A stretch of 64,000 bases of DNA, taken from Prorocentrum cordatum. Its lineage: Eukaryota. Under the pieces are notes generated by a model. It worked only from the letters and a program-made list of their open reading frames with translations. It was not told the origin of the DNA and did not search any database. The translations under genes were made by a program, and so were the position numbers. Below are positions 1 to 64,000 of this stretch, piece by piece (positions within the stretch are counted from its first letter, which is position 1; each line of letters opens with the position of its first letter). The stretch spans positions 1 through 64,000 of the forward strand of contig CAUYUJ010000064.1 of NCBI GenBank assembly GCA_963575745.1. The letters are read 5' to 3'.

Positions 1-407
1 TTCCTCCTGCCCCTCCTCAATCTTCCCTCCTACCTCCTCCCTCCTCCTCATCCGCCTCCCTTTTCCTCTGTGGCCTGGTCGGTCTCCTGAGACCCTCCCA
101 AAGAACCGACGACTCCGCAGGAACTCGCCCAAGGTGAGGCTCTGAAACGGAGCTGGCCTCCAGGAAAAACGGGGCTCGGCGGTTTGACGCAAGATTAGAG
201 CGCGAAGGGCAGCCCCCAGCACTTTCCAGAGATGAGGTTCCCTCCCCACCCTTAACTTGTTCAAAGCCTCACACACCAGACGACTAGCGGGCTTACCTGG
301 CTGCGTTGAGAAAGCCGTCCGCCACACATACAGAAAACCAGGGCGACGACACTCCCATCGGCGCCTCCCCGTGCGGGCATCATCGAGCGATCACCCCGAC
401 GCCTTCG

Positions 408-2474
408 CCTCTCCCTCCTCCTCCTCCTCCTCCTCCTCCTCCTCCTCCTCCTCCTCCTCTTCCTCCACCTCCTCCTCCTCCTCCTCCTCCTCCTCCTCCT
501 CCTCCTCCTCCTCCTCCTCCTCCTCCTCCTCCTCCTCCTCCTCCTCCTCCCCCTCCTCATCATTCGCCTCCCTCCTCAGTCCTCCGTCCTCCTCCCTCCT
601 CCTGCCTTCGCATCCCTCCTCCTCCCACCTCCCTCCTCCTCCTCCTCCTCCTCCTCCTACTCTCCTTCTCCCCCCTCCCCCTCCCTCCTCCCCCCTCCAC
701 CTCCCCCTCCCCCTCCTCCTCCTCGTCCTCCTCCTCCTCCTCCTCCTCCTCCGCCTCCTCTTCCTCCTCCTCCTTCTCCTCCTCCTCGTCTTATTATCAG
801 TATTCGCAGTATTAGTATTATTGTTATCAATCATTGTTATTATTGTTATTAGTGTTATCATTATTATTACTATTAGTATTATCAGTATTATTAATAGTAT
901 TATTAGTATTATTAGTATTATTATTATTAGTATTATGATTATTATTATTAGTAATATCATTATTGTTATTATTATTAGTATTATTATTGCTAATATTATT
1001 ATAATTATTGGTATTATTATTAGTAGTAGAATTAGTATTACTATTAATATTATTAGTATTATTCTTGGTAGTATTATGATTAGTATTAATCATATGATTA
1101 TTATTATTATTCCTATGAGTAGTATTATGATTAATAGTATTGTTAGTATTGTTAGTATTATTAGGAATATTAGTGTTATTAGTATTATTACTATTATTAA
1201 TAGCATTCGTAGTAGTATTAATATTATTGTTACTGGTTTCATGCTTATTAGTAGTATTATTGTTATTAGTGCTGTTCTTACGGTTGCTATTATTATTACC
1301 ATTAGTATTATCATTGCTATGACTATTAGCAACAATAGTATTATTAGTAGTAGTAGTAGTAGTAGTATTAATAGTATTCGTATTAGTATTAGTATTATTA
1401 GTATTATCATAATCATGATTATGATTAGTAGTCTTAGTATTATTGTTAGTAGTATTGTTAATAGTCTTATTAGTCATATTACTATTAGCAGTAGTAGTAA
1501 TACTGTTATTATTAATATAATCATCATCACCAGTATTAGCATGAGTATTCTTAGTAGTATTAGTCGTATTATTATTAGTAGTTATATTAAATGTTGTTAT
1601 GCGTATGGTTAGTAGTATTAGTATTACCTATAGTATTAGTAGTCGTATTATTACTGTTAATAATATTGTTAATATTGTCATTATGCTTATTAGCAGTACA
1701 ATTATTATTGCTAGTAATAGTATTAGTGTTAGTAGTAGTAGTACTAATAGTAGTGTCATTCGTATCATTATTACCATTATTCGTAGTATTGCTTATTAGT
1801 ATGACTAATATCAGCATTGTTAGTAGTATTATTAGTATTCGTGTTATTATTAGTAGTAGTAGTAGTATGATTACTAGTATTATTATTAGTATGATTAGAA
1901 ATCGTATTCGTACTAATAATCATATTATGAGTATTCATCATCCTATGTTTAGAATTGGTATTATTATTGCTATTATTAATAATAACCATAATAGTAGTAG
2001 TATTATTAGTATGAATATTAGAATTACTAGCATTCTTAGTATTATTATGAGTATGGTTAGCCTTCTTCTTATAAGTAGGAGTATTATTCTTCGCATTGTG
2101 AATGTTATTATTAGTATAATCCTCCTTATTCTTTTTAGTATGATCGTTCTTCTTATGATTAGTAATAGTTCTTCATTAGTAGTAGTGTTCGTTTTCTTCT
2201 TCGTCTTGGTATTATTCTTCTTCGTATGATTCGTCTTATGCTTATTCGTCGTACTGTTATTCTTAGTATGCTTCCTCTTAGTATTATTAGTCGTAATAAT
2301 ATATGTGTATTATTATTCTTGGTATTGTTATCAGTCGTCTTCTTGCTATTATTCTTATTACCATTATTCTTATTATTATTATTATTATTCCTCCTCCCCC
2401 TCCTCCTCCTTCTCCTCCTCCTCCTCCTTCTCCTCCTCATCCTCCTCCTCCTCATCCTCCTCCTCCTCCTCCTT
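408..2474. repeat. Compound microsatellite (CCT)n - degenerate (ATT/AGT)n - (CCT)n
   Basis: Direct inspection. Confidence 0.95.
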
Positions 2475-4612
2475 CCCGGCGCCAGACTGCCCCGGCAATG
2501 CTCTTGAGCCCGAAAAACTTGGCGAAGAGACGGCCCGGGCGCTTCTTGACGGGCAAACTGCGAACGCGCCCAGCAGCCCCCCGAATCATGGACGTCTGAA
2601 ACTCCAAGATGCACGCCGGGGACACGGGTTCGTCTTTCGAGATTGCCTAAACCTTCTCCAAGAAAGCTTTGAACTCAGGACGCTCGCAAACCATTTTTCG
2701 AGAGCGGTTGATCGCCCTCTGGTCTGGGAAGGTTGCACTAGAGCTTTAGGACCACGGGCGCACGGTGTGAGAGGTCCTCGGCCGCCGCAACCTCCGCCAT
2801 CTTAGGAGATCTGATCCATCGCCCACCCAGGGTTGGAGACAAAGCACAGATTGGCATAGGCGAGGATACGTTGGGAGAGGCAGAAGCGAGTAGAATGAGG
2901 AAGTTGATGCTCCAGGAATTCTCTGAATATGCAAGCCCACTGCCCTCCATCTGACCAGCCCAGTCTGAGTAGACTGCGCTGGCCAAGCCCGGGTGGCCAA
3001 GCGCATGCCTGGGAAGCTCCGCCCCGAGATTGAAGCCACCAAGGAGTAACACCACGCACGCGGCAGGCGACGCACTCGTGGCGCGTGGCGCTCTGGCACC
3101 CAGGTGACGAAAGAGATTGGCCAGGGCGACGACGCCTTCTGCGCGCGCGCCTTCCCAAAAGAAATGATGAACAGACGCATCCAGGCGCGAGTGGTACACT
3201 AACTTTCGAAGCTCGGCAAGGCTGCCATGTGTCTTTTGAAACGCCGCGATACACATCTCTTTCACAAACTTGGACTGACATCATACTTTCTTCGACCGCA
3301 CATGCGCTCGGCGGTGAAAAAGCGCGCGGCAATTCCAAGATGGAAACTCAAGCGGCATGGCTTTGCTTCCTGGGCCTCTTCAAGCCCCAAGAATAGCGAT
3401 AAAAGCTCCACGTCGCCTCCGCTAGGGCCCTGAAGTGGCGCATGATGGCCTCCTACAGCACGTTCTTCTGGATGCCGATATCCACAATGATCTCGATGCA
3501 GTAGCGGATCTGCGGGGGGGGGTCGCAAGGAAGAGGGGCCACCGACGCCGGGGGCTTCCATGCTGCGCTGGTTTCGTCGCTATCCTTGTCCGCGAAGTAC
3601 GCTGGTTGGGCGCCAAGTCTGTGAGCCGACGCTTGAGTGATTTGAGGGCCAGCTCCCTCTTGATTCGGCATGGGGTTTTACTGCATACACGTATTTCTCA
3701 TGATCGACACTCCCGACGTCCTGCAAGCGGAACCTCTTCCACGTACCATCTGCATTGCGTAGAGCTCCACAAGATTGCGCAATTTCCCGACATGCATATG
3801 CTCGACGGCCTCGCACTTGAAGCACAAAGCGTTTGCCAATTGGGTCGCTCTGCAGCACAAGATCATCCTCTTCCACCGTGTTGCTTCGACTGAGCGACGC
3901 CCCCAGACCGGACGGCACGACCTGTTTCGACAGCGCCCATTTGGATCGGACAATGAGGATGGTCGAGTCGAAGTCTGTCTCTCGGAATCTGAAGTGACCA
4001 TGGTATCTGGTTTCTGGACGACGCCGTTGTTGACCTCGCCCCAGCACGCCCATGATGTGGTCGACCTCCTCCTCAAGTTTCTTGATTCGCTTGTCCGAAT
4101 TCTTAATGTATTGCCCAACTGTCGAGGGCCTGAACTCGCACCTCTTCGAAATCGAGTCACACAAGCTTGAAGCCGTACGAGACAAGGTAACGGTGCCCTC
4201 GGCTGCAGCACTCTGCTGGGCCTCGAGGGCCTGGATGGTGCAGAGCATCTCATCCTTGGCGTCGTCGACGTACTCCATGAGAGATTCCAGGGAAAGACCT
4301 CCTGCAAGACGCTCTTGCTTGCCTTGACCTGCGATGGAGGACCAGCGCAGCCAGACTCACTAGCCGTATCATCACCATTAACCGCGCGTGGAGGAGTATC
4401 CCCAAGACTCCTTTTCTGGCCATCACCTCCACCAGGCATTGCGCCAGAGATGTAGGGTGCAGGAAACCAGACGTACTGTTACGCGGATGCAACAGTGAGC
4501 TGACGATCCTGCCAGAAAGGGGGCAAAATGCCTTGCTGTTGAGCACTCGAGCACTCACCGAACACACCCTCCACGACCGACAAAAAGGTGGCTTCGGGCA
4601 ACGGCTTCGGGC
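2475..4612 (-). mobile_element. Decayed LINE 5' portion: ORF1 (~3580-4440) plus APE-endonuclease remnant (~2740-3330)
   Basis: Coiled-coil ORF1 (DKRIKKLEEEVD...GKRFVLQ...LRNADGTW) followed by IAAFQKTHG (QETH-like), LLGGFN (GDFN-like) and SHRAPV (SDHxPV-like); no RT seen; flanked by (CCT)n. Confidence 0.6.
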
Positions 4613-4789
4613 CTCCTCCTCCTCCTCCTCCTCCTCCTCCTCCTCCTGCTCATCATCCTTGTCCCCTCCCCTCCTCTCCTCCTCCTCCTCCTCCTCCTCC
4701 TCCTCCTCACTCCTCCTCCTCCTCCTCCTCCTCCTCTCCTCCTCCTCCCTCCTCCTCCTGCTACTCCCAGTCCTACTCCTCCTCCTCCA

Positions 4790-4960
4790 TTCTCCTTATA
4801 GATAACTCCCCCATGTCGCGCCCCGAGACCGGTCAAACGGGCGGGCAGGGCGTTTCGCCTGAGACCGCCTCACAACTTATGATCCTGCAGCTTGAAAATT
4901 GCAAGAGCTTCGCGGATGGATGGCGGTTTTCAAAATGTGGCTCTCGCATTAGCGCTCCGG
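4790..4960. repeat. Truncated third copy of the ~0.8-kb repeat
   Basis: tccttatagata...ggtcaaacgggcgggc...ttttcaaaatgtggctctcgc, starting directly after (CCT)n. Confidence 0.65.
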
Positions 4961-5825
4961 GTTAGGGTCACTCTTACGCGTAGCCGATGAGGCTTAAGCG
5001 CGGCCAAGGAGGTCCGCAGCAGCCCCGGCCCTTCGCCCAGGACGGCCGGCGCCGACGGTGGCCCCCTGGTTCCCTCCAAGCCCCCCCATCAGCTCAACAC
5101 CCACCCGCGTTCTCTGCCTTCGGGGCTATCCCTTAGCCGACACCCGTTGAGGGATCTGCCCCCCCCCACCTCGGCTCTGGGGAGTCATGGAGGCAGGGCA
5201 GCCCATAGACGCTGCACGTCGGTAGCGGCTGCCTACTGTTTGCACTACGGCCAGATCATCCAGAGAAGGGCTTCTTGGGATCCTCCTCTACCTCAGCGGC
5301 GAAGGGCGCACCGACGCCGCAAGGACGCCAAAGCCCACCCCATCCGGCGACGCCTTCGTCCCCCTTCTATCCCCGTGATCTCCGCCCACCTCCCCGTCCT
5401 CGCGGGCAGGCGCTGGCGAGGGCGGTGGCGAGAGCGTGCGGCCAACTCGGCTAGAGCTGAGCAGCACGATCCCGCAGTCCCCAGAGCTCGGGTCGCAGAT
5501 GAGGTGGCAGTGGGAGCGGCGTCGAAGTCTGAGGTTGGTGACGTGGTGGACCTGCGGAGCATGCGTGGCGTAGGTGGGTGGCCGTGGCAGCCGCCTGGAG
5601 CCTGAAATGTGGCCACAGGTAAATCGAAGTCGTGGGAGTAGTGGGAGTTGCCGCTGGCTTCGCTGGAGTGGGGCTGTAGGAGGTTGGAGCTGGAGTTAGG
5701 CGTGGGTAGTGCTGTCGCTGTGCTGCCGTCGTAGCTGCTGCCGATACTGCGGTGCTGGCTGGCGGGTAGACGCTCTGGTGTCGCTGGGTGGCAGCGAGCG
5801 CATGGGAGTGGACCTCTCCTCGATT

Positions 5826-6396
5826 TCCTCCTCCTCCTCCTCCTCTTCCTCCTCCTCCTCCTCCTCCTCCGCCTCCTCCTCCTCCTCCTCCTCCTCCTCC
5901 TCCTCCCCTTAGTATTATTATATTAGTATTAAGTAGCGTGATTGATACTATTGCATGAGTACTGTTAGTGTCATCATTATTATGACTAGTTTATTCTTAT
6001 TGATAGTGATATTATTATGTTTCGCCTTCGTCTTAGTAGTATTGTTCTTAGTTCTAGTATTGGTGTGATTAGTCATATAGTACTACCATTGTAATCATAC
6101 TGATATTAGTAGTAGTTGTCTTAGTAGTCGCCGTATCAGTTTTTTCAATAATAGTCTGAATAGTAGTGTTATTACTACAATCAGTGATGTTATTGCTGTT
6201 GATATTCCTCTTGAAAGTTTTCTTCGCATTAGTATCAGAAGCAGTAGTAGAAGTAGTAGTAGTAGTTTATTATTAGTATTACTCGTATTAGTCTTCTTAT
6301 TAATATGAGCAGTGTGGTTCTTACTATGAGAAATATTACTATTATTATTCATCCTCCTCCTCTGGTCCTTCTCCTCCTCTTCCTCCTCCTCCTCCA

Positions 6397-6487
<91 letters not shown>

Positions 6488-6823
6488 ATCAGCATCAGCA
6501 TCATCATAACATTCGTCATCATCTGCATCAGCATCAGCATCAGCATCAGCATCATCATCAACATCATCAGCATCAGCATCATCATCAGCAGCAGCATCGT
6601 CATCAGCAGCATCACCAACATCATCATCAGCAGCAGGAGTATCATAATCAGCATCATCAGCATCACCAACGTCACCATCATCATCAGCAGCAGCATCATC
6701 ATCGTCATCATCATCAACGTCATCATCGTCGTCATCATCATCACAATCAGCATCATTATCATCATCAGCAGCAGCATCATCAGCATCATCATCACCATCA
6801 CCATCACCATTAGAATCATCAGT

Positions 6824-6875
<52 letters not shown>

Positions 6876-6893
6876 GCATCGTCAGTATCACCG

Positions 6894-6951
<58 letters not shown>
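5826..6951. repeat. Compound microsatellite (CCT)n - (ATT/AGT)n - (ATC/AGC)n
   Basis: Direct inspection. Confidence 0.92.
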
Positions 6952-6954
<3 letters not shown>

Positions 6955-9024
6955 TCCTCGTCCTGCTACTGATACTGTTATTCCTGCTGATGTGTTGTCC
7001 TCCTCCTGGGTCGCAATCCCTCCTTCCCTCCCTCGTCCCTCCTCCTGGGTCACTATCCCTCCCTAGCCCCCTTCCTCTTCCTCCTCAGCAACACGCAACA
7101 ACCATTTGACTCGATCGGCAGCGTACGCGCAAGTCATCGACCAAGCCGATCTGACGGTCACGTGTTCCTCGCCTTTCCCTGCACACGCCCTCGAAGTCAA
7201 TAGACGTACCCCCATTGCGGGGGAGCCGCTCGCTTTCACACCAGCTCATGGGTAGACTTCAGCTAGGCAAGGAAGGCATGCGTGTGCGCGGCCTCGGAAG
7301 AAGGTCAGCTGCGAGGACAGAAACGCACACGTGAGCGTGCACATACACTCATCCTGCGGCCATGAAGAACGCCGACTAAGAAACGAAGGACTAAGGAACG
7401 AAGGGGCAACGAAGAGGTTCCCCGACCTAGATCTGAGTCACGGCCCGAAAACCAAAGGCCCTCCTGAATCAAAAATGGTCCGTATTTCAGCGCATTGACC
7501 CCATCTCCTCCTCAGCATCAGCCTCACCCTCACCCTGAGCTTCTGGCACATACGCCGCGAATCACGGCTGGGCCCTCAGGGAAAACCCGCGTGTAACCTG
7601 GGACCTACACATACACATCACAGCCACAAACACTCCGAACCCCGAGACACGAAGCCAGCCCTGCCACCACCACCACCACCACCACCACCACCACCACCAC
7701 CATCACCGAAGTGCATATTGCACACAATTTGCATGCCTCTGCAAAGGGGCCAGAACCTAATCCCATGAGACACGCAAGCACCAAACCAAAAATAAGTACG
7801 CACGGCTGTGAGGCAGGGAGAAGCGACGGAACGGAAAAACACGAGGCGGAACCACCCCACGACCGCCGCATCACCACACCGACAAAGATATAGCCCCGAA
7901 TGCAGCGTCGTGGGGGCGGCTGGACCGCGTCAGTAGGCGACCGGCGAGCACAAAACGGAACTATAGAACCGTCAGCCGCCCCCGCGGCGTCAGTGCTTGA
8001 TCGACGCCAGGCTCGAGCGCAGCCACCCGAAGACACAAAACCAAGTGGATATCGTCGACATGTGATTTCTCCCCCCCCTCCTCAACCCCCCAAATAACGT
8101 GTGGCATTACTCAGCAGCACCACCAGAGTACCCGAGACCAGAACAAAGTGGCGCCAAGACGGTGGCCGCACCAGCGGTGGCGCAGGGCGCCGACGTGGTG
8201 CAGTTAGACGAACCGCTCACTTAGGCGCCACCCAATCGTACGGCAATGGGGCCCAGAACCGAACTCTGGCGTCACAGTGCGAATCACAAACCTGTTCAGA
8301 CGCCTACTTCTGCCAGGCCCTCGGAAGAGCACGACTCCGCAAAGCCCTTCTCGGGCGCCGTGTTCTCCCCCAGGGAAACGTGAGGTCATCTACGGAATTT
8401 CACCGAAGCACACCACACATTCGGCTCAAACACCGATGCGCGTTCACCCAACGAGTCGCCGGTCAGCCTCCCAGGACCCGCAGCCGACGCCTAAGCCCAA
8501 GCTGGCGCCGCAGCCCCAGCTGTCATCGAAGCCCCAGCTGGCGCCGAACCCCCCACGCAGGAAAGAGCCGAGGCCCCAACAACCTCCGCGGCGTGATGGT
8601 CTGTGGGGGGTGGGGGGTGGCACCCCCGCCCCCCAACATACCTGACGGCTCAGAGGATGGCCGACCCGATCACAAACAAGAGAACCTAGCCACAGCAGCA
8701 ATCGACCATGCTTCTCCAACGACAAAGAAGGGGGCAACCCGAATGGGGTTGGGGTTAGACGCCCCCGTTGCCCCCATCCCCCTAAGCACACCGCCATTTG
8801 CCCCAAAAGTGGCGCAGAGCACCAGCCAGGGATAAGGAAGTCGCGTTTCCGACGTTCGGCCACGTGGAGGCGTGTGCACCTCTTCGTCCTCCATCTCCTC
8901 CATCTCCTCCGTCTCATCCATCTCCTCCAGTTCCTCTTCCACTTCCTCCTCCTCCCCTCCTCCTCCTCTCCTCATCCTCCTCCTCCTCCTCCTCCTCTTC
9001 CTCCTCCTCCGCCTCCTCCTCCTC

Positions 9025-9858
9025 GTTCCTTCAACACATAAACAACTCCGCCCAGTCGCACCCCAAGGCCGGTCGAAAGGGCGGGCCGACCGCTTTGCCT
9101 AAAACTTCCTCGTCACTTACGACCCTGGAACTTAAAGTCGACTAAACTTCGCACCGATTGAAGGCGGGCGGTTTTCAAAATGTCGCTCTCGCCTCAGCGC
9201 CGCACACCTTCGTTCTTAGAAATTGCAGGAGCTTCACGGATGGATGGTGGCCCATTTTCAAAATTTGGCTATCGCCTCAGCGCCGCGCACATTTGTTCGA
9301 ACAAATTGCAAAAGCGTCACGGATTGAGGGCGGGTCGTTCTCAAAATGTGACTCTCGCCTACGCGCCGTGCACACTCGCTTCAAAAATGTGCAAGAGCTT
9401 CAAAGATTGAGGGCGGGTCGTTTTCAAAATGTGGCTCTCGCCTGGGCGCCGTGCACATTCGTTTCCAAATTTGCACGAGCTTCACGGATTGAGGGCGGGT
9501 GGTTTTCAAAATGTGCATCTCGCCTTCGCGCCGCGCACTTTCGTTCGACAAGATGAAAGCGTTGCACGGATTCCCATGGTCAACATGCCAGAGATGGTGT
9601 TTTGAAAAGACTCAAGAGTGTAAGGGCGCGACAATTGCGTTGATTCGCGGTGTTGGTGTTCTGGCGCGGTTCCAGTTTGTCCAGACGCAAAATTCGTATT
9701 GACTCGTGGCGCTGAAATCGCGAGAATCATGTTTTGGCACGTTTCGGGGTCTTCAAGCGGTTGTCTCAAAACGAAGCCGTTCCCCAAGCGCTTATGAAGA
9801 GGGAGCTTGGAACAAGGGTATATTCCAACATCGTTGACGGTTGTTGGCTTCACACTGG
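9025..9858. mobile_element. ~0.8-kb non-autonomous repeat with five internal ~83-bp tandem units, embedded in (CCT)n
   Basis: Unit gagggcgggtcgttttcaaaatgtggctctcgcc...; homologous end-to-end with 10010-10796; both end acactgg|tcctcct. Confidence 0.75.
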
Positions 9859-10009
9859 TCCTCCTCCTCCTCATCCTCCTCCTCCATCCTCTTCCTCTTC
9901 CTCTCCTCTTCCTCCTCCTCCTCCTCCTCCTCCTCCTCCTCCTCATCCTCCTCCTCCTTCTCCTCCTAGTGCTCCTCCTCCTCCTTCTCCTCATATCCTC
10001 CTTCACTCC

Positions 10010-10796
10010 TTTTCCTTGTAGATACCTCTGCCCCGTCGCACCTCGAGGCTGGTCGAAAGAGCGGGCTGGGCAGTTCGCCTGATACTTCCCCACCACTTAT
10101 GTCCCTGAAGCATAAAAACTGGCAAAGCCTTCACAAATGGATGGCGGGCGGCTTTCAAAATGTGGCTCTCGCCTTCGCGCCGTGCACATTCGTTTCAAAC
10201 ATGTGCAAGAGCCTCCGGGATTGAAGGCGGGTCGTTTTCAAAATGTGGCTCTCGCCTTCGCGCCGCGCAGATTCGTTTCAAAAGTTTACAAGAGCTTCAC
10301 GAATTGAGGGCGGGTGGTGTTCAAAATGTGGCTCTCACCTTCGCACCGCGCACATCCTTTCTAAATGTGTGCGAGAGCTTCACGGGCTGAGGGCGGGGTG
10401 GTTTTCAAAATGAGGCTCTCACCTGGGCGCCGCGCAAATTCGTGTTACAAATTCGCAAGGAGTTTCATTAGCTGTCATGGTTAATGTACCAGAAACTGTG
10501 ACTTGGAACGATTCAGGATTGGCAGGGAGCAACAGTTACGTGGCTTCGCGGCGTTGAAGTCCCAGGAATGGTAGTCTGACACGACTCAGGATCGCCTAGA
10601 CATAAAAGTAATACTAACGCGTGGCGTTGACAGTCCTCAGAATTGTGTTTGGGCACGCTGCCGGATTTGCACACGGTTGTCCCCCAACAGGGTACGTAAT
10701 TCTTTCAGGGGCATGAACCTTTGCAGGGGCCTCTGAGAGGGAGTTTGGAGGGAGGGTGCATTCCGACATCGTCGATGACTCTTGGGTTTACACTGG
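10010..10796. mobile_element. Second diverged copy of the ~0.8-kb repeat (four ~83-bp units)
   Basis: Same start motif (tccttgtagata...gtcgca...ggtcgaaag), same units, same end. Confidence 0.75.
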
Positions 10797-11131
10797 TCCT
10801 CCTCCTCCTCCTCATCATAATCATCATCCTGCTCCCCCTCCATCCTCTTCCTCTTTTTCGTCCTCCTCCTCCTCTTCTTCCTCCATCCTCTTCTTCCTCC
10901 TCCTCCTCATCATCATCCTCCTCCTCATCCTCTTCCTCTTCCTCCTCCTCCTCCTCCTCCTCCTCCTCCTCCTCCTCCTCCTCCTCCTCCCCCTCCCCGT
11001 CACCCTCCCCCTCCCCCTCCCCCTCCTCCTCCTCTTCGTACTTCATCGTTGCGCCACCTTTGCAACCTCCCACCGCGCGTGTGGCGTTCTGCCCGCGCGC
11101 GGCGCGCAAGGCAGCGCGGCACGGGCTGGGC

Positions 11132-11156
11132 CTCCACCTCCACGGCCTGCGCGCGC
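11132..11156 (-). CDS. Candidate 25-bp micro-exon RAQAVEVE of the same gene
   Basis: gcacag|GCGCGC...GTGGAG|gcccag; correct phase and position just before the expected AF..L helix, but short. Confidence 0.55.
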
Positions 11157-14100
11157 CTGTGCCGGGCGGGCTCGCAAAAGGGAGAGTCGGAAACTGGGCG
11201 ACAATTGGCAAATCCGTGGCTGCTAAAACGGTTTTCGGGAGCGGCCAAGAGGGGGGTGCCCAAGAGGGGGGGGGTGCAAATCACGACCGGCGGCATGTGC
11301 GTGGCCCAGCGGGGGGGCCAGGAGCGTAATGAACTAAGAAGAGGCGCCATGAAATCTGGGGAAATATCATGGCCCCCGCCATGATATCCACCCCCCCTAG
11401 TCATCACCCCCCTCTTTTCCGCCCCCGAGGCTTCCCCGGAAGAACAAAACAAAGTCCCGGAGTGAAACTCAGCGCGCTAAGTAGCAAACGGGCTGCTTCC
11501 CGGAAGGAAGAAACCATTTCCCGGAGCTCCGTTGTAGCAGCCACGGGTTTGCCAGCGTTCGCCCGGCTTCTGAGAAAGGGCTGGCCACGGACGATCCTCA
11601 CGCCCAACCAGCTCCGCCCCCATCTGACTGGCCCAAAAGAAAACGCTCGGGAACGATGTGTTTGTACTTTCGGCGGCCTCCGCCAGCGGAGCTGCCCTCG
11701 CTTTGTTACCCATCCGTTTTCCGCAGACATTCCGCCGCCTTCCGCCGAAGCAGGGAAGTCAACCTGTCGATCCCTCGAGATCGAGGCCCTTTCTAAAGCG
11801 CCCCGTCTGGGCGGCCTGGACTTATCTCGTTTGCGGGGCTGGCGGGGGCGGGAGCACGTCCTTCGATACGCGCGCTGTTTTCTTGAATTGGTTCAATCAC
11901 GAAACGCACCCTTCAACAAGCCTCCCACGTCTCACGGTCAACTCGCACTGCGAGCACAATCGCAGTGCGAACATATGGGCGAGACTAAGCCGGCACGAAG
12001 AGGAGGAGGGCGGAGGAGGAGAGGAGAGGAGAGGAGAGGAGAGGAGAGGAGAGGAGAGGAGAGGAGAGGAGAGGAGAGGAGAGGAGAGGAGAGGAGAGGA
12101 GAGGAGAGGAAAGGTGAGGAGAGAAAAGGAAATGAGAGAAGGGGAGAGGAGCGGAGAGGAAAGGAGAGGAGAGGAGATCAAAGGAGAGGAGAGGAGAACA
12201 GAGGAGAGGGCAAGCGGAGGAGACGAGGAGGAGACAATGAGGAGACGGGAAAGAGAGGAGATGAGAAGAGAGGAGAGGAGAGGAGAAGAAAGGGCACGGG
12301 GAGGAGACGACGAGAAAACGAGAAGGAGAGGAGAGGAGAGGAGAGGAGAGGAGAGGAGAGGAGAGGAGAGGAGAGGAGAGGAGAGGAGAGGAGAGGAGAG
12401 GAGAGGAGATGAGATGAGATGAGATGAGATGAGATGAGATGAGAAGAAATGAAATGAGATGGGAGGACACGAGAGGAAAGGAAAAGAGAAGAGAGGGCAC
12501 GGGGAGGAGACGAGGAGGAGACGACGAGAACCCAGCCACGGAGCAGCCCAACCGAACCGCGCGGAACGGGACGGAAGCGTTCCAAAGAGCATGAAGCGGG
12601 CGAGCGCCGAGGGCGAACGCCGTGTGGCGGACGGAGGGAGGGGGGCGACGGGCCTGCACGCCACGCGGCGAGCCCCCTGCCAACCCCCCTGCTGCCACCC
12701 CCGTTTTCCGCGACGCGGTTCGGCAGGCCTTTTCTGGCACAGGAGACCCCGAAGCGCGGGCAGCCTCTGCACGAAGGAGAAAAATGGCGAGGAGGGCGAG
12801 GAAAGGGAGGAGGAGGAGGAGGAGGAGGAGGAGATGGAGGGCGAGAAGGAGAGAGAGAGAGAGAGAGAAAAGGAAGGCGAGGAGGCGGAAGGGCGGGAGG
12901 CCGAGCAGCCAAGACCCTGGCGATCGCACCAAGCGACATGCCCGCGCCGCCGGGCGGCCGCCCGCCGCCCGCCGCCACCGAAGCCGACGCCCTCCGCGGG
13001 GGCAGCCCGTCGGCCCAGGGGTCGTCAAGCAGGGGCGACGGCGGCGCGGGGGCCCCCGCTGCCCCCGCGGCCGCCGTTGCCACGTCCTCCATGGACGTGT
13101 GCATCGCCGTCGCCTGCTCCGCCGTTGGATAGAGCAAAGTTTGCACGTTGGTCCCTGCAGTGCCGCCGTTCCCCCCCCCCCCCGCGTGCATCGCCGTCGC
13201 CTGCTCCGCCTAGCCCGCCTGCTGCCACGCCCGCGCGGGCGGCGCCGCCGCCGCCGCGGGGCGGCAGCGGGAGGGGGGCCCGCGGCAGCGGGGGGCGCGG
13301 GAGGGGCGGGCGGCGTGCACGACGGCAGTGGCCGTCCGAAGGAGGGCCTCGGAAGCGCGCGCGAGGCGCCGGGCCTCGCGGCAGCCTCCAACGAGCCCAG
13401 CAGCGGCGCGCGCGGCGAGGAGCGCGCCGCGAAGGGCGCCTTCGGCCGAGCGCACGCGGCGGGCGTTCAGCGTCGGCGGCATCGGCGACAGCGTGGGAGG
13501 CGCGCGGCGGCGCGACCTGGCGGGCGAGGCTCAAGCCAAGAACCAAGTGAGAAGACGACGAGGAGACGAGAAGAAAAGGAGATGAGAGGAAAGGATGGAA
13601 GAGGAGAGGAGGGAGAGAAGAGTGCGAAAAAGGGCGCAAAAATTCGGACGGCAATTCGGCCAGGCCTGGCGGGGCTTTACTGCCGCTCAGGCCTGCCTCG
13701 CATTGGCGGGAGGTGCCGCATAGTGAACAGGGGAGGAGAAACCCTACCCCTGGCGCGGTCCGTAAAGAGCCCGACTGGGGAACACGGCAGACTTGCTGCA
13801 ATCAGGGAGCGGCACACCCCGTCTGCACATCCGAGCAAAATGTGGCGGCCCCAAGCGCGGCTTGCAATGTGCGCTTCGGTACCTCATCGAACCAAGGCGC
13901 AGCCTTGGGACATCCCCCGCGGCGGCCCAGCGCTAGGACTACGAAACAGTTGCCAGCGCTTCGCGCAGCGCACACTTGACTATGGAAAGGCTAGCACCAG
14001 CGCGCTAGCGGCGAGCATCGAGGCACACCTGGAAGCCCGCCTGGGGAGCAGGCGGTCGAAATTCCTGATGAAGGCTGCCCCACGTGGACTGCGATCTTCG

Positions 14101-17100
14101 GAATGCGCCAGGGCGGGGCCCGACGGCTCCTGGATGCACAACGCAGGATATGAGCAAGGCAGGTAGCACACTGTTGCAGCGTCGGGATGCACCCCCCATC
14201 GTCGCCGAACCCCTCGGTGGGATCATCGCGCGCCGGGGTGGACGTCGGCATCGTGGACGGGGCCGTCACTTGCCTGGCAGCACGCGACGGCGGCGCAGCC
14301 TGACTGGATCTGATCGGATGACGCAACGGCGCGGGCCCACGAAGTCGGCGGGCCAGGTTCATCCGCGACAATACCCCTGGCGCGGTCGGCTTGCACTGCG
14401 GCACGTAAGGCGTCAATAATGGCCATGGTGCATCGCTCGACTGGTCTACCACGGCACGCCTGGGGGCTGCTACCCTGGCGAGCCCAAGGTCGTCGTCGAC
14501 GGCGCTGACCCCCCGTCGCTCCTCGATACCGGCGGCGAGGGCGGCCCCGCGATCGAGGCGGGCGGGTGGCTGGCAGCCGCGGGGGGCCCCGTGGAAACGC
14601 GTTTCCGATCGGCGACACGCACCGGAATCACACTGGCGCCTGCGCAGCGGCGGGCGCCGCCGAGGCCTCGAGCGCACGCGCCCAGGGGGGCGGGGCAACG
14701 GCCCGATGGCAGGGCGCGCTGCGTCGGAGGCCTGGGCGCGCGGCAGCACCGCCCAGCCCATCAAGTTGCCGCAATGGCACTGGCCCGCCAGGGGCCCGAT
14801 CCTCGACCCCTCGCCAGCCATCTCGCGCCGCCGGCGCTGGGGGCGCAACTAGCGCCGGGCGCGCGGCTAACAGCAGCGGGAGGAGCGGCAGAGACTGAGC
14901 CGCACTCCGCATGGTCGGGCCTCCACGCACAAAACCCGCGCAGTCGGCGGCCCGGCGCCCGGGGCAGGACCCCGGCGGCCCCCCGCCCCCAGAGGCATTG
15001 TTGCCGCGTGTCTTCGCGATGCGGAATCAACGGAAAAGCGTCGCGCGTGGGCCTGTCCACCGGCGGTGAACTGCGCAACTATCGCCCATGCCCCTTCTCC
15101 CCGGCGGCTGGCTTCGAAACCTTTTTTGGCCCCCGTTAGACAGCGGGGCGGGGCGCGGGCCCAGCTGTCGGAGCTGCTCCGCCGAGGCGCCGGGCGCGCG
15201 CCGCCGCTCGCTAACCCCGCGGGCTGGGGCGCCAGGCCCGGCCCGCGATGTTGCGGCGAGCGGTCGTCGCGGCGAGCGCCCACGCATCGCGGGGGGCCAC
15301 GCCGCCGCGCCCAGGGCGGGCCGCCGAGAGGGGCCCGGCTGTCCCGCGCAAGGCGAAGGGCCGCAAGAACACGGACATCGCCCGCAGGGGGGGGGTCGAG
15401 CCAATGGGCAGCAGTGCCCCGGCGGGCCCCGCCCCCCCTCGCCCCAGCGAGAATTCCGCCGCGGGCGCCGAGCGGCCGCCGCCCCCCCAGCGGTCGCCCG
15501 ACAATCACGCGAAACACCTTTTCCAAGGCGCGGCGCGGCCAGAACCGCCGAGGAAGAGCCGACACCGTCGCGCCGCCCGCAACCGCGGCGCCGCTCCCAG
15601 ACGCGCCGCTAGAAGACGCGACACCCCGCGCACGACTCGCACTGCTCGCCCCACTCGCGGCGCGAGGCTGCCAGCGCTGAGCCCCGTCGCGCCCCCGGGC
15701 GTCGAGGAACTGGCTCTGCGCGCGCAACTCGATTCCGTCGCGCCGTTCAGCGCCGAGGCGGCGGCCCTGAAAGCGCTGCAAGAGAACGCGGCGCTCGCTG
15801 CACAGATGCGAGGCAGCTGGCATTGGACCCCGTCGCGCAGCTCAACGCCGCGGCGCTCGACCTCATCGCGCTGCTCAGCGCCGCCGCGCCGGGCCCCGAC
15901 GCGCTACCCGAAGACGCGGCGCTCATTGCACTGCTCGTCTCGCTCGCACCTCTCGACGTCGCGGCGCCCAGTTCGCCGCCGGCGCTGAGCTGCAGACAAC
16001 GGCCCCAGAAGTGCCGCCCACGGACGCAGCGCTCATTGCACTGCCCGCCCCACTAGCAAATGCGAGGCCGCCGGCAGTGGACCCCATCGCGCAGCTCAAC
16101 GCCACGGCGCTCGACCCCGCCGCGCAGCTCAGCGCCGCCGCGCCAGGCCCCAACGAGCTACCCGAAGACGGGGCGCCAGTTGCACTGCTCGTCTCGTTCA
16201 TAGGTTCGAGGCAGCCAGCGCCGGGCCCCGTCGCGCTGCTCAACGTCGGGGCGCTTGACCCCGTCGCACTGCCCAGCGACGCGGCGCCAGTCCCTGGCGC
16301 GCGGCTGGAAGGCGCGGCATTCGACGCACTGCTCATCTTACTCGCGCGGCGAGGCCAATGGTGCTGGATCCCGCCTCACTGCTCAACGCTGCAGCATTAA
16401 ACTCCGGCGCGCTACTCAGCGTCGAGGTCCTGGCCACGCTCGTCTCGCAAGTGCGAGGCAACTGGGGATGGCCCCGTCGCGCTGCTCAGCATCGCAGCGC
16501 TCGATTTGGCCACGCCGCACGGCAGCGCGGAGCCGGGCCAGGAAACGCTGCTCAAAGACACGATGCCCGTCGCTCGTCACACTCGTAGATGCGAGGATGT
16601 CGATGATGGATCCAGTCCGGCCGCGCAGCAACGCGGTGCCCAATCCCTTCGCACTGCTCAGCGTCGAGAAGCTGGTCCCTGACGCGTTGCCCGCTGCACT
16701 GCTTGTCTCACTCGCAACGGTGAGGTTGTTGGAGCTGGGCTCTGTCGCGCTGCTCAACGTCGCGGCGCCCCGCCCCGTCGCGCTGCCCAACGTCGATGTG
16801 CTGGTCACAGACGTGATGCTGTAAATCGCGATGGTCGATGGACTGCTCGTTTCGCTCGCGCGCGCGAGGCAGCCGGCGCTCGGCTCCGTCGCGCTGCTGA
16901 ACGTCGCAGCGCCCCACTTAATCGCGCTGCACGGCGCCACGGAGCTGGCCCCAAACGCGTTGCTCAGGGGCGCGAGGGCCGCTGCGCCGCCCGACCCCCC
17001 CGCAGACGCGAGGACGCCCGCGCTGGGCCCCGCGCGCGCAGCGTCGAGATGCCTGATCCCGCCGCGCTGCCCAGCGTCAAGGTGCAAGCCGCTGGCGCGA

Positions 17101-18640
17101 TACTCAAAGCCGCGGCGCTCATTGCTCTGGGTCATGAGTTCGAGGCTGTTGATGCCGAGTCCCGTCGCACTGCTGAACGCCACGGCGCTCAACTCCGTCG
17201 CGCTGCTCAGAGTCGCGGCGCTGGTCACACACGAACTGCTGAAAGACGGCGACGTTCGATGCCATTGGTGCCGGATCGCGCCGCACTGCTCAACGCTGCG
17301 GTGTTAAACCACGTCGCGCTGCTCAGGCTCAAGGTGATGTTCGCATACGTGTGGCTCAAAGACTTGGTCTTCGATGCGCTGCCCATCTCACTCGCAGGCG
17401 CGGGGGTGTTGGGGCTGGCTCACGTCGTCCTGATCACCATCGACGCACTCGAGTTCGTCGCGACGCACGGTGTCACGACCGTGCCGGACGTGCTGTCCGA
17501 AGACGCGATGTTCGTTGTACTGCTCGTCCCACTCATAAATGTGAGGTTGCTGGCGATGGATGCCGTCGTAATTGGCAACGTCGTCGTACATTCGAAAGCC
17601 GGACACTGCGGGCAGCATGGCAAACCACGATCCTAAGAGGACCAAAGACGAAGGCGTGAGGCACCAGGAGTCGCAAAGCCGTCACCAGGAAGCGGACAGA
17701 AGCGCGGAACGCGATGCGGGCCAGGGCGGCAACGAGAAGAATGCAAATGCCACAAGTCGAAAAAGCGCCGCTACCTGGGAGGAGACGTGAAGCGGCAAGG
17801 CGAAAGCGGCAAGGATGAGAAAGGCGGCAGGGGCGCGCAGAAGGTGAGCGAAGAGGCTACGAGACTGTAGGGAACCCGTGCCACGAACGAAAGCAATGGA
17901 CTATAGACCGAAGAAATCAAGGAGGGCACCACAGACAGTCGATTCTGATAAATCAGAACCAGCACGGTACATCCAGCAGCTATAGGAGGATATGCGAAAT
18001 AAGGTCCACAGGTATGTCCGCCAACACGTAAAAAACATGGAACGGCTACGGAAAAACTGGCGCAGCAGGAGGTAACTGAACGGGGGGAAAACAGCAGCAC
18101 TGACAGCTAACACATCGGCACGCGGTCCAGCTGCGGCTGTACATGCAGCAGCGCGTCGCCAGAATGCAAAAGAGCTGAACAGCATGCCCAGGCCGAATCC
18201 AGGAGAACAAGCGCCGCGGAGGAGAGGACACACTATGGACGCCAAGGGAACGGGAGAGAAACAAGAAGGGACAGTGAGAGACGGAGGACTGAAGGCCGGG
18301 ACGGGGAAAGAGGGGCGACGGGGAGGGTAAACGAAAGGAAAGGGGCGAGGACAAGGGGGCGGAAGAGGGTGATATATAGGGGGGAACGGAGAATTGCATC
18401 TTCCTTGTTTCGTGGAGTGATAGGAGGAAGGGGGGGCGAGTGACAGCATCGGCGGCAGCGATGTGCACGTTTTTTGGCAAGTGTGCAGCACCAGCACACC
18501 AAGAGACCTGCGACCACAGCTACGCGCACGCCACACACACACACACTTTTCGGCGCCGCGGCCTCGCGCGCACCGAAAGGGCGCCCAAAGTCGGAGAAGA
18601 GAACGCCCCCACACACTCTCTCTCTCTCTCTTTCTGTTTT

Positions 18641-18727
<87 letters not shown>

Positions 18728-19435
18728 TACACACACTTTTGCGGGGCGCGTCGCGGCCCCGCGCGCGGCGACGGGGCGTAGGAAGTCGAGCGCGGGCAGG
18801 GGAAAGCGCGCGTCTACGCCCAGCCGAGCTCTCAGAGTCTCAGAGCCCGCTTAGGGTCGTGCAGCCGGCAGCAGCCATAGCCATCCGGGCCTGAATCGGC
18901 GGGGAAGGCACTGAGTAGACGAAATTGCGGTGAGGGTGGAATGTAACAGCAGCCAACCAGGAGTTGAAGGCGGAGAGAGCAAGTAAGCCAATGTAGACCG
19001 ACACAGCCGTGCGTCAAGAAACGACGCAGAGAGCGAGGTGAACTCACATACGCACACACACACACACACACACTTTTACGTCGGCGGCGCAGAGGAGCCT
19101 CAGGTGCAATCGGCAGGCGGAGGTGCCAATTGCGCACGAATTTAATCGAGCACGCCATGATGAAAGAGCCCTGCCACGGCCGTGCAGATTTGTGGTGGAA
19201 CAACAGAGGCGCTGCAAAGCCAAGATGCAACGGCCAGCGAACCCACGGAGCGGAAGCTCGACGCAGGAAATTTGAAGCGCAACCAGCAGCCTGGTGCCAC
19301 TCAACACACACACACACACACTTTTTTGATCTGCGGGGCGAGAGCGAACCTCTCCCGCTAAAAGCTAGGCGGGCTACGCACAGCTTGAATTAGGGAGACA
19401 GGGCACAGGAAGGCGGGGCCTCATCAACACACACA

Positions 19436-19468
<33 letters not shown>

Positions 19469-19470
19469 GC

Positions 19471-19515
<45 letters not shown>

Positions 19516-22500
19516 CGTGCTCGCTTCCTTGTGTACGCCATTGTCACACGGACGCGTGCACCACAACACAAGCCTGAGCACACAGCCAAGGGAAAACTCA
19601 GGCCCGTGAGCGCCGTGGGGCTTGTATGCAACACCGCAAGCCTGTCTATACCAGAAAGCACACGTAAAACATTAACAGTGTCAACCAAAAAGGCGTACTT
19701 GTGTATACCAGAAGCACTGAACTAGCCGATGCCCATCAAACGCGCACGGCGCGTGCATTCCACAGGGCACCGCAGAGCCTGCGCAAACACCAAAAGCCCG
19801 CGCAAGCCACACGTTTCCCTTCTCCGCGAAGTTGAATCAGCAGCCAGTCGTAGGCGAGCGGGACGCGCGAGCTAAATTGCATTCGAACGTGTGTCGAGTG
19901 CGCTCCAGCCTTCGCCGTGAAATCCCGGACGATAGGCGAGCTAAGGCGAGCAAGCAGGAAAGCAAAGAGGAGAACATGCAACTGGCGAGCGACAGACACC
20001 TGCAAAGCGCGGCCGATACAAGAGAAATGCGGGGCACCAACGCACGATGTGTAAGCGAAGCCGCCTACACCGCACAACGAAACACCGAGGCCTGTGTGCA
20101 CCACAAGCCACTGCACGCACATGCAATTCTGAACTAACCACAAACATAAAACATACGCCTGGACACATCACGCGCGCAAGAGAGGGTACACCTCGAACAC
20201 CCGGCTTGAGCATACCACGACCACCACCGCCGCCCTGGTACACCACCGCAGGCATGACCATAGGCCTACGCTGAGGCATGCGCGTGTACACCACTGGCCA
20301 GTGCACTCACACGCACAAGCCTGCGTGCGGGCGCCTGCCAGGCCGCGGCGCACTGCAGAGCGAAGGGGGAGGAGGAGGGATACGATGAAGAAGAGGAGGA
20401 CAAGGAGGAGGAGGAGGAGGAAAAGGGGGAGCTAGGGGGAGCTAGGAGGAGGAGGAGGAGGAGGAGGAGGAGGAGGAGAAGGAGGTACACTGGCCACGGG
20501 CCAGTGCCCAGGACAGCGACGATGACGACGAAGACGGGACAAAGAAGATAACGAGCACGGGGAGGACAACAAGGGCGCCGACCAAGGCCAAGGACGGGAA
20601 CCCTGAGGGCCTCGGCGGGACGCCCCAAGGCCCTTGGGGACGGCCTCGAGGCCGCTGGGAGAGGCCTCTGGGAGGCCAAGCGGTCTTTGGGCGTTAGCAT
20701 TACCGGGAGGGGAGGTGACAACCGCGACCCCCAGGAGCAATTCAGTATTTGCATCGAGGGAAGTAGAAAGGGTAAAGGAAGAGAAGGGGGAGGGTAGGAC
20801 GAGAAGGGGGGAAATGGAAGGCAGGAGGGGACGCTGGAGGGGAGAGGGGGAAGGGGAAGGCAGCCACAGGGGAACGGGAGACAGAAGTTCCCCCCGAGAG
20901 TTCGAAGCACACGGGGCAGTGTAATGGGTCTGGCGATGGCTGTTCCCAGGGCCCCAGAGACCTCGGATGGCGCCACCGTCACGGCAGTGATGAGGCACGG
21001 CGACTCGCGAAGCTCGAACACCAGAAGGACGGGACCCCGTCGGATCCGCGTGTGGACGCCGCTCCGCCAGACCCCAGGACCTCTGAGCGTAGAGCGGCAA
21101 TCCTGCGGCACGGCCGTGGAAAAGCCCAGGGCGCTCCCTTGCCGTCACTCGGACGTTCATTTCCCGTGCATTTGTCGGTTTCGTGCGTGTTGTTTTTGGG
21201 CTCGATGGTCCAGGATGGTCCTCGACGGTTCTCGCCGAGAAAAAATGCACACGTCCGAGCGATGCCAAGCTCCCGTCAACCCCACGGGACCCCGCTGGAG
21301 GCCGCTGGGCTCCGCGGGCGCCGCCCGACGGTCTGCGCACAGTGAGAAGTCGGGCGCGCCCCTCTGCAGGAGGAATCTTCAAAAATAGTGCAGTCGGGGC
21401 GTTGACCTAAGGAACCCTAAATAAGGAACGAGGCCCCTTTTCTCCAGAAGTTGAACTTCGATTTCCCTTCGAAAACCTAAGGAAAACCTGAGGCAAGCTG
21501 TGAAACACCTAAGGAACACGGAGCCCCTCCCCAACGAAAAGGGTTCCTTCTTCAGGGCCCCGACTGTACAATATAGTCTGGGGACAATGTTTCTACTATG
21601 TTTGACTATGTGGGGATATATGTTTGGGGGGTCTTTAAAATTCTGTCGTCCAAAATCCGCCTGCAGGGGGACACGCCCGACCTAAGCACAGTGTTGTAAG
21701 ACTTGACCGGCCGTGTAACTAGACGGGCGGCCAGCGCAAGAGACTCCGGGCCTGAAGTCCTCCGGCACTGCGCGGCCCGTGTTGTAGGGCAGCAGGTTCA
21801 CGTGGTACCTCGGACAGCGCAGCCGTTCTCATGGCCACCGGCAATGCTGAGGACAACCGCGCGATACGTCTCCGTGCTGCTTGTCGCCCACATCGCTGGC
21901 TGGCCTACTGCTCGTCTCGACCCGACGCTCCCAATCAGGAGGTGTCGGCCCGGCGCCCGGCGCACGGTCTAGGCTGGGCGACTTTGACAGGAGCTCCTGT
22001 TCCGCCAGGAAGCACCCGCATCCACCGCGAGTACTAGGGGGTCATGTCCCGGGTCCCTGGGGACCGGGTGAAAGAAAATGATACCTCCCCGACCTCGGGG
22101 GCTGGCAGAGATCCACATCCACCGTTCTCCGACATCTCCCAGGCCCGGCTCCGGAGCGGGGGAGGCGGAGGGATGATCCCAGAGCTCAGCTGCCCCGATA
22201 CGCAGCACGCAACACGTATCGTATTGATACGGAGCTCGACACGTAGGCTGAAAACGTAGGTCCGACGCGATACACTCGTCAAAACGTGGTCCAATACGTG
22301 GAGCCAACACGCAACATATTGACACGGACGTCTTGAACACGGGACGTATTGCGTTTCAAAACGGGCGTACCGAGGCAACCAAGTCCTGGAGCAGGGAGAA
22401 GGGGAGAAGGGAGGAGGAAAGGAAAGTGGAGGGAGGGAGGAACGGAGGGAGCGAGGGGCGAGGCAGATGGGAGGAAGGACGACAGGGGCGGGAATAGCGA

Positions 22501-25500
22501 AGAGGGAGGGGGGAGAACATGAGAGGAGGGAGAAGGCTGGAGGGAGGAAGGAAAAAGAAAAAAAGAGGAAGGGAGGGAGCGGGAAAGAGGAAGGGTCGGA
22601 GAGCGAGGAAAGGGAGGGCCAGGAGAGAGCGGTGGAGGGAGAGCGAACTGCCGGAACGTCTGAGGACGGCACAGATACCGCACCTCGGAAGGACGCTCCT
22701 CGCGGGCGGGAGATTGACTGGCGCTGGCCTCCCACCACTCTTTTCCTTCGTTTCCCCTCCCCCTCCCCTCACCCCTCACCCCTCTCCCTATTCCTCCTTC
22801 CCGCTCATCCCTTCCCTCTCCCCATCGTTCTTCCCGCCACCTTCCTTCCCTCCACAGTGACACATTATGACTACGACTGTTTTGTTTTTCTCTCCATCTT
22901 TTTGTTGTCTCTCTCTCTCTCTCTCTCTTTCTCGCTGGCAAATTTCCAATTTTTTCCTCCCGCAAACACCCACCAATTTCAGCATCTGCTCCGATACCGT
23001 AGTCATCAATACACTTCCCCTCGAGGGGGCTATAACAACACCCATCGGACACGTACGGCAGCGAGGCTCTGTAGCGACAAAACTCGAATGCGACAAGTGG
23101 CAAGCTGAGGAAGATGATCAAACGAACTCGCATGTCCTCAAAGTGGGTATCCGGGCTACTCCACGGAAGCACCACCAACAAAACAGAGGTGAGACGCGAC
23201 AGCACCGACACTGGGCCATGCCCTGAAATTCCCCCATTTCAAATGAGTAACGACAGCCAAAGGGAGAGGAAGAGGGGAGGAGGAGAGGGGAAGAGAAAGA
23301 GGACAGAGGAAGCAGCCAGACAAGCTAGTGAAGTTTCGAACCCTCCCAGCCTCAGAGGATCGGAAATCGGGCACGCTCAACTGGAAGTTGCGTGCGGGAA
23401 CTCTCATTTTTCTCATCCTACTGATCCTGTCAGGGCGATATCCGGTCTCGTCATCGCAATAATACTCGGCAGCAGCAGCAGCAGCAGCAGGAGCAGGCGG
23501 AACACGGGGCACCTTGCGGCACTGGCACTGCCACTGTGACACAGCACTGCCCTCGTAGTTCCAATCAGCGCCCTCATGACACTACGTCGCACCTCATAGC
23601 ACTTCGTAATGTGACGGCGGCGCCCCCCCCCCCCCCAAAAAAAAAAAAAAACGCTCAAAGATAAATGCGAGCGCCCCCCATCCTCTTCTGACAAGCCTGT
23701 TTCGCATGTGGTGACGCGCCAGCACATTCGCAGCGCGATAATACGGCGAACTCCCAATAAGATTCTCGCGCACAGAAGCAACATATAACCCTACTGCCTT
23801 ACAAAGAGAGCGTTTGGGTGTCGGTTGTCTAGACGATCCTGCGGCAGCTCGCCTGTAGCTCTCTGGCAGTCGTGCGTGGTTTACGGGTGGCGCGCGCCTT
23901 CCAGGAGGCATTCGGCAGCTCTTCGGTGGCATATCGGCAGCTCCCCAGTACCCTTTCGGCGGCCGTGAGGTCCCCAAGAGGCTGCCAGGAGGCTTCAAAA
24001 CTGCTTCCACGAAGCCCCAGGGAGGCCTCTCAAGAGACCCCAACAAGAATCAATCAAACTACTTACCCAGATCCAAGGCACGGCGGCAGGGTGTGCCGAA
24101 ACCAATCGGATAGTCGGTCCCCCCTTCCTCCTCCCCCTACTTTCCTTCCTCCCCACCTCTCCTCCTCCTCATCCTCCTCATCCTCCTCCTTCTCCTCCTC
24201 CTCCTCTCATCCTCCACTTGATTATGACAGCTCTGCCGTACAAAATCTCCGCGCGGTGACCTTTAAAAGCGATTGTAATGTGTATGCGCTCACGCAAGAT
24301 CACCTCTGTAGGTATGCGTTGTTCTTCCGCCTTGCGTCGTCAAACAATCGCATGTTGCTGCGGCGGCCATGCGCAAGTACATATGTTTGTAGATAAATTG
24401 GGTAGCGGCGGGTTGGTTATGCATTTGCGGACGCCATACAGGTCCGTACCCCATGCTGCCGCATACAAAGTTGACGTTTGTGTGTGGCGCTGGAGCGTTA
24501 TAATAATCACGCGGCGGCTGTGTCTGTCCTTCCTTCGGCATGTTCATTCCTGACTCCTCATCCTCTGTCTTACCTGTTCACAAGATTATTCCTTGCGCGG
24601 TGGCTTTTTGCGGCGGCTTTGCCAGAAGGCTTCCTCACGTGCAGGATGCGCATAAGAGAGCGCTTCCCCTGGTGGCGGCTTGCAACAGATTTCGATGTGC
24701 GTCGTCGTACAAACTGAATCCTTTGCGTGGCGGGTTACATATGGGTCTTTTTTGTGGCAGCTTACAAGTTGATTCCTACTGTGGCGAGTTGTTACAAGTC
24801 GATTCCATATGTGGCGTTTATGTGGCGGATTGCAAATTGATTCCTTGCGTGGCCGATTGCAAAGGCACTCCTCTTGTGGCAGATTGCAAACGGATCCCGC
24901 TTCCTGGCGGAATGCACATGGATTACTTTAGTGGCGGATTCCAAGTAGATTCCCTTTATGTGCCTTCAAATCTGAGAAAATGCTGGTGCTCACTGATGTT
25001 CAATGTTTTGGGCGAAACAATTTTGAACACAATACCTTCTGACATTTGGAACCAAAAACCATACAAACGCACAGCATGCTTAAACTAATAGACCGAACAC
25101 AAATGAAAAAAATGATTGTGGAAGTGTGGTACATCAAACTACCGTGTTTCATCTGGCTTGGGTGCAAAAAGTAAGGACATGATGAGCTGCTATATGTTTG
25201 TGGCTCGAGACATTGGAAAACCAGTGGGGATCTTCGATACTCTTATGTTATAATGATGAGTTCGTTGTTGTTGTTTCTCTCTTGTCCACTGGCTCGTTAA
25301 CATGGAAGCCAATGAAGGGAATCAATGTACAATCCGCCACAAAAGGGAAACATGTGTAATCCGCGCCGTAATCCTCTGCAAAAGGAATCCTTTTGAATCC
25401 GCCAATACAGGAATCAATCTGCGATACGCCACAGAAGGAATCCTAACTATACAAAGCCATCGCGAGAAGAAGCATTAACATGTCCAGACAAAACGATCTT

Positions 25501-28500
25501 CCCTTTACAAAAAGTGAGTATGTTTTTATTCTGGGTTCCGGCTTTAGGCGCATGGGGGGGAGGGGGGGGGGTCCGGCTCTCGGCCCGTAGTCAATGCCTT
25601 CGATTGAATCATGTGGGGAATCCTGTGGGAGATGCCGATGAGGGAATCCTAGGGGAGACCCCCCATGGGGGAATCGCGCAGCGGCTGCGCGGGGCTGCGC
25701 CAAGGCTACGCTTGATTTGGCAAGCCTGTGCCAGAATTGCTAGGGATCACCTATTCATGATTCCACGAGGCCGTCGCTGGCATAACAGGGGAGGGCCCAG
25801 CCGGAGGCATGCTTTCTGGCGATCGGGTCTGGCGCCCCTGAGCCCTTTCGTTGTGGTTCCAGAAGAGTAGCACGATAAAATGCGCACAGTTGCACACATC
25901 AGCGATTCGAGTTTCTACCGGGGGAGGGGGGGGGGGGCGCCGGCCCCTGTAGTTCGTCCGATCGATTGAAGCAGGTGCCAAAATCAGCCCGGAACTTCTC
26001 TACGGGGGGGGGGGGGAGGGGCGTTCCGCCGAAAGCAAAAACAAATAATAAAAGAATGCTCACAAAGGACATCGTTAACAGAACCAGATTTGACCTTTAC
26101 GGGGGGGGACAGACATCTCTTTCCTGAGAAGGGAGCGACCCACGCGTCACACCACCATGCAGATGGTACACCAAACCCGTCCTCTCCCTGGCACTGGCCA
26201 GTATCTGCACACCATGGATGCCCATGGGAGTTCCTCGGGATCCGAGGGGAGGGTGAGATCTGGCCGGTGCAATTACAAATCATCTGGGGGAAGAGGACTG
26301 GATCTTGTGCCACGGCGGCAACCGGAGTTTCTCGCTGTCGCCGTGGCACCAGCAACCTCCAGGGATCACTGTTGCTGCCATGACACTAGCGACAACAATC
26401 GGGGACGCCTCCCCATGGATATGTGCCGTGCTCGCGGGCATGGTGTGTTGCTGACAGGCACCCGGGAGCCTCCAGACGCCTCTAGAGGCGGCCGTCGTCG
26501 TCGTCGTTTCGTCGTCGCCGTCGTTGTCGTGGTCGTCGTCGTCGTCGTGGCCGTGGTTGTCGTCGTCAGCCAGGGCCTTGTCGCGAAGCCCGGCTGGCCA
26601 CGGAGCAGCTCCCAAGGCGTGGCCAGCGGAGAGGGGGATCGCGGGGTCGGCTCCAGGTGGCTCCCAAGCCTGGGTCAGCCAGAGGATCTGGGAGGGGACT
26701 GGCCGATCCACGTTAGCGCCGACCCTCGTTGCGTGAGCCCCGGAACAAGAAAGTCTCGCGGCCGCCGGGCATTCCCGCGTCTTGCCCTGGAGCACTACGC
26801 TCTGCGGGCAAGACGTGAGAATGCGCGGGTCGGGTCCAAAACGGCGCACGGGCCAACGTCGAGAAAAAAAGCGGACGGCGTGCTTCGGTCCGTGGCGCCC
26901 AGGATGGAGGGCAGCGGCGTTGAGATCATCATCAGCCCCAAGATGGCCAGATGGCCACGAGGGCGAGGACGGAGCCAAAATCGGGACACAAATCGAATCG
27001 AGATGATCCGGTGAACTGGTGAACTCTGAAAGCCAGCGACTCTAGAAGACGTGTCGGCCCTTCCAGAGAGCTCTGGAGTGCTCCGAGAGTATATTCTGGA
27101 ACGCTCTGGAGCGATTGATCCTCATCCTGGGCCAGCTTGAGGCAGGCCAGGGGACCCAGACTTGGGGGTGCGGGCCAGGTGGGGTTAGGTCGGGCGTGTC
27201 CCCCATACAGGCGGATTTGGGGGGGAAAGTTAAGGAGGAAGACTCCCAACAAGAAATCAAAAATAGTAAAAAATAGCCGAAAAATCGTCCCCAGAGTATT
27301 TTTATACTATCTTGAATTTTCCTCCCGTAGAGGGACATGCCCGACCTACAGGTGGAGCAAGGCAGCGCCACCTGAGCGGCGGCGCGCACGTACTCTTCAC
27401 GCCCCACTCGCCCAGGCCTCTCCGGCGCCCTTCTCCTTGCAACAGTCGGTGCGCTCGGGCCCTCGACCTCGGCATCCGCACGGCCTTCGCGCCGTGCCTC
27501 TTACTCGGGTGGGGCCCGAGACGGGCCTCCGAGGGCCCAAAATCTCTCGGGAGGGGGCGGCGCCTCGGCTCGCTCCCTGGACGCCCGAGGCCTGGACGCC
27601 CGAGGCCCTGGGCCTGCCTGCGCGCGCGGGTCCTTCATCAGCTGCACGAGCGCCTTGGCGTGCTCGGGGGTGTCGTTCTGGCCCCGCAGCAGCAGGTAGC
27701 AGATCCAGACCTCGGCGCGGCCGCTCCCTGCAGCCCGGCGGGTGGACGGGGGAGGGGAGCGGAGGCATGCCACGCGAGAGGCCCTCCCCTCCCCTCCCCG
27801 TCCCTCCCCTCCCTCGCCCCTTCCTCCCTCCACTCCTGCTTCCCCTCCGCCTCCCGCCCCTCTACATCTCCCGTCCCCCCCCCCCACACCTCGCCTCCTC
27901 GCCTCCACGCTCGTCCCCGCACTCCATCCTCTCCCTCCCGCATCGCCCTCTCACCCTCGCGCTCCTCCTCCTCCCTCCCCCTCGTGGGGGGGAGGCCGAC
28001 GGGGCACTGCCATCAGACCGCCAGAACCCGCCTGAGGTGCAGGCGCGTCTGCCCGTCTTCCTGATCCGCCGGTCCATGACCTCGAACACCTCGCGCATCG
28101 GATACCTGGCCGGTCAAAAGCGGCCCTGGGCGGGCAGACAGCCAGACCAGCCCACCTCCAGGAGACGCCCGCCCCAGCACGGATAGGGCGAATGGCGCCC
28201 GAGCCAACATGAGAATCCCGAACCTGTCCCTGTCCTTCCTTACACCCCTGCCATCCAATAGGTCCGGTCGCAGGCCATCCCTAATCTGCCCGCAGGAGTC
28301 AGCAAGAAGGGTAACAACTGGGCCGACGAGATGGCCAACCTCGGCAACGACCTGCACGACGCCCTGGGCCACGACCTCAGGCGAGTGCAGCAGATGCTCA
28401 GGCAGCTGCGGCAGGGGCCATGAGAGACCCACCCAGCCAGCCACGCTAGGAGAAACGGAATTGTAAGAATACATGCCGATCCTGCCTAGGCTCACTCTGA

Positions 28501-29390
28501 GCCCACCATCGGTGCACACGCTCAAGCGTATACAGTCAAAACGTGTATTAAGGACGGGGGGCAAGAGCGCAAGACCCTTGGAGGCCCAAGTTGGGATTTT
28601 GGGAGGGCGGCGGGCGACCAGTGAAAACGGCGAAGGACGGGCCGCAGAGGCAAGGACACAAAGGCACCCTGGATGAAGGCGCGCGTCCTTACTAGGCGCG
28701 TGGACTGTATTCCGATCCCGTTCCCAGCGTGGGCCTGACCGGGATCGGCGCGTGCGCCTAGATCTCGCCACCCAGGCACGCACCTGCGCCCCTTCTGCTC
28801 GGCGGCGGGGCGCGCGGCGCCCATCCCGCATCCAACGACTCGCGGCTGGTGGCGGCGTGAGAACGCGCGCGCGCAGGCGGGCAGGGAGAAGGGGAGGGGG
28901 AGGAGGGGGAGGAGGAGGGGGAGGGCTCGAGGGCTCGAGGCTGAGCGCGCGCGTCCGCCGAGACGAACACACGGCGGCGGCGGCGGCAGGCGGGCGCCTT
29001 CAGTCCTCAGCAGGGGACGTCCACGAAGCCGCGGGAGAAGGGGGGATGAAGGGCGACCGCGCCGATCACGCACCTACCCACCCAGAACACTTCTGCAACC
29101 CTTGCCCCCAAGTCGCAGGTTGGGCGCAGCCACGCCCGCCCCCATCGTGAGTAACTTGGGTACCCCAGGGCACATGCGGTTCAGCGGCACCAGCCGGTTG
29201 CGTTCCTCCGTGAAGGGCGAGTGCAGCGAGAAGGCCAGGTTCACCTCCCCCTTCCCGTTCCACTTCTTTCAGACGGACATGGAGAGACAGAGATAGAGAG
29301 AGAGAACCAAAAACCAGAGAGAGAGCGAAAACCAGATATTTAAATATTATGTATACATATATATACACATACACATATATATACATACAA

Positions 29391-29462
<72 letters not shown>

Positions 29463-31679
29463 GTAAATAAACATATACCTGTATATGTACATAAACATAT
29501 ACGTATGTGTATACATATACGTGTGCATGTACATGCACATGTACATGTACATATACATATACATATACATATACATGTACATGTACATGTACATGTGCAT
29601 GTACATGTACATGTACATATGCATATACATATACATATACATAAACATATACATATACATAAACATATACATATACATATACATATACATATGAGTATAC
29701 ATATACATGTACATCTACATATACATAAACAAAAAGGTATACATATACATATACATTTACACATACATAAACATATGCATATGTATATACATATACGTAT
29801 ACACATACATAAACATATATATATATATACATATATACACATACATATATGTATACATATGCATATGCATATGCATATGCATATATATAGACATAGACAT
29901 AGACATATACATACACATAAACATATACATCTACATATACATACACATATGCATATGCATATACATATACATATACATATACATATAGCCCTCTGAACCC
30001 ACTAAGAACCCCCCTTTTCTCATGATTATATATGAATTTATATATGATTCCTACGAATTCCGGACTCAATTTTGAGGCTCTTTTTCGCCTCCTTCTCAAC
30101 ACAACACCCCGTACTCAACAGCCTCCTTCTCCAACACAACACCCGATACTCAACAAGCTCCCTCCCCAAGCTGAACTTGAAAATAACCTTCTACTCAACT
30201 CCCTCCGTCTCCAACACAACACCCAGTACTCAACAGCCTCCTTCTCCAACACAACACCCGATACTCAACAGGCTCCCTCCCCAAGCTGAACTTGAAAATA
30301 ACCTTCTACTCAACTCCCTCCGTCTCCAACACAACACCCAGTACTCAACAGCCTCCTTCTCCAACACAACACCCGATACTCAACAGGCTCCCTCCCCAAG
30401 CTGAATTTGAAAATAACCTTCTACTCAACTCCCTGCGTCTCCAACACAACACCCAGTACTCAACAGCCTCCGTCTCCAACACAACACCCGATACTCAACA
30501 GGCTCCCTCCCCAAGACTTGAAAATAACCTTCTACTCAACTCCCTCCGTCTCCAACACATCACCCAGTACTCAACAGCCTCCTTCTCCAACACAACACCC
30601 GATACTCAACAGGCTCCCTCCCCAAGCTGAACTTCAAAAAAACCTTCTATATGAATTTATATATGATTCCTACGATTTTCGGACTGAATTTTGAAGCTTT
30701 GTTCGCATCCTTCTCCACACAACACCCAGTACTCAACAGCCTCCTTCTCCAACACAACACCCGATACTCAACAGGCTCCCTCCCCAAGCTGAACTTGAAC
30801 ATAACCTTCTACTCAACTCCCTCCGTCTCCAAACAACACCCAGTACTCAACAGCCTCCTTCTCCAACACAACACCCGATACTCAACAGGCTCCCTCCCCA
30901 AGCTGAACTTGAAAATAACCTTCTACTCAACTCCCTCCGTCTCCAACACAACACCCAGTACTCAACAGCCTCCTTCTCCAACACAACACCCGATACTCAA
31001 CAGGCTCCCTCCCCAAGCTGAACTTGAAATAACCTTCTACTCAACTCCCTCCGTCTCCAAACAACACCCAGTACTCAACAGCCTCCTTCTCCAACCCAAC
31101 ACCCGATACTCAACAGGCTCCCTCCCCAAGCTGAACTTGAAAATAACCTTCTACTCAACTCCCTCCGTCTCCAACACAACACCCAGTACTCAACAGCCTC
31201 CTTCTCCAACACAACACCCGATACTCAACAGGCTCCATCCCCAAGCTGAACTTGAAAATAACCTTCTACTCAACTCCCTTCGTCTCCAACACAACACCCA
31301 GTACTCAACAGCCTCTTTCTCCAACACAACACCCGATACTCAACAGGCTCCCTCCGTCTCACACACACACACAAGTACTCCAGATCCAAGCACCACAACA
31401 CGACGCGACACCCGAAACTCCAACCGCACCCGCCCCCCTTTTTTCTCTTGGCAAGTTCCTAGAGAAAACGGGGGTTCATGTTGGTGCTGAGGCCTACATA
31501 TACATATACATATACGTATACATGTACAAATACATATACAAATACATATATACACACATGCATAAACATATACATATGCATATACATATACATATGCATA
31601 TACATATACATAAACATAAACATAAACATAAACATATACGTATGCATAAGCATAAACATAGACATAAACACATACATAA

Positions 31680-31719
<40 letters not shown>

Positions 31720-34700
31720 GTACATGTACATAGTCCTAGGCATAGACATATACACATATATATATGTACAGATATACACACATGAAAAGGAGCCTTGTGC
31801 GCCCCCGTTTCTTGAAGCGGTCCGTGCGGACTTTTGAGCCGAATCCCGAGGAAGAGAAGAACTGGAAAGGTCTTCGGTGGCATTGGCACGAGCCCGGTCA
31901 GACAACCCTCAAAAATAGATATATTAAGTGTGTTTTTGTCCTCGGGTGTGTTTGGTTCCGAACCGAAGATCATAACACGAACCGCAAACTCACACTATTT
32001 GCGTCGGCGGCTGGGCAGAGGTCACTGCTCCGGCGATCTGGCATCAGTGGGGCGCGCTAGATGCAAATTGTGCCGCGGTGCGCGGGGAGAAAAAGGAAGC
32101 CCGGCGCAGGCGGGAAGGGAGGAAGCCGGGCCCGCCGGGCAAGTCCCAGCGGCGGCGGGGCGGGCGCCGGGGGGGGAGCCAGCCGCAACGCCAGGCAGCA
32201 GCTAGGGGGAAGGCAGCCCAAGGGCGGGCAAGCACACACACACACACACACAACAAAAACACACACACACACACACACACGACACACGAATGTGTTGTTG
32301 TCCTCGGGTGTGTTTGAAACCGAACCGAAGATCAAAACACGAACCGCAAACACACACACACACACACACATACACACACACACACACACGCAAACACACA
32401 CATTTTTTGCGTCGGCGGCTGGGCAGACGGTGACTGCTCCGGCGCCTTGGCAACAGGGGACACGCCGTATGCAAATTAAAGCCGTCAGGCACGGAGGAAG
32501 AGGAGGAGCCCCGGCGCGACAGGAAGAGAGGAAGCCAGGCCCACTCAGAGTCGCCGACTGCGGCAGGGGAGCGCTGGGGGGGGTACCCAGCGCTGGCACT
32601 GAGCTGCACTGAGCTGCACTGAGCTGAAGCTGGGGCAAGCGCGGCCCAGCAGACTGAGCGCTGTGTTTGAAGACACAAACACACAAGAAAACAAAACAAA
32701 ACAAAAAGTGGGGTGGTCTTTGCGGGCTCTCCCATGGGGCCCAGTAGGGCAGATCCCAGAGTCCCCAGGGACTGTTTTTTTGTTTGTTCAGTGTTAGGTC
32801 GGGCATGTCCTCCTACAGGGGGATTCTGAGCGAAAGATCAAGAATAGATGTACACACATTAAAAAAAAACAAACACATAAAAAAGTCCCCATGTTATGGT
32901 TTACTAAATTTGAAAGCTCCTCATGTAGAGGGACACGTCCGAATTGAGTTTAGCGTTCCTCGGTTCATGTGTTCCGAACTGAAAACCAAACCGAGAAAGC
33001 TTTGGGGGGGTCCCGCATGGGGGCCCAGCAGGACAGATCCCGAAGAGTCCCCCAGGGATTAGCTGTTTGTCTTGTCGGCTGTCCTTGAAAGTTTTTGGGC
33101 TCCGAGCTGAACCCACCCGCCCACCACCAAAAAAACAACCACAAAAGTGGGGGGGGATCTTTGGAGGCTCTCCCATGGAGCAGGCGGACGGGCGTCTCGC
33201 TCCGACGGCGACATGAATGAGCTCTATTCATTCGTTGGTGGCTCTGCGAACGCGACTGGGGAACCCGAGCTTGTGCCAACAACACATCTGAAGAATAATG
33301 ACAACAAACGTAGACAATAATTCAGAAGCCTTAGGGGAATTCCGGCACAATATTTCGCATCAAAATCCGAATGGGTCTATTTCAAATACATCATGCGCGC
33401 GTTGAGCAGGATCATGTCCCAAAGAATATGAAAGATGTTGCCGCCATGTTTGGTGAAGCGCAGATGCGAGACGCGCCTCCAGCGGGCCTCACAATTGTGC
33501 TGTTCATGGTTGCAATTGGAACGTACAGTTCTTTAGCGTCGTTGTTGAACACATGAAGCTTACGACAAAAGCTAAACTTTCAACAGCCTTGGGAATCATG
33601 CGATCATGACCAGGCTCAAATGTGTAATCGTTACAGGAGAAAACAAGAATGAATCCGATTGGCCAGAAGGTGGTACCAATGAGGTTTGGCGCACATCCTG
33701 TCTAAAGAACGTGCATGTCGGCGGTAATAGAGATCCATTCGCGAATTGATGGGGCGTTTCCCGAATGCGAGCGACATGTCTTCTTCTTGTATGGAAGTAC
33801 CCAATGGGTTGAAAAACGTCGAGGGAATATGTGCGCTCCGTACTGTGCAGATCCTGCTTTGGTCCCAATGAGCTCATGGTACTGAGACACACGTGCCGGA
33901 TGAAAATGTGTCAGACCTCCTCAGGCCGAACGTAAGGAAGATGAGCCATATGTGCTTCCAGTGCAGATTCACGTTGTTGCACCTATACCGTGGCGTGCAG
34001 GCAATGTTGCAGCATATGGAGCCAGCGGGATGCAAAATTCAGACATGCAAAAAAAGCAGCTTGTAATCTCAGTTGGTTTAAAGGAAGAAACAGCCGAGCC
34101 TGCGCGACCGAGACAAGACAAATCAGGAAGATGCGCATCACGAAGAGGAGGCGCCAGGGTCTGCCCGCAGGCTCACAAAGAAGACGCGACAGAGGACCCC
34201 TGAAATAATGTTTTCGTCATACGAGAACTAATGCATTGGCATGCTATGTTTTGTTCTCATAAAACGCCAGTGCTGTCGTCTGTCTATAAGCAAACCAAGC
34301 AATACGTTTGGCAGTGCAACCCCTGTCAGAGAGAATATCAGAGACAGGTCCCTCTGACATGATAGTTGCTCCTCCGCAAACTTGTTGCATCTGCATGCGT
34401 GCGTGTTTCCCGCATAGCGACTCTGTCGCCCAACTACACGCAACCGACAGAGAGGAGATCAGCACAAGGGAATATCTCTGCCAAAGAGGATATCTCTGCC
34501 AGAGAGGATATCAGCACAAGGAAACCCTGGGGTTGTTTTTGTACCAGAAACTCTGCATCTGCATGTTGTGTGGTTACCCACAAGGCGCTTTTCGGTCGCC
34601 CAACCATAGGAAAAGGGCAATGCTTGTGCTCGAAGAATCTCCGCCAAAGAGAAACAATATCAGCACCTGGGGGGCCTGGGATGAGTTTTTCGTCAAGCGA

Positions 34701-35248
34701 AAAACTGCATCGGCATTTCACGTGGCTTTCCGAGGCGCCGCTTCGGTCGTCCAACTATCAGCAACCACGATACGCTTGGCGGCGAAATCTTCGCCTGAAG
34801 GTAGAATATGAGCACCCAGGGGGCCTGGGGCTAGGGCTTACCAAAAAGATAGAATCATACTCGGTACCTTTGGAATGTACAAAGAGGGTGAGACAGATGA
34901 AGAGAGTCCGATGATCACGGCAATGCAACGTTGATCCATGTCCAAATCGTTCGCGCGCGCCTTTGCAACATGTGTCAACAAATGGTGGGTGTATGCATAG
35001 TTACACAGTCATGTAATTCTCGCTTCGGCAAAACTAGTTTGATGTGGGACGCAAGAGCTGGGCGCACAGCGTTCCCCGCCCTATCAAGAATATCGGCACG
35101 TCGATAGACAAATACGAACAAGTGTATAGACACTTAATATACAAAGAAAGGAAAACCTAAACCAGATACCAGAGACCAGACTAGAGACTAGAGCAGAAAC
35201 AACTACAAGTTGAGAGACGAAGATGTAGATATCGAGAGAGAGAGAGAG

Positions 35249-35326
<78 letters not shown>

Positions 35327-38300
35327 GAGAGAGAGAGAGAGCACGTAAGAGAGACACAGAGAGAAAGAGAGAAAGAGAGGGAGAGATCTATATATATATA
35401 TATATATATGTCACAAACAGAAGGAGAAGGAAAGAGAGAGAGTGAGAGAGAGAGAGAGAGAAATCAAACAACACAGAAGAAGAGGCAGAGAGAGGCAGGG
35501 AGAGATGTAGAGCGAAGGGGGGGGGCACTGAGAGAGGGGGGGGCGCAGCGATAGGATTGAGCCACCCGGCGGCGGAGACCCCTGCCATCTGCCCCCTGGC
35601 CTGAGGGAACTCCTCCGTAAGCTTCAGGATCCCTGGGATCACGCCCACTGTGGAGACCTTGGGCATGTGCACAGCTCCCAGCTCCTCGTCTCCCTAGCAT
35701 CCTCGTCATCGCCCTCCCCCTGAGAAGACCATCGGCAGCACCACCTCATTGACACTGTCGTGTGGATCGCCCTCGCTTCCAGCGAACCGGAAGAACAGAA
35801 ACCATGTGCAGCAGTCTGGCCGAGCCCGAGATAGGATCCAGCCCGCTCAGTCGAAATCAAGCAACAACGGTCGCCGGCCCGCCGTTCTTCGCATCACAAA
35901 GACAGCAAAGGGCAACATTCTATTGTTGATACGAACACAAACGATGGCCAAGCCAAAAGAGAAGTCATCCAGGGCAGCATTGAGAAAAAAACAGCGCTTG
36001 AAACAAATGACAAGCAACTATGCTGTCAAGCCTGTCTTGTTTCATGAGCGCCCCGTACCGTGGCCACGTCTGATCAGAGGATGGTCGCTGAGCAATCCGT
36101 CAATGGCTCGAATTAGAAAACACGTTATGCCCACTGCCGCCCTTACGATACCAATACACATACGTCGCGATGGGCATCTAGGCCAACCAGGGCACAGACG
36201 TTGATGCGTCGCGCAGACATTCCTAGCAGTTCCTGGGACGTCATGATGTTCAGCGCGTCAAACACCTTCGGGTTGGCAAGCGGCTCGCCCATGCCCATGA
36301 GAGACACGCTGTCGATCTTCTGATCGCGCTGCATGAAGTACAACACCTTCCCACTCCCGCTGCTCCATCACCCTCGTCTTGCTCCTTCGCCTGCCCTTGC
36401 CCCAACGTCCTGAGTTCGAGAGCTCCGATTCCTCCTAGCAGCGAGGCCGCCCCACAGCAGGACGGAGCTCGCCGTGCCTGGTGACTTCTTCGCTCATCCC
36501 ACCAAGCTTTCAGTCGGGCGTGTCCCCCTACAGGGGGATTTTGGACGAGAAGTGTAAACTACCCGAAAAATACGCAAGAATGGCAAAACAAAATGCTCAA
36601 AAAATTGTCCCCTGACTATTTTTCAACTATTTGGGAATATTCCTCCTGTAGAGGGACGTGCCCGACTTAAACCAACCTTGAAGCCTCCACCTCCAGACAC
36701 CCCCCCCTCGCGACCCACCATCCTCAGAACAGTCCGCCCTCTTTCCCTGAGAGCCCGAGTCAGGAGAAGACGGTAGGAGAGAAACGATCGGGACGATTAG
36801 AGCGAGGAGCCAGGAGGGAGGAAGAGGGAGAGGAGAGCAGAGGGGGAGGTGGAGGAGGGGGAGGGGCCAGGAAGGGGGGAGGAAGGCAGAATCCTCCGAA
36901 CACGACTGGGATCACATGATCCCCCCAAACCGTCCTTCCCAATTCTCGGTGCCAGAGCAGAGGAGGGGCATGGTTGAGACGAGGAGAGAGAGGGGGGAGA
37001 CGGAGGAGACGGAGCAGGACAGCATTATTAAAATCACGAAGACAGGCTCCGGATTCACAAACTGGAATGTGGTGAGACCAAAAGGAAGGAAGAGGCAGCT
37101 CGCCTTCTTGATCTCCTCCGGCAATCCGCATGCTCGCTGCAAGCTCGCAGCCCCTTCTCCTGCCGACGAGCCACCTGTAGATGTAATTACCTCCACGGTG
37201 CAATCTCGAGGCCGTGGTAGCAGTGGCGCCCCCACAGCGCTGGGGCGATGCGCATCCATGCTGGCAGGCAGTACTGGAGGCAAAAAAGGCGGGACGCGAG
37301 GAGGTGCAGCAAGCGCAACGACTGCATTGCACACTGCCCTGCATTGGGCACCATACCGCCAGTGGGCCCAATTGGCCAGGGCATCGGGGGAGCCAGGGGG
37401 GGGCAGCAGGACGAGGCGCCACGCTGGACGAGCAGGCGCCTCGCAGGACGCGGCGCCGGACGCAGGACGGGGCGGGGCCTGGTCGCAGATCTCGTCCGCG
37501 TCCAGCTGCCGTTTCAGGCCAACCTTCGGGGCGCTCCAGAAAGGGCCCTCGCCTCTGGCACATGCCCTCGCCTCTGGCGGAGCGCGGCGGAAGCCGGCGG
37601 CGGGCCCCATAGCGGAACCCAGCGAGGAGCCGCCTCCGCATAGGGGGGGCGCGTGAGTGCGGAGTCGTGGTACAGCTCCACCTTCTGACTCTCAACCGTC
37701 TGAAACGTCGAACTTTACATGCGCCGACTTCGGTTGGTTTTGTGTATGGCCCCACACGAAGCGTCCTGATGAGGGGTACTAGGACGCAGGGCTCAAAAAA
37801 AACAAAAGTATGGCGTCAACACTTTGGGGTTCGGCGTTTCTGGGCTCGGCCACCTGGGTCCGTGGTCGCTTGCCCAGGCACAACCGCGAGGGCCCTTCAG
37901 GCACCTCCACCTCCAACGACGACAGCATTGTTCACGACCACGACAACGACTCCTCTGTCCTCTTTCGTGTATTATTTATCCTCAATCCTCTTCCTCCCCG
38001 TCCTCCTCCTCGTCCTCCACAGAATCATCATCATCAGCAGCAACAGAAGCAACCGCAGCAATATCACCATCATTATCATAATCAGCATGATCAGCAGCAG
38101 CAGCAGCATCCTCATCATCATCATCACCATCACCAACACCAGCATCACCTTAAACGTCATCGAGATCGTAAACATGATCATCATGATCCCCCTCATCAGC
38201 ATCATCACCACCATCATCATCCGCATCATCATCAGCATCATCATCAGCAGCAGCATCGTGATCGTCATCATCGGCATGACCATCGCCATCAACAGCAGCT

Positions 38301-40084
38301 TCATCAGACTCATCATCGTCATCGACATCATCATCAACATCCTCATCCTGATGTGAAGTCCCCCTGGCCTGCGAACCGCAGTCCCTGACCCAGACCGAAG
38401 GGATACCAAATCTGCGGTTGTCGTTCCTGGCCGCCTTCGCGTTGCCAGGGCGGCGGTCGCGCGTCCGGCCCAGAGGCTGGAACACGGCCTCCAAAGTAGA
38501 GGCCGACGAAGGTATCAGAAGTCGGAAGACCCAGAGGGGCACAAAGACGAGGAGAAGGGGCCCTTAGGGCAGCCGGCCAGTCCACCAGGGGCCTGGGCGC
38601 TGCCGTCCAAGGGCGGCCGTCGACCGCCAAAGCTTGGATCCGAGATCCGTGGATCTGGCGCGCCGAACGTACCCGCGGCTACAAGAGGCCACCTCCCAGA
38701 TCGAGATTGCCTGCTGCGGCCACGCGTCCGAGGAGAGGGAGCGGCAGACGACGGCGACGACGAGGGGGGGGCCCAAGACCCGAGGCAGGCGAAGAGCGAG
38801 GAAGGAGCGAGAGTCAGTAGGCCGGGCGGCGCAGCACCTCACGGGGCTGCCGGGCGCGGGGCCGCCACGTGGACAAGCAACGAATTCCCCCCACTGCGCC
38901 GGCCGCGAGCCAGAAAACTCATTAAGCGAGGCGGAAATGCAGCACAGGAGGAAGGGGAGGAAGGAGAAGGGGGAGGAGGGAAGCCAAAACGCTGCGCGTC
39001 GACACGCGGCCTCCTGGCCCAGGCAACTCCCCGTCGGAACAGCCACGCCTCCACGGTTGTCCAGTCGCGAGAGCGCGGAGGATGGCTGTCGTTCGGGGGC
39101 GGGGCCAGCCGTAGCACGTGAACGCCAGCGGTTGGCACGTGATGTTTTGCAGTGCCAAGGCGTCCGCGCGCGCGGAATAGCACTCGACCTTGCGTCGGTG
39201 CATGGTGGCCGCGTAGTCACGGCCTGCGGCCACAACGTCGAGCGAAGCCACGCCAACATCGAGGGCCATGAGACCGATGTCCAGGGCGCCAGTGAGGACG
39301 TCTGCTGATCGGAGCCGCGCGCCTGGAACCAGGCCTTCGGCCTCGAGTTCGGCACCAGGATCACGGACTTTGGCGGCGTCGCGCACCCGTCGCGCCACTG
39401 CGCGGCGCCCCCGGGTGGACTCCGCGCGGCTGCAGCTCCAGGAAGGCAGCGCCGCCAAGGCCGCAGAGGCGGGGTCGAGATGTCCTGCTGCGCCGACGTG
39501 AAGGCGAAGAGCCTCGATGAAGTCTGGGGGAAGCCATTACTGGGCCCATGTGCTTGGACAGGTTCCAAAGCCGGGTGTGGGTGCTCGAGGTCATCGAACC
39601 GCCGCAGCACCGCGTCGTCGCCCGCGTTCTGGTTCCGGTCGCGGAGGTCGCGCCTGTCCTGCTCGTTGAGATGGCGGAGCAGCGCTCTCTGCAGGTGCAG
39701 CTGCCTTGTGCGCGGAGAAGAATTGGGGTGTTCATCACGCTCGTCCTCGTCCAAAGGGAGCAAATTGCGGCCGATGCCCCAGGGGCGGGGGCGGCGCCCG
39801 CTGGGGGCGGCTGCGGGCGCCTCCGCGCGCGGGTCGAAGAGCGCATCCCACCGCTCGTCAGTGCCCGCGAGCGCCTCCGAAAGCGCGGCAACGACGAAGG
39901 CGCCCTGCGCGGGCGGGGGGCTGAGGGGGAGGCGCGCGCTGGTCGTAGGCTGCCATGACGAGCTCCGAATCACCCAGCCCTCTCTCTGCGAGGTGCGTCG
40001 CCATCTCGCGCACGTGCGGTCTCGAGCATACGCGGCTGGCCACGAAGGCGGCGAGCGGCACCTGCGCGACGGCACGCATCACGG

Positions 40085-40154
<70 letters not shown>

Positions 40155-43100
40155 AATCATCATCATCATCATCATCATCCTCATCATCATCAGTCTCACC
40201 ATCATCAGCCGTATCACCATCACAATCATCAGCATCATCAGCAACAACATCATCAGCAGCATCCCCATCATCATCATCATCAGCATCATCATCAGTAGCA
40301 TGATATCACTTGATTTACAGAATCAGCGATGTGTCTTGAAAGAATGTTGCGGCAGCTCGAAGTGGGCGAAACGGGCGACAGACTGAAATAATACATTCAT
40401 ACCTTGAAACCTGACTCCTGGACGCAGTGGGGCGGGGGGCAGCTTGACTCGCAATGGCAAGAGGTAAACGGTCGTAAACGACACAACTGCGCAACAGCTA
40501 AGACATTACTGCACCCGCACTCTCATGATATCGCCTATTTTACAGAAGCGGCGATGTGTGTTGAAAGGACGTTGCGACAGCTGGAAGCGGACGAAACGGG
40601 CGACAGACAAAAAGGATAAATTAATTACTTGAAACCTGACTCCCAAATCACTCCAAAAACGGATGTTCTCTTGTGCTAGGGAAAGCATACGGGGGCCGCG
40701 TGGCCCTAGTATGGGCTGAAAGAACTTGCACAAGCGCTCGGCACATTGAAGGCGGGCACGCTTGTGCGATGCGGGTCCAGTTGACCCCACCGGGGGCATG
40801 CCCTTCGAGGGTAGAGTGAGTCTTCCCAGTTCGCGAACAAACTCCAAAATCCTGACAGCGACGACACGAACGCTGGAGGTCGAGCCTATCGACTTGCCCG
40901 CAAAGAAACACGGCGGTTTTCCTCCACCTGGCCCCCAACTGACAAAAACCAGACGCGGCCTGGAAAGCCTTCGGACCACTCTCGAGCCCCAAGACAGCGG
41001 GCGTTTAGCAAATATTGGAAGAGAGCGGGTTCTCTATAACCAACGACACACGTGACTTCTGACACTCACGGACGATCCGAACGGCAGCTCTCATCAACCT
41101 GTTTCCCAAATCAATATGCCGTTGCAATTTTTCATACAAGTCGGGAACACCCATCGGCCACTCTGCGGTCCTCAGCGTCTGGCCACGGTGCTTCGCAAAA
41201 CTGCACGTCACGCAAGGGGGGGCCCATCATGATTCCCAGCACTTTCCCAGCCTGTAGGTCGCCGAGAATGCCCCTCACCACCTCTGGGCGCAACCCATCT
41301 CCCGGGCCGCCGTTCACAAGGTCGAAGTAATTATCGCACTGGAAACCCGCCCAACTCGGCCGCCCGCCCGCAGCCTCCTTCCCCGCGGAAGACGTCGGCG
41401 AAGTAGCGGCCCTCGCGAACAAGATGTTCCCGCGGCCACTGGGCACTGGCACGGTCCGCCCGTGGATCAAGATGCCCTCGAGCTGCCTCTCGCAGTCGGC
41501 TGCGCGGTTGGGCAGCCACTGGGGGTGGAGCGACGCGGAGTGGCTCAGTCGGGCGGCTTTCTCGCAGCGCACCACTGACTTGTCCGTTCGCCACCCTCGG
41601 CGCCGCTTGACATCTGCCAGGCTTCGCTCGTTCGACGCCCGATCGACGCTGGCACCCGAGTGGCGCGTCTGGTACGGCACCAGCTCCTTGAGGCCCAGGA
41701 TCATCGCGCCCTCGCGGAACTTCGTCACATACTGGCTGGAGTCGACGTCCCATGCGCTCGACCCCTGACGCCGTCGTCGCAGCTTCTCCAGCAGCGGGCT
41801 GCACCGCTCGAACCACTTCGAGTCCAGTGCCAAGGACAGGTCGCACTCCCCAGTCTTGCTCGGGCAAAATAGCCCTTCGGGATTGATCAGCAACGTCCAG
41901 CACCGATTTCCTGCCTGTGAAGCCGCTGGATACACCCGGGCATCAGTCCCAGCAGCTGCGCAGGCCACAAGTAGGTAGACAGGCTGATCATCGCGAACAG
42001 CGCCATCTGCGGCTGCCCAAGCAGCATCAAGCAGTTGCACAACGCGCACCAGATGCAGAGCGGCTCCAGCCTTCGCGATCGGGGTGCGAAGATGCGGCGC
42101 CAACCGCGCGGGCCCCCCCGGGAGCGGGGCAGCCTGCGACCCCCGAACCCGTCGTAGGCGGGCACAAGATGCATCCGCCCAGCGATGTTTTTCATCCCTT
42201 TGCTCGGCTGTTCCCCCTGAAAGCACAGCGCTCCGAAGTAGCTGGCGAGCTTTTCGTCGAGGTCGCTAGCGTCGACATCGTCGAGCTGCTTCACCTCCAC
42301 GCCCAGCCTCTGAACGAACGCGGCCACTTCCGTGAGGTAGTCGATCTTCACTCGCACTGCCACCGCGAGGCTCTCCAGGAAGGCCCCCCCGTGTCGCGCG
42401 AGGCCAAGCACTCCGAAAGGTATCTCGACCAGCGATGCTTCTGTCGGCGCTCCAGCACACGGTCGCGGCCTGCCTCGGCCGCGCCCACGCTCTCAGAACT
42501 CCCACTCGAGGTCGCGGTGGCTCGGGTCGGTCGCCCAGCGTCTTTCTCGGCCGCGGCGCCGGTGCTCCCCAGCTGGTCGCGCTCCACTGCCGCCTGCTGC
42601 TCGGCGTCCAGGTGCGAGCGAGCCGGCGTCAGCGCCCGCTGCCGCTTCGACGGCCTCTCGGCCGCCGGCTGCGCTACCGGCCTGCTCGCGGCCGGCGCCA
42701 GCACTCGCGCCCGCCCAGGCTGCCTCGCCACCGGAAGGGCGGCAGCTGGGGTTAGAACACGTCGGTGACCCGGCGAGGCGCAGGGCGGCGCTCCAGCCAT
42801 CAAGACTCTTGCGAATGGCCGAGGTCTGAGATAAAATGTTTGCAAACCGTCGAGATGGGCTAAGATGTGCCTCTTTGCTCTCGGGTCGCGAGTGGTCAAG
42901 GCTGCTACTTAACACACCTAAAAGTCTTTCCCCCTTGCCAGGATCTGCTGCCACCCCCTCCCCGGGGCCCGAAAAAGGAGACCGGTCCCCCCCCCCCAGA
43001 TGGCGGGCAAGCAAATTAGAAACACTCGGAGAGGCATCACAGAATCGACTGGGCCCATCCGAATTGTTGAGCTCACTGAGAACCCAACGCACAATGGTTT

Positions 43101-46100
43101 CAATGTCATGGGCGAGGCAATACGCGGCGGGCGCAAGAACCGAAAGTCTCTGCCCCTGCATCGGTCGAAACTCAAACACACTCCCACGTTCTCAACCAGA
43201 AGATGCTGGGGCACATCTTTTCGAACGAACTCAGCGCATCCCTCCGCAGGGACATTGCCAGCGCTCGGACCTCAAGGATCAAACTAAGTTGACCGCACTT
43301 CCACGCGCCCCAAAATCGAGGCGCCCAGCGACTGCGAGCCAGGCAGCTCGCGGCGATCTCGGGGAAGCCCAGATCGGCGTCGCACTCGCCCAGCGCCATG
43401 GCTGACTCTAGGCCATCGAAATCGCCAAAGGGCAGCTCGACCTCCTCGGCCGGCGGGGGCCCCGCGAGCTCCCGCAGCCCAGCGACCGCCAGGGCATGCC
43501 CCCGTGCCCGCACCGCGCGGACATCACGAAAACGGCCCTTCTCGCGGGTGCGCCCCGCGGCCTTCACCTCCCCATCGCTCCAGTAGCTTGCGGAGATACC
43601 AAATCCCCACTCCGAGGCGTCGCTAGCGCTGACGACCCGGTTCCACTTGGGCCACCAATCGGAGCACCAGAAAGGCATCCACCCCAGGAACGCCCGCAGC
43701 TCCTGCACCACGGAGTCCCAGAGCGGCCGCTGCACCGCGTAGTTCGTCGAGATGAATGCGCACACCGAATGAAAACACGATAGCGTCGGCCGACGCACCA
43801 GGCCACAGAAGATGCAGTGGCCCAGGATAGCATCCGCCATGGCCCCATTGGCTCGACCACGGTACAGGAGGTGTCGAAGCGCAGAGTGCACCCGCCAGTA
43901 GCGACGCTTCGTCAGCGCCGTCCGCTGGCTCTCTCCGTCCACGGTCACTCCAAGCGCCTCAACACACTCGCTGCGGACCTCTTCGCCGTGCACTAGCAGG
44001 TCGAAGCTCTTGAAGAGTTTCACCATCTCCGCCAAGGCCAGCTCAACGGCCTGTCGACGGTCGCCCATCACCCCCAGGTTGTCGACGCACACGCAGCGCC
44101 GAAGCTGGTGCACGCCACTGCTGAGAGCAAGCACCGCAGGGGCACCGTGGTCCTTCAGCGGCTGGGAGCCGCGCAGCGCAGGCACCTGTCGACACAGCTC
44201 CTCACCGATGTGCCGGCAGAAGAACAGGCTCTAAGTGAACCCCATGGGCAGCGCATGCGCCATAGGCACGACCATGTCGCCCTTCCGGGCGGGCCACCCA
44301 TCGATCGTCTCGCCCACCACGCCGACGTTCTCGGCCCTCACTGCCGGTTGCCCAAAATTCCGTGATAACCACTCTGGCATGATCAGCCGGTGGAACGCGT
44401 CCTTCACGTCCGCCACGCCCAGGCAAACTGGCACCGCGCCGCCCTCGAAGTCCTCGGCCTCGATCCCTGACAGCCCCTCCGCCGCCAGCAGCTCGACGCG
44501 GGGCGCCTTATTAAACCACTGGTTACTCTTCCTGCAGTCAAGTATCATTCGCATCTGCACCCGACCACTCTTCCAAACGAAGAACAGCCCTGTCTCCTCG
44601 GGGCAGGCTCAGCCGGGGCGCAGCAGCCCTCCAGCCCGGAGGCCCACGATGAAGTCCGCGTAGCGCCGTCGGCTGCGGCCCGGCCCAGGACCCACATATC
44701 GCCTGATAGGGTTGTCATGCACTAACTGAAGTCGATCTTCCTTCCGTCGATGCATTCGTCGGCCCTCACCCTCCGAAAATCGCCAGCACGCGTCGCTGAG
44801 CTCCGACAGAAGACGACAACCCATCACGCTCTCAGGTAGCGACACCGCATCACGTCGGTAGGGGGCATGCGTTCTGCTGGCGGGCTCGAACTCGTAGACG
44901 GCCCGACAATGCAAAAGCTCGCGGAAAACATCATGCGGCGACGGGACGGATTCGTCACCTGGCGCCGGCTGCATCCTGCGCAGGAGCCCCTCGGCGCGGG
45001 CGGCCAGCCCCGCGCGCTGGCATGCCACTCGCGATGGCCTCGCCTGCGTGGAAGTCGCATGCCGCGAGCCAGTTCAGAGCCGCGAGAGCCTCGTCTTGAA
45101 GCCCCCGCGGCCCTCGGCCCACGGCACCGATACCGCGGCGCCCGAGCGGCCGACGCGGCGAGGGGGAGATGTCCCGCGAGCCGCTGCAGGGCCAGAGGCA
45201 TCCGCGCCCCGCGTGCTGCGGGCGAAGGGTCGGGCTGCCCCCCCCGCCCGGGTCGCTGCTCATTGGGCCTCCGCCGGGGCATCGGCCCCCCGGCCACGGC
45301 TTCCTCGGCCGAGGGCGCGACCCTGGGGGGCCCCCTTCAGATCCCCAGCCTGCTCCTCTTCGCGGCTGCCCGGGGCAAAGCCGGTCGTCAGCGCCCGAAC
45401 ACGGGCGGAGCTCGCCTCGTTCTCCTCCCTCGCCCAGCGCACCCCGTAGATGCGCAGCGATGGGCCCACCGCGTCGGCCTGCGTGGTAACCCCATTGAAG
45501 TATCGGGCCATCCGCCATGAGGGAGCTGCACCCGGCTCGGCGCGCGCGTCGATGATGGGCTGCACACGCCGACAGATTTTCTCGAAGCTGACCAGGGAAG
45601 ACATGTTGAGCTGATCAAAGCTTCCGCCGATCATCAGCGCCTCCACGAGCGTCTCCAGCTCGTGAAAGGCGCGGTCCGACTTCCCGATGCGGCGCTCCAA
45701 GCACCACTGATCAAGCCAGTTCCTCGGGTCACCCCCGAACCGCTCCATGCGCTTCAGCAGGTGCAACACCGCGCACGGACCCTCGAGCGGCGCGTCGTCG
45801 CACACCTCGGTCGACGACTCGCGGACGATATCCCTCCACGTCTTGAAGCGCCCCCCGTGCGCGTCCACGTCGATCCACAGAGTCCGCACGTCATCGGGCA
45901 CCGCAGCCGCCTCGGCACCGCGACCGCCCAGCAAGCCCCTCTCTCCACCGGCCGAGCCCCCGCGCCGTTGCCTCCGGCCTTGGGGGGCGGCGCGCGCGAC
46001 GGAGCCGGCAGCGCCAGCGTCCGATCGCTGCGCCAGGGCGCGGCCTCGCTGGCCCCGGCGGCCGCGATCGCTGGTAGTTCAGGCGCGTCTCGCAGCAGCT

Positions 46101-49100
46101 GGCGTCGCCCCTCCGCAAGCGCCTCCACGTCGCTCGGGCCCACGAGCCTCGCACGGCCGTACCCATCCGAGCCCTGGATCAGCGCCTGATCGCCCCAGAC
46201 GTGAACCAGCTCTGTCAGCTCGATCACCTCGCCGATCTTCGCCAGGCCCAGCGGTTCGCACAGCATCCAGACCCCACCAACCCGAGGCGAGAGCGTCCCC
46301 ATGACGCTAACCCCACCGGCCCCGCAGTCCAGCACACGGAGCGCCCCGCCGATCTCGGCCTCGGTCGGAAGCGGCCTCGCCACGAAGCCCGGCTCCAACG
46401 ACGCGGTGCGACGGCACTCGGTCATCCGCGCGCCCAGCTCATCGGCGTCCGACCGCTCCTTAAAGCCGCACAGCCGCTGCGGCGCCGCGCGGTGGACACC
46501 ACCCGCGAGCGGCCAACAGCGGCAGGGCCCCGTGGCGTGATCCGCCGCTGTCAGGTCCTCGACCCAGACATCCCGATCTGGCGATATCACGTACCACAAC
46601 GCCTCCGACACCGGCCAGACAAGCACGCGCTCGTGGTCCACGTCGTCATCCACATAGGCGACGCGGACTTTCTCGCCCGGTCGAACCTCACGCAACCACC
46701 CCGCCACCGCGCCTCGCACGTGCAGCCGTCGTGACGGACCCGGGCGCGGCGGCATCCCTGCCGCGCGCGCCCGTGGTCGCCGCGGTCGCCCGTGGTCGAC
46801 GGCACTGGCACCCGGCCGCGACCGCATGTGCCGGCTGCGTCGCCAGCAGCGCGATCACCGGCCCCCAGGGCCCCGGCCCCTCCACGGGCTCGGGCCCGTT
46901 TGTGGCGGGGCAGCTCTCGCAGGCCGCGAGCGCCGCCTCGCAGCGGGCAAGCGCCCACGCTGGCGACCCCTTCGGGCCGCTGTCCGCCGAAACCGCCAGC
47001 GGAGGCGGCGGAGGCGGCGGGGGCGGGGGCGAGGGTGGCGCCGCTGGCGAGGGCAGGTCCCTCACGACCTGCGCCAGCTACAGCACCAAAACCGCCCAGG
47101 CCGCGCCGGCGCCGCCGCGCGGGACCATCGGCCAGGCCGTTCCTGAGCAGCTTGACCCTTGATGGCAAGAGGTAAACGATCGTAAACGGCACAACTGTGC
47201 AACAGCTAGATTGTTGATAGCGGTTTAGTCTATCTCTCTGTCTGCTGAGGGTGTGGAGGGGGAGCAGACGCTGAGTTCGTCCTCCTCCTCTGGCAGTGCT
47301 GGAATCCCGGCCAGGCGGTATCCCTCCTCAAGGGTGTACCCCAGGCTGAGTCGACGCAGGAAGCGAGTCAGGTGAATCGCCTCCCGAACAGGGATCGTGA
47401 GGGGGGCCCTCCGGCGCCACGGATGCACCAGGCCCGGCCGCGCCGCCACCAGCAAGGCACGCACGGAGGCAAGGAAGCGAGCACGGGCACGACGCGTTGC
47501 CGCAGCTGTGCCAATGCTCCTATTGCCCCGGGGCGTACTTTTGTTTTTCTGGCGCGCGCCCATGGTTCTTGAGCCAAACGGGTACGGACCCTCATCCGTC
47601 CCGCGGCTTGCCAACCGAACGACTGGCAAATGCAGCTCCTAGGCTCAGCTGTGTGGCTGCTGGCCCTCCCAGACGCGTCACCGCAGCCGGGGAGGGCCAA
47701 CTAATGACTATGTTGTCCCGGCCGCGTGGCCGATGAACGTTTGGAGGGCCAGGTTTGGCCCAGGAGTTTCGGCCACGCTCGCAGGACACGGTTTGTGCCC
47801 GCGGAGACAATAAATCGCACCCGGAGTAAGCTTAACAGACGTGATTCACAGGAGCTAACCTACACGTGCTTCTACCACAAAGTTAAATCTTACAAGTGCA
47901 ACTCGCGAAGCGAGCTTGAATATATACTATAAGTTGTGGAGAACAGAATGACAAATTGCCCCCAGAATGCTCTCGGCAAGTTCGCGCTGCAGTGAGCCGG
48001 CGTGCCGGCAACTTGTCGCACCAGCCTTTACACTGCTCGCACCAGCTCTCTGCTCGCACCGGCAACTTCTCTTCTCGCACGGGCATCGCTTCTTCTCGCA
48101 CGGGCATCTCCTTGGCAGCCACGGAAGCGCTCACTGATAGCCACAGGCATGGCGTCTGAGGAAAATGAGAAGTATACCCCCGAAGTGGCGACACGCCGGC
48201 GTCCACCCAGCTAGCGTGGACATTAGAAGTATACAAATAATCATTACACGAAAATGCAATGCCGCGGGACCCTGCGAAAAACGACCCCTTTTGGCTGAAA
48301 TGGGTCGTTTTCTCCGGCGGCACACATTCGTGAGGCGTGACCCCAAGGCGGCCCATCCCCGAGACATTAGCTAACAAAGGCGTGATAAACTTGGCATGTT
48401 ACATACGTGGCGAAGGCGGATACTCGGGAAAAATACAAGGACGTGTGGCAGTTTTTCCACACCCCCCTCGCCGAGCAGCGTGTGAGAACATTCAGAATGT
48501 CTGGCGACAAGGCCTCAAGGCCTGGTGCGGATCATGCCCATGAGGTCGCGGGCCTCCATGAACCTTGCCGGGGACATGGCCTTCGTGAAGCCGTCGCCCC
48601 GGTGCGTCGCGGTGGGCGCGTGCTTGAGGATCATCGCGCCGCGCTCCACCACAAGCTCGTGCAAGAACCCGATGGACACCTTGTGGGTTCTCTCTAAGAA
48701 CTTCAGTTTCTTGCTGTAGCCCTTAGTGACCGCAGAGATGGCCTGCGTGTTGTCCACGAGCGCCACCAGCGGGATGTCGATGCCAAGCATCCGCTCGAGG
48801 AGCATCTGCGTGGGAATGCCCTCGTGCTTGGTGTTGTGGCTGAGAGCCACCGTCTCCGCTTCGGCTGTCGAGCCGGCCGTGGACGTCTGCTTGCGAACAG
48901 CCCACGAAAGCGGCCAGCGCCGACCGGAAGTCGGGCTGTGAAGTTCCACCAGGACGCCGCCTGTAGACTTCGTGTGCTCTGAGTCGCCAGCCCAGTCGGC
49001 GTCCGACCACATCAGGAGCTCCAGGTCGAAAATGTCATCGGGGGCCATCTCGGCGGCGAGGGCCATGGGGCCAGCGGCCTTCAGGTAGGCGTACAAGCGA

Positions 49101-52100
49101 ACCAGTGCTGCGTCGTGGGTTGTGCTCCACCTTGACACCACCGAACAGAGGCGCTGCACGGCGACGGCGATGTCTGGCCGTGCGACCCGGGACAAAAACA
49201 GCAACGTCGCAACGTGCGAGGCGCAGCTGCCGGCGAAAACGCCGGGGCGCACGCCGTCTTCAGCCCACTGCTCCGGCGAGAGAAACGGCGACGTCACCTT
49301 GCGGAGCTCACCCCCGTACTCGCTAGCGAACCTGGCGAGGGCGTTGGCCACATAGTCGTCCATGTCCGTGTGGAGCCGACGAGCGGCCGACGGGCAGGCA
49401 GGGTTGACCGGGTCCATGGTGTAGCGGGCCCCCAAGTACCTCTCGATCTCCTGCTCCCGCTCCTTGAACACGATCGCCGTGTCGAGCGCCCTCCAAAATG
49501 GCCCGGCGATGCTCGGCGGAGCGATCATGAGCATGTCGTCCACGTACACGACGAAAATGCCTCCATCAGGGTGCACATGAACTCCAGGATGGTCGAGGCC
49601 AGCGGGCTCCCAGCCATGCTGCTTGAGAATGCTGTTCAACTTGGCTTCCCACAGCGCCCCGGCCTCGGGGTGGCCATACAGAGCCTTCTTGAGCCGGCAA
49701 TGAGGCCGGACATACTTAGGTCTCTGGCGTGCTGCGCCGTCCAAGAACCAACTGTCTGGCCACCACTCCCGTGGGAGCTCGACGTAGGTGGGGATCCGGA
49801 ACGGAGTGTCGATCAGAGCCTGGAGGTATGCAGCCTCCGCGTCCCTCAGGCTGACCTCCCGGCCGGCGAGGGCCGCGGCCGCCAGGGCAGCGCGTGCCGC
49901 GGCGAAGGATGCCGGAGCATTGGCAACTTCTTCGAACAGGTCTGCAGCCGACACGCCCGACTTAGTTCGGATGTTGGATCCTTGAAATACCACTCTAGCC
50001 TTCCATTGCTGAGCATCTTTTCCAAGCTCTTCTCCTTTTATCCCCAGAATTGCAAACACCCGGCCCAGCATAGCGTCAGAAAGGGACTCGTCGTTCAGAA
50101 GGTCCCGCAAACTGTGAACATCGCTGGTGTCCCAGACCTGCTTGGAGCGCATCCCGTGCAGCTCCTTCTCCAACGCCTTGCGGGCACCGTCGCAATCTGC
50201 CTCGGACGATTTGGGCTTGACCACCCGTGTCACGAGGGCGCACCACAGAGGGTGGCGCGGCGGGCCAGCATCATGCTCACGATGCTCGTGGCGCGGGTCG
50301 TCGTCACTGTCGTCGATGGCGGATGTGCTTTTGAAGAATGCCCGGGACCGCGGGACGCCAGGAGCAGCAGGTAAAATGCCTGCACGGCGAGCGCTCCAGA
50401 AGAGACGTGCGAACTGCTCCGTGTACTGGGCGGTCTGCTTCGCAATGTTCCCGCGGCAGCGGACGAACTCCTTGCTGTCGGCAGCTTCGTCGACGGAATA
50501 ATTCTCGAAAGTCATCGTAACGGAGTCGTCCGTGGAGCACAGCGTCCACTCCTTCTGGGTGTACACCACGCGGCCTGCATGCTGATGCTGCTGGCCGACG
50601 GCGGAGGCCGATACCTTCACGAACTTGCCGCCGACGGTGTTGATCAGCTGGTGCACGCGGTCGTTCGACCACAGGTCGGAGTTTGTAGGCCACTCCCAGG
50701 TGACGTCCTGGCCCTTGTCACGAGCGTAGGTGCACACCTTCGCGACATTGGTGATCAAGGCCCGCGTCACCGCCATGGGGACGGCTGTCCAGATCATGGT
50801 CCTCAGTTTCTTACGGGCCGCCCTCTTCAAGATGTCTTGAACAGCTCGGAGGGTCTTCTCGGCGGCAAGGTCAAGCTGCTCGGTCACGCGGATGGCGATG
50901 CACCTGGCCGGGACGAAGGCGGACAGGCAAGACTCCGGAGAGCAGCACAGCTCGACGAGCATCTGGTTGTACTTGCCGCTCATGATGGCTGGCATCGCTG
51001 CGGCGATGATCTCAGGCACCGTGGGCGCCTGTATGACGAGGCCAGCCGGTGCTGCTGGAGCTGCAGGTCCTGCGGCGCGGCCGGAAGCCACGCAGGCATC
51101 GCTGGAAGGAGCATGGGCGTGCTGCCCGCCAGCTGCGGCCGAGCCTCGGTGCCAAGTATGCCGAGGCGGCTCGTAGTACACCTCGTGCGGGGTGCCCGAG
51201 AAGGCAGAGCACGCGAGGCGAGGCATCGATGGGACGGCCGTCACGACCTTGCCCTTCGCCTTCAGGTTCTGATAGTCCTCGCGCCTCTTCTCCTGAGCTG
51301 CGAACCCTGCGGGGTCAGCAGCCTTCCACTTGTGACGCTCCGCCTGCCTGTGCTTCATGGTCAGGGAGAGCCACACCTCTGGCTCGAGCGTAGGCGGACG
51401 AGTGGACCACGGTGGCGCCCACACCGAACGCCTGATGTGGCCGTCGGCGCCAAAGTCGTCTCGCCTCCAGCCGCTCGGCGGCGAGCGCCCGGGTCCAGGC
51501 TTGATCTCCCGCTGCACGACGGGGTCGGCGTCGACGCCGAGCCGCGCAGCTTCGGCGACGTCGGGCTCGACCGCAGCATGACCAGAATGAGGATCGTCGG
51601 CGCCTGCGTCTCCATCGCCGGCTTGGCCCACGACGTCCAGGCCCTCCTGGGAGTCAGGATCGATGGCCAAGGCGACGTCGAGCATCGAAGCCCTCGTCGA
51701 AGAGAACTGGGGGCTGTTCTCCTTCAGCATCCCGTCGTACGCAAGCACGTCCTCCTCGCAAGGCTCGTCGGCGATGAGCTCATAGCCCCCCTCGGCGTCG
51801 TCGTTGGTGTGCGGCGCCGGCAGGCTGAGGTCACGGAATGCGCCGTTGAACGCCAGGCGCTGCGCTAGAGGGAACGTCACCTTCGACGGGAAGACGACGT
51901 CGGCGACGGTGCGGACGCTGACTCTAGAGGCCCGGCCGTCGGCCAGGATGGCCGCGAGCGGGACGATCAAGTAACTCTTGGCCCACTGCTCGGCCGGGCC
52001 GGCCGCTACGCCGACCAGAAGTGCAGGCACCAGTCGGTTCTTCCATTTGCTGGAGCTGCAGGGGTCGCCCTCCAGCTTCGGGAGCTTGGAGCCGGCTGGC

Positions 52101-55100
52101 GGCCGGAAGAGGACGAGGGCGCCGAACGGGTAGATGACGAAGGGAGCTGGCTCCCCAAAGCGGCGTTGCCACCGAGTGAGGCCGGCCTTGTTCTTGACGC
52201 TGCCGTTGTAGTTTGCCGCCCAGTGCCGCTCGGCGAGAGGCCACCAGCGCTCGCTGAGGCCGGACTGGTGGAGGGAACATCGCGCGCCCTCGATCGCCAC
52301 CCGATTCATGCGCTCGATCTTGCCGTTGGCTTCAGCCCGGCGCGGTGTCGATTGATAATGCGCGAGTGGGCGCTTGCTGCGCACCACCCGCGCTGCTGCC
52401 CTGAACTCGGGCGCAGAGTCGGTCCACCACCTCCGAATCTTCGGCGGGACGGAGTCGAAGGAGCCCACGCTGTTGAGCACTGTATCGGTGTCCCGGCGGC
52501 GCGCCGGGTACGGCGAGAAGAACTCCGTGGACTCGTCCAGGATGTGCAGGCTGTAGGGCGATGCCTTCCTCGCCTCAGATCCGCGCTCCATTTCGATGTG
52601 GTCCATGTGCACAAGGGCCCCGAAGGACTCGACGGAAGCGTCCGGTGCATGAAGCTCCACAGCTGGAGTGGGGCGGCGCGAGCTGCGGCTCTTCGCCGTC
52701 TTCCCGAAGTCGCACCCCGCGCAGACGCCGGGCGGGCATTTCGGCAGGTGCGTGGCCAGGTGGAGGATGGACTGCGGGTCGTTATGGATCGATGCGTCGA
52801 TCACCACGTCGTCCTCGCAGACACCGCACTTCAGCGGGATCCCGTCCCAGTCAATCTCCGCGTCGTGCTCGGTCGGATCGCCCTCGAGCACGCGTTCGAA
52901 GTCTTGCAGCGCCTTGTCTGGGCCACCAGCGCTGGCAGCAGGCGCAATTGTCGAGGGCGGCGCTGGCGGCGCCTCCCCAGGATCGGCAGCGGCATCCAAG
53001 GCAACAACATTGGCTGAGGCCTGCTGGTCGGAGTGCGCACTGAGGGGCCCCCCTGCGGGAGGGGCCACATGGTCGGCCGCTGCGGCGGCCTGGGCTGCGG
53101 CGTGGGTTGCCCCATTCGCCGCTCCAGCGACCTCCGCTGCGGCGGGGGCTGCGTGGTCAGCCTCTGCGGAGGCCATGGCAGGCATGCATCGCACCTGTCG
53201 GCGAGCGCCGGCCGGCTGGCTGGGGCGGCTGCCCGCCACCATCGGGACGAAGTTCTCCACGCGGACGTCGACCTGCGAGCCCTCAGGCGCGTAGAACTCG
53301 GGCTTGTCAGCGAACGGCTCCCACACGAAGCGGTAGCCATGCTGGGCGCAGCGGCGCCCGAGCGAGAGCGCCGGAATGGTATCTGGCAGCTCGATGGCCT
53401 CGGCATCCTCGTTCAGCGCCTCCAGGCCCACAGTCACGGTGGTCTCGGGCGCGATCACGCCGTTCGCCGTGCTCAGGAAGCAAAGGTCGTCGCGCTGGCG
53501 GCGGACGCCTTGGGTCCCTACGGGGACCAGGTCATTGCCAGTGCCGGAGTCCAAAGCGAACTCGTCAAGGTCGTCGCTGGGGCCACCAGTGGCCGGGGCG
53601 GCGCGGCAGACGGCGCCCGGCACTTTGGCCTTGCCAGGGCCAACGTGCTTGAACGCGCAGTTCTCGCCGTTGGTGCACTCGCCCTTGGGCCAGAAGCGGC
53701 ACGCTGGCCGGTCATCTGGCTTGGCCGCGGCAGCGGCGGGGGAGGTGGCGGCGGCCGCCGCTTTCGCCTTCGCCTGCGCCTTGGCCTTAGCCTTAGCTTT
53801 GGCTGCGGCCTCAGCTTTGGCCTTGGCCTTGGCTTTCGCCGCGGCGGCACCTGGCGCAGAGGCGGCCCCGACGTGCTCGAACTTGCAATTCGCACCGAAG
53901 CGGCACGAACCATCCCGAGCAAACATCTGGCAGATCTCACCGGAGCGGACCTGCGGCGTCGCTTGCGCCTTGGCCTTCGCAGCAGCGGTGGCTGCGGCTG
54001 CGGCTGCGGCGGCCTTGGCGGGGGCGGCCTTCTGAGGCAGCTTCATCAAGTCGTCCCGCACTTGCCCGCGCTGACGCCGCACGATCTCCCGCCGCGCGGC
54101 GTTGTAGAGGAAGGCGGAGGTGCGGGTCGCGGTGCCCTCCTCGGCGGCATCATAGGTCACGAAAGCGGGCTCCAACCCCTTGCACTTCCGGAGCTGGCAC
54201 TCGAGGAGCGAGCACAGCATGTCTTCGTCCGGCACCTTGGCCAAGGCCATCAAGGCGTAGTCCCAGGCATTCAAGAAGCCCTCGAGGTCCCCTCCGAACC
54301 GGAGGCCCACCAAGGTGGTGAGGTCGACGCTCATCGCCTGGCCGCGCTCGATTGTGTACCTGTAATACACCATGTACAGCGCGCAGCGGCCGGAGAGCGG
54401 CAAGCCCATCCTCGACCGCTCCTCGCGGTAGATCAGCAGCTCACGCTTCAAGTTGCTGTTGGCGATGGCCAAGACGGCCTCGGCGAGCGCGGAGTCGAGA
54501 TCGTCCCACCTCTTCTGCTTCTCCGCCAACGCCTCGAGCTCCGAGATGTCGTTGACGGTCTCGATGCGCTGCATCCACCGCATTGTGCGGCGCTTGCTGC
54601 GCTTGCTCGCTGCGTTCACCTTCACGTAGGTGTCCTGCACCCACTCCCGAAAGCCCACGGCAGAGGGCAGCGGGTCCAATGTCAAGGACTTCACCGCTCC
54701 CTTCCGCCGGCGGATGTCGTCCTCAGTCGAACTCGACGAGCTCGAGGGTGACCTCTTACTCTTTCTGCTCTTCCGGCTGCGGCGCGCGCCGGAGGCCCCA
54801 GGCGTGCTAGGCGACGAGTCGTCGCCGCCAGCGCCGCCGTCACCGCCAGGGCGGCGAGGGCCCCGAAGCCCAGGAGGGAGGTCAGGCTGAGCTGCGGGGG
54901 CCTGCGCTGCGGACGGGCGCTGCTGCAACTGGGTCGGGAGCCTCTGGACTGGCTCGGACCGCACGCTGCCACCGGCGCCAAGGCGGTCTGGCGGGCCGCC
55001 TCCGCCGGGGGCGCCAGCGGCCGCGATGTGAGCCCTCATGGTGACCCCGGCCCCATGGCCAGGGAGCACGCCGCGATTCGGGCCAGGGCGCGGCTGCGCG

Positions 55101-58100
55101 TGCGGCGCTGGCGCCGGCTCGGACGCGGCCGCCGCGCCCGGCTGTGGCGCGGCCAACGGCCGCGAGGGCGTGGCCATGTGGAAGTGCTGCGGCTGCGTGA
55201 GGACGCCGTCCGCAGAGACGAAACGCCCTGTCAGGCGGTCAGGCTGCGGTTGCAGCGGCGGCGGAGGAGGCTGGGAGAGCACTGGATCGTGCTGCGGCGG
55301 CTGCACCCGCCGCTCCTCGGCCACCGATGCGATGTGTTTCCAATTCTCGACCTCCTGCTCGAGGATGTCAACACGCTGCTGCAGCGCGGTCTGCACCTCA
55401 AGCTGCTCGCCGCGCTGCGCCTCAGCCGTGGCTGCGAGGTCATTGGCCCATTGCTGGGCTCGGTCTCTGAATGCATGCACGCGCTGCTCGGACTCGGTGA
55501 GCCGAGAATGGAGCACCGTGACCTGCGCCTCCAGCCCTGCCGCGCGGTCGGCCCGGAGTTTCGTCTGCTCCTGCTGGGCCTCCAGATTGGCAATCTGGGC
55601 TTCGTATTGGCGAAGCTGCAGCCTTGTGCGGCCCTCGAAGCCGACGAACGCCTGCTGTGTGGAGGACTCGAGCTGCGCCGCTGCGGCGGCGCGCTGCTGA
55701 GCCTCAGCGGCCTGCGCCTGCGACTGCTGCTCTGCCCTGGAAGCCGCGGCCTCCAGTTCGCCCGCGGCGGCCAGGCGCGAGGAAGCCGTGGAGACCACTG
55801 CGCTGAGCTCCACGCGCTGCGCCTCGAGGTTCCGGAGCGCCTGAGCATGGATCGCATCGCACTCCTCGCGGCGCCTTTGGTCAGCAGCGGCGTATGCAGC
55901 AGACTCCGCGGCCAGGATGCCGGCAAGCTGCTGGCGGTCCGTCGCCGCCATCTGCTGCTCTGCCGCACGGAGCTCGCGCGAGCTCACCGCAAGTCTCTCG
56001 TGGCACTCGTGTTGGGCCGCGGCTGTCGCCTCGTCCAACCGGCGCTGCATGAGCCCGCGCTCGGACCGGAGGTCTGCGTGAGCCTGGGCGCTGAGAGCCT
56101 CCGTGCGTTCCAGAAGAGCCACCTCCAGACGCTCAGTCAACGCTGTTTCTTTCGCCTGGAACTCAGACTCGAGGATCGCCGTCTGGGTCTCGAGCGCCGC
56201 ATGCTGGTCAATGATGCGGCTGAGCTCGCCGGTGAGGTCGAGCCCTACAGCGCTGGGTTCCTCATCATCCGCGCCAGCGTACAGCAGCGTGCGGCTGCGG
56301 TCCGCCCGCGACGCATCAGCGACGGGCACAGCGGCCGAAGGCGTAGGCGCGGCCTGCGACGAGGCACCGCGACCGGATCTGCCTTCCACACCGCGGCCGC
56401 GGAAGGGCAAGACAGGCCGATGCGCCGGCCGCGGGCGAGGCGGCGGCATGCCGGCCGCAGCCTCCGCGAAAACTGCGGGGAGCACCAGGCCGAGGTCCTC
56501 GTCCGCAGCATCGGCGAGCGGGATCATCTCGCCAAGGTTGTTGGGATTTCTAGTCGCCATGGTCTCAAAGAGCTTTCGGCTGATAACCTGTTGATAGCGG
56601 TTTAGTCTATCTCTCTGTCTGCTGAGGGTGTGGAGGGGGAGCAGACGCTGAGTTCGTCCTCCTCCTCTGGCAGTGCTGGAATCCCGGCCAGGCGGTATCC
56701 CTCCTCAAGGGTGTACCCCAGGCTGAGTCGACGCAGGAAGCGAGTCAGGTGAATCGCCTCCCGAACAGGGATCGTGAGGGGGGCCCTCCGGCGCCACGGA
56801 TGCACCAGGCCCGGCCGCGCCGCCACCAGCAAGGCACGCACGGAGGCAAGGAAGCGAGCACGGGCACGACGCGTTGCCGCAGCTGTGCCAATGCTCCTAT
56901 TGCCCCGGGGCGTACTTTTGTTTTTCTGGCGCGCGCCCATGGTTCTTGAGCCAAACGGGTACGGACCCTCATCCGTCCCGCGGCTTGCCAACCGAACGAC
57001 TGGCAAATGCAGCTCCTAGGCTCAGCTGTGTGGCTGCTGGCCCTCCCAGACGCGTCACCGCAGCCGGGGAGGGCCAACTAATGACTATGTTGTCCCGGCC
57101 GCGTGGCCGATGAACGTTTGGAGGGCCAGGTTTGGCCCAGGAGTTTCGGCCACGCTCGCAGGACACGGTTTGTGCCCGCGGAGACAATAAATCGCACCCG
57201 GAGTAAGCTTAACAGACGTGATTCACAGGAGCTAACCTACACGTGCTTCTACCACAAAGTTAAATCTTACAAGTGCAACTCGCGAAGCGAGCTTGAATAT
57301 ATACTATAAGTTGTGGAGAACAGAATGACAAATTGCCCCCAGAATGCTCTCGGCAAGTTCGCGCTGCAGTGAGCCGGCGTGCCGGCAACTTGTCGCACCA
57401 GCCTTTACACTGCTCGCACCAGCTCTCTGCTCGCACCGGCAACTTCTCTTCTCGCACGGGCATCGCTTCTTCTCGCACGGGCATCTCTTTGGCAGCCACG
57501 GAAGCGCTCACTGATAGCCACAGGCATGGCGTCTGAGGAAAATGAGAAGTATACCCCCGAAGTGGCGACACGCCGGCGTCCACCCAGCTAGCGTGGACAT
57601 TAGAAGTATACAAATAATCATTACACGAAAATGCAATGCCGCGGGACCCTGCGAAAAACGACCCCTTTTGGCTGAAATGGGTCGTTTTCTCCGGCGGCAC
57701 ACATTCGTGAGGCGTGACCCCAAGGCGGCCCATCCCCGAGACATTAGCTAACAAAGGCGTGATAAACTTGGCATGTTACATACGTGGCGAAGGCGGATAC
57801 TCGGGAAAAATACAAGGACGTGTGGCAGTTTTTCCACACTAGATCATTACTGTGCCCGCACTCTCATGATCAGCATCAACATCAGCAGCAGCAGCATAAT
57901 CACCATCACCACCACCATCAGCATCAGCATCAGCATCTGCATCAGCATCAGCATCATCATCATAATCCTCCTCATCAGCAGCATCATCATTATTCTCATG
58001 AGCATCAGCATTATAATCATCATCTGCAGCATCATCATCATGATCAGACGCAGCAGCACCAGCAACAAGAGCATCATCAACAACAACATCATTATCAGCA

Positions 58101-58338
58101 GCATCATCATCCTAATCACCAGCAGCAGTAGCATCCACATCCGCATCAGCATCAGCATCATCATCATCATCAGCATCATCAGCATCATCATCATCATCAT
58201 CATCACCATCATCACCATCATCCGCATCATCTGCAGCATCATCACAGTCGTCATCAGCATCATCATCAGCATCATCAGCAGCATCATCAGCAGCATCAGC
58301 ATCAGCATCCTCGTCACCATCATCATGATCATGATCGT

Positions 58339-58383
<45 letters not shown>

Positions 58384-58449
58384 TATCATCATCATCATAG
58401 TCATCACCATCGCCATTAACATCACCATCATCAACATCACCATCATCAG

Positions 58450-58491
<42 letters not shown>

Positions 58492-59317
58492 TAGCAGCAT
58501 GGTCATCATTATCATCAGCAGCATCATCATAGTCATCATCAGCACCAGCCTCATCATCATCAGCATCATCATCGTATCCATGGTCGTCATCGTCAAAATC
58601 ATCAGCCTGATTAACCACATCACTATCATCGTCATCATCGGCATCAGCATCGTCATCACTATCATCATCATCAACAACAGCATCATCATCAACATCGCCA
58701 TCATCGACAACATCATCATCATCATTACCAGCATTGCCGTCGTCACCACCATCATCATCAGAATCATCCTCATCACTAGCAGCAATTTCTTCGTCATCAG
58801 CTTCCGCCTCCACCTCCTCGTGTGTCCAATGGATGCACACGGCTCTCTGCAACTTCATGAACGGGATTGTCGATTGTCCGCGCTACCTTGACTTTGGTAG
58901 CCGTTGGCCCGCCCTGTGCACATGATCCAACTGTCCTCCAAACTATGGCTCTTCACCTGTCCAGGCCTTCACGCCTGCACAGGTAATCCGGAAGGGAGAG
59001 GCCATCATGACGCCCCTCACAGCCCCCAAGAGATCCCCGACAAATACCGAATAGGACGCCAAGACTGCCACAGCCAATGTAGACACGTGGATAGAGCGGG
59101 CGCGCAACATGAACACACAACTGAGCTCGGTGCTAGCACTCGGACGCCACCAAGCGAAGCGCGGTGGTGGACAGGCGTGGCAGCACAACATGATGATCCT
59201 CACCGCCCATATCCCCCTCCCCGTGATCTCTCTTCTCCCCCATCTCCTCGTGCTCATGCTGCTTCTCATCCCCCTCCTTCTTCATATCCGCCCTCCTTCT
59301 GCTCCACATCATCCCCC

Positions 59318-59366
<49 letters not shown>

Positions 59367-59630
59367 AATCATCATCAGCAGCAGCAGCATTATCATCCTC
59401 ATCATAGTCATCAGCATCATCATCATCGGCATCATCATCAGCAGCAGCAGCAGCCTCAGCAGCAGCATCATCATCGTCATCAACATCCGCATCCTCGTCA
59501 TCATCATAATCATCAGCATCATCAGCAGCGTCATCATCATCATCGTCATCAGCATTATTATCATCACCCCCATCATCATCATAATAAGCATCATCGTCGC
59601 CATCATCATCAGTACCATCAGCATCATCAT

Positions 59631-59671
<41 letters not shown>

Positions 59672-60063
59672 GCAGCATCGTCATCATCGCCATGGTCATC
59701 ATCAGCAGCAGCAGCACCATCACCATCACCACCAGCATCACCAGCACCATCACCATCATCATTATCATCATCACCATCATCATGCAGCAGCAGCATCGTC
59801 ATCATCATCGTCATCGTCATCCTCGTCACCATCAGCATCATCAGTATCATCATCCTCGTCATCCGCACCACCTTCATCATCGTCATCATCATCATCATCA
59901 CCAGCATCAGCAACAGCATCATCATCAGCAACCTCATCATCAGCATCATCGTCATCATCGTCATCATCATCATCATAATCCTAATCATCAGCAGCAGCAG
60001 CAATAGCAGCAGCAGCAACATCCCCGCCAACATCGTCATTATCACCACCACCAGCACCACCAC

Positions 60064-60118
<55 letters not shown>

Positions 60119-60272
60119 AGCAGAATCATCATACGAATCATCAACCCTATTCCCACTCTCCTCCGCCACCTCCTCCCTCCTCCTCCTCCCTCCTCCTCGT
60201 CCTCCCTCTCCTCGTCCTCCTCCTCCTCCCTCACTTCTTCCTCTTCCTCCTCCTCCTCCTCCTCCTCATCAG

Positions 60273-60342
<70 letters not shown>

Positions 60343-60563
60343 GTCAGCATCAGCATCATCATCATGATCAGCATCAGCATCAGCAGCAGCATCATCATCA
60401 GCAGCATCATCAGCAGCATCAGCATCAGCATCAGCATCATCATCATCATCAGCATCATCATCAGCATCATCATCATCATCGGCATCATCATCATCATCAT
60501 CATCATCCTCATCAGCAGCATCATCATCAGCATCAGCATCATCATCACCATCATCACCATCAC

Positions 60564-60623
<60 letters not shown>

Positions 60624-61184
60624 CCTCTCGTCTTCCTCTTCATCCTCATCCTCCTCGTCCTCCTCCTCCTCCTCCTCCTCCTGCTCCTCCTCCTCCTCCT
60701 CCTCCTCCTCCCCCTCCTCCTCCTAATTCTCCTCCTCCTCCCTCTCCTCCTCCTCTCCCTCCTCCTCCTCCTCCTCCTCCCCCCTCCCCCTCCTCCTCCT
60801 CCTCTCATCCTCCTCCTCCTGTTCCTCCCTCATCCTCCTCCTCTTCCTCTTCCTCGTCCTCCTCCCTCCGCCGCCTCCTCCTCCTCCTCCTCTTCCTCTT
60901 CTCCTCCCTCCTCCTTCCTCCTCCTCCTCCTCCTCCTCCTCCTCTCCTCCTCCGCCTCCTCCTCATCATCATCACATCATCACCCTCCTCATCCTCCTCC
61001 TCCCCTCCTTCTCCTCCACCTCCTCCTCCTCCTCCTCCTCCTCCATCCCTTCCTCCTCCTCCTCCTCTCCTCCTCCTCCTCCCCCTCCTCCCTCTCCTCC
61101 TCCTCCCCCTCCTCGTCCTCCCTCTCCTCGTCCTCCCTCCTCCTCCTCCTCCGCCTCCTCCCCCTCATCATCATCATTTTCATT

Positions 61185-61243
<59 letters not shown>

Positions 61244-63620
61244 GATCATCATCAATCACATCATCATCATCATCACCATCACCATCATCATCATCACATC
61301 ATCATCATCATCATCATCATCATCAGCAGCATCATCATCCCCCTCCTCCTCCTTCTCCTCCCCTCCTCCTCCTCCTCCTCCTCCTCATCATCATCATCAT
61401 CATCCTCCTCCTCCTCTTCCTCCTCCTCCCCGCGCCTCCTTCTCCTCCTCCTCCTCCTCCCCCTCCTCCCCTTTCCCCCCCCCCCCCCACCCAAGGGTCC
61501 CCTTCGTCAAATTTTGCCCATGAAGGATTCCCCCTCCTGGCCCCTGTCATCGAGAAGGAGGACGAGGAGGAGGAGGAGGAGAAGGAGGAGGAGGGGGAGG
61601 AGGAGGAGGAGGAGGAGGAGGAGGAGGAGGAGGAGGAGGACGTCTCGGGACGTCTCTTGAGGTGGGGGGGGCGCCCGTGGCGCCCCCCCACCTGACTCGG
61701 GCGCATCCCGCGCCCGCGCGCGGCGGGCGGCTCGCGGCCGTCCCGCCCCCCCGCCCGCGCACGCACTGCCGCCGGCGCTCAGCGCCCGCGGCGCGGCTGC
61801 CTGCGCCGCTCGGCGTGGCTCACGAGCCGAGCTGGTGGCCCGCGCCTCCGCCGTGCCCCAGCGTGCTGAGCGGGGCGTTGCGCGCAGCCGTTCTGCGGCG
61901 CGCGCAGCTGGGCTGTACACTAGCCCAGGAGGAGGCGGATGGAGGGCTGCTGGCCTCCTCCTCCTGCGGCAGGCGCGGCGCGGGCCACCTTGGCGGGCTG
62001 CTGCACCTCGTCCACTCCTGGCAGCTGCCGCGCCCGCCGCGCCGCGCGCGGCTGCTGCTTCGCGCCTCCTCTGGCGTCAGCGCTTGCTGCCGCGGCTGCC
62101 GCTGGCTGGGTCGCGTGGTGGATCTGCTCCTCCAAGCGGTCCTTCCAGTCGTCGCGGTTGATCGTGGCCTGTTCAGCGGCTGGTCTCGGCGCGGCTTCTC
62201 CGTCATCATCAGCGCTGCGTGCCACATCCACGCGGGGGCTGGGCCGAGCTGCTGCCGCTGCCAGGAGCAGCGCCACGGCCTCGGCCGTGCCGATCCTGGC
62301 TCTGCCATCGCCTCCGCTGCTGTCAGGCTGGCCTTCGCTGTTGTGGAGGATCAGCGGCTGGAAGTCGGGGCTGCCCACGCCGCTGAGCCTGAGGAAGGTC
62401 CTGGCCATCCGCTGCTAGTCGTCGGTGAGCTCCTGCCCTTGTTGCCGTCGCTCGCGTATTTTGGTGCGCTGGACCTCGCGGAGGGAGACGCTGCGGCCCC
62501 ATGCTGTGCGGCACACCTCCTCCGCGAGCTGCTTCTTATAGTCGCAGTAGTCGTCATCGTCCGTCGCGTTGAACAGTCCATGTCCTTGGCCTCCAGCTGC
62601 TGCAGCACGAAGGGGACGCACCACTTCAACAACAACTGCTGCTCGTCCAGCTCCTCGTTCCGCAGGAACTCGCGGGGAAGCCATTCAGCTCCGATCAGGC
62701 CGATGGTCCTCGTGAGCTCATCGAGGCGGTCCCTGCGCCCTGAAGGCATCGAGCGGGAGCAGGTCCTGGCCGATGACTGTCCTGGGCGGTCCTTCTTGAT
62801 GAAGGGGGACTTGGTGACGATGGCGTGGTCCGCAATGACGTGGAGCTCACCCTGGACGAGCTCGATGCTGTCGTCTACGTGGCTGCGAGAACTCCTGTTG
62901 AGTACTTCCTTGAGCCTGGCCTCGCGGCGGGCTGCGGCAGCTGCCATGGCCTCTCTGGCCGCAGGGATCCTGTCACGGCCTGCGCGTCTGGGCTGGCGTC
63001 GGGTCCCGCTGGGCGGCGCGCCTTACACTGTGGTTTGCCTGCAGGCCCCTGCGCGGGACGCTTGGTCGCATTCCCGCGCGTGTCGGCCTTGGTGCTGACT
63101 GGCGCCTCCGCCTCCGCGGGCGGCTGGTCTGTCTGGGCTTCTCCGTGCTGGGGACCGTGGTCTTGCACCTCAAGCTGGTGTGCAAGTTCGAAGACTGCTG
63201 GGTGCGCCCTGTCGGTGTGGCCCGCTGGCCCCACGGCGGTCTGCATGAGCTGCATGTCGTCTTCCTCCTCGGGTCGGCTGCGCCAGCCTGCTATAATCCT
63301 TCGCCTGGCCTGCACGTTAGCGCTTCGGCGTCGGTGTTCAGCTCCTGGTACTGCTTCGGCTTGGGGCTGGTCGACTTGTTGTGCACCGCGTGTCGGCAGG
63401 TCCGTCGCTGCTGCTTCCTCGGCGGTCCCTGCCTGGCTGGCTGGGGAGGAGGAGGAGGAGGAGGAGGAGGAGGAGGAGGAGGAGGGGGAAGGAGAGGATT
63501 GAGGGAGGCGGCACATGATAAAGAGGAGAAATGGGAAAGGAGACGATCCCCGACCCCCCCAGACCCTCCGCGCCAGGCCTTGCCGGTCGCGCAGAAGCCG
63601 CACTTGAACGCGCAACCTAC
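11132..63620 (-). CDS. Multi-exon RlmN/Cfr-family radical SAM RNA methyltransferase (Cfr-like), partial; N- and C-terminal exons not found in window
   Basis: Ten exons join in frame to [203 protein letters not shown]. CxxxCxxC, MGMGEP, SLH, ND and VNLxxYN motifs occur in family order. All acceptors are AG|G and intron phases match. Confidence 0.93.
11235..11428. mobile_element. MITE-like element
   Basis: Imperfect TIRs tcgggagcggccaagaggggggtg / caccccc..ctcttttccgcccccga. Confidence 0.6.
12016..12460. repeat. (GAGAG)n / (GAGAT)n pentanucleotide repeats
   Basis: Direct inspection. Confidence 0.93.
15600..17580. repeat. Degenerate 33-bp-based minisatellite
   Basis: Recurrent gaccccgtcgcgctgctcaacgccgcggcgct; reads LDPVALLNAAA on the plus strand and LSSATGSSAAA on the minus strand. 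Confidence 0.75.
18616..18722. repeat. (CT)n microsatellite
   Basis: Direct inspection. Confidence 0.93.
19427..19516. repeat. (CA)n-(GCAC)n microsatellite
   Basis: Direct inspection. Confidence 0.93.
21348..21682. mobile_element. MITE family A copy, interrupted by a second MITE
   Basis: TIR RGTCGGGCRYGYCCC..TRCAGG at both ends; about 158 bp after removing 21391-21566. Confidence 0.75.
21391..21566. mobile_element. MITE family B (Tc1/mariner-like ends) nested in family A
   Basis: cagtcggggc...aggaaccct / gggttcct...ggccccgactg|ta. Confidence 0.7.
21752..21808 (-). CDS. RlmN/Cfr-like exon [18 protein letters not shown](R)
   Basis: tccgag|GTACCA...TTCAG|gcccgg; GC donor; HVNLxxYN motif. Confidence 0.9.
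22673..22698 (-). CDS. RlmN/Cfr-like 26-bp micro-exon ERPSEVRY(L)
   Basis: cgcgag|GAGCGT...TATCT|gtgccg; supplies the linker length and the phase needed before YHVNL. Confidence 0.8.
24590..25443. repeat. Foldback-like structure: ~30-bp tandem units, then the same units in inverted orientation
   Basis: gattcc..tgtggcggattgcaa units at 24590-24960; aatccgcca..aaggaatc units at 25310-25443. Confidence 0.6.
27188..27346. mobile_element. MITE family A copy
   Basis: ta|ggtcgggcgtgtccccc...agggacatgcccgacc|ta. Confidence 0.75.
27633..27710 (-). CDS. RlmN/Cfr-like exon [26 protein letters not shown]
   Basis: gccgag|GTCTGG...ATGAAG|gacccg; GA donor; YxxxxGxND motif. Confidence 0.9.
28045..28105 (-). 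CDS. RlmN/Cfr-like exon [20 protein letters not shown]
   Basis: ggccag|GTATCC...AGACGC|gcctgc; GC donor. Confidence 0.9.
28245..28420 (+). pseudogene. RNase H fragment of retroelement origin
   Basis: One frame reads IQ*VRSQ...[14 protein letters not shown], resembling the RNase H WV.(S/G)H...GN..AD..A..G C-terminal motifs. Confidence 0.45.
29174..29244 (-). CDS. RlmN/Cfr-like exon [23 protein letters not shown](M)
   Basis: ggggag|GTGAAC...CGCAT|gtgccc; phase-2 end matches the next exon; SLH motif. Confidence 0.92.
29350..29986. repeat. (ACATAT)n hexanucleotide repeat
   Basis: Direct inspection. Confidence 0.93.
30028..31360. repeat. 115-bp tandem satellite with ~35-bp sub-repeats and a ~620-bp higher-order duplication
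   Basis: aaataaccttctactcaactccc recurs at 30181, 30296, 30411 and onward; header tatatgaatttatatatgattcctacga at 30028 and 30648. Confidence 0.9.
31495..31782. repeat. (ACATAT)n hexanucleotide repeat
   Basis: Direct inspection. Confidence 0.93.
31925..32450. repeat. Pair of ~130-bp direct repeats, second with expanded (CA)n
   Basis: tgtcctcgggtgtgtttg..ccgaaccgaagatca..acacgaaccgcaaa...tttgcgtcggcggctgggcaga occurs twice. Confidence 0.75.
32797..32944. mobile_element. MITE family A copy
   Basis: ta|ggtcgggcatgtcctcctacagg...tgtagagggacacgtccga. Confidence 0.7.
35234..35460. repeat. (GA)n tract containing a 76-nt poly-A run (35249-35324) and (TA)n
   Basis: Direct inspection. Confidence 0.9.
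35601..35657 (-). CDS. RlmN/Cfr-like exon [19 protein letters not shown]
   Basis: cccaag|GTCTCC...CCTCAG|gccagg; GC donor. Confidence 0.92.
36200..36346 (-). CDS. RlmN/Cfr-like exon VLYF...MGMGEPLAN...RRIN
   Basis: gggaag|GTGTTG...ATCAAC|gtctgt; contains the MGMGEP signature. Confidence 0.95.
36512..36667. mobile_element. MITE family A copy
   Basis: agtcgggcgtgtccccctacagg...cctgtagagggacgtgcccgact|ta. Confidence 0.75.
37479..37523 (-). CDS. RlmN/Cfr-like exon [15 protein letters not shown]
   Basis: ccgaag|GTTGGC...GACCAG|gccccg; GC donor; matches the family GxxRxLxxxEIxxQ segment. Confidence 0.92.
38023..38350. repeat. (ATC/AGC)n array, left piece
   Basis: Direct inspection. Confidence 0.92.
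38355..40082 (-). mobile_element. 5'-truncated, decayed CRE-type (RLE) non-LTR retrotransposon
   Basis: HLQRAL...RRFDDL...[12 protein letters not shown], then [27 protein letters not shown]...ALDVGV...RRK..Y...PLAFTCYG (restriction-like endonuclease); bounded by (ATC)n on both sides. Confidence 0.72.
40085..40298. repeat. (ATC)n array, middle piece between CRE and YR elements
   Basis: Direct inspection. Confidence 0.92.
40299..40643 (-). repeat. 3' split-direct-repeat block B1-A2-B2 of YR element
   Basis: catgatatc...ttgaaacctgactcc occurs at 40299-40418 and 40524-40643. gcagcttgac...ctctcatgat at 40439-40529 matches the Copia-split copy at 47147/57870. Confidence 0.9.
40715..41430 (-). pseudogene. 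C5 cytosine DNA methyltransferase of YR element, frameshifted
   Basis: [10 protein letters not shown] (motif I), MMGPP/C (motif IV, restored by removing 1 nt), VIENPLSS (motif VI), [24 protein letters not shown] (motif X-like), in canonical order. Confidence 0.8.
41430..42440 (-). pseudogene. Tyrosine recombinase of YR element, disrupted
   Basis: STYLWP (catalytic R position), [24 protein letters not shown] (catalytic Y position); frameshift. Confidence 0.85.
43040..45030 (-). pseudogene. YR element reverse transcriptase / RNase H, disrupted
   Basis: [29 protein letters not shown] (degenerate YVDN), [28 protein letters not shown]; stops and frameshifts. Confidence 0.88.
45260..46827 (-). 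pseudogene. YR element ORF1 (gag-like), frameshifted
   Basis: [17 protein letters not shown]...SPDRDVW and [11 protein letters not shown]...WRDIV...HELETL...GGSFDQLN, split over two frames; first ORF of the element. Confidence 0.7.
47225..47563 (-). CDS. Second copy of the putative LTR ORF (3' LTR)
   Basis: Same translation as 56602-56940. Confidence 0.45.
   Translation of the reverse strand: MGARQKNKSTPRGNRSIGTAAATRRARARFLASVRALLVAARPGLVHPWRRRAPLTIPVREAIHLTRFLRRLSLGYTLEEGYRLAGIPALPEEEDELSVCSPSTPSADREID
47568..47588 (-). other. Dinoflagellate spliced-leader-like sequence in 3' LTR
   Basis: Identical copy of 56945-56965. Confidence 0.8.
48462..48469 (-). promoter_or_regulatory. Polypurine tract
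   Basis: GAGGGGGG immediately before the TG of the 3' LTR on the minus strand. Confidence 0.8.
48515..56560 (-). CDS. Copia Gag-Pol polyprotein: coiled-coil extension, Gag, 2x CCCH finger, aspartic protease, integrase, DNMT-like insert, RT, RNase H
   Basis: FALDSGTG (protease). HLATH...[26 protein letters not shown] (integrase HHCC and D,D,E). [15 protein letters not shown] and VYVDDML (copia RT). WSDADWAGD...STAEAE...DN (RNase H). No stops. Confidence 0.96.
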   Translation of the reverse strand: MATRNPNNLGEMIPLADAADEDLGLVLPAVFAEAAAGMPPPRPRPAHRPVLPFRGRGVEGRSGRGASSQAAPTPSAAVPVADASRADRSRTLLYAGADDEEPSAVGLDLTGELSRIIDQHAALETQTAILESEFQAKETALTERLEVALLERTEALSAQAHADLRSERGLMQRRLDEATAAAQHECHERLAVSSRELRAAEQQMAATDRQQLAGILAAESAAYAAADQRRREECDAIHAQALRNLEAQRVELSAVVSTASSRLAAAGELEAAASRAEQQSQAQAAEAQQRAAAAAQLESSTQQAFVGFEGRTRLQLRQYEAQIANLEAQQEQTKLRADRAAGLEAQVTVLHSRLTESEQRVHAFRDRAQQWANDLAATAEAQRGEQLEVQTALQQRVDILEQEVENWKHIASVAEERRVQPPQHDPVLSQPPPPPLQPQPDRLTGRFVSADGVLTQPQHFHMATPSRPLAAPQPGAAAASEPAPAPHAQPRPGPNRGVLPGHGAGVTMRAHIAAAGAPGGGGPPDRLGAGGSVRSEPVQRLPTQLQQRPSAAQAPAAQPDLPPGLRGPRRPGGDGGAGGDDSSPSTPGASGARRSRKSRKSKRSPSSSSSSTEDDIRRRKGAVKSLTLDPLPSAVGFREWVQDTYVKVNAASKRSKRRTMRWMQRIETVNDISELEALAEKQKRWDDLDSALAEAVLAIANSNLKRELLIYREERSRMGLPLSGRCALYMVYYRYTIERGQAMSVDLTTLVGLRFGGDLEGFLNAWDYALMALAKVPDEDMLCSLLECQLRKCKGLEPAFVTYDAAEEGTATRTSAFLYNAARREIVRRQRGQVRDDLMKLPQKAAPAKAAAAAAAATAAAKAKAQATPQVRSGEICQMFARDGSCRFGANCKFEHVGAASAPGAAAAKAKAKAKAEAAAKAKAKAKAQAKAKAAAAATSPAAAAAKPDDRPACRFWPKGECTNGENCAFKHVGPGKAKVPGAVCRAAPATGGPSDDLDEFALDSGTGNDLVPVGTQGVRRQRDDLCFLSTANGVIAPETTVTVGLEALNEDAEAIELPDTIPALSLGRRCAQHGYRFVWEPFADKPEFYAPEGSQVDVRVENFVPMVAGSRPSQPAGARRQVRCMPAMASAEADHAAPAAAEVAGAANGATHAAAQAAAAADHVAPPAGGPLSAHSDQQASANVVALDAAADPGEAPPAPPSTIAPAASAGGPDKALQDFERVLEGDPTEHDAEIDWDGIPLKCGVCEDDVVIDASIHNDPQSILHLATHLPKCPPGVCAGCDFGKTAKSRSSRRPTPAVELHAPDASVESFGALVHMDHIEMERGSEARKASPYSLHILDESTEFFSPYPARRRDTDTVLNSVGSFDSVPPKIRRWWTDSAPEFRAAARVVRSKRPLAHYQSTPRRAEANGKIERMNRVAIEGARCSLHQSGLSERWWPLAERHWAANYNGSVKNKAGLTRWQRRFGEPAPFVIYPFGALVLFRPPAGSKLPKLEGDPCSSSKWKNRLVPALLVGVAAGPAEQWAKSYLIVPLAAILADGRASRVSVRTVADVVFPSKVTFPLAQRLAFNGAFRDLSLPAPHTNDDAEGGYELIADEPCEEDVLAYDGMLKENSPQFSSTRASMLDVALAIDPDSQEGLDVVGQAGDGDAGADDPHSGHAAVEPDVAEAARLGVDADPVVQREIKPGPGRSPPSGWRRDDFGADGHIRRSVWAPPWSTRPPTLEPEVWLSLTMKHRQAERHKWKAADPAGFAAQEKRREDYQNLKAKGKVVTAVPSMPRLACSAFSGTPHEVYYEPPRHTWHRGSAAAGGQHAHAPSSDACVASGRAAGPAAPAAPAGLVIQAPTVPEIIAAAMPAIMSGKYNQMLVELCCSPESCLSAFVPARCIAIRVTEQLDLAAEKTLRAVQDILKRAARKKLRTMIWTAVPMAVTRALITNVAKVCTYARDKGQDVTWEWPTNSDLWSNDRVHQLINTVGGKFVKVSASAVGQQHQHAGRVVYTQKEWTLCSTDDSVTMTFENYSVDEAADSKEFVRCRGNIAKQTAQYTEQFARLFWSARRAGILPAAPGVPRSRAFFKSTSAIDDSDDDPRHEHREHDAGPPRHPLWCALVTRVVKPKSSEADCDGARKALEKELHGMRSKQVWDTSDVHSLRDLLNDESLSDAMLGRVFAILGIKGEELGKDAQQWKARVVFQGSNIRTKSGVSAADLFEEVANAPASFAAARAALAAAALAGREVSLRDAEAAYLQALIDTPFRIPTYVELPREWWPDSWFLDGAARQRPKYVRPHCRLKKALYGHPEAGALWEAKLNSILKQHGWEPAGLDHPGVHVHPDGGIFVVYVDDMLMIAPPSIAGPFWRALDTAIVFKEREQEIERYLGARYTMDPVNPACPSAARRLHTDMDDYVANALARFASEYGGELRKVTSPFLSPEQWAEDGVRPGVFAGSCASHVATLLFLSRVARPDIAVAVQRLCSVVSRWSTTHDAALVRLYAYLKAAGPMALAAEMAPDDIFDLELLMWSDADWAGDSEHTKSTGGVLVELHSPTSGRRWPLSWAVRKQTSTAGSTAEAETVALSHNTKHEGIPTQMLLERMLGIDIPLVALVDNTQAISAVTKGYSKKLKFLERTHKVSIGFLHELVVERGAMILKHAPTATHRGDGFTKAMSPARFMEARDLMGMIRTRP
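56569..56588 (-). promoter_or_regulatory. Primer-binding site complementary to an internal (half) tRNA, Ile-type anticodon arm
   Basis: Abuts the 5' LTR: GGTTATCAGCCGAAAGCTCT. The plus strand reads AGAGC-TTTCGG-CT-GAT-AA-CC, resembling a tRNA D-arm end plus anticodon stem-loop. No TGG (CCA complement). Confidence 0.7.
56602..56940 (-). CDS. Putative 112-aa LTR-encoded ORF ([10 protein letters not shown]...ADREID), unknown function
   Basis: ATG in an accATGG context 4 nt after the SL-like motif. Not low-complexity; basic N-terminus and acidic C-terminus. Stop lies 13 nt from the LTR end. Confidence 0.5.
   Translation of the reverse strand: MGARQKNKSTPRGNRSIGTAAATRRARARFLASVRALLVAARPGLVHPWRRRAPLTIPVREAIHLTRFLRRLSLGYTLEEGYRLAGIPALPEEEDELSVCSPSTPSADREID
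56945..56965 (-). other. Dinoflagellate spliced-leader-like sequence in 5' LTR
   Basis: TCCGTACCCGTTTGGCTCAAG vs DinoSL DCCGTAGCCATTTTGGCTCAAG (2 substitutions, 1 deletion), followed by AACC ATG. Confidence 0.8.
57871..61490. repeat. Long (ATC/AGC)n arrays grading into (CCT)n, with a ~0.5-kb unique insert (58800-59300)
   Basis: Direct inspection. Confidence 0.92.
61900..62950 (-). pseudogene. Frameshifted protein-like ORF remnant, probably TE-derived, unidentified
   Basis: Non-repetitive, protein-like segments ([11 protein letters not shown]...; [21 protein letters not shown]...[38 protein letters not shown]) continue across frames between (GGA)n tracts. Confidence 0.4.
63579..63620 (-). 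CDS. RlmN/Cfr-like exon [14 protein letters not shown] (4Fe-4S CxxxCxxC)
   Basis: ccgaag|GTAGGT...GGCAAG|gcctgg; GC donor. Confidence 0.92.
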
Positions 63621-64000
63621 CTTCGGAGGGCACGCCATCGCGGCCCCATCCCCTTCCGCATCCCCCTACTTACCCTCCCCCTCTCCGCCGCCTCCCCTTC
63701 CTCGACAATTGCATACGATGAACACTCCTCTTCCCCCTGACTCTGTACGGAAGATGTTCGGTCCTCTGTGTAGTGTGTTTTCACAGAGGATGTCAACAGT
63801 TACTTCTTCCTTATGGTCTTAGGATCCGATTGCTCTCGGTGTTTCAACATGGTGTTCCCGCTGCAGCGTGGGCTTCATTCTCGGATCGGCGCATTGCTCC
63901 CACCGTTCAGAGTGTGCTCTCGCCCCAGCGCGGGATACTTCTCTGGATCCGAATCCTTCTTCATCGTTGTCGCCCCCCTCATCGCCCCTCCTCCGCCTTC

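What the first reader, a model, noticed from the sequence alone, without database searches (positions are those of the whole stretch)
50390..50970. Intact Copia polyprotein holds an apparently catalytically dead C5-DNMT-like domain between integrase and RT
Seen: a ~190-aa globular insert reads [10 protein letters not shown]...IRVT..LDL...IWTAVPM...VTWEWP..S.LW...KEW...[18 protein letters not shown]. Known: C5-MTases have ordered motifs I (E/D-L-F-x-G), IV (PC), VI (ENV/ENP), VIII and X, and dinoflagellate retrotransposons are reported to carry DNMTs (de Mendoza et al. 2018). Inference: the motif order matches, but the catalytic PC reads PM (WTAVPM at ~50774-50791) and the segment after it looks shortened. 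The element nevertheless transposed very recently, so the domain may have been repurposed, for example as a methyl- or hmU-DNA reader, an integration-targeting module or a decoy.
Basis: partly seen in the sequence, partly recalled or inferred. Interest (0 to 1): 0.72.

Follow-up and report, generated by a model that had tools for sequence, protein, structure and literature searches.

The report
Copia retrotransposon with dead methyltransferase-like domain
A very young dinoflagellate Copia retrotransposon carries, between its integrase and reverse transcriptase, a domain shaped like a DNA cytosine methyltransferase whose catalytic loop has been cleanly deleted.

Summary
A 2681-aa open frame (48515-56560, minus strand) lies between two 1251-nt LTRs that differ at one base, flanked by a 5-bp duplication. 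The ~190-aa insert (aa 1868-2054) sits between the integrase motifs and RVT_2.

It belongs to a conserved family with no Pfam or PDB sequence match: 159 cluster representatives at E<=1e-3. Where context is visible, the family lies in Copia polyproteins.

An AlphaFold model of an intact member (mean pLDDT 86.5) resembles C5 cytosine methyltransferases most. The best 16 of 48,161 chains are all of that kind (Z 8.5-11.4), against 8.4 or less for other Rossmann folds.

The family keeps an invariant Cys in a P-C-T-x-G motif (42 of 42) and an invariant E-W-P. It lacks the glycine-rich cofactor loop and any target-recognition domain.

The window's copy lacks exactly 20 residues, including that Cys. 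So "PM" is a deletion junction, not a C-to-M change. Two Prorocentrum cordatum copies (95-97% identical) and two bridging contigs share the deletion, so it is fixed in a lineage that still transposes.

No function for the dead domain was shown, and selection could not be measured. It is a new variant of retrotransposon-borne DNMT-type domains.

The parts
47207..47211 (.). Target-site duplication TAGAT (left)
   Evidence: Same 5 bases directly flank both ends of the element.
47212..48462 (-). 3' LTR of the minus-strand element (1251 nt)
   Evidence: Identical to 56589-57839 except one base at 48111.
48515..56560 (-). Single gag-pol open reading frame, 2681 aa (P0001)
   Evidence: No stop under the standard code.
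53645..53938 (-). Two CCCH zinc fingers (aa 875-896 and 953-972) in the Gag part
   Evidence: Pfam zf-CCCH E 1e-09 and zf-CCCH_4 E 6e-09, both above cut-off. Relatives P0057 and P0094 have the same fingers.
53534..53551 (-). Aspartic protease-like motif DSGTGN (aa 1004-1009)
   Evidence: Read from the translation and located. Pfam gives no hit, so this is inferred.
52121..52783 (-). Integrase-like region (about aa 1260-1480; [15 protein letters not shown] and EANGKIER motifs)
   Evidence: Motifs located. A source names sister protein P0153 'Integrase catalytic domain-containing protein'. Pfam gives no hit, so this is inferred.
50381..50998 (-). C5-methyltransferase-like domain of the finding (aa about 1855-2060), loop-deleted form
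   Evidence: Family HMM match E 7e-57. Family of 159 representatives. Fold of the family.
50774..50779 (-). Deletion junction, codons P1928|M1929. Relatives have 20-30 residues here, starting with the invariant Cys
   Evidence: Alignments. The same junction occurs in P0152 and P0153. Contigs X1 record 4 and X3 record 19 bridge it without gaps.
49520..50014 (-). Copia-type reverse transcriptase (aa 2183-2347, includes YVDD)
   Evidence: Pfam RVT_2 E 1.1e-09, 38.7 bits against a cut-off of 31.6.
48983..49003 (-). RNase H-like motif DADWAGD (aa 2520-2526)
   Evidence: Located. Pfam gives no hit, so this is inferred.
56589..57839 (-). 5' LTR (1251 nt)
57840..57844 (.). Target-site duplication TAGAT (right)

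Best explanation
The insert belongs to an unannotated domain family carried in the Pol region by a clade of dinoflagellate Ty1/copia elements with CCCH-finger Gag. In five of the six longest relatives with a Pfam RT hit it lies upstream of the RT. The family has the fold of the catalytic domain of C5 cytosine methyltransferases. It keeps a Pro-Cys motif after the fourth strand and an invariant Glu after the fifth. These are the positions of the nucleophile (motif IV) and the cytosine-protonating Glu (motif VI). It has no glycine-rich cofactor loop and no target-recognition domain. In the lineage of this window, a 20-residue in-frame deletion removed exactly the Cys and the loop plus short helix behind it. 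The strand now joins directly to the next long helix. The domain therefore cannot perform Cys-dependent covalent catalysis. The lineage kept transposing afterwards, so that chemistry is dispensable for its transposition or is supplied in trans. The remaining domain is most likely kept as a folded spacer or passenger between integrase and RT, not as an enzyme. Shown: the family, the fold of an intact member, the deletion and its sharing by sister copies, and the youth of this insertion. Inferred: residue-level equivalence to motifs IV and VI, descent from a DNMT, and the structural or passenger role.
For: Family: 159 representatives at E<=1e-3. The 42 near-full domains align with motifs ELCC-x3-S, R-x-T-x3-D, P-C-T-x-G, E-W-P, K-x-W and Y-T. 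Context: the domain lies upstream of RVT_2 in P0052, P0057, P0094, P0082, P0118 and P0152, with CCCH fingers in P0057 and P0094. Fold: AlphaFold2 on 142 sequences, first sequence P0007, gave mean pLDDT 86.5, pTM 0.80, and block means of 92-99 for residues 61-290. VIA-align over 48,161 chains put C5-MTase-type enzymes in ranks 1-16 of 16: DNMT3B Z 11.4 (rmsd 4.0, 187 aligned), DNMT3A 11.3, M.HhaI 10.7, then MET1, DIM2, DNMT5, DNMT1 and Dnmt2. Of the 50 rows shown, 21 are of that kind; the best other fold is FtsJ at 8.4 and SDRs score 8.2 or less. In BFVD, rank 1 is an unnamed 210-aa protein (E 1.2e-5, TMt 0.64) and rank 4 is 'Putative cytosine DNA methyltransferase [Tetraselmis virus 1]' (E 6.3e-4). 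Language-model features give leads only: the nearest Pfam-bearing clusters carry PF00145, at 0.85 for P0007 and 0.86 for the window's domain. Spacing in P0007: E78 to T101 is 23, to C137 is 36, to E184 is 47, to K233 is 49. In seven bona fide enzymes the corresponding spacings are I-II 23-25, II-IV 42-62, IV-VI 38-47 and VI-VIII 40-43. Deletion: Cys is present in 42 of 42 homologues and absent in the window. Exactly 20 residues are missing relative to six close relatives, and 20-30 (median 24) relative to all 42. The missing piece maps to P0007 residues 137-156, which form a loop, helix 144-149 and a loop before helix 157-176. Sharing: P0152 (97% identical) and P0153 (95%), both named Prorocentrum cordatum by a source, have the same junction. 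Contigs from two runs bridge it with 0 gaps, and no insertion is listed there. Other Copia proteins with that species name keep the Cys loop, namely P0155. Of the 17 columns conserved at >=85% outside the deletion, 16 are kept in the window.
Against: There is no sequence-level link to DNMTs. Pfam gives no PF00145 hit for the window (E<=1) or for any of 34 members (E<=5). A profile search of PDB sequences gave 0 hits at E<=10. hhalign against E. coli Dcm gave probability 0.07%, and against a 7-sequence DNMT alignment 0.14%. Foldseek against PDB gave no match at E<=1e-3; the best, DNMT3A/3B, had E 1.8e-3 and TM 0.36-0.46. The Z margin over generic Rossmann folds is about 3 units. The model is of relative P0007 (about 30% identical), not of the window's protein. 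The window's domain folded alone gave pLDDT 37, which is uninformative. No tool gave a residue-level superposition, so Cys137 on motif IV and Glu184 on motif VI rest on order and spacing alone. The glycine-rich loop is absent, so binding of S-adenosylmethionine by any family member is unproven. In P0156 the domain lies after, not before, a weak RT hit. Constraint on the domain after the deletion could not be shown. Variants seen in contigs over the ORF are 11 synonymous to 24 non-synonymous, including a stop, as expected for neutral decay, and only one falls in the domain.
Confidence: 0.6

Rival explanations
1. Repurposed pseudoenzyme. After losing its catalytic loop, the domain is kept under selection as a non-catalytic partner or reader. 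By analogy with DNMT3L, it might bind and modulate methyltransferases of the host or of other elements, or bind modified DNA to guide integration or escape silencing.
For: The deletion is in frame and removes just one surface loop of the model. Of the 17 strongly conserved positions outside the deletion, 16 are retained, including the invariant E-W-P and Trp. The deleted form lies in a lineage with a very young, fully open copy. DNMT3L itself appears among the fold matches (Z 8.3).
Against: There is no evidence of purifying selection after the deletion. The 14 amino-acid differences I counted by eye among the three copies in the alignments give no power; my own estimate is about 0.8 expected hits on invariant sites under neutrality. 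Contig variants look neutral. No binding partner was tested.
Confidence: 0.15
2. Not a methyltransferase relative. The family is a different Cys-dependent enzyme, or a non-enzymatic module, on a generic Rossmann-like scaffold. Its likeness to DNMTs would then be a common arrangement of strands and helices.
For: Every sequence and profile comparison with DNMTs is insignificant. Foldseek E-values against PDB are all above 1e-3. There is no conserved glycine in the motif-I position and no target-recognition domain. Short-chain dehydrogenases score Z 7.7-8.2.
Against: All 16 best of 48,161 chains are C5-MTase-type enzymes from bacteria, phage, fungi, plants and animals, and their alignments run from the first strand to the last helix. 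Viral cytosine methyltransferase models match in BFVD at E 1.2e-5 to 7e-4. The invariant Cys and Glu follow the strands where DNMTs carry theirs. Two language-model look-ups point independently to PF00145-bearing clusters, as leads only.
Confidence: 0.2
3. The missing loop is a private mutation or assembly error of this one copy.
For: None found.
Against: The same junction occurs in P0152 and P0153. Gap-free bridging contigs occur in runs X1 and X3, which come from different studies.
Confidence: 0.02

Closest known systems
Retrotransposon-encoded DNMTs of Symbiodinium (SymbioLINE-Dnmt, SymbioDIRS-Dnmt3) and charophytes (de Mendoza et al. 2018, PMC5890265; passages read)
   Same: A cytosine-methyltransferase-type domain sits inside the coding region of a dinoflagellate retrotransposon.
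   Different: Those domains lie in LINE and DIRS elements, are found with the Pfam DNMT model and keep the key catalytic residues. The paper's abstract says retrotransposon DNMTs were also acquired in charophytes and its section heading says they can catalyse CG methylation; I did not read the charophyte passages. This domain lies in a Copia element, the superfamily that paper says 'lacks any DNMT domain'. It is invisible to Pfam, has no glycine loop or target-recognition domain, and in this lineage has lost the catalytic Cys loop.
C5 cytosine DNA methyltransferases (PF00145: M.HhaI, DNMT1, DNMT3A/B, Dnmt2)
   Same: The predicted fold is closest to these (Z up to 11.4). Pro-Cys follows strand 4 and Glu follows strand 5, with similar motif order and spacing.
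   Different: No significant sequence similarity. ELCC-x3-S replaces the F-x-G-x-G of motif I (consensus recalled). E-W-P replaces E-N-V. Only 44 residues separate the motif-VIII-like Lys from the C-terminal Y-T helix, against 104-218 between motifs VIII and X in seven real enzymes, so there is no target-recognition domain.
DNMT3L (catalytically inactive DNMT3 paralogue; its cofactor role is recalled)
   Same: A DNMT-fold protein without a working catalytic centre. It appears among the fold matches (Z 8.3).
   Different: DNMT3L is a host regulator with a known partner. No partner or function is known here, and the loss is a clean 20-residue loop deletion inside a transposon polyprotein.
Small viral cytosine-methyltransferase-like proteins of about 210-230 aa (BFVD A0A0A0RJX0; Tetraselmis virus 1 A0A2P0VN45)
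   Same: Compact size and the best Foldseek scores obtained (E 1.2e-5 and 6.3e-4, TMt 0.64 and 0.61). The nearest Pfam-bearing Atlas clusters are also viral, 221-228 aa.
   Different: Sequence identity is 12-14%, no sequence search links them, and they are free-standing viral genes.

Membership tests
C5 cytosine methyltransferase (DNMT, PF00145) | Class I methyltransferase fold closest to the C5-MTase catalytic domain | tested here: met
   The model of intact relative P0007 has mean pLDDT 86.5. Ranks 1-16 of 48,161 chains are C5-MTase-type, Z 8.5-11.4. For the window's own protein this holds by alignment only.
C5 cytosine methyltransferase (DNMT, PF00145) | Significant sequence or profile match to the family | tested here: not met
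   No PF00145 hit. PDB profile search gave 0 hits. hhalign probability was 0.07% and 0.14%.
C5 cytosine methyltransferase (DNMT, PF00145) | Motif IV Pro-Cys nucleophile | tested here: not met
   The window lacks it because 20 residues including the Cys are deleted. In the wider family the Cys is present in 42 of 42 and the preceding Pro in 37 of 42.
C5 cytosine methyltransferase (DNMT, PF00145) | Motif VI Glu (E-N-V) | tested here: inconclusive
   An invariant Glu (42 of 42) follows strand 5 and is kept in the window as E1956, but within E-W-P. No residue-level superposition was available.
C5 cytosine methyltransferase (DNMT, PF00145) | Motif I glycine-rich S-adenosylmethionine loop (F-x-G-x-G; consensus recalled, seen in the 7 enzymes) | tested here: not met
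   The family has E-x-C-C-x3-S and no column in this motif has a conserved Gly.
C5 cytosine methyltransferase (DNMT, PF00145) | Target-recognition domain and motif IX between motifs VIII and X | tested here: not met
   44 residues from K233 to Y277 in P0007, against 104-218 in the five of seven bona fide enzymes where both motifs were found.
C5 cytosine methyltransferase (DNMT, PF00145) | Binds S-adenosylmethionine and methylates cytosine | not testable with these tools
   Needs biochemistry.
Ty1/copia LTR retrotransposon | Two LTRs with a target-site duplication | tested here: met
   1251-nt LTRs identical at 1250 of 1251 positions, with TAGAT on both sides.
Ty1/copia LTR retrotransposon | Copia-type RT, with integrase upstream of RT | tested here: met
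   RVT_2 scores above cut-off. Integrase-like motifs lie upstream, but Pfam does not recognise them.
DNMT3L-like pseudoenzyme | DNMT fold without catalytic residues that binds and regulates an active methyltransferase | not tested
   The fold and the loss of the Cys are shown. Partner binding was not examined.

The most novel reading that the evidence does not exclude
A clade of dinoflagellate Copia retrotransposons carries an unrecognised, minimal C5-methyltransferase-type domain with no glycine loop and no target-recognition domain. This would be a further independent capture of DNMT-type chemistry by retrotransposons, in the very superfamily reported to lack it. One actively transposing Prorocentrum lineage has converted it, by excising the catalytic loop, into a DNMT3L-like pseudoenzyme. 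That pseudoenzyme would interfere with or recruit methylation machinery to the element's benefit.
Probability: 0.12. Interest if true: 0.8.

Novelty: new variant of a known kind. Interest (0 to 1): 0.62.

Why it matters
Dinoflagellate genomes are heavily methylated, and their retrotransposons are already known to have captured DNMTs. [quoted passage not shown]

If the fold assignment is right, a widespread Copia clade does carry a DNMT-type module that standard profile searches miss. Censuses of methyltransferases in these genomes, and models of who methylates what, would then be incomplete.

The Prorocentrum lineage offers a natural experiment: the same element backbone with and without the catalytic loop, in one genome. 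This makes it directly testable whether the domain's chemistry matters for transposition or silencing.

Relatives also carry other nucleic-acid-modifying modules: a weak 2OG-Fe(II) oxygenase hit and a clear Tpt1/KptA domain. This suggests the Pol region of these elements is a hotspot for such captures.

Tried and rejected
- Folding the window's domain without an alignment gave pLDDT 37 and is uninformative.
- The search for homologous proteins at 'near' length found nothing.
- No whole genome is held for this window, so there was no census of copies and no DNA of sister copies.
- Two scans of metagenome contigs and one of viral contigs found no related locus.
- dN/dS could therefore not be computed. 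The only substitute was 35 contig variants over the ORF (the 35 of the 40 rows shown that lie in the ORF; 138 more were not shown), of which 11 were synonymous and 24 non-synonymous, one in the domain. This has no power for the domain.
- No RNA holder was listed among the sequencing runs, so nothing can be said on expression. One relative (P0003) comes from a source labelled 'merc'.
- tblastn of relative P0032 against 50,697 phage records gave no match at E<=5.
- Profile comparisons with DNMTs were insignificant. The local alignment did place ELCC on motif I and P-C-T on P-C-Q, but at probability 0.14% it is not evidence.
- Earlier findings of this scan held nothing near this place or like this sequence.
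- Literature: four full-text searches and passages of six papers mention no methyltransferase-like domain in dinoflagellate Copia elements. Supplements were not read, and subscription journals are not covered.
- CpG observed/expected is 1.02 for the element and 1.08 for the domain, so there is no depletion that would hint at self-methylation.
Full report
**1. The element**

The finding lies inside one open reading frame of 2681 aa on the minus strand, 48515-56560.
- The frame is bracketed by direct repeats of 1251 nt, 47212-48462 and 56589-57839, which differ at a single base, 48111.
- The same five bases, TAGAT, flank both ends.
- Pfam recognises two CCCH zinc fingers (aa 875-896 and 953-972) and a Copia-type reverse transcriptase, RVT_2, at aa 2183-2347.
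- Protease-like (DSGTGN), integrase-like and RNase H-like (DADWAGD) motifs can be read in the Copia order. Pfam does not recognise them, even when the pieces are scanned alone.

This is a structurally intact Ty1/copia-type LTR retrotransposon that inserted very recently. The closest proteins on record, P0152 and P0153 (95-97% identical over the domain), are named 'Prorocentrum cordatum' by their source. The window is therefore most likely from that dinoflagellate or a close relative.

**2. The observation**

- The segment has no Pfam match; the best is an unrelated family at E 0.09.
- It has no match to PDB sequences.
- It is nevertheless a real, conserved domain. phmmer over 1.84 billion cluster representatives found 159 proteins at E<=1e-3, 39 at <=1e-10 and 2 at <=1e-30.

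Of the 150 proteins listed, 42 cover more than 80% of a family profile. I aligned those 42 with the window and left the other 108, which are fragments, out of this alignment.

In 21 columns at least 36 of the 42 homologues share one residue (at least 85%; a few homologues have a gap in four of these columns). They form the motifs E-x-C-C-x3-S, R-x-T-x3-D, S-x-P-C-T-x-G...N, E-W-P-x5-W, G, K-x-W, G and Y.

Context in longer relatives:
- The domain lies upstream of RVT_2 in P0052, P0057, P0094, P0082, P0118 and P0152. P0057 and P0094 also have CCCH fingers like the window.
- P0156 is an exception. A weak RT hit precedes the domain there.
- Of ten members looked up, one carries an organism name, Amphidinium carterae, another dinoflagellate. 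The rest come from unnamed environmental sources.

**3. The fold**

An AlphaFold2 model of the intact member P0007, built on 142 sequences, is confident. The 142 are P0007, the window's domain and 140 hits of at most 700 aa. I left out seven longer proteins and two repeat-like ones.
- Mean pLDDT is 86.5 and pTM 0.80, with block means of 92-99 for residues 61-290.
- It is an alternating strand-helix fold ending in a small sheet and two helices.

Exhaustive structural alignment against 48,161 PDB representatives:
- C5 cytosine methyltransferase-type enzymes take ranks 1 to 16: DNMT3B Z 11.4, DNMT3A 11.3, a prophage enzyme and M.HhaI 10.7, then MET1, DIM2, M.MpeI, Dnmt2, a C5-carboxymethyltransferase, Dcm, DNMT5, DNMT1 and ZMET2.
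- They align 171-201 residues, spanning the model from its first strand to its last helix.
- The best other fold is FtsJ at 8.4. Short-chain dehydrogenases follow at 8.2 or less.
- Of the 50 rows shown, 21 are DNMT-type.

Other structure and feature searches:
- Foldseek against PDB ranks DNMT3A/3B and DNMT1 first, but with no E-value below 1e-3 (best 1.8e-3, TM 0.36-0.46).
- Foldseek against viral models gives five matches at E<=1e-3. Rank 1 is an unnamed 210-aa protein (1.2e-5), and two of the five are annotated cytosine methyltransferases.
- Two language-model look-ups, one with P0007 and one with the window's domain, have PF00145-bearing viral clusters as their nearest Pfam-bearing neighbours, at 0.85-0.86. 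By the tool's own standard these are leads only.

**4. Motifs against DNMT motifs**

In the model, the invariant Cys (C137 of P0007) follows the strand at 128-133. The invariant Glu (E184) ends the strand at 180-186. By recalled knowledge of M.HhaI and DNMT3A, these are the places where C5-methyltransferases carry the Pro-Cys nucleophile and the Glu of E-N-V.

| Interval | P0007 | Seven bona fide enzymes |
|---|---|---|
| Motif I to II | 23 | 23-25 |
| II to IV | 36 | 42-62 |
| IV to VI | 47 | 38-47 |
| VI to VIII | 49 | 40-43 |
| VIII to X (here K233 to the Y-T helix) | 44 | 104-218 |

The seven enzymes are E. coli Dcm and six phage methyltransferases.

Three defining features are missing:
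- The motif-I position has no conserved glycine.
- E-W-P replaces E-N-V.
- Only 44 residues separate the motif-VIII-like Lys from the C-terminal Y-T helix, so there is no target-recognition domain.

Every sequence-level comparison with DNMTs is insignificant. I therefore call the family DNMT-like in fold and probable catalytic layout. I do not file it as a member of PF00145. Whether any member binds S-adenosylmethionine is open.

**5. What is special in this window**

Where all 42 homologues have the Cys, the window reads ...W-T-A-V-P | M-A-V-T-R-A-L...
- Against its six closest intact relatives (34-50% identical), exactly 20 residues are missing.
- Against all 42, the segment opposite the gap is 20-30 residues long, median 24.
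- The missing piece corresponds to P0007 residues 137-156: the Cys, the loop behind it, a short helix (144-149), and the loop leading to the long helix 157-176.
- Four of the 21 conserved columns (C, T, G, N) fall in the deletion. Of the other 17, the window keeps 16; the exception is Ser to Ala at 1926.

So 'PM' is a deletion junction, not a Cys-to-Met substitution.

**6. Is it private to this copy? No.**

- P0152 (97% identical over 206 aa) and P0153 (95%) have the same junction. P0153 reads T-A-A-P-M-A-A-T.
- A 528-nt contig of run X1 (50385-50912, 1 difference, 0 gaps) bridges the junction. So does a 193-nt contig of a marine metagenome run, X3 (50743-50933, 4 differences, 0 gaps).
- No inserted letters are listed anywhere near the junction. 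Contigs drop rare variants, so this shows presence of the short form, not absence of a long one.
- More distant Copia proteins with the same species name behave differently. P0155 (42% identical) keeps P-C-T-A-G-C-P-W. P0154 (46%) has a different gap in the same region, which may be a gene-model artefact.

**7. What could not be shown**

I could not obtain DNA of sister copies. No genome is held, and three collection scans found nothing.
- The 35 contig variants that lie in the ORF (of the 40 rows shown; 138 more were not shown) split 11 synonymous to 24 non-synonymous. They include a stop codon and a change in Y-V-D-D.
- That is the pattern of neutrally decaying copies, and only one variant lies in the domain.
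- There is thus no evidence for or against selection on the dead domain.
- No RNA run was listed.

**8. Interpretation**

Most likely (0.6): a divergent DNMT-fold module of a Copia clade lost its catalytic loop in one lineage, which went on transposing. The Cys-dependent chemistry is therefore dispensable for that lineage or supplied in trans. The remainder persists as a folded spacer or passenger.

Rivals:
- A selected non-catalytic role, like DNMT3L: 0.15.
- The family is not DNMT-derived at all: 0.2.
- An artefact or private mutation: 0.02, contradicted.

**9. Novelty**

Retrotransposon-borne DNMTs are known in dinoflagellate LINE and DIRS elements. The same paper states that the Copia superfamily 'lacks any DNMT domain' (PMC5890265, passages read). 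Four full-text searches and passages of five further papers gave no description of such a domain in Copia elements. Supplements were not read.

I rate it a new variant of a known kind, with interest 0.62. The fold assignment rests on a predicted structure of a 30%-identical relative, and on no sequence-level or biochemical evidence.

Noticed in passing
P0052 (Amphidinium carterae protein), residues about 1180-1330, between its DNMT-like domain (843-1070) and RVT_2 (1428-1659): A further insert gives a weak 2OG-FeII_Oxy_3 hit (E 0.006, 17.9 bits, below the cut-off of 27, covering profile positions 2-96 of 98). This is a possible dioxygenase module in a Copia Pol of a dinoflagellate.
   Followed up: partly
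P0156 (3710 aa, environmental source): It combines the DNMT-like domain (2450-2686), CCCH fingers and a weak RT hit with a clear Tpt1/KptA RNA 2'-phosphotransferase domain (PF01885, E 7e-27, 3106-3296). The domain follows rather than precedes the RT hit, so this may be a fused gene model.
   Followed up: partly
P0010 and P0154 (relatives of the domain): Both show other gaps in the same Cys-loop region. P0010 keeps P-C but lacks about 16 residues after it. P0154 lacks about 14 residues including the Cys. These could be recurrent loop loss or gene-model artefacts.
   Followed up: no
window 54700-56560 (aa 1 to about 620 of the ORF): The polyprotein begins with some 600 residues of Ala/Gln/Glu-rich sequence that looks coiled-coil, followed by Pro/Gly/Ser-rich low-complexity sequence, ahead of the CCCH fingers. 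No Pfam family matches. This is an unusually long N-terminal extension for a Gag.
   Followed up: no
window 57790 to about 59500, and 60582-61477: Dense short tandem repeats (period 9-15 nt; 148 and 16 register copies) start inside the end of the 5' LTR region and continue to its right. GC skew in the 58-62 kb bins is strongly negative, -0.46 and -0.55.
   Followed up: no
window 47212-57839: CpG observed/expected is 1.02 for the element, 1.08 for the domain and 0.95 for the whole window. There is no CpG depletion, despite the heavy CG methylation that I recall being reported for dinoflagellates.
   Followed up: partly
window 57463-57623 joined to 48395-48429 in contigs of runs X1 and X2: Contigs join the 5' LTR region back to the 3' LTR region ('goes back' 9035 and 9229 nt, one with 4 extra letters). 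This is as expected from solo LTRs, tandem copies or LTR-LTR junctions of sister elements.
   Followed up: no
window 45000-56000, both strands: Many long antisense and overlapping ORFs of 100-570 aa, for example 53033-54751 on the plus strand. These are expected from 65-70% G+C and are no evidence of genes.
   Followed up: no

What the first reader, a model, noticed from the sequence alone, without database searches (positions are those of the whole stretch)
56602..56965. Copia LTR carries its own spliced-leader mimic directly in front of a small ORF
Seen: both LTRs contain TCCGTACCCGTTTGGCTCAAG, then AACC, then the ATG of a 112-aa ORF. The ORF stops 13 nt before the LTR end, just ahead of the PBS and the gag-pol ATG (56560). 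Known: dinoflagellate mRNAs begin with the 22-nt trans-spliced leader DCCGTAGCCATTTTGGCTCAAG, and SL relicts mark retroposed mRNAs. Inference: there are two readings. The element may hard-wire an SL-like 5' end at its transcription start (U3/R border), so that its genomic RNA looks mature and keeps R-U5-PBS safe from trans-splicing. Alternatively it captured a trans-spliced mRNA as an LTR-borne accessory gene. Either reading gives an SL-ORF0-PBS-gag/pol layout that I do not know from other Copia elements. The gag ATG is itself preceded by tttgag|accATGG, a plausible trans-splice acceptor for a separate coding mRNA.
Basis: partly seen in the sequence, partly recalled or inferred. Interest (0 to 1): 0.85.

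Follow-up and report, generated by a model that had tools for sequence, protein, structure and literature searches.

The report
Spliced-leader tail built into Copia LTRs
A dinoflagellate jumping gene carries in its terminal repeats the tail of the host's universal mRNA leader, placed where its own RNA should begin; many related elements share this, and it probably lets the element copy itself from leader-capped RNA, while a small conserved extra gene follows it in this family.

Summary
An intact minus-strand Copia element has 1,250-nt LTRs that differ at one base. Each LTR holds TCCGTACCCGTTTGGCTCAAG, then AACC, then a 112-codon ORF that stops 13 nt before the LTR end. The PBS and a 2,681-aa gag-pol ORF follow.

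The motif is not a one-off. I fetched 80 related Copia loci from marine metagenomes.
- The spliced-leader (SL) tail TTGGCTCAAG occurs 25 times on the sense strand and once antisense (chance about 0.36 per strand).
- 18 of 19 loci that share the window's PBS have it 39-482 nt upstream of that PBS.
- An A-run resembling the dinoflagellate poly(A) site usually follows the motif.
- The leader from the motif to the gag ATG is almost free of ATG: 4 seen, about 106 expected.

So the motif marks the U3/R border.

Best reading (about 0.5, inferred): the genomic RNA receives the authentic SL at the motif's terminal AG, and the LTR-encoded SL tail is the 5' part of R, used for first-strand transfer. The rival is a hard-wired transcription start. 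RNA 5' ends could not be obtained.

ORF0 is a real but narrow accessory gene with relatives at 95%, 73% and 46% identity. It is absent from all 80 loci, so the motif predates it and the "captured mRNA" reading fails.

The parts
56589..57838 (-). 5' LTR (1,250 nt, TG..CA)
   Evidence: Identical to 47212-48461 apart from 1 mismatch.
47212..48461 (-). 3' LTR
57839..57844 (.). Target-site duplication CTAGAT; the second copy is at 47206-47211. It may be 5 bp (TAGAT) plus one base matching by chance.
   Evidence: Flanks printed.
56966..57838 (-). Inferred U3 (873 nt; 11 ATGs; GC flat across codon phases)
   Evidence: RNA-library contigs cover parts of it, as expected for the 3' LTR portion of a genomic RNA.
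56945..56965 (-). SL-like 21-mer TCCGTACCCGTTTGGCTCAAG; the copy in the 3' LTR is at 47568-47588
56945..56955 (-). Conserved core TTTGGCTCAAG (SL positions 12-22), ending in the AG proposed as trans-splice acceptor. Inferred start of R.
   Evidence: Conserved in related LTRs.
56915..56925 (-). A-run AAAAACAAAAG. It matches the dinoflagellate poly(A)-site motif and is the inferred R/U5 border. It overlaps ORF0 codons 6-9. The copy in the 3' LTR is at 47538-47548.
   Evidence: An A-run follows the motif in 18 of 26 instances. AAAAG/C as the poly(A) site: PMC2488372.
56602..56940 (-). ORF0, 112 aa, mostly in the inferred U5; an identical copy is at 47225-47563
   Evidence: Homologues. No internal ATG in any frame.
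56577..56588 (-). Primer-binding site GGTTATCAGCCG, directly after the LTR
   Evidence: The same 12-mer is on the sense strand of 20 related loci. Complementarity to a tRNA was not tested.
48515..56560 (-). gag-pol ORF, 2,681 aa (two CCCH zinc fingers, DSGTG protease motif read by eye, integrase-like region, RVT_2 reverse transcriptase, C-terminal region aligned to relatives)
48462..48472 (-). Polypurine tract GGCGAGGGGGG, directly upstream of the 3' LTR
   Evidence: Sequence printed.

Best explanation
The SL-like motif is the U3/R border of a Copia lineage that has adapted to obligatory SL trans-splicing in dinoflagellates.

Proposed cycle (inferred):
1. Transcription of the 5' LTR starts somewhere upstream of the motif.
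2. The authentic 22-nt SL is spliced onto the AG that ends the LTR-encoded ...TTTGGCTCAAG. The genomic RNA then begins SL-AACC-ORF0-U5-PBS-gag-pol.
3. In the 3' LTR the same RNA runs through U3 and the encoded SL tail, and is polyadenylated at the A-run about 20-30 nt further on.
4. R is therefore the SL tail plus a short stretch. Its 5' copy is supplied by the host SL and its 3' copy by the LTR.
5. Minus-strand strong-stop cDNA copies U5, R and at least the 3' part of the SL. It then anneals to the encoded SL tail in the 3' LTR and continues into U3.
6. This keeps the tail matched to the host SL in every family. The 5' half of the SL is copied only occasionally and then decays. The window's family is one that still shows it (19 of 22 positions).

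ORF0 is a later addition in U5. It is the first cistron of the SL-capped RNA, with its AUG 26 nt from the cap. No other AUG lies between it and the gag AUG 380 nt downstream, so gag-pol is probably reached by leaky scanning. A second trans-splice at tttgag|acc is an alternative.

ORF0 is most likely a small basic, helical, nucleic-acid-binding accessory protein. That last point is a guess.
For: **Shown: host and element type.** The best polyprotein matches are Prorocentrum cordatum proteins (88% identity), and the RT is RVT_2.

**Shown: the motif in related elements.**
- In 80 related loci (376 kb), exact TTGGCTCAAG occurs 25 times in 23 loci on the pol-sense strand and once antisense. Chance is 0.36 per strand.
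- GGCTCAAG occurs 42 times sense and 3 times antisense, with 5.7 expected per strand.
- TTTTGGCTCAAG within 1 edit is found in 23 of 80 loci on the sense strand and 1 of 80 antisense.

**Shown: its position.**
- It lies 267-1,508 nt after the pol stop.
- It is in both LTR copies of L043.
- Of 19 loci with the window's PBS 12-mer and at least 141 nt upstream, 18 have the motif (up to 1 mismatch) 39-482 nt before the PBS. The nineteenth, L069, has a version with 2 mismatches.
- AAAA follows within 30 nt in 18 of 26 instances. It occurs in 0 of 26 upstream windows and in 7.7% of background windows (P 8e-15). AAAAG/C is the reported dinoflagellate poly(A) site (PMC2488372, abstract and section 5).

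**Shown: the leader.** In 12 representative families the leaders from the motif to the gag ATG total 6,246 nt and hold 4 ATGs. About 106 are expected from the rate in the 400 nt upstream (P 8e-40). In the window the only ATG in that stretch is ORF0's.

**Shown: how far the SL likeness extends.**
- The ten core bases (SL positions 13-22) were the search anchor, and GGCTCAAG (15-22) was required, so their conservation does not count.
- Position 12, which lies outside the anchor, matches the SL in 70% of 27 instances.
- Positions 1-11 match in 11-44%.
- Six of 27 instances keep 5'-half similarity (4 edits or fewer), against 5.8% of controls.

**Shown: Copia RNA is a trans-splicing substrate.** L022 is a 5'-truncated RT-RH ORF fused to an SL relic matching 19 of 21.

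**Shown: ORF0.**
- Relatives at 95%, 73% and 46% identity have the same start, the same end and lengths of 111-114 aa.
- One relative comes from a transcriptome set.
- None of 11 family proteins has a Met after the ORF0 start.
- GC by codon position is 0.68/0.58/0.70, which is coding-like.

**Inferred:** trans-splicing at the motif's AG, the poly(A) site, strand transfer through the SL tail, and leaky scanning.
Against: - No RNA 5' or 3' end was seen. The only RNA-library material laid on the LTR is three short contigs in U3. These are expected under every model.
- If the authentic SL were recopied each cycle, the window's motif should be canonical. It carries C7, G10 and one T fewer. G10 seems shared by relatives, judging from in-frame upstream translations of P0006 and P0009 and from one DNA contig. 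So at least positions 1-11 are inherited through DNA.
- Variants GTGG, TCGG, ATGG and CTGG occur at positions 13-14, so only 8 nt are invariant.
- An acceptor in the 3' LTR would also cut the genomic RNA.
- A cluster of ATGs 13-18 nt upstream of the core in 7 of 12 families hints at a conserved feature at the SL-equivalent 5' edge. That would fit a transcription start.
- The families are not all independent. L017-L020, L036/L038, L050/L051 and L001/L024 are close relatives.
- The representative sets were chosen by me.
Confidence: 0.5

Rival explanations
1. Hard-wired start. The SL tail is an internal promoter or initiator element, or a translation signal. Transcription starts about 12 nt upstream of the core, so the RNA is born with an SL-like 5' end and needs no trans-splicing. 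R is wholly LTR-encoded.
For: - Every positional fact fits equally well: the ATG-free leader begins at the motif, an A-run follows it, and the distance to the PBS can be short.
- The nearest upstream ATG lies 13-18 nt before the core in 7 of 12 families, which is the SL-equivalent 5' edge.
- The window's motif differs from the canonical SL and seems to be inherited as DNA.
- PMC2488372 (passage) already raised, for the PCP gene, the idea of a message that contains the SL without trans-splicing.
- In C. elegans the full-length Cer1 RNA is not SL1 trans-spliced (PMC3315495, passages).
Against: - The cap-proximal half of the SL is not conserved (positions 1-11 match in 11-44%). A mimic of a mature mRNA end should keep it.
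- Two families have an ATG inside the 22-nt SL-equivalent: L042 at -5 and L080 with ATGGCTCAAG. These would be upstream AUGs in such an RNA.
- 5'-half similarity in six scattered, highly diverged families needs reacquisition from the authentic SL, and this model offers no route for that.
- From recall, no promoter role of the dinoflagellate SL is known.
Confidence: 0.25
2. Captured retrogene. A trans-spliced host mRNA encoding ORF0 was retroposed into an ancestral LTR, and the SL-like motif is its relict.
For: - The SL-like sequence lies 4 nt before the ORF0 ATG.
- SL relicts mark retroposed mRNAs in dinoflagellates (PMC7245778 and PMC12014239, passages).
- The window's family has one of the two most complete SL copies among 27 instances.
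Against: - The same SL tail sits at the same LTR position in families with no ORF0. tblastn with six ORF0-family proteins found nothing in 80 loci at E below 0.03, while 23 of those loci carry the exact motif.
- No cellular homologue of ORF0 was found. The word-index search of 5.8 billion proteins gave 3 clusters, all 111-114 aa. The profile search of 1.84 billion representatives added only hits in proteins of 448-1,751 aa that matched in 7-17 stretches each. I took these for repeats and inspected only P0044.
- No poly(A) remnant follows ORF0.
Confidence: 0.05
3. The motif is kept only as a trans-splice acceptor context, or as a passive scar, so that the element's mRNA can be translated. It plays no part in strand transfer, and R lies elsewhere.
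For: The ATG-free leader shows only that translation-competent RNA begins at or near the motif.
Against: - Dinoflagellate acceptors need only an AG, with no consensus upstream (PMC2488372, passage). That does not explain 8-11 invariant bases identical to the SL.
- In L057 and L055 only 39 and 48 nt separate the motif from the PBS, which leaves almost no other place for R.
- A passive scar would not survive divergence to 24-52% pol identity.
Confidence: 0.15

Closest known systems
Relict DinoSL sequences of dinoflagellate retrogenes (Slamovits and Keeling 2008, recalled; described in PMC7245778, PMC12014239 and PMC2488372, passages read)
   Same: A DNA-encoded copy of the trans-spliced leader lies in front of a coding region and derives from reverse transcription of SL-capped RNA.
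   Different: - Here it sits inside both LTRs of an autonomous Copia element, at a fixed structural position (the U3/R border).
- Only its 3' 8-11 nt are conserved, across families whose pol is 24-52% identical.
- It is not a decaying tag on a single retrocopy. One preprint even states that genes with DinoSL relicts and RT genes do not overlap (10.1101/783902, passage).
The R repeat of retroviruses and LTR retrotransposons (general knowledge, recalled)
   Same: A short sequence present at both RNA ends that allows minus-strand strong-stop DNA to transfer. It lies between U3 and U5 and ends at the poly(A) site.
   Different: In the proposed model the 5' copy of R is not transcribed from the element. 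The host trans-splicing machinery supplies it, so a host RNA dictates part of the LTR sequence.
Cer1 (Ty3/Gypsy) of C. elegans and SL1 (PMC3315495, passages read)
   Same: An LTR element in a host with SL trans-splicing, whose RNAs carry an SL acceptor near the 5' end.
   Different: In Cer1 the 8-kb gag-pol RNA is not trans-spliced, and only a 2.4-kb spliced RNA carries SL1. No SL sequence encoded in the Cer1 LTR is described in the passages I read.
Additional ORFs of LTR retrotransposons (PMC7264820, passages read) and LTR-borne genes such as MMTV sag (recalled)
   Same: An extra conserved ORF beside gag-pol.
   Different: The plant additional ORFs are described in the internal region. ORF0 lies wholly inside the LTR, in the inferred U5, upstream of the PBS, and it has no detectable family.
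SL RNA genes
   Same: They contain the SL sequence.
   Different: In the window the SL-like sequence is followed by AACC, not by a GT donor. No Rfam family matches inside the LTRs.

Membership tests
Ty1/Copia LTR retrotransposon | Two near-identical LTRs with TG..CA ends and a target-site duplication | tested here: met
   The 1,250-nt LTRs have 1 mismatch and are flanked by CTAGAT.
Ty1/Copia LTR retrotransposon | Copia-type reverse transcriptase (RVT_2), with integrase upstream of RT | tested here: met
   RVT_2 matches at residues 2183-2347 with E 1.1e-9. The integrase-like region at about 1270-1450 aligns with relatives, two of which carry a Pfam rve domain (P0018 and P0038). Pfam itself found no rve in the window protein, so the order rests on alignment.
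Ty1/Copia LTR retrotransposon | A PBS next to the 5' LTR, complementary to a tRNA 3' end, and a PPT next to the 3' LTR | tested here: inconclusive
   GGTTATCAGCCG abuts the LTR and is conserved in 20 related loci. The [14 protein letters not shown] abuts the 3' LTR. No tRNA was available to test complementarity; the window has no tRNA gene.
DinoSL relict of a retroposed host mRNA (retrogene) | An SL-like sequence directly upstream of the coding region | tested here: met
   It matches 19 of 22 positions and lies 4 nt before the ATG.
DinoSL relict of a retroposed host mRNA (retrogene) | A parental host gene and a one-off insertion, so that the relict is absent from sister elements lacking the gene | tested here: not met
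   No ORF0 relative was found apart from three clusters of 111-114-aa proteins; their genomic context could not be read. The motif is present in families without ORF0.
SL RNA gene | An SL exon followed by a GT donor and an intron | tested here: not met
   AACCATGG follows the motif. There is no Rfam hit in the LTRs.
R region of an LTR element (as a functional class) | It lies between U3 and U5, starts at the RNA 5' end and ends at the poly(A) site | tested here: inconclusive
   Indirect support only: an ATG-free leader from the motif onward, an A-run within 30 nt, and as little as 39 nt to the PBS. RNA ends were not observed.
R region of an LTR element (as a functional class) | It mediates minus-strand transfer | not testable with these tools
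   This needs sequencing of cDNA intermediates or a retrotransposition assay.

The most novel reading that the evidence does not exclude
Dinoflagellate Copia elements replicate from SL-capped RNA and use the host spliced leader as the 5' copy of their R repeat.

Every cellular mRNA carries the same leader. The elements' reverse transcription complexes would therefore share strand-transfer homology with all host mRNAs and with each other.

That would give a direct mechanism for two things: the massive SL-tagged retrogene formation in dinoflagellates, and chimeric LTRs that recombine at the motif. It would also let the elements be expressed from read-through transcription with no promoter of their own.
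Probability: 0.2. Interest if true: 0.9.

Novelty: new variant of a known kind. Interest (0 to 1): 0.8.

Why it matters
How an LTR element keeps its R-U5-PBS end in a host that replaces the 5' end of its mRNAs by trans-splicing is an open problem. How dinoflagellates generate thousands of SL-tagged retrogenes is another.

A host-leader tail built into the LTR at the U3/R border, shared by many Copia families, suggests an answer to the first and a testable link to the second.

It also gives a simple sequence signature for annotating LTRs, RNA start sites and poly(A) sites of dinoflagellate Copia elements. The signature is SL tail, A-run, then the PBS GGTTATCAGCCG.

In my searches of the held library no paper linked the DinoSL to LTRs or to an R region.

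Tried and rejected
- **Own genome.** None is held, so copy number and sister LTRs in the source genome could not be surveyed.
- **ORF0 in metagenome contigs.** The protein-pattern scan gave 570 pattern matches and no relative.
- **Sequencing runs.** All four runs laid were contigs, so no RNA starts, ends or strand could be read.
  - RNA-library contigs covered only 56958-57108 (X9, one 151-nt contig) and 57512-57810 (X12, two contigs, 90-95% alike).
  - Lack of cover over ORF0 means nothing.
  - In DNA run X1, contigs break at 56945, 56953 and 56985 with unlike flanks, and depth is higher there. This may reflect sister LTRs recombined at the motif, but unitig breaks alone could give it. I treat it as a weak hint only.
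- **ORF0 function.**
  - Pfam gave nothing.
  - The ESM Atlas gave no usable hit.
  - The AlphaFold2 model is weak (pLDDT 60.7, three helices at 20-41, 59-73 and 78-84). I ran no fold search on so weak a model.
  - An Arg-rich stretch followed by an L-x3-L-x2-L-x-L stretch recalls RNA-export adaptors. That is my own reading and is untested.
- **Profile-search hits P0042, P0044 and P0045.** They matched in 7-17 stretches each. P0044 is a tandem repeat protein. I did not inspect the other two and dismissed them on the stretch pattern alone.
- **Rfam on 46800-58200.** There were two hits below threshold, both in the flanking tandem repeat, and none in the LTRs. ARAGORN found no tRNA genes in the window.
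- **Earlier findings of this scan.** Nothing relevant.
- **Rejected readings.** Chance, SL RNA gene, and captured retrogene.
- **LTR pairs in the fetched loci.** Only L043 showed both LTR copies as a direct repeat. L057's identical ends look like an assembly wrap. LTR limits elsewhere rest on the pol stop, the PBS and circularly permuted contigs.
Full report
**1. What is in the window**

The finding lies on the minus strand, inside an intact LTR retrotransposon.
- Two 1,250-nt repeats, 56589-57838 and 47212-48461, are offset by 9,377 nt and differ at one position (48111/57488).
- They start TG and end CA, and they are flanked by the same CTAGAT.
- Between them is one ORF of 2,681 codons, 56560..48515.
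- Pfam finds two CCCH zinc fingers (residues 875-972) and a Copia-type RVT_2 reverse transcriptase (2183-2347) in it.
- A purine run GGCGAGGGGGG abuts the 3' LTR.
- GGTTATCAGCCG abuts the 5' LTR.
- The closest proteins in the public collections are from Prorocentrum cordatum (88% identity for the best, and the top three hits), followed by other dinoflagellate or marine sequences. The host is therefore a dinoflagellate.

**2. The observation**

- TCCGTACCCGTTTGGCTCAAG is at 56965..56945 and 47588..47568.
- AACC follows, then ATG at 56940.
- The ORF has 112 codons and stops at 56604-56602, 13 nt before the LTR end.
- Compared with the canonical 21-nt SL, the motif has two substitutions and one missing T.
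- None of 100 shuffles and none of 60 Markov simulations of the window gave a comparable match.
- The two copies are one event, because the LTRs are copies of each other.

**3. Is the motif peculiar to this element? No.**

No genome is held for this window. I therefore aligned the polyprotein with 14 relatives and fetched 80 related Copia loci from marine metagenome contigs. They total 376 kb, and their pol is 24-52% identical to the window's in the best segment.

Strand bias:

| Motif | Sense (pol strand) | Antisense | Chance per strand |
|---|---|---|---|
| TTGGCTCAAG, exact | 25 in 23 loci | 1 | 0.36 |
| GGCTCAAG, exact | 42 in 37 loci | 3 in 3 loci | 5.7 |
| TTTTGGCTCAAG, up to 1 edit | 23 of 80 loci | 1 of 80 loci | not computed |

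Position:
- The occurrences lie in the non-coding stretch between the pol stop and the next gag ORF, 267-1,508 nt after the pol stop. In the window the distance is 927 nt.
- In L043 the motif is in both LTR copies.
- Several contigs are circularly permuted assemblies (pol end, LTR, then gag). L019 is one, and it shows a single whole LTR in context.

**4. An anchor that does not depend on the motif**

The window's PBS 12-mer GGTTATCAGCCG is present on the sense strand of 20 loci.
- One of them, L025, has only 23 nt upstream and says nothing.
- Of the other 19, 18 have the motif with at most one mismatch 39-482 nt upstream of the PBS. The window's distance is 356 nt.
- The nineteenth, L069, has TTTTGGACCAAG 116 nt upstream.
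- These 19 loci are about 14 distinct families. L017-L020, L036/L038 and L050/L051 are near-duplicates, and L001/L024 are related.
- The 1-mismatch variants are GTGG, TCGG and ATGG, so the invariant part is GGCTCAAG.

**5. What surrounds the motif**

*The A-run.* AAAA follows within 30 nt in 18 of 26 instances.
- It occurs in none of the 26 matching upstream windows and in 7.7% of background 30-nt windows (binomial P 8e-15).
- In the window the run is AAAAACAAAAG at 56925..56915.

*The ATG-free leader.* I chose 12 representative families, one per distinct context, each having a downstream ORF of at least 250 codons within the contig. I dropped duplicates and contigs that end before gag.
- The stretches from the motif to the gag ATG total 6,246 nt and contain 4 ATGs.
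- The 400 nt upstream contain 73 ATGs in 4,319 nt, which predicts about 106 (Poisson P 8e-40).
- Single leaders of 437-557 nt have no ATG at all: L001, L017, L024, L026 and L050. L043 has none for 1,135 nt.
- An ATG-free leader is what a scanned 5' UTR looks like, so the translated RNA begins at or just before the motif.
- In the window the U3 part has 11 ATGs in 873 nt. The 384 nt from the motif to the gag ATG hold a single one, that of ORF0.

*The short spacing.* In L057 and L055 only 39 and 48 nt separate the motif from the PBS. R and U5 must fit in that space.

Together these three facts place the motif at the U3/R border.

**6. How much of the SL is conserved**

I lined up 27 LTR instances on the core.
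- I left out duplicates and occurrences that lie inside ORFs or were unclear: L017:4649, L019:3932, L013:7251, L009:1507, L022:111 and L069:5658.
- SL positions 15-22 are identical by construction, and positions 13-14 also belong to the 10-mer that anchored the search.
- Positions 14, 13 and 12 match in 96%, 78% and 70% of instances. Only position 12 lies outside the anchor.
- Positions 1-11 match in 11-44%, which is about background.
- With gaps allowed, 6 of 27 instances are within 4 edits of SL positions 2-12, against 5.8% of random controls. These are the window, L055, L049, L060, L071 and L077.
- The window and L055 are the closest, at 3 edits each.

So the tail is universal.

**7. Mechanism**

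*Preferred model (confidence about 0.5; steps inferred unless marked).*
- The authentic SL is trans-spliced onto the AG that ends the encoded tail.
- The genomic RNA therefore starts with the host SL, and its 3' LTR portion carries the encoded tail up to the A-run.
- R is the SL tail plus about 10-30 nt.
- Minus-strand strong-stop cDNA copied from the SL end can anneal to the encoded tail in the 3' LTR and continue into U3.

This model explains several observations:
- Bases identical to the SL are held constant across families whose LTRs are otherwise unalignable.
- Conservation stops inside the SL. Transfer before the 5' end is reached, or a block within the SL, would leave the 5' half uncopied. 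Stephens et al. report that about 70% of DinoSL-type Iso-Seq reads start at SL position 2 or 8 (PMC7245778, section 7). That is compatible with a block, but it is not evidence for this element.
- A few scattered families show fresh 5'-half similarity.
- ATGs are tolerated inside the encoded 5' half (L042, L080), since that half is spliced away.
- Copia RNA is shown to be an SL substrate by L022. There an SL relic matching 19 of 21 is fused to a 5'-truncated RT-RH ORF that still has its own LTR motif downstream.

*Points against the preferred model.*
- The window's motif is not canonical.
- Its G at position 10 seems shared by relatives. Two predicted proteins read through the region upstream of ORF0 as ...GFRNRFGSRTM and ...GFRNQPWLKNHG. 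These are compatible with SL-like DNA carrying that base, but this is inferred from protein alone. One DNA contig of run X1 shows the same variant with four Ts, followed by a different downstream sequence.
- So at least the 5' half is inherited as DNA.
- An acceptor in the 3' LTR would also cleave genomic RNA.
- Seven of 12 families have their nearest upstream ATG 13-18 nt before the core. I cannot explain that cluster. It may mark a start site.

All positional evidence fits it equally well. Only RNA 5' ends can decide. The three diagnostic bases (C7, G10 and the T count) make that a clean test.

I could not obtain RNA ends.
- The one run search returned only assembled contigs.
- The RNA-library contigs that laid on the LTR cover U3 alone: X9 at 56958-57108, and X12 at 57512-57810.
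- U3 is transcribed from the 3' LTR under every model.

**8. ORF0**

Evidence that it is a gene:
- The word-index search found two clusters, at 95% and 73% identity (112 and 114 aa).
- The exhaustive profile search added a third at 46% (P0043, 111 aa, E 3e-16).
- A profile of all three found nothing more.
- The family has 10 member sequences in those three clusters. The window's own protein makes it eleven.
- Start, stop and length are conserved, down to the C-terminal SPSTP..EID. The single indel between clusters is a whole number of codons.
- One member comes from a transcriptome-derived set.
- None of the 11 proteins has a Met after the ORF0 start, although gag-pol has 1.8% Met.
- GC by codon position is 0.68/0.58/0.70, against 0.69/0.52/0.80 for gag-pol and a flat 0.53-0.58 in U3.
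- I take ORF0 as a real gene at about 0.8. Broken copies would not appear in protein databases, and P0009 looks like one with a frameshift near the start.

Where it belongs:
- tblastn with six family members found nothing in the 80 related loci (best E 0.03).
- ORF0 is therefore a recent addition of one sub-lineage. It sits in what the A-run suggests is U5.
- Its first codons (QKNK; KGKKK in P0043) overlap that A-run.
- This rules out the reading that a captured mRNA brought the SL motif along.

Function and expression:
- Pfam, the ESM Atlas and a low-confidence fold gave no function.
- With its AUG 26 nt from the proposed cap, and no other AUG before the gag AUG, the layout suits leaky scanning. 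A second trans-splice at tttgag|acc remains possible. Both are inferences.

**9. Literature**

Searches:
- "spliced leader" with LTR, dinoflagellate and retrotransposon: 23 papers.
- DinoSL with LTR: 16 papers.
- SL with strong-stop and retrotransposon: 1 paper, unrelated.
- SL with LTR retrotransposon and R region: the same unrelated paper.
- Trans-spliced with genomic RNA and three further terms: 3 papers.

I read passages, not whole texts, of PMC3229502, PMC3942190, PMC5776459, PMC7245778, PMC12014239, 10.1101/783902, PMC2488372, PMC7264820 and PMC3315495.
- None links the DinoSL to LTRs.
- 10.1101/783902 states that functions of genes with DinoSL relicts and of RT genes do not overlap, and treats retroposition and retrotransposition as independent.
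- I did not look at supplements, so tables there could bear on this.
- Subscription-only papers are outside the library.

**10. Verdict**

The second reading is rejected.
- The larger result is that an SL tail at the U3/R border, followed by a poly(A)-like A-run and an ATG-free leader, is a shared design of a broad dinoflagellate Copia lineage.
- The most likely reason is that these elements replicate from SL-capped RNA.
- I rate it a new variant of a known kind, with high interest. It needs transcript-end data.

Noticed in passing
window 57790-58900: A dense tandem array with spacings of 9-15 nt (over 100 overlapping repeat copies) begins about 50 nt inside the outer end of the 5' LTR and runs about 1 kb into the flank. 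Two snoRNA-like Rfam hits below threshold fall inside it.
   Followed up: no
window 59985-61523 (+): An open frame with an SPX domain (Pfam E 7e-9). It was the only other Pfam hit among 45 long open frames outside the element, so the rest of the window looks gene-poor.
   Followed up: no
window 50400-51300 (-), polyprotein residues about 1760-2050: A region of about 300 residues between the integrase-like part and RT is conserved in the 15-sequence alignment (motifs such as CC..S, RVT..DL, WEWP..S.LW) but has no Pfam match. The gag part uses two CCCH fingers rather than the usual CCHC knuckle and has a long Ala/Gln-rich N-terminal region.
   Followed up: partly
L022 100-2101: An SL relic matching 19 of 21 is fused to a 5'-truncated RT-RNase H ORF (first ATG 79 nt later, 633 codons). 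Its own LTR-type motif lies 435 nt after the stop. It looks like a retrogene made from an internally trans-spliced Copia RNA.
   Followed up: partly
protein P0005: A protein 99% identical to ORF0 is filed in EukProt under a green-alga label (Pyramimonas sp. CCMP1952). The element's polyprotein matches Prorocentrum best. The label may reflect a mixed or mislabelled culture; NCBI taxonomy has no such strain name.
   Followed up: partly
13-18 nt upstream of the core motif in L026, L048, L050, L057, L071, L043 and the window (56973-56975): The nearest upstream ATG clusters at the position where a full-length SL would begin (7 of 12 families). It could be a start-site feature, or simply the edge of the ATG-free zone. 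Unexplained.
   Followed up: partly
PBS in 19 loci (for example L019 1876-1889) and window 56577-56588: The PBS is conserved over 14 nt (GGTTATCAGCCGTA) in the 19 loci examined. Its last bases, CCGTA(G), equal SL positions 2-7. That is probably chance. The priming tRNA is unidentified.
   Followed up: no
window 56945-56985 in run X1: Contig depth rises about fivefold over the SL-like motif and the 20 nt upstream of it. Contigs diverge on both sides, and one carries a four-T version followed by a different downstream sequence. This suggests sister LTR families in that genome that share this junction.
   Followed up: partly
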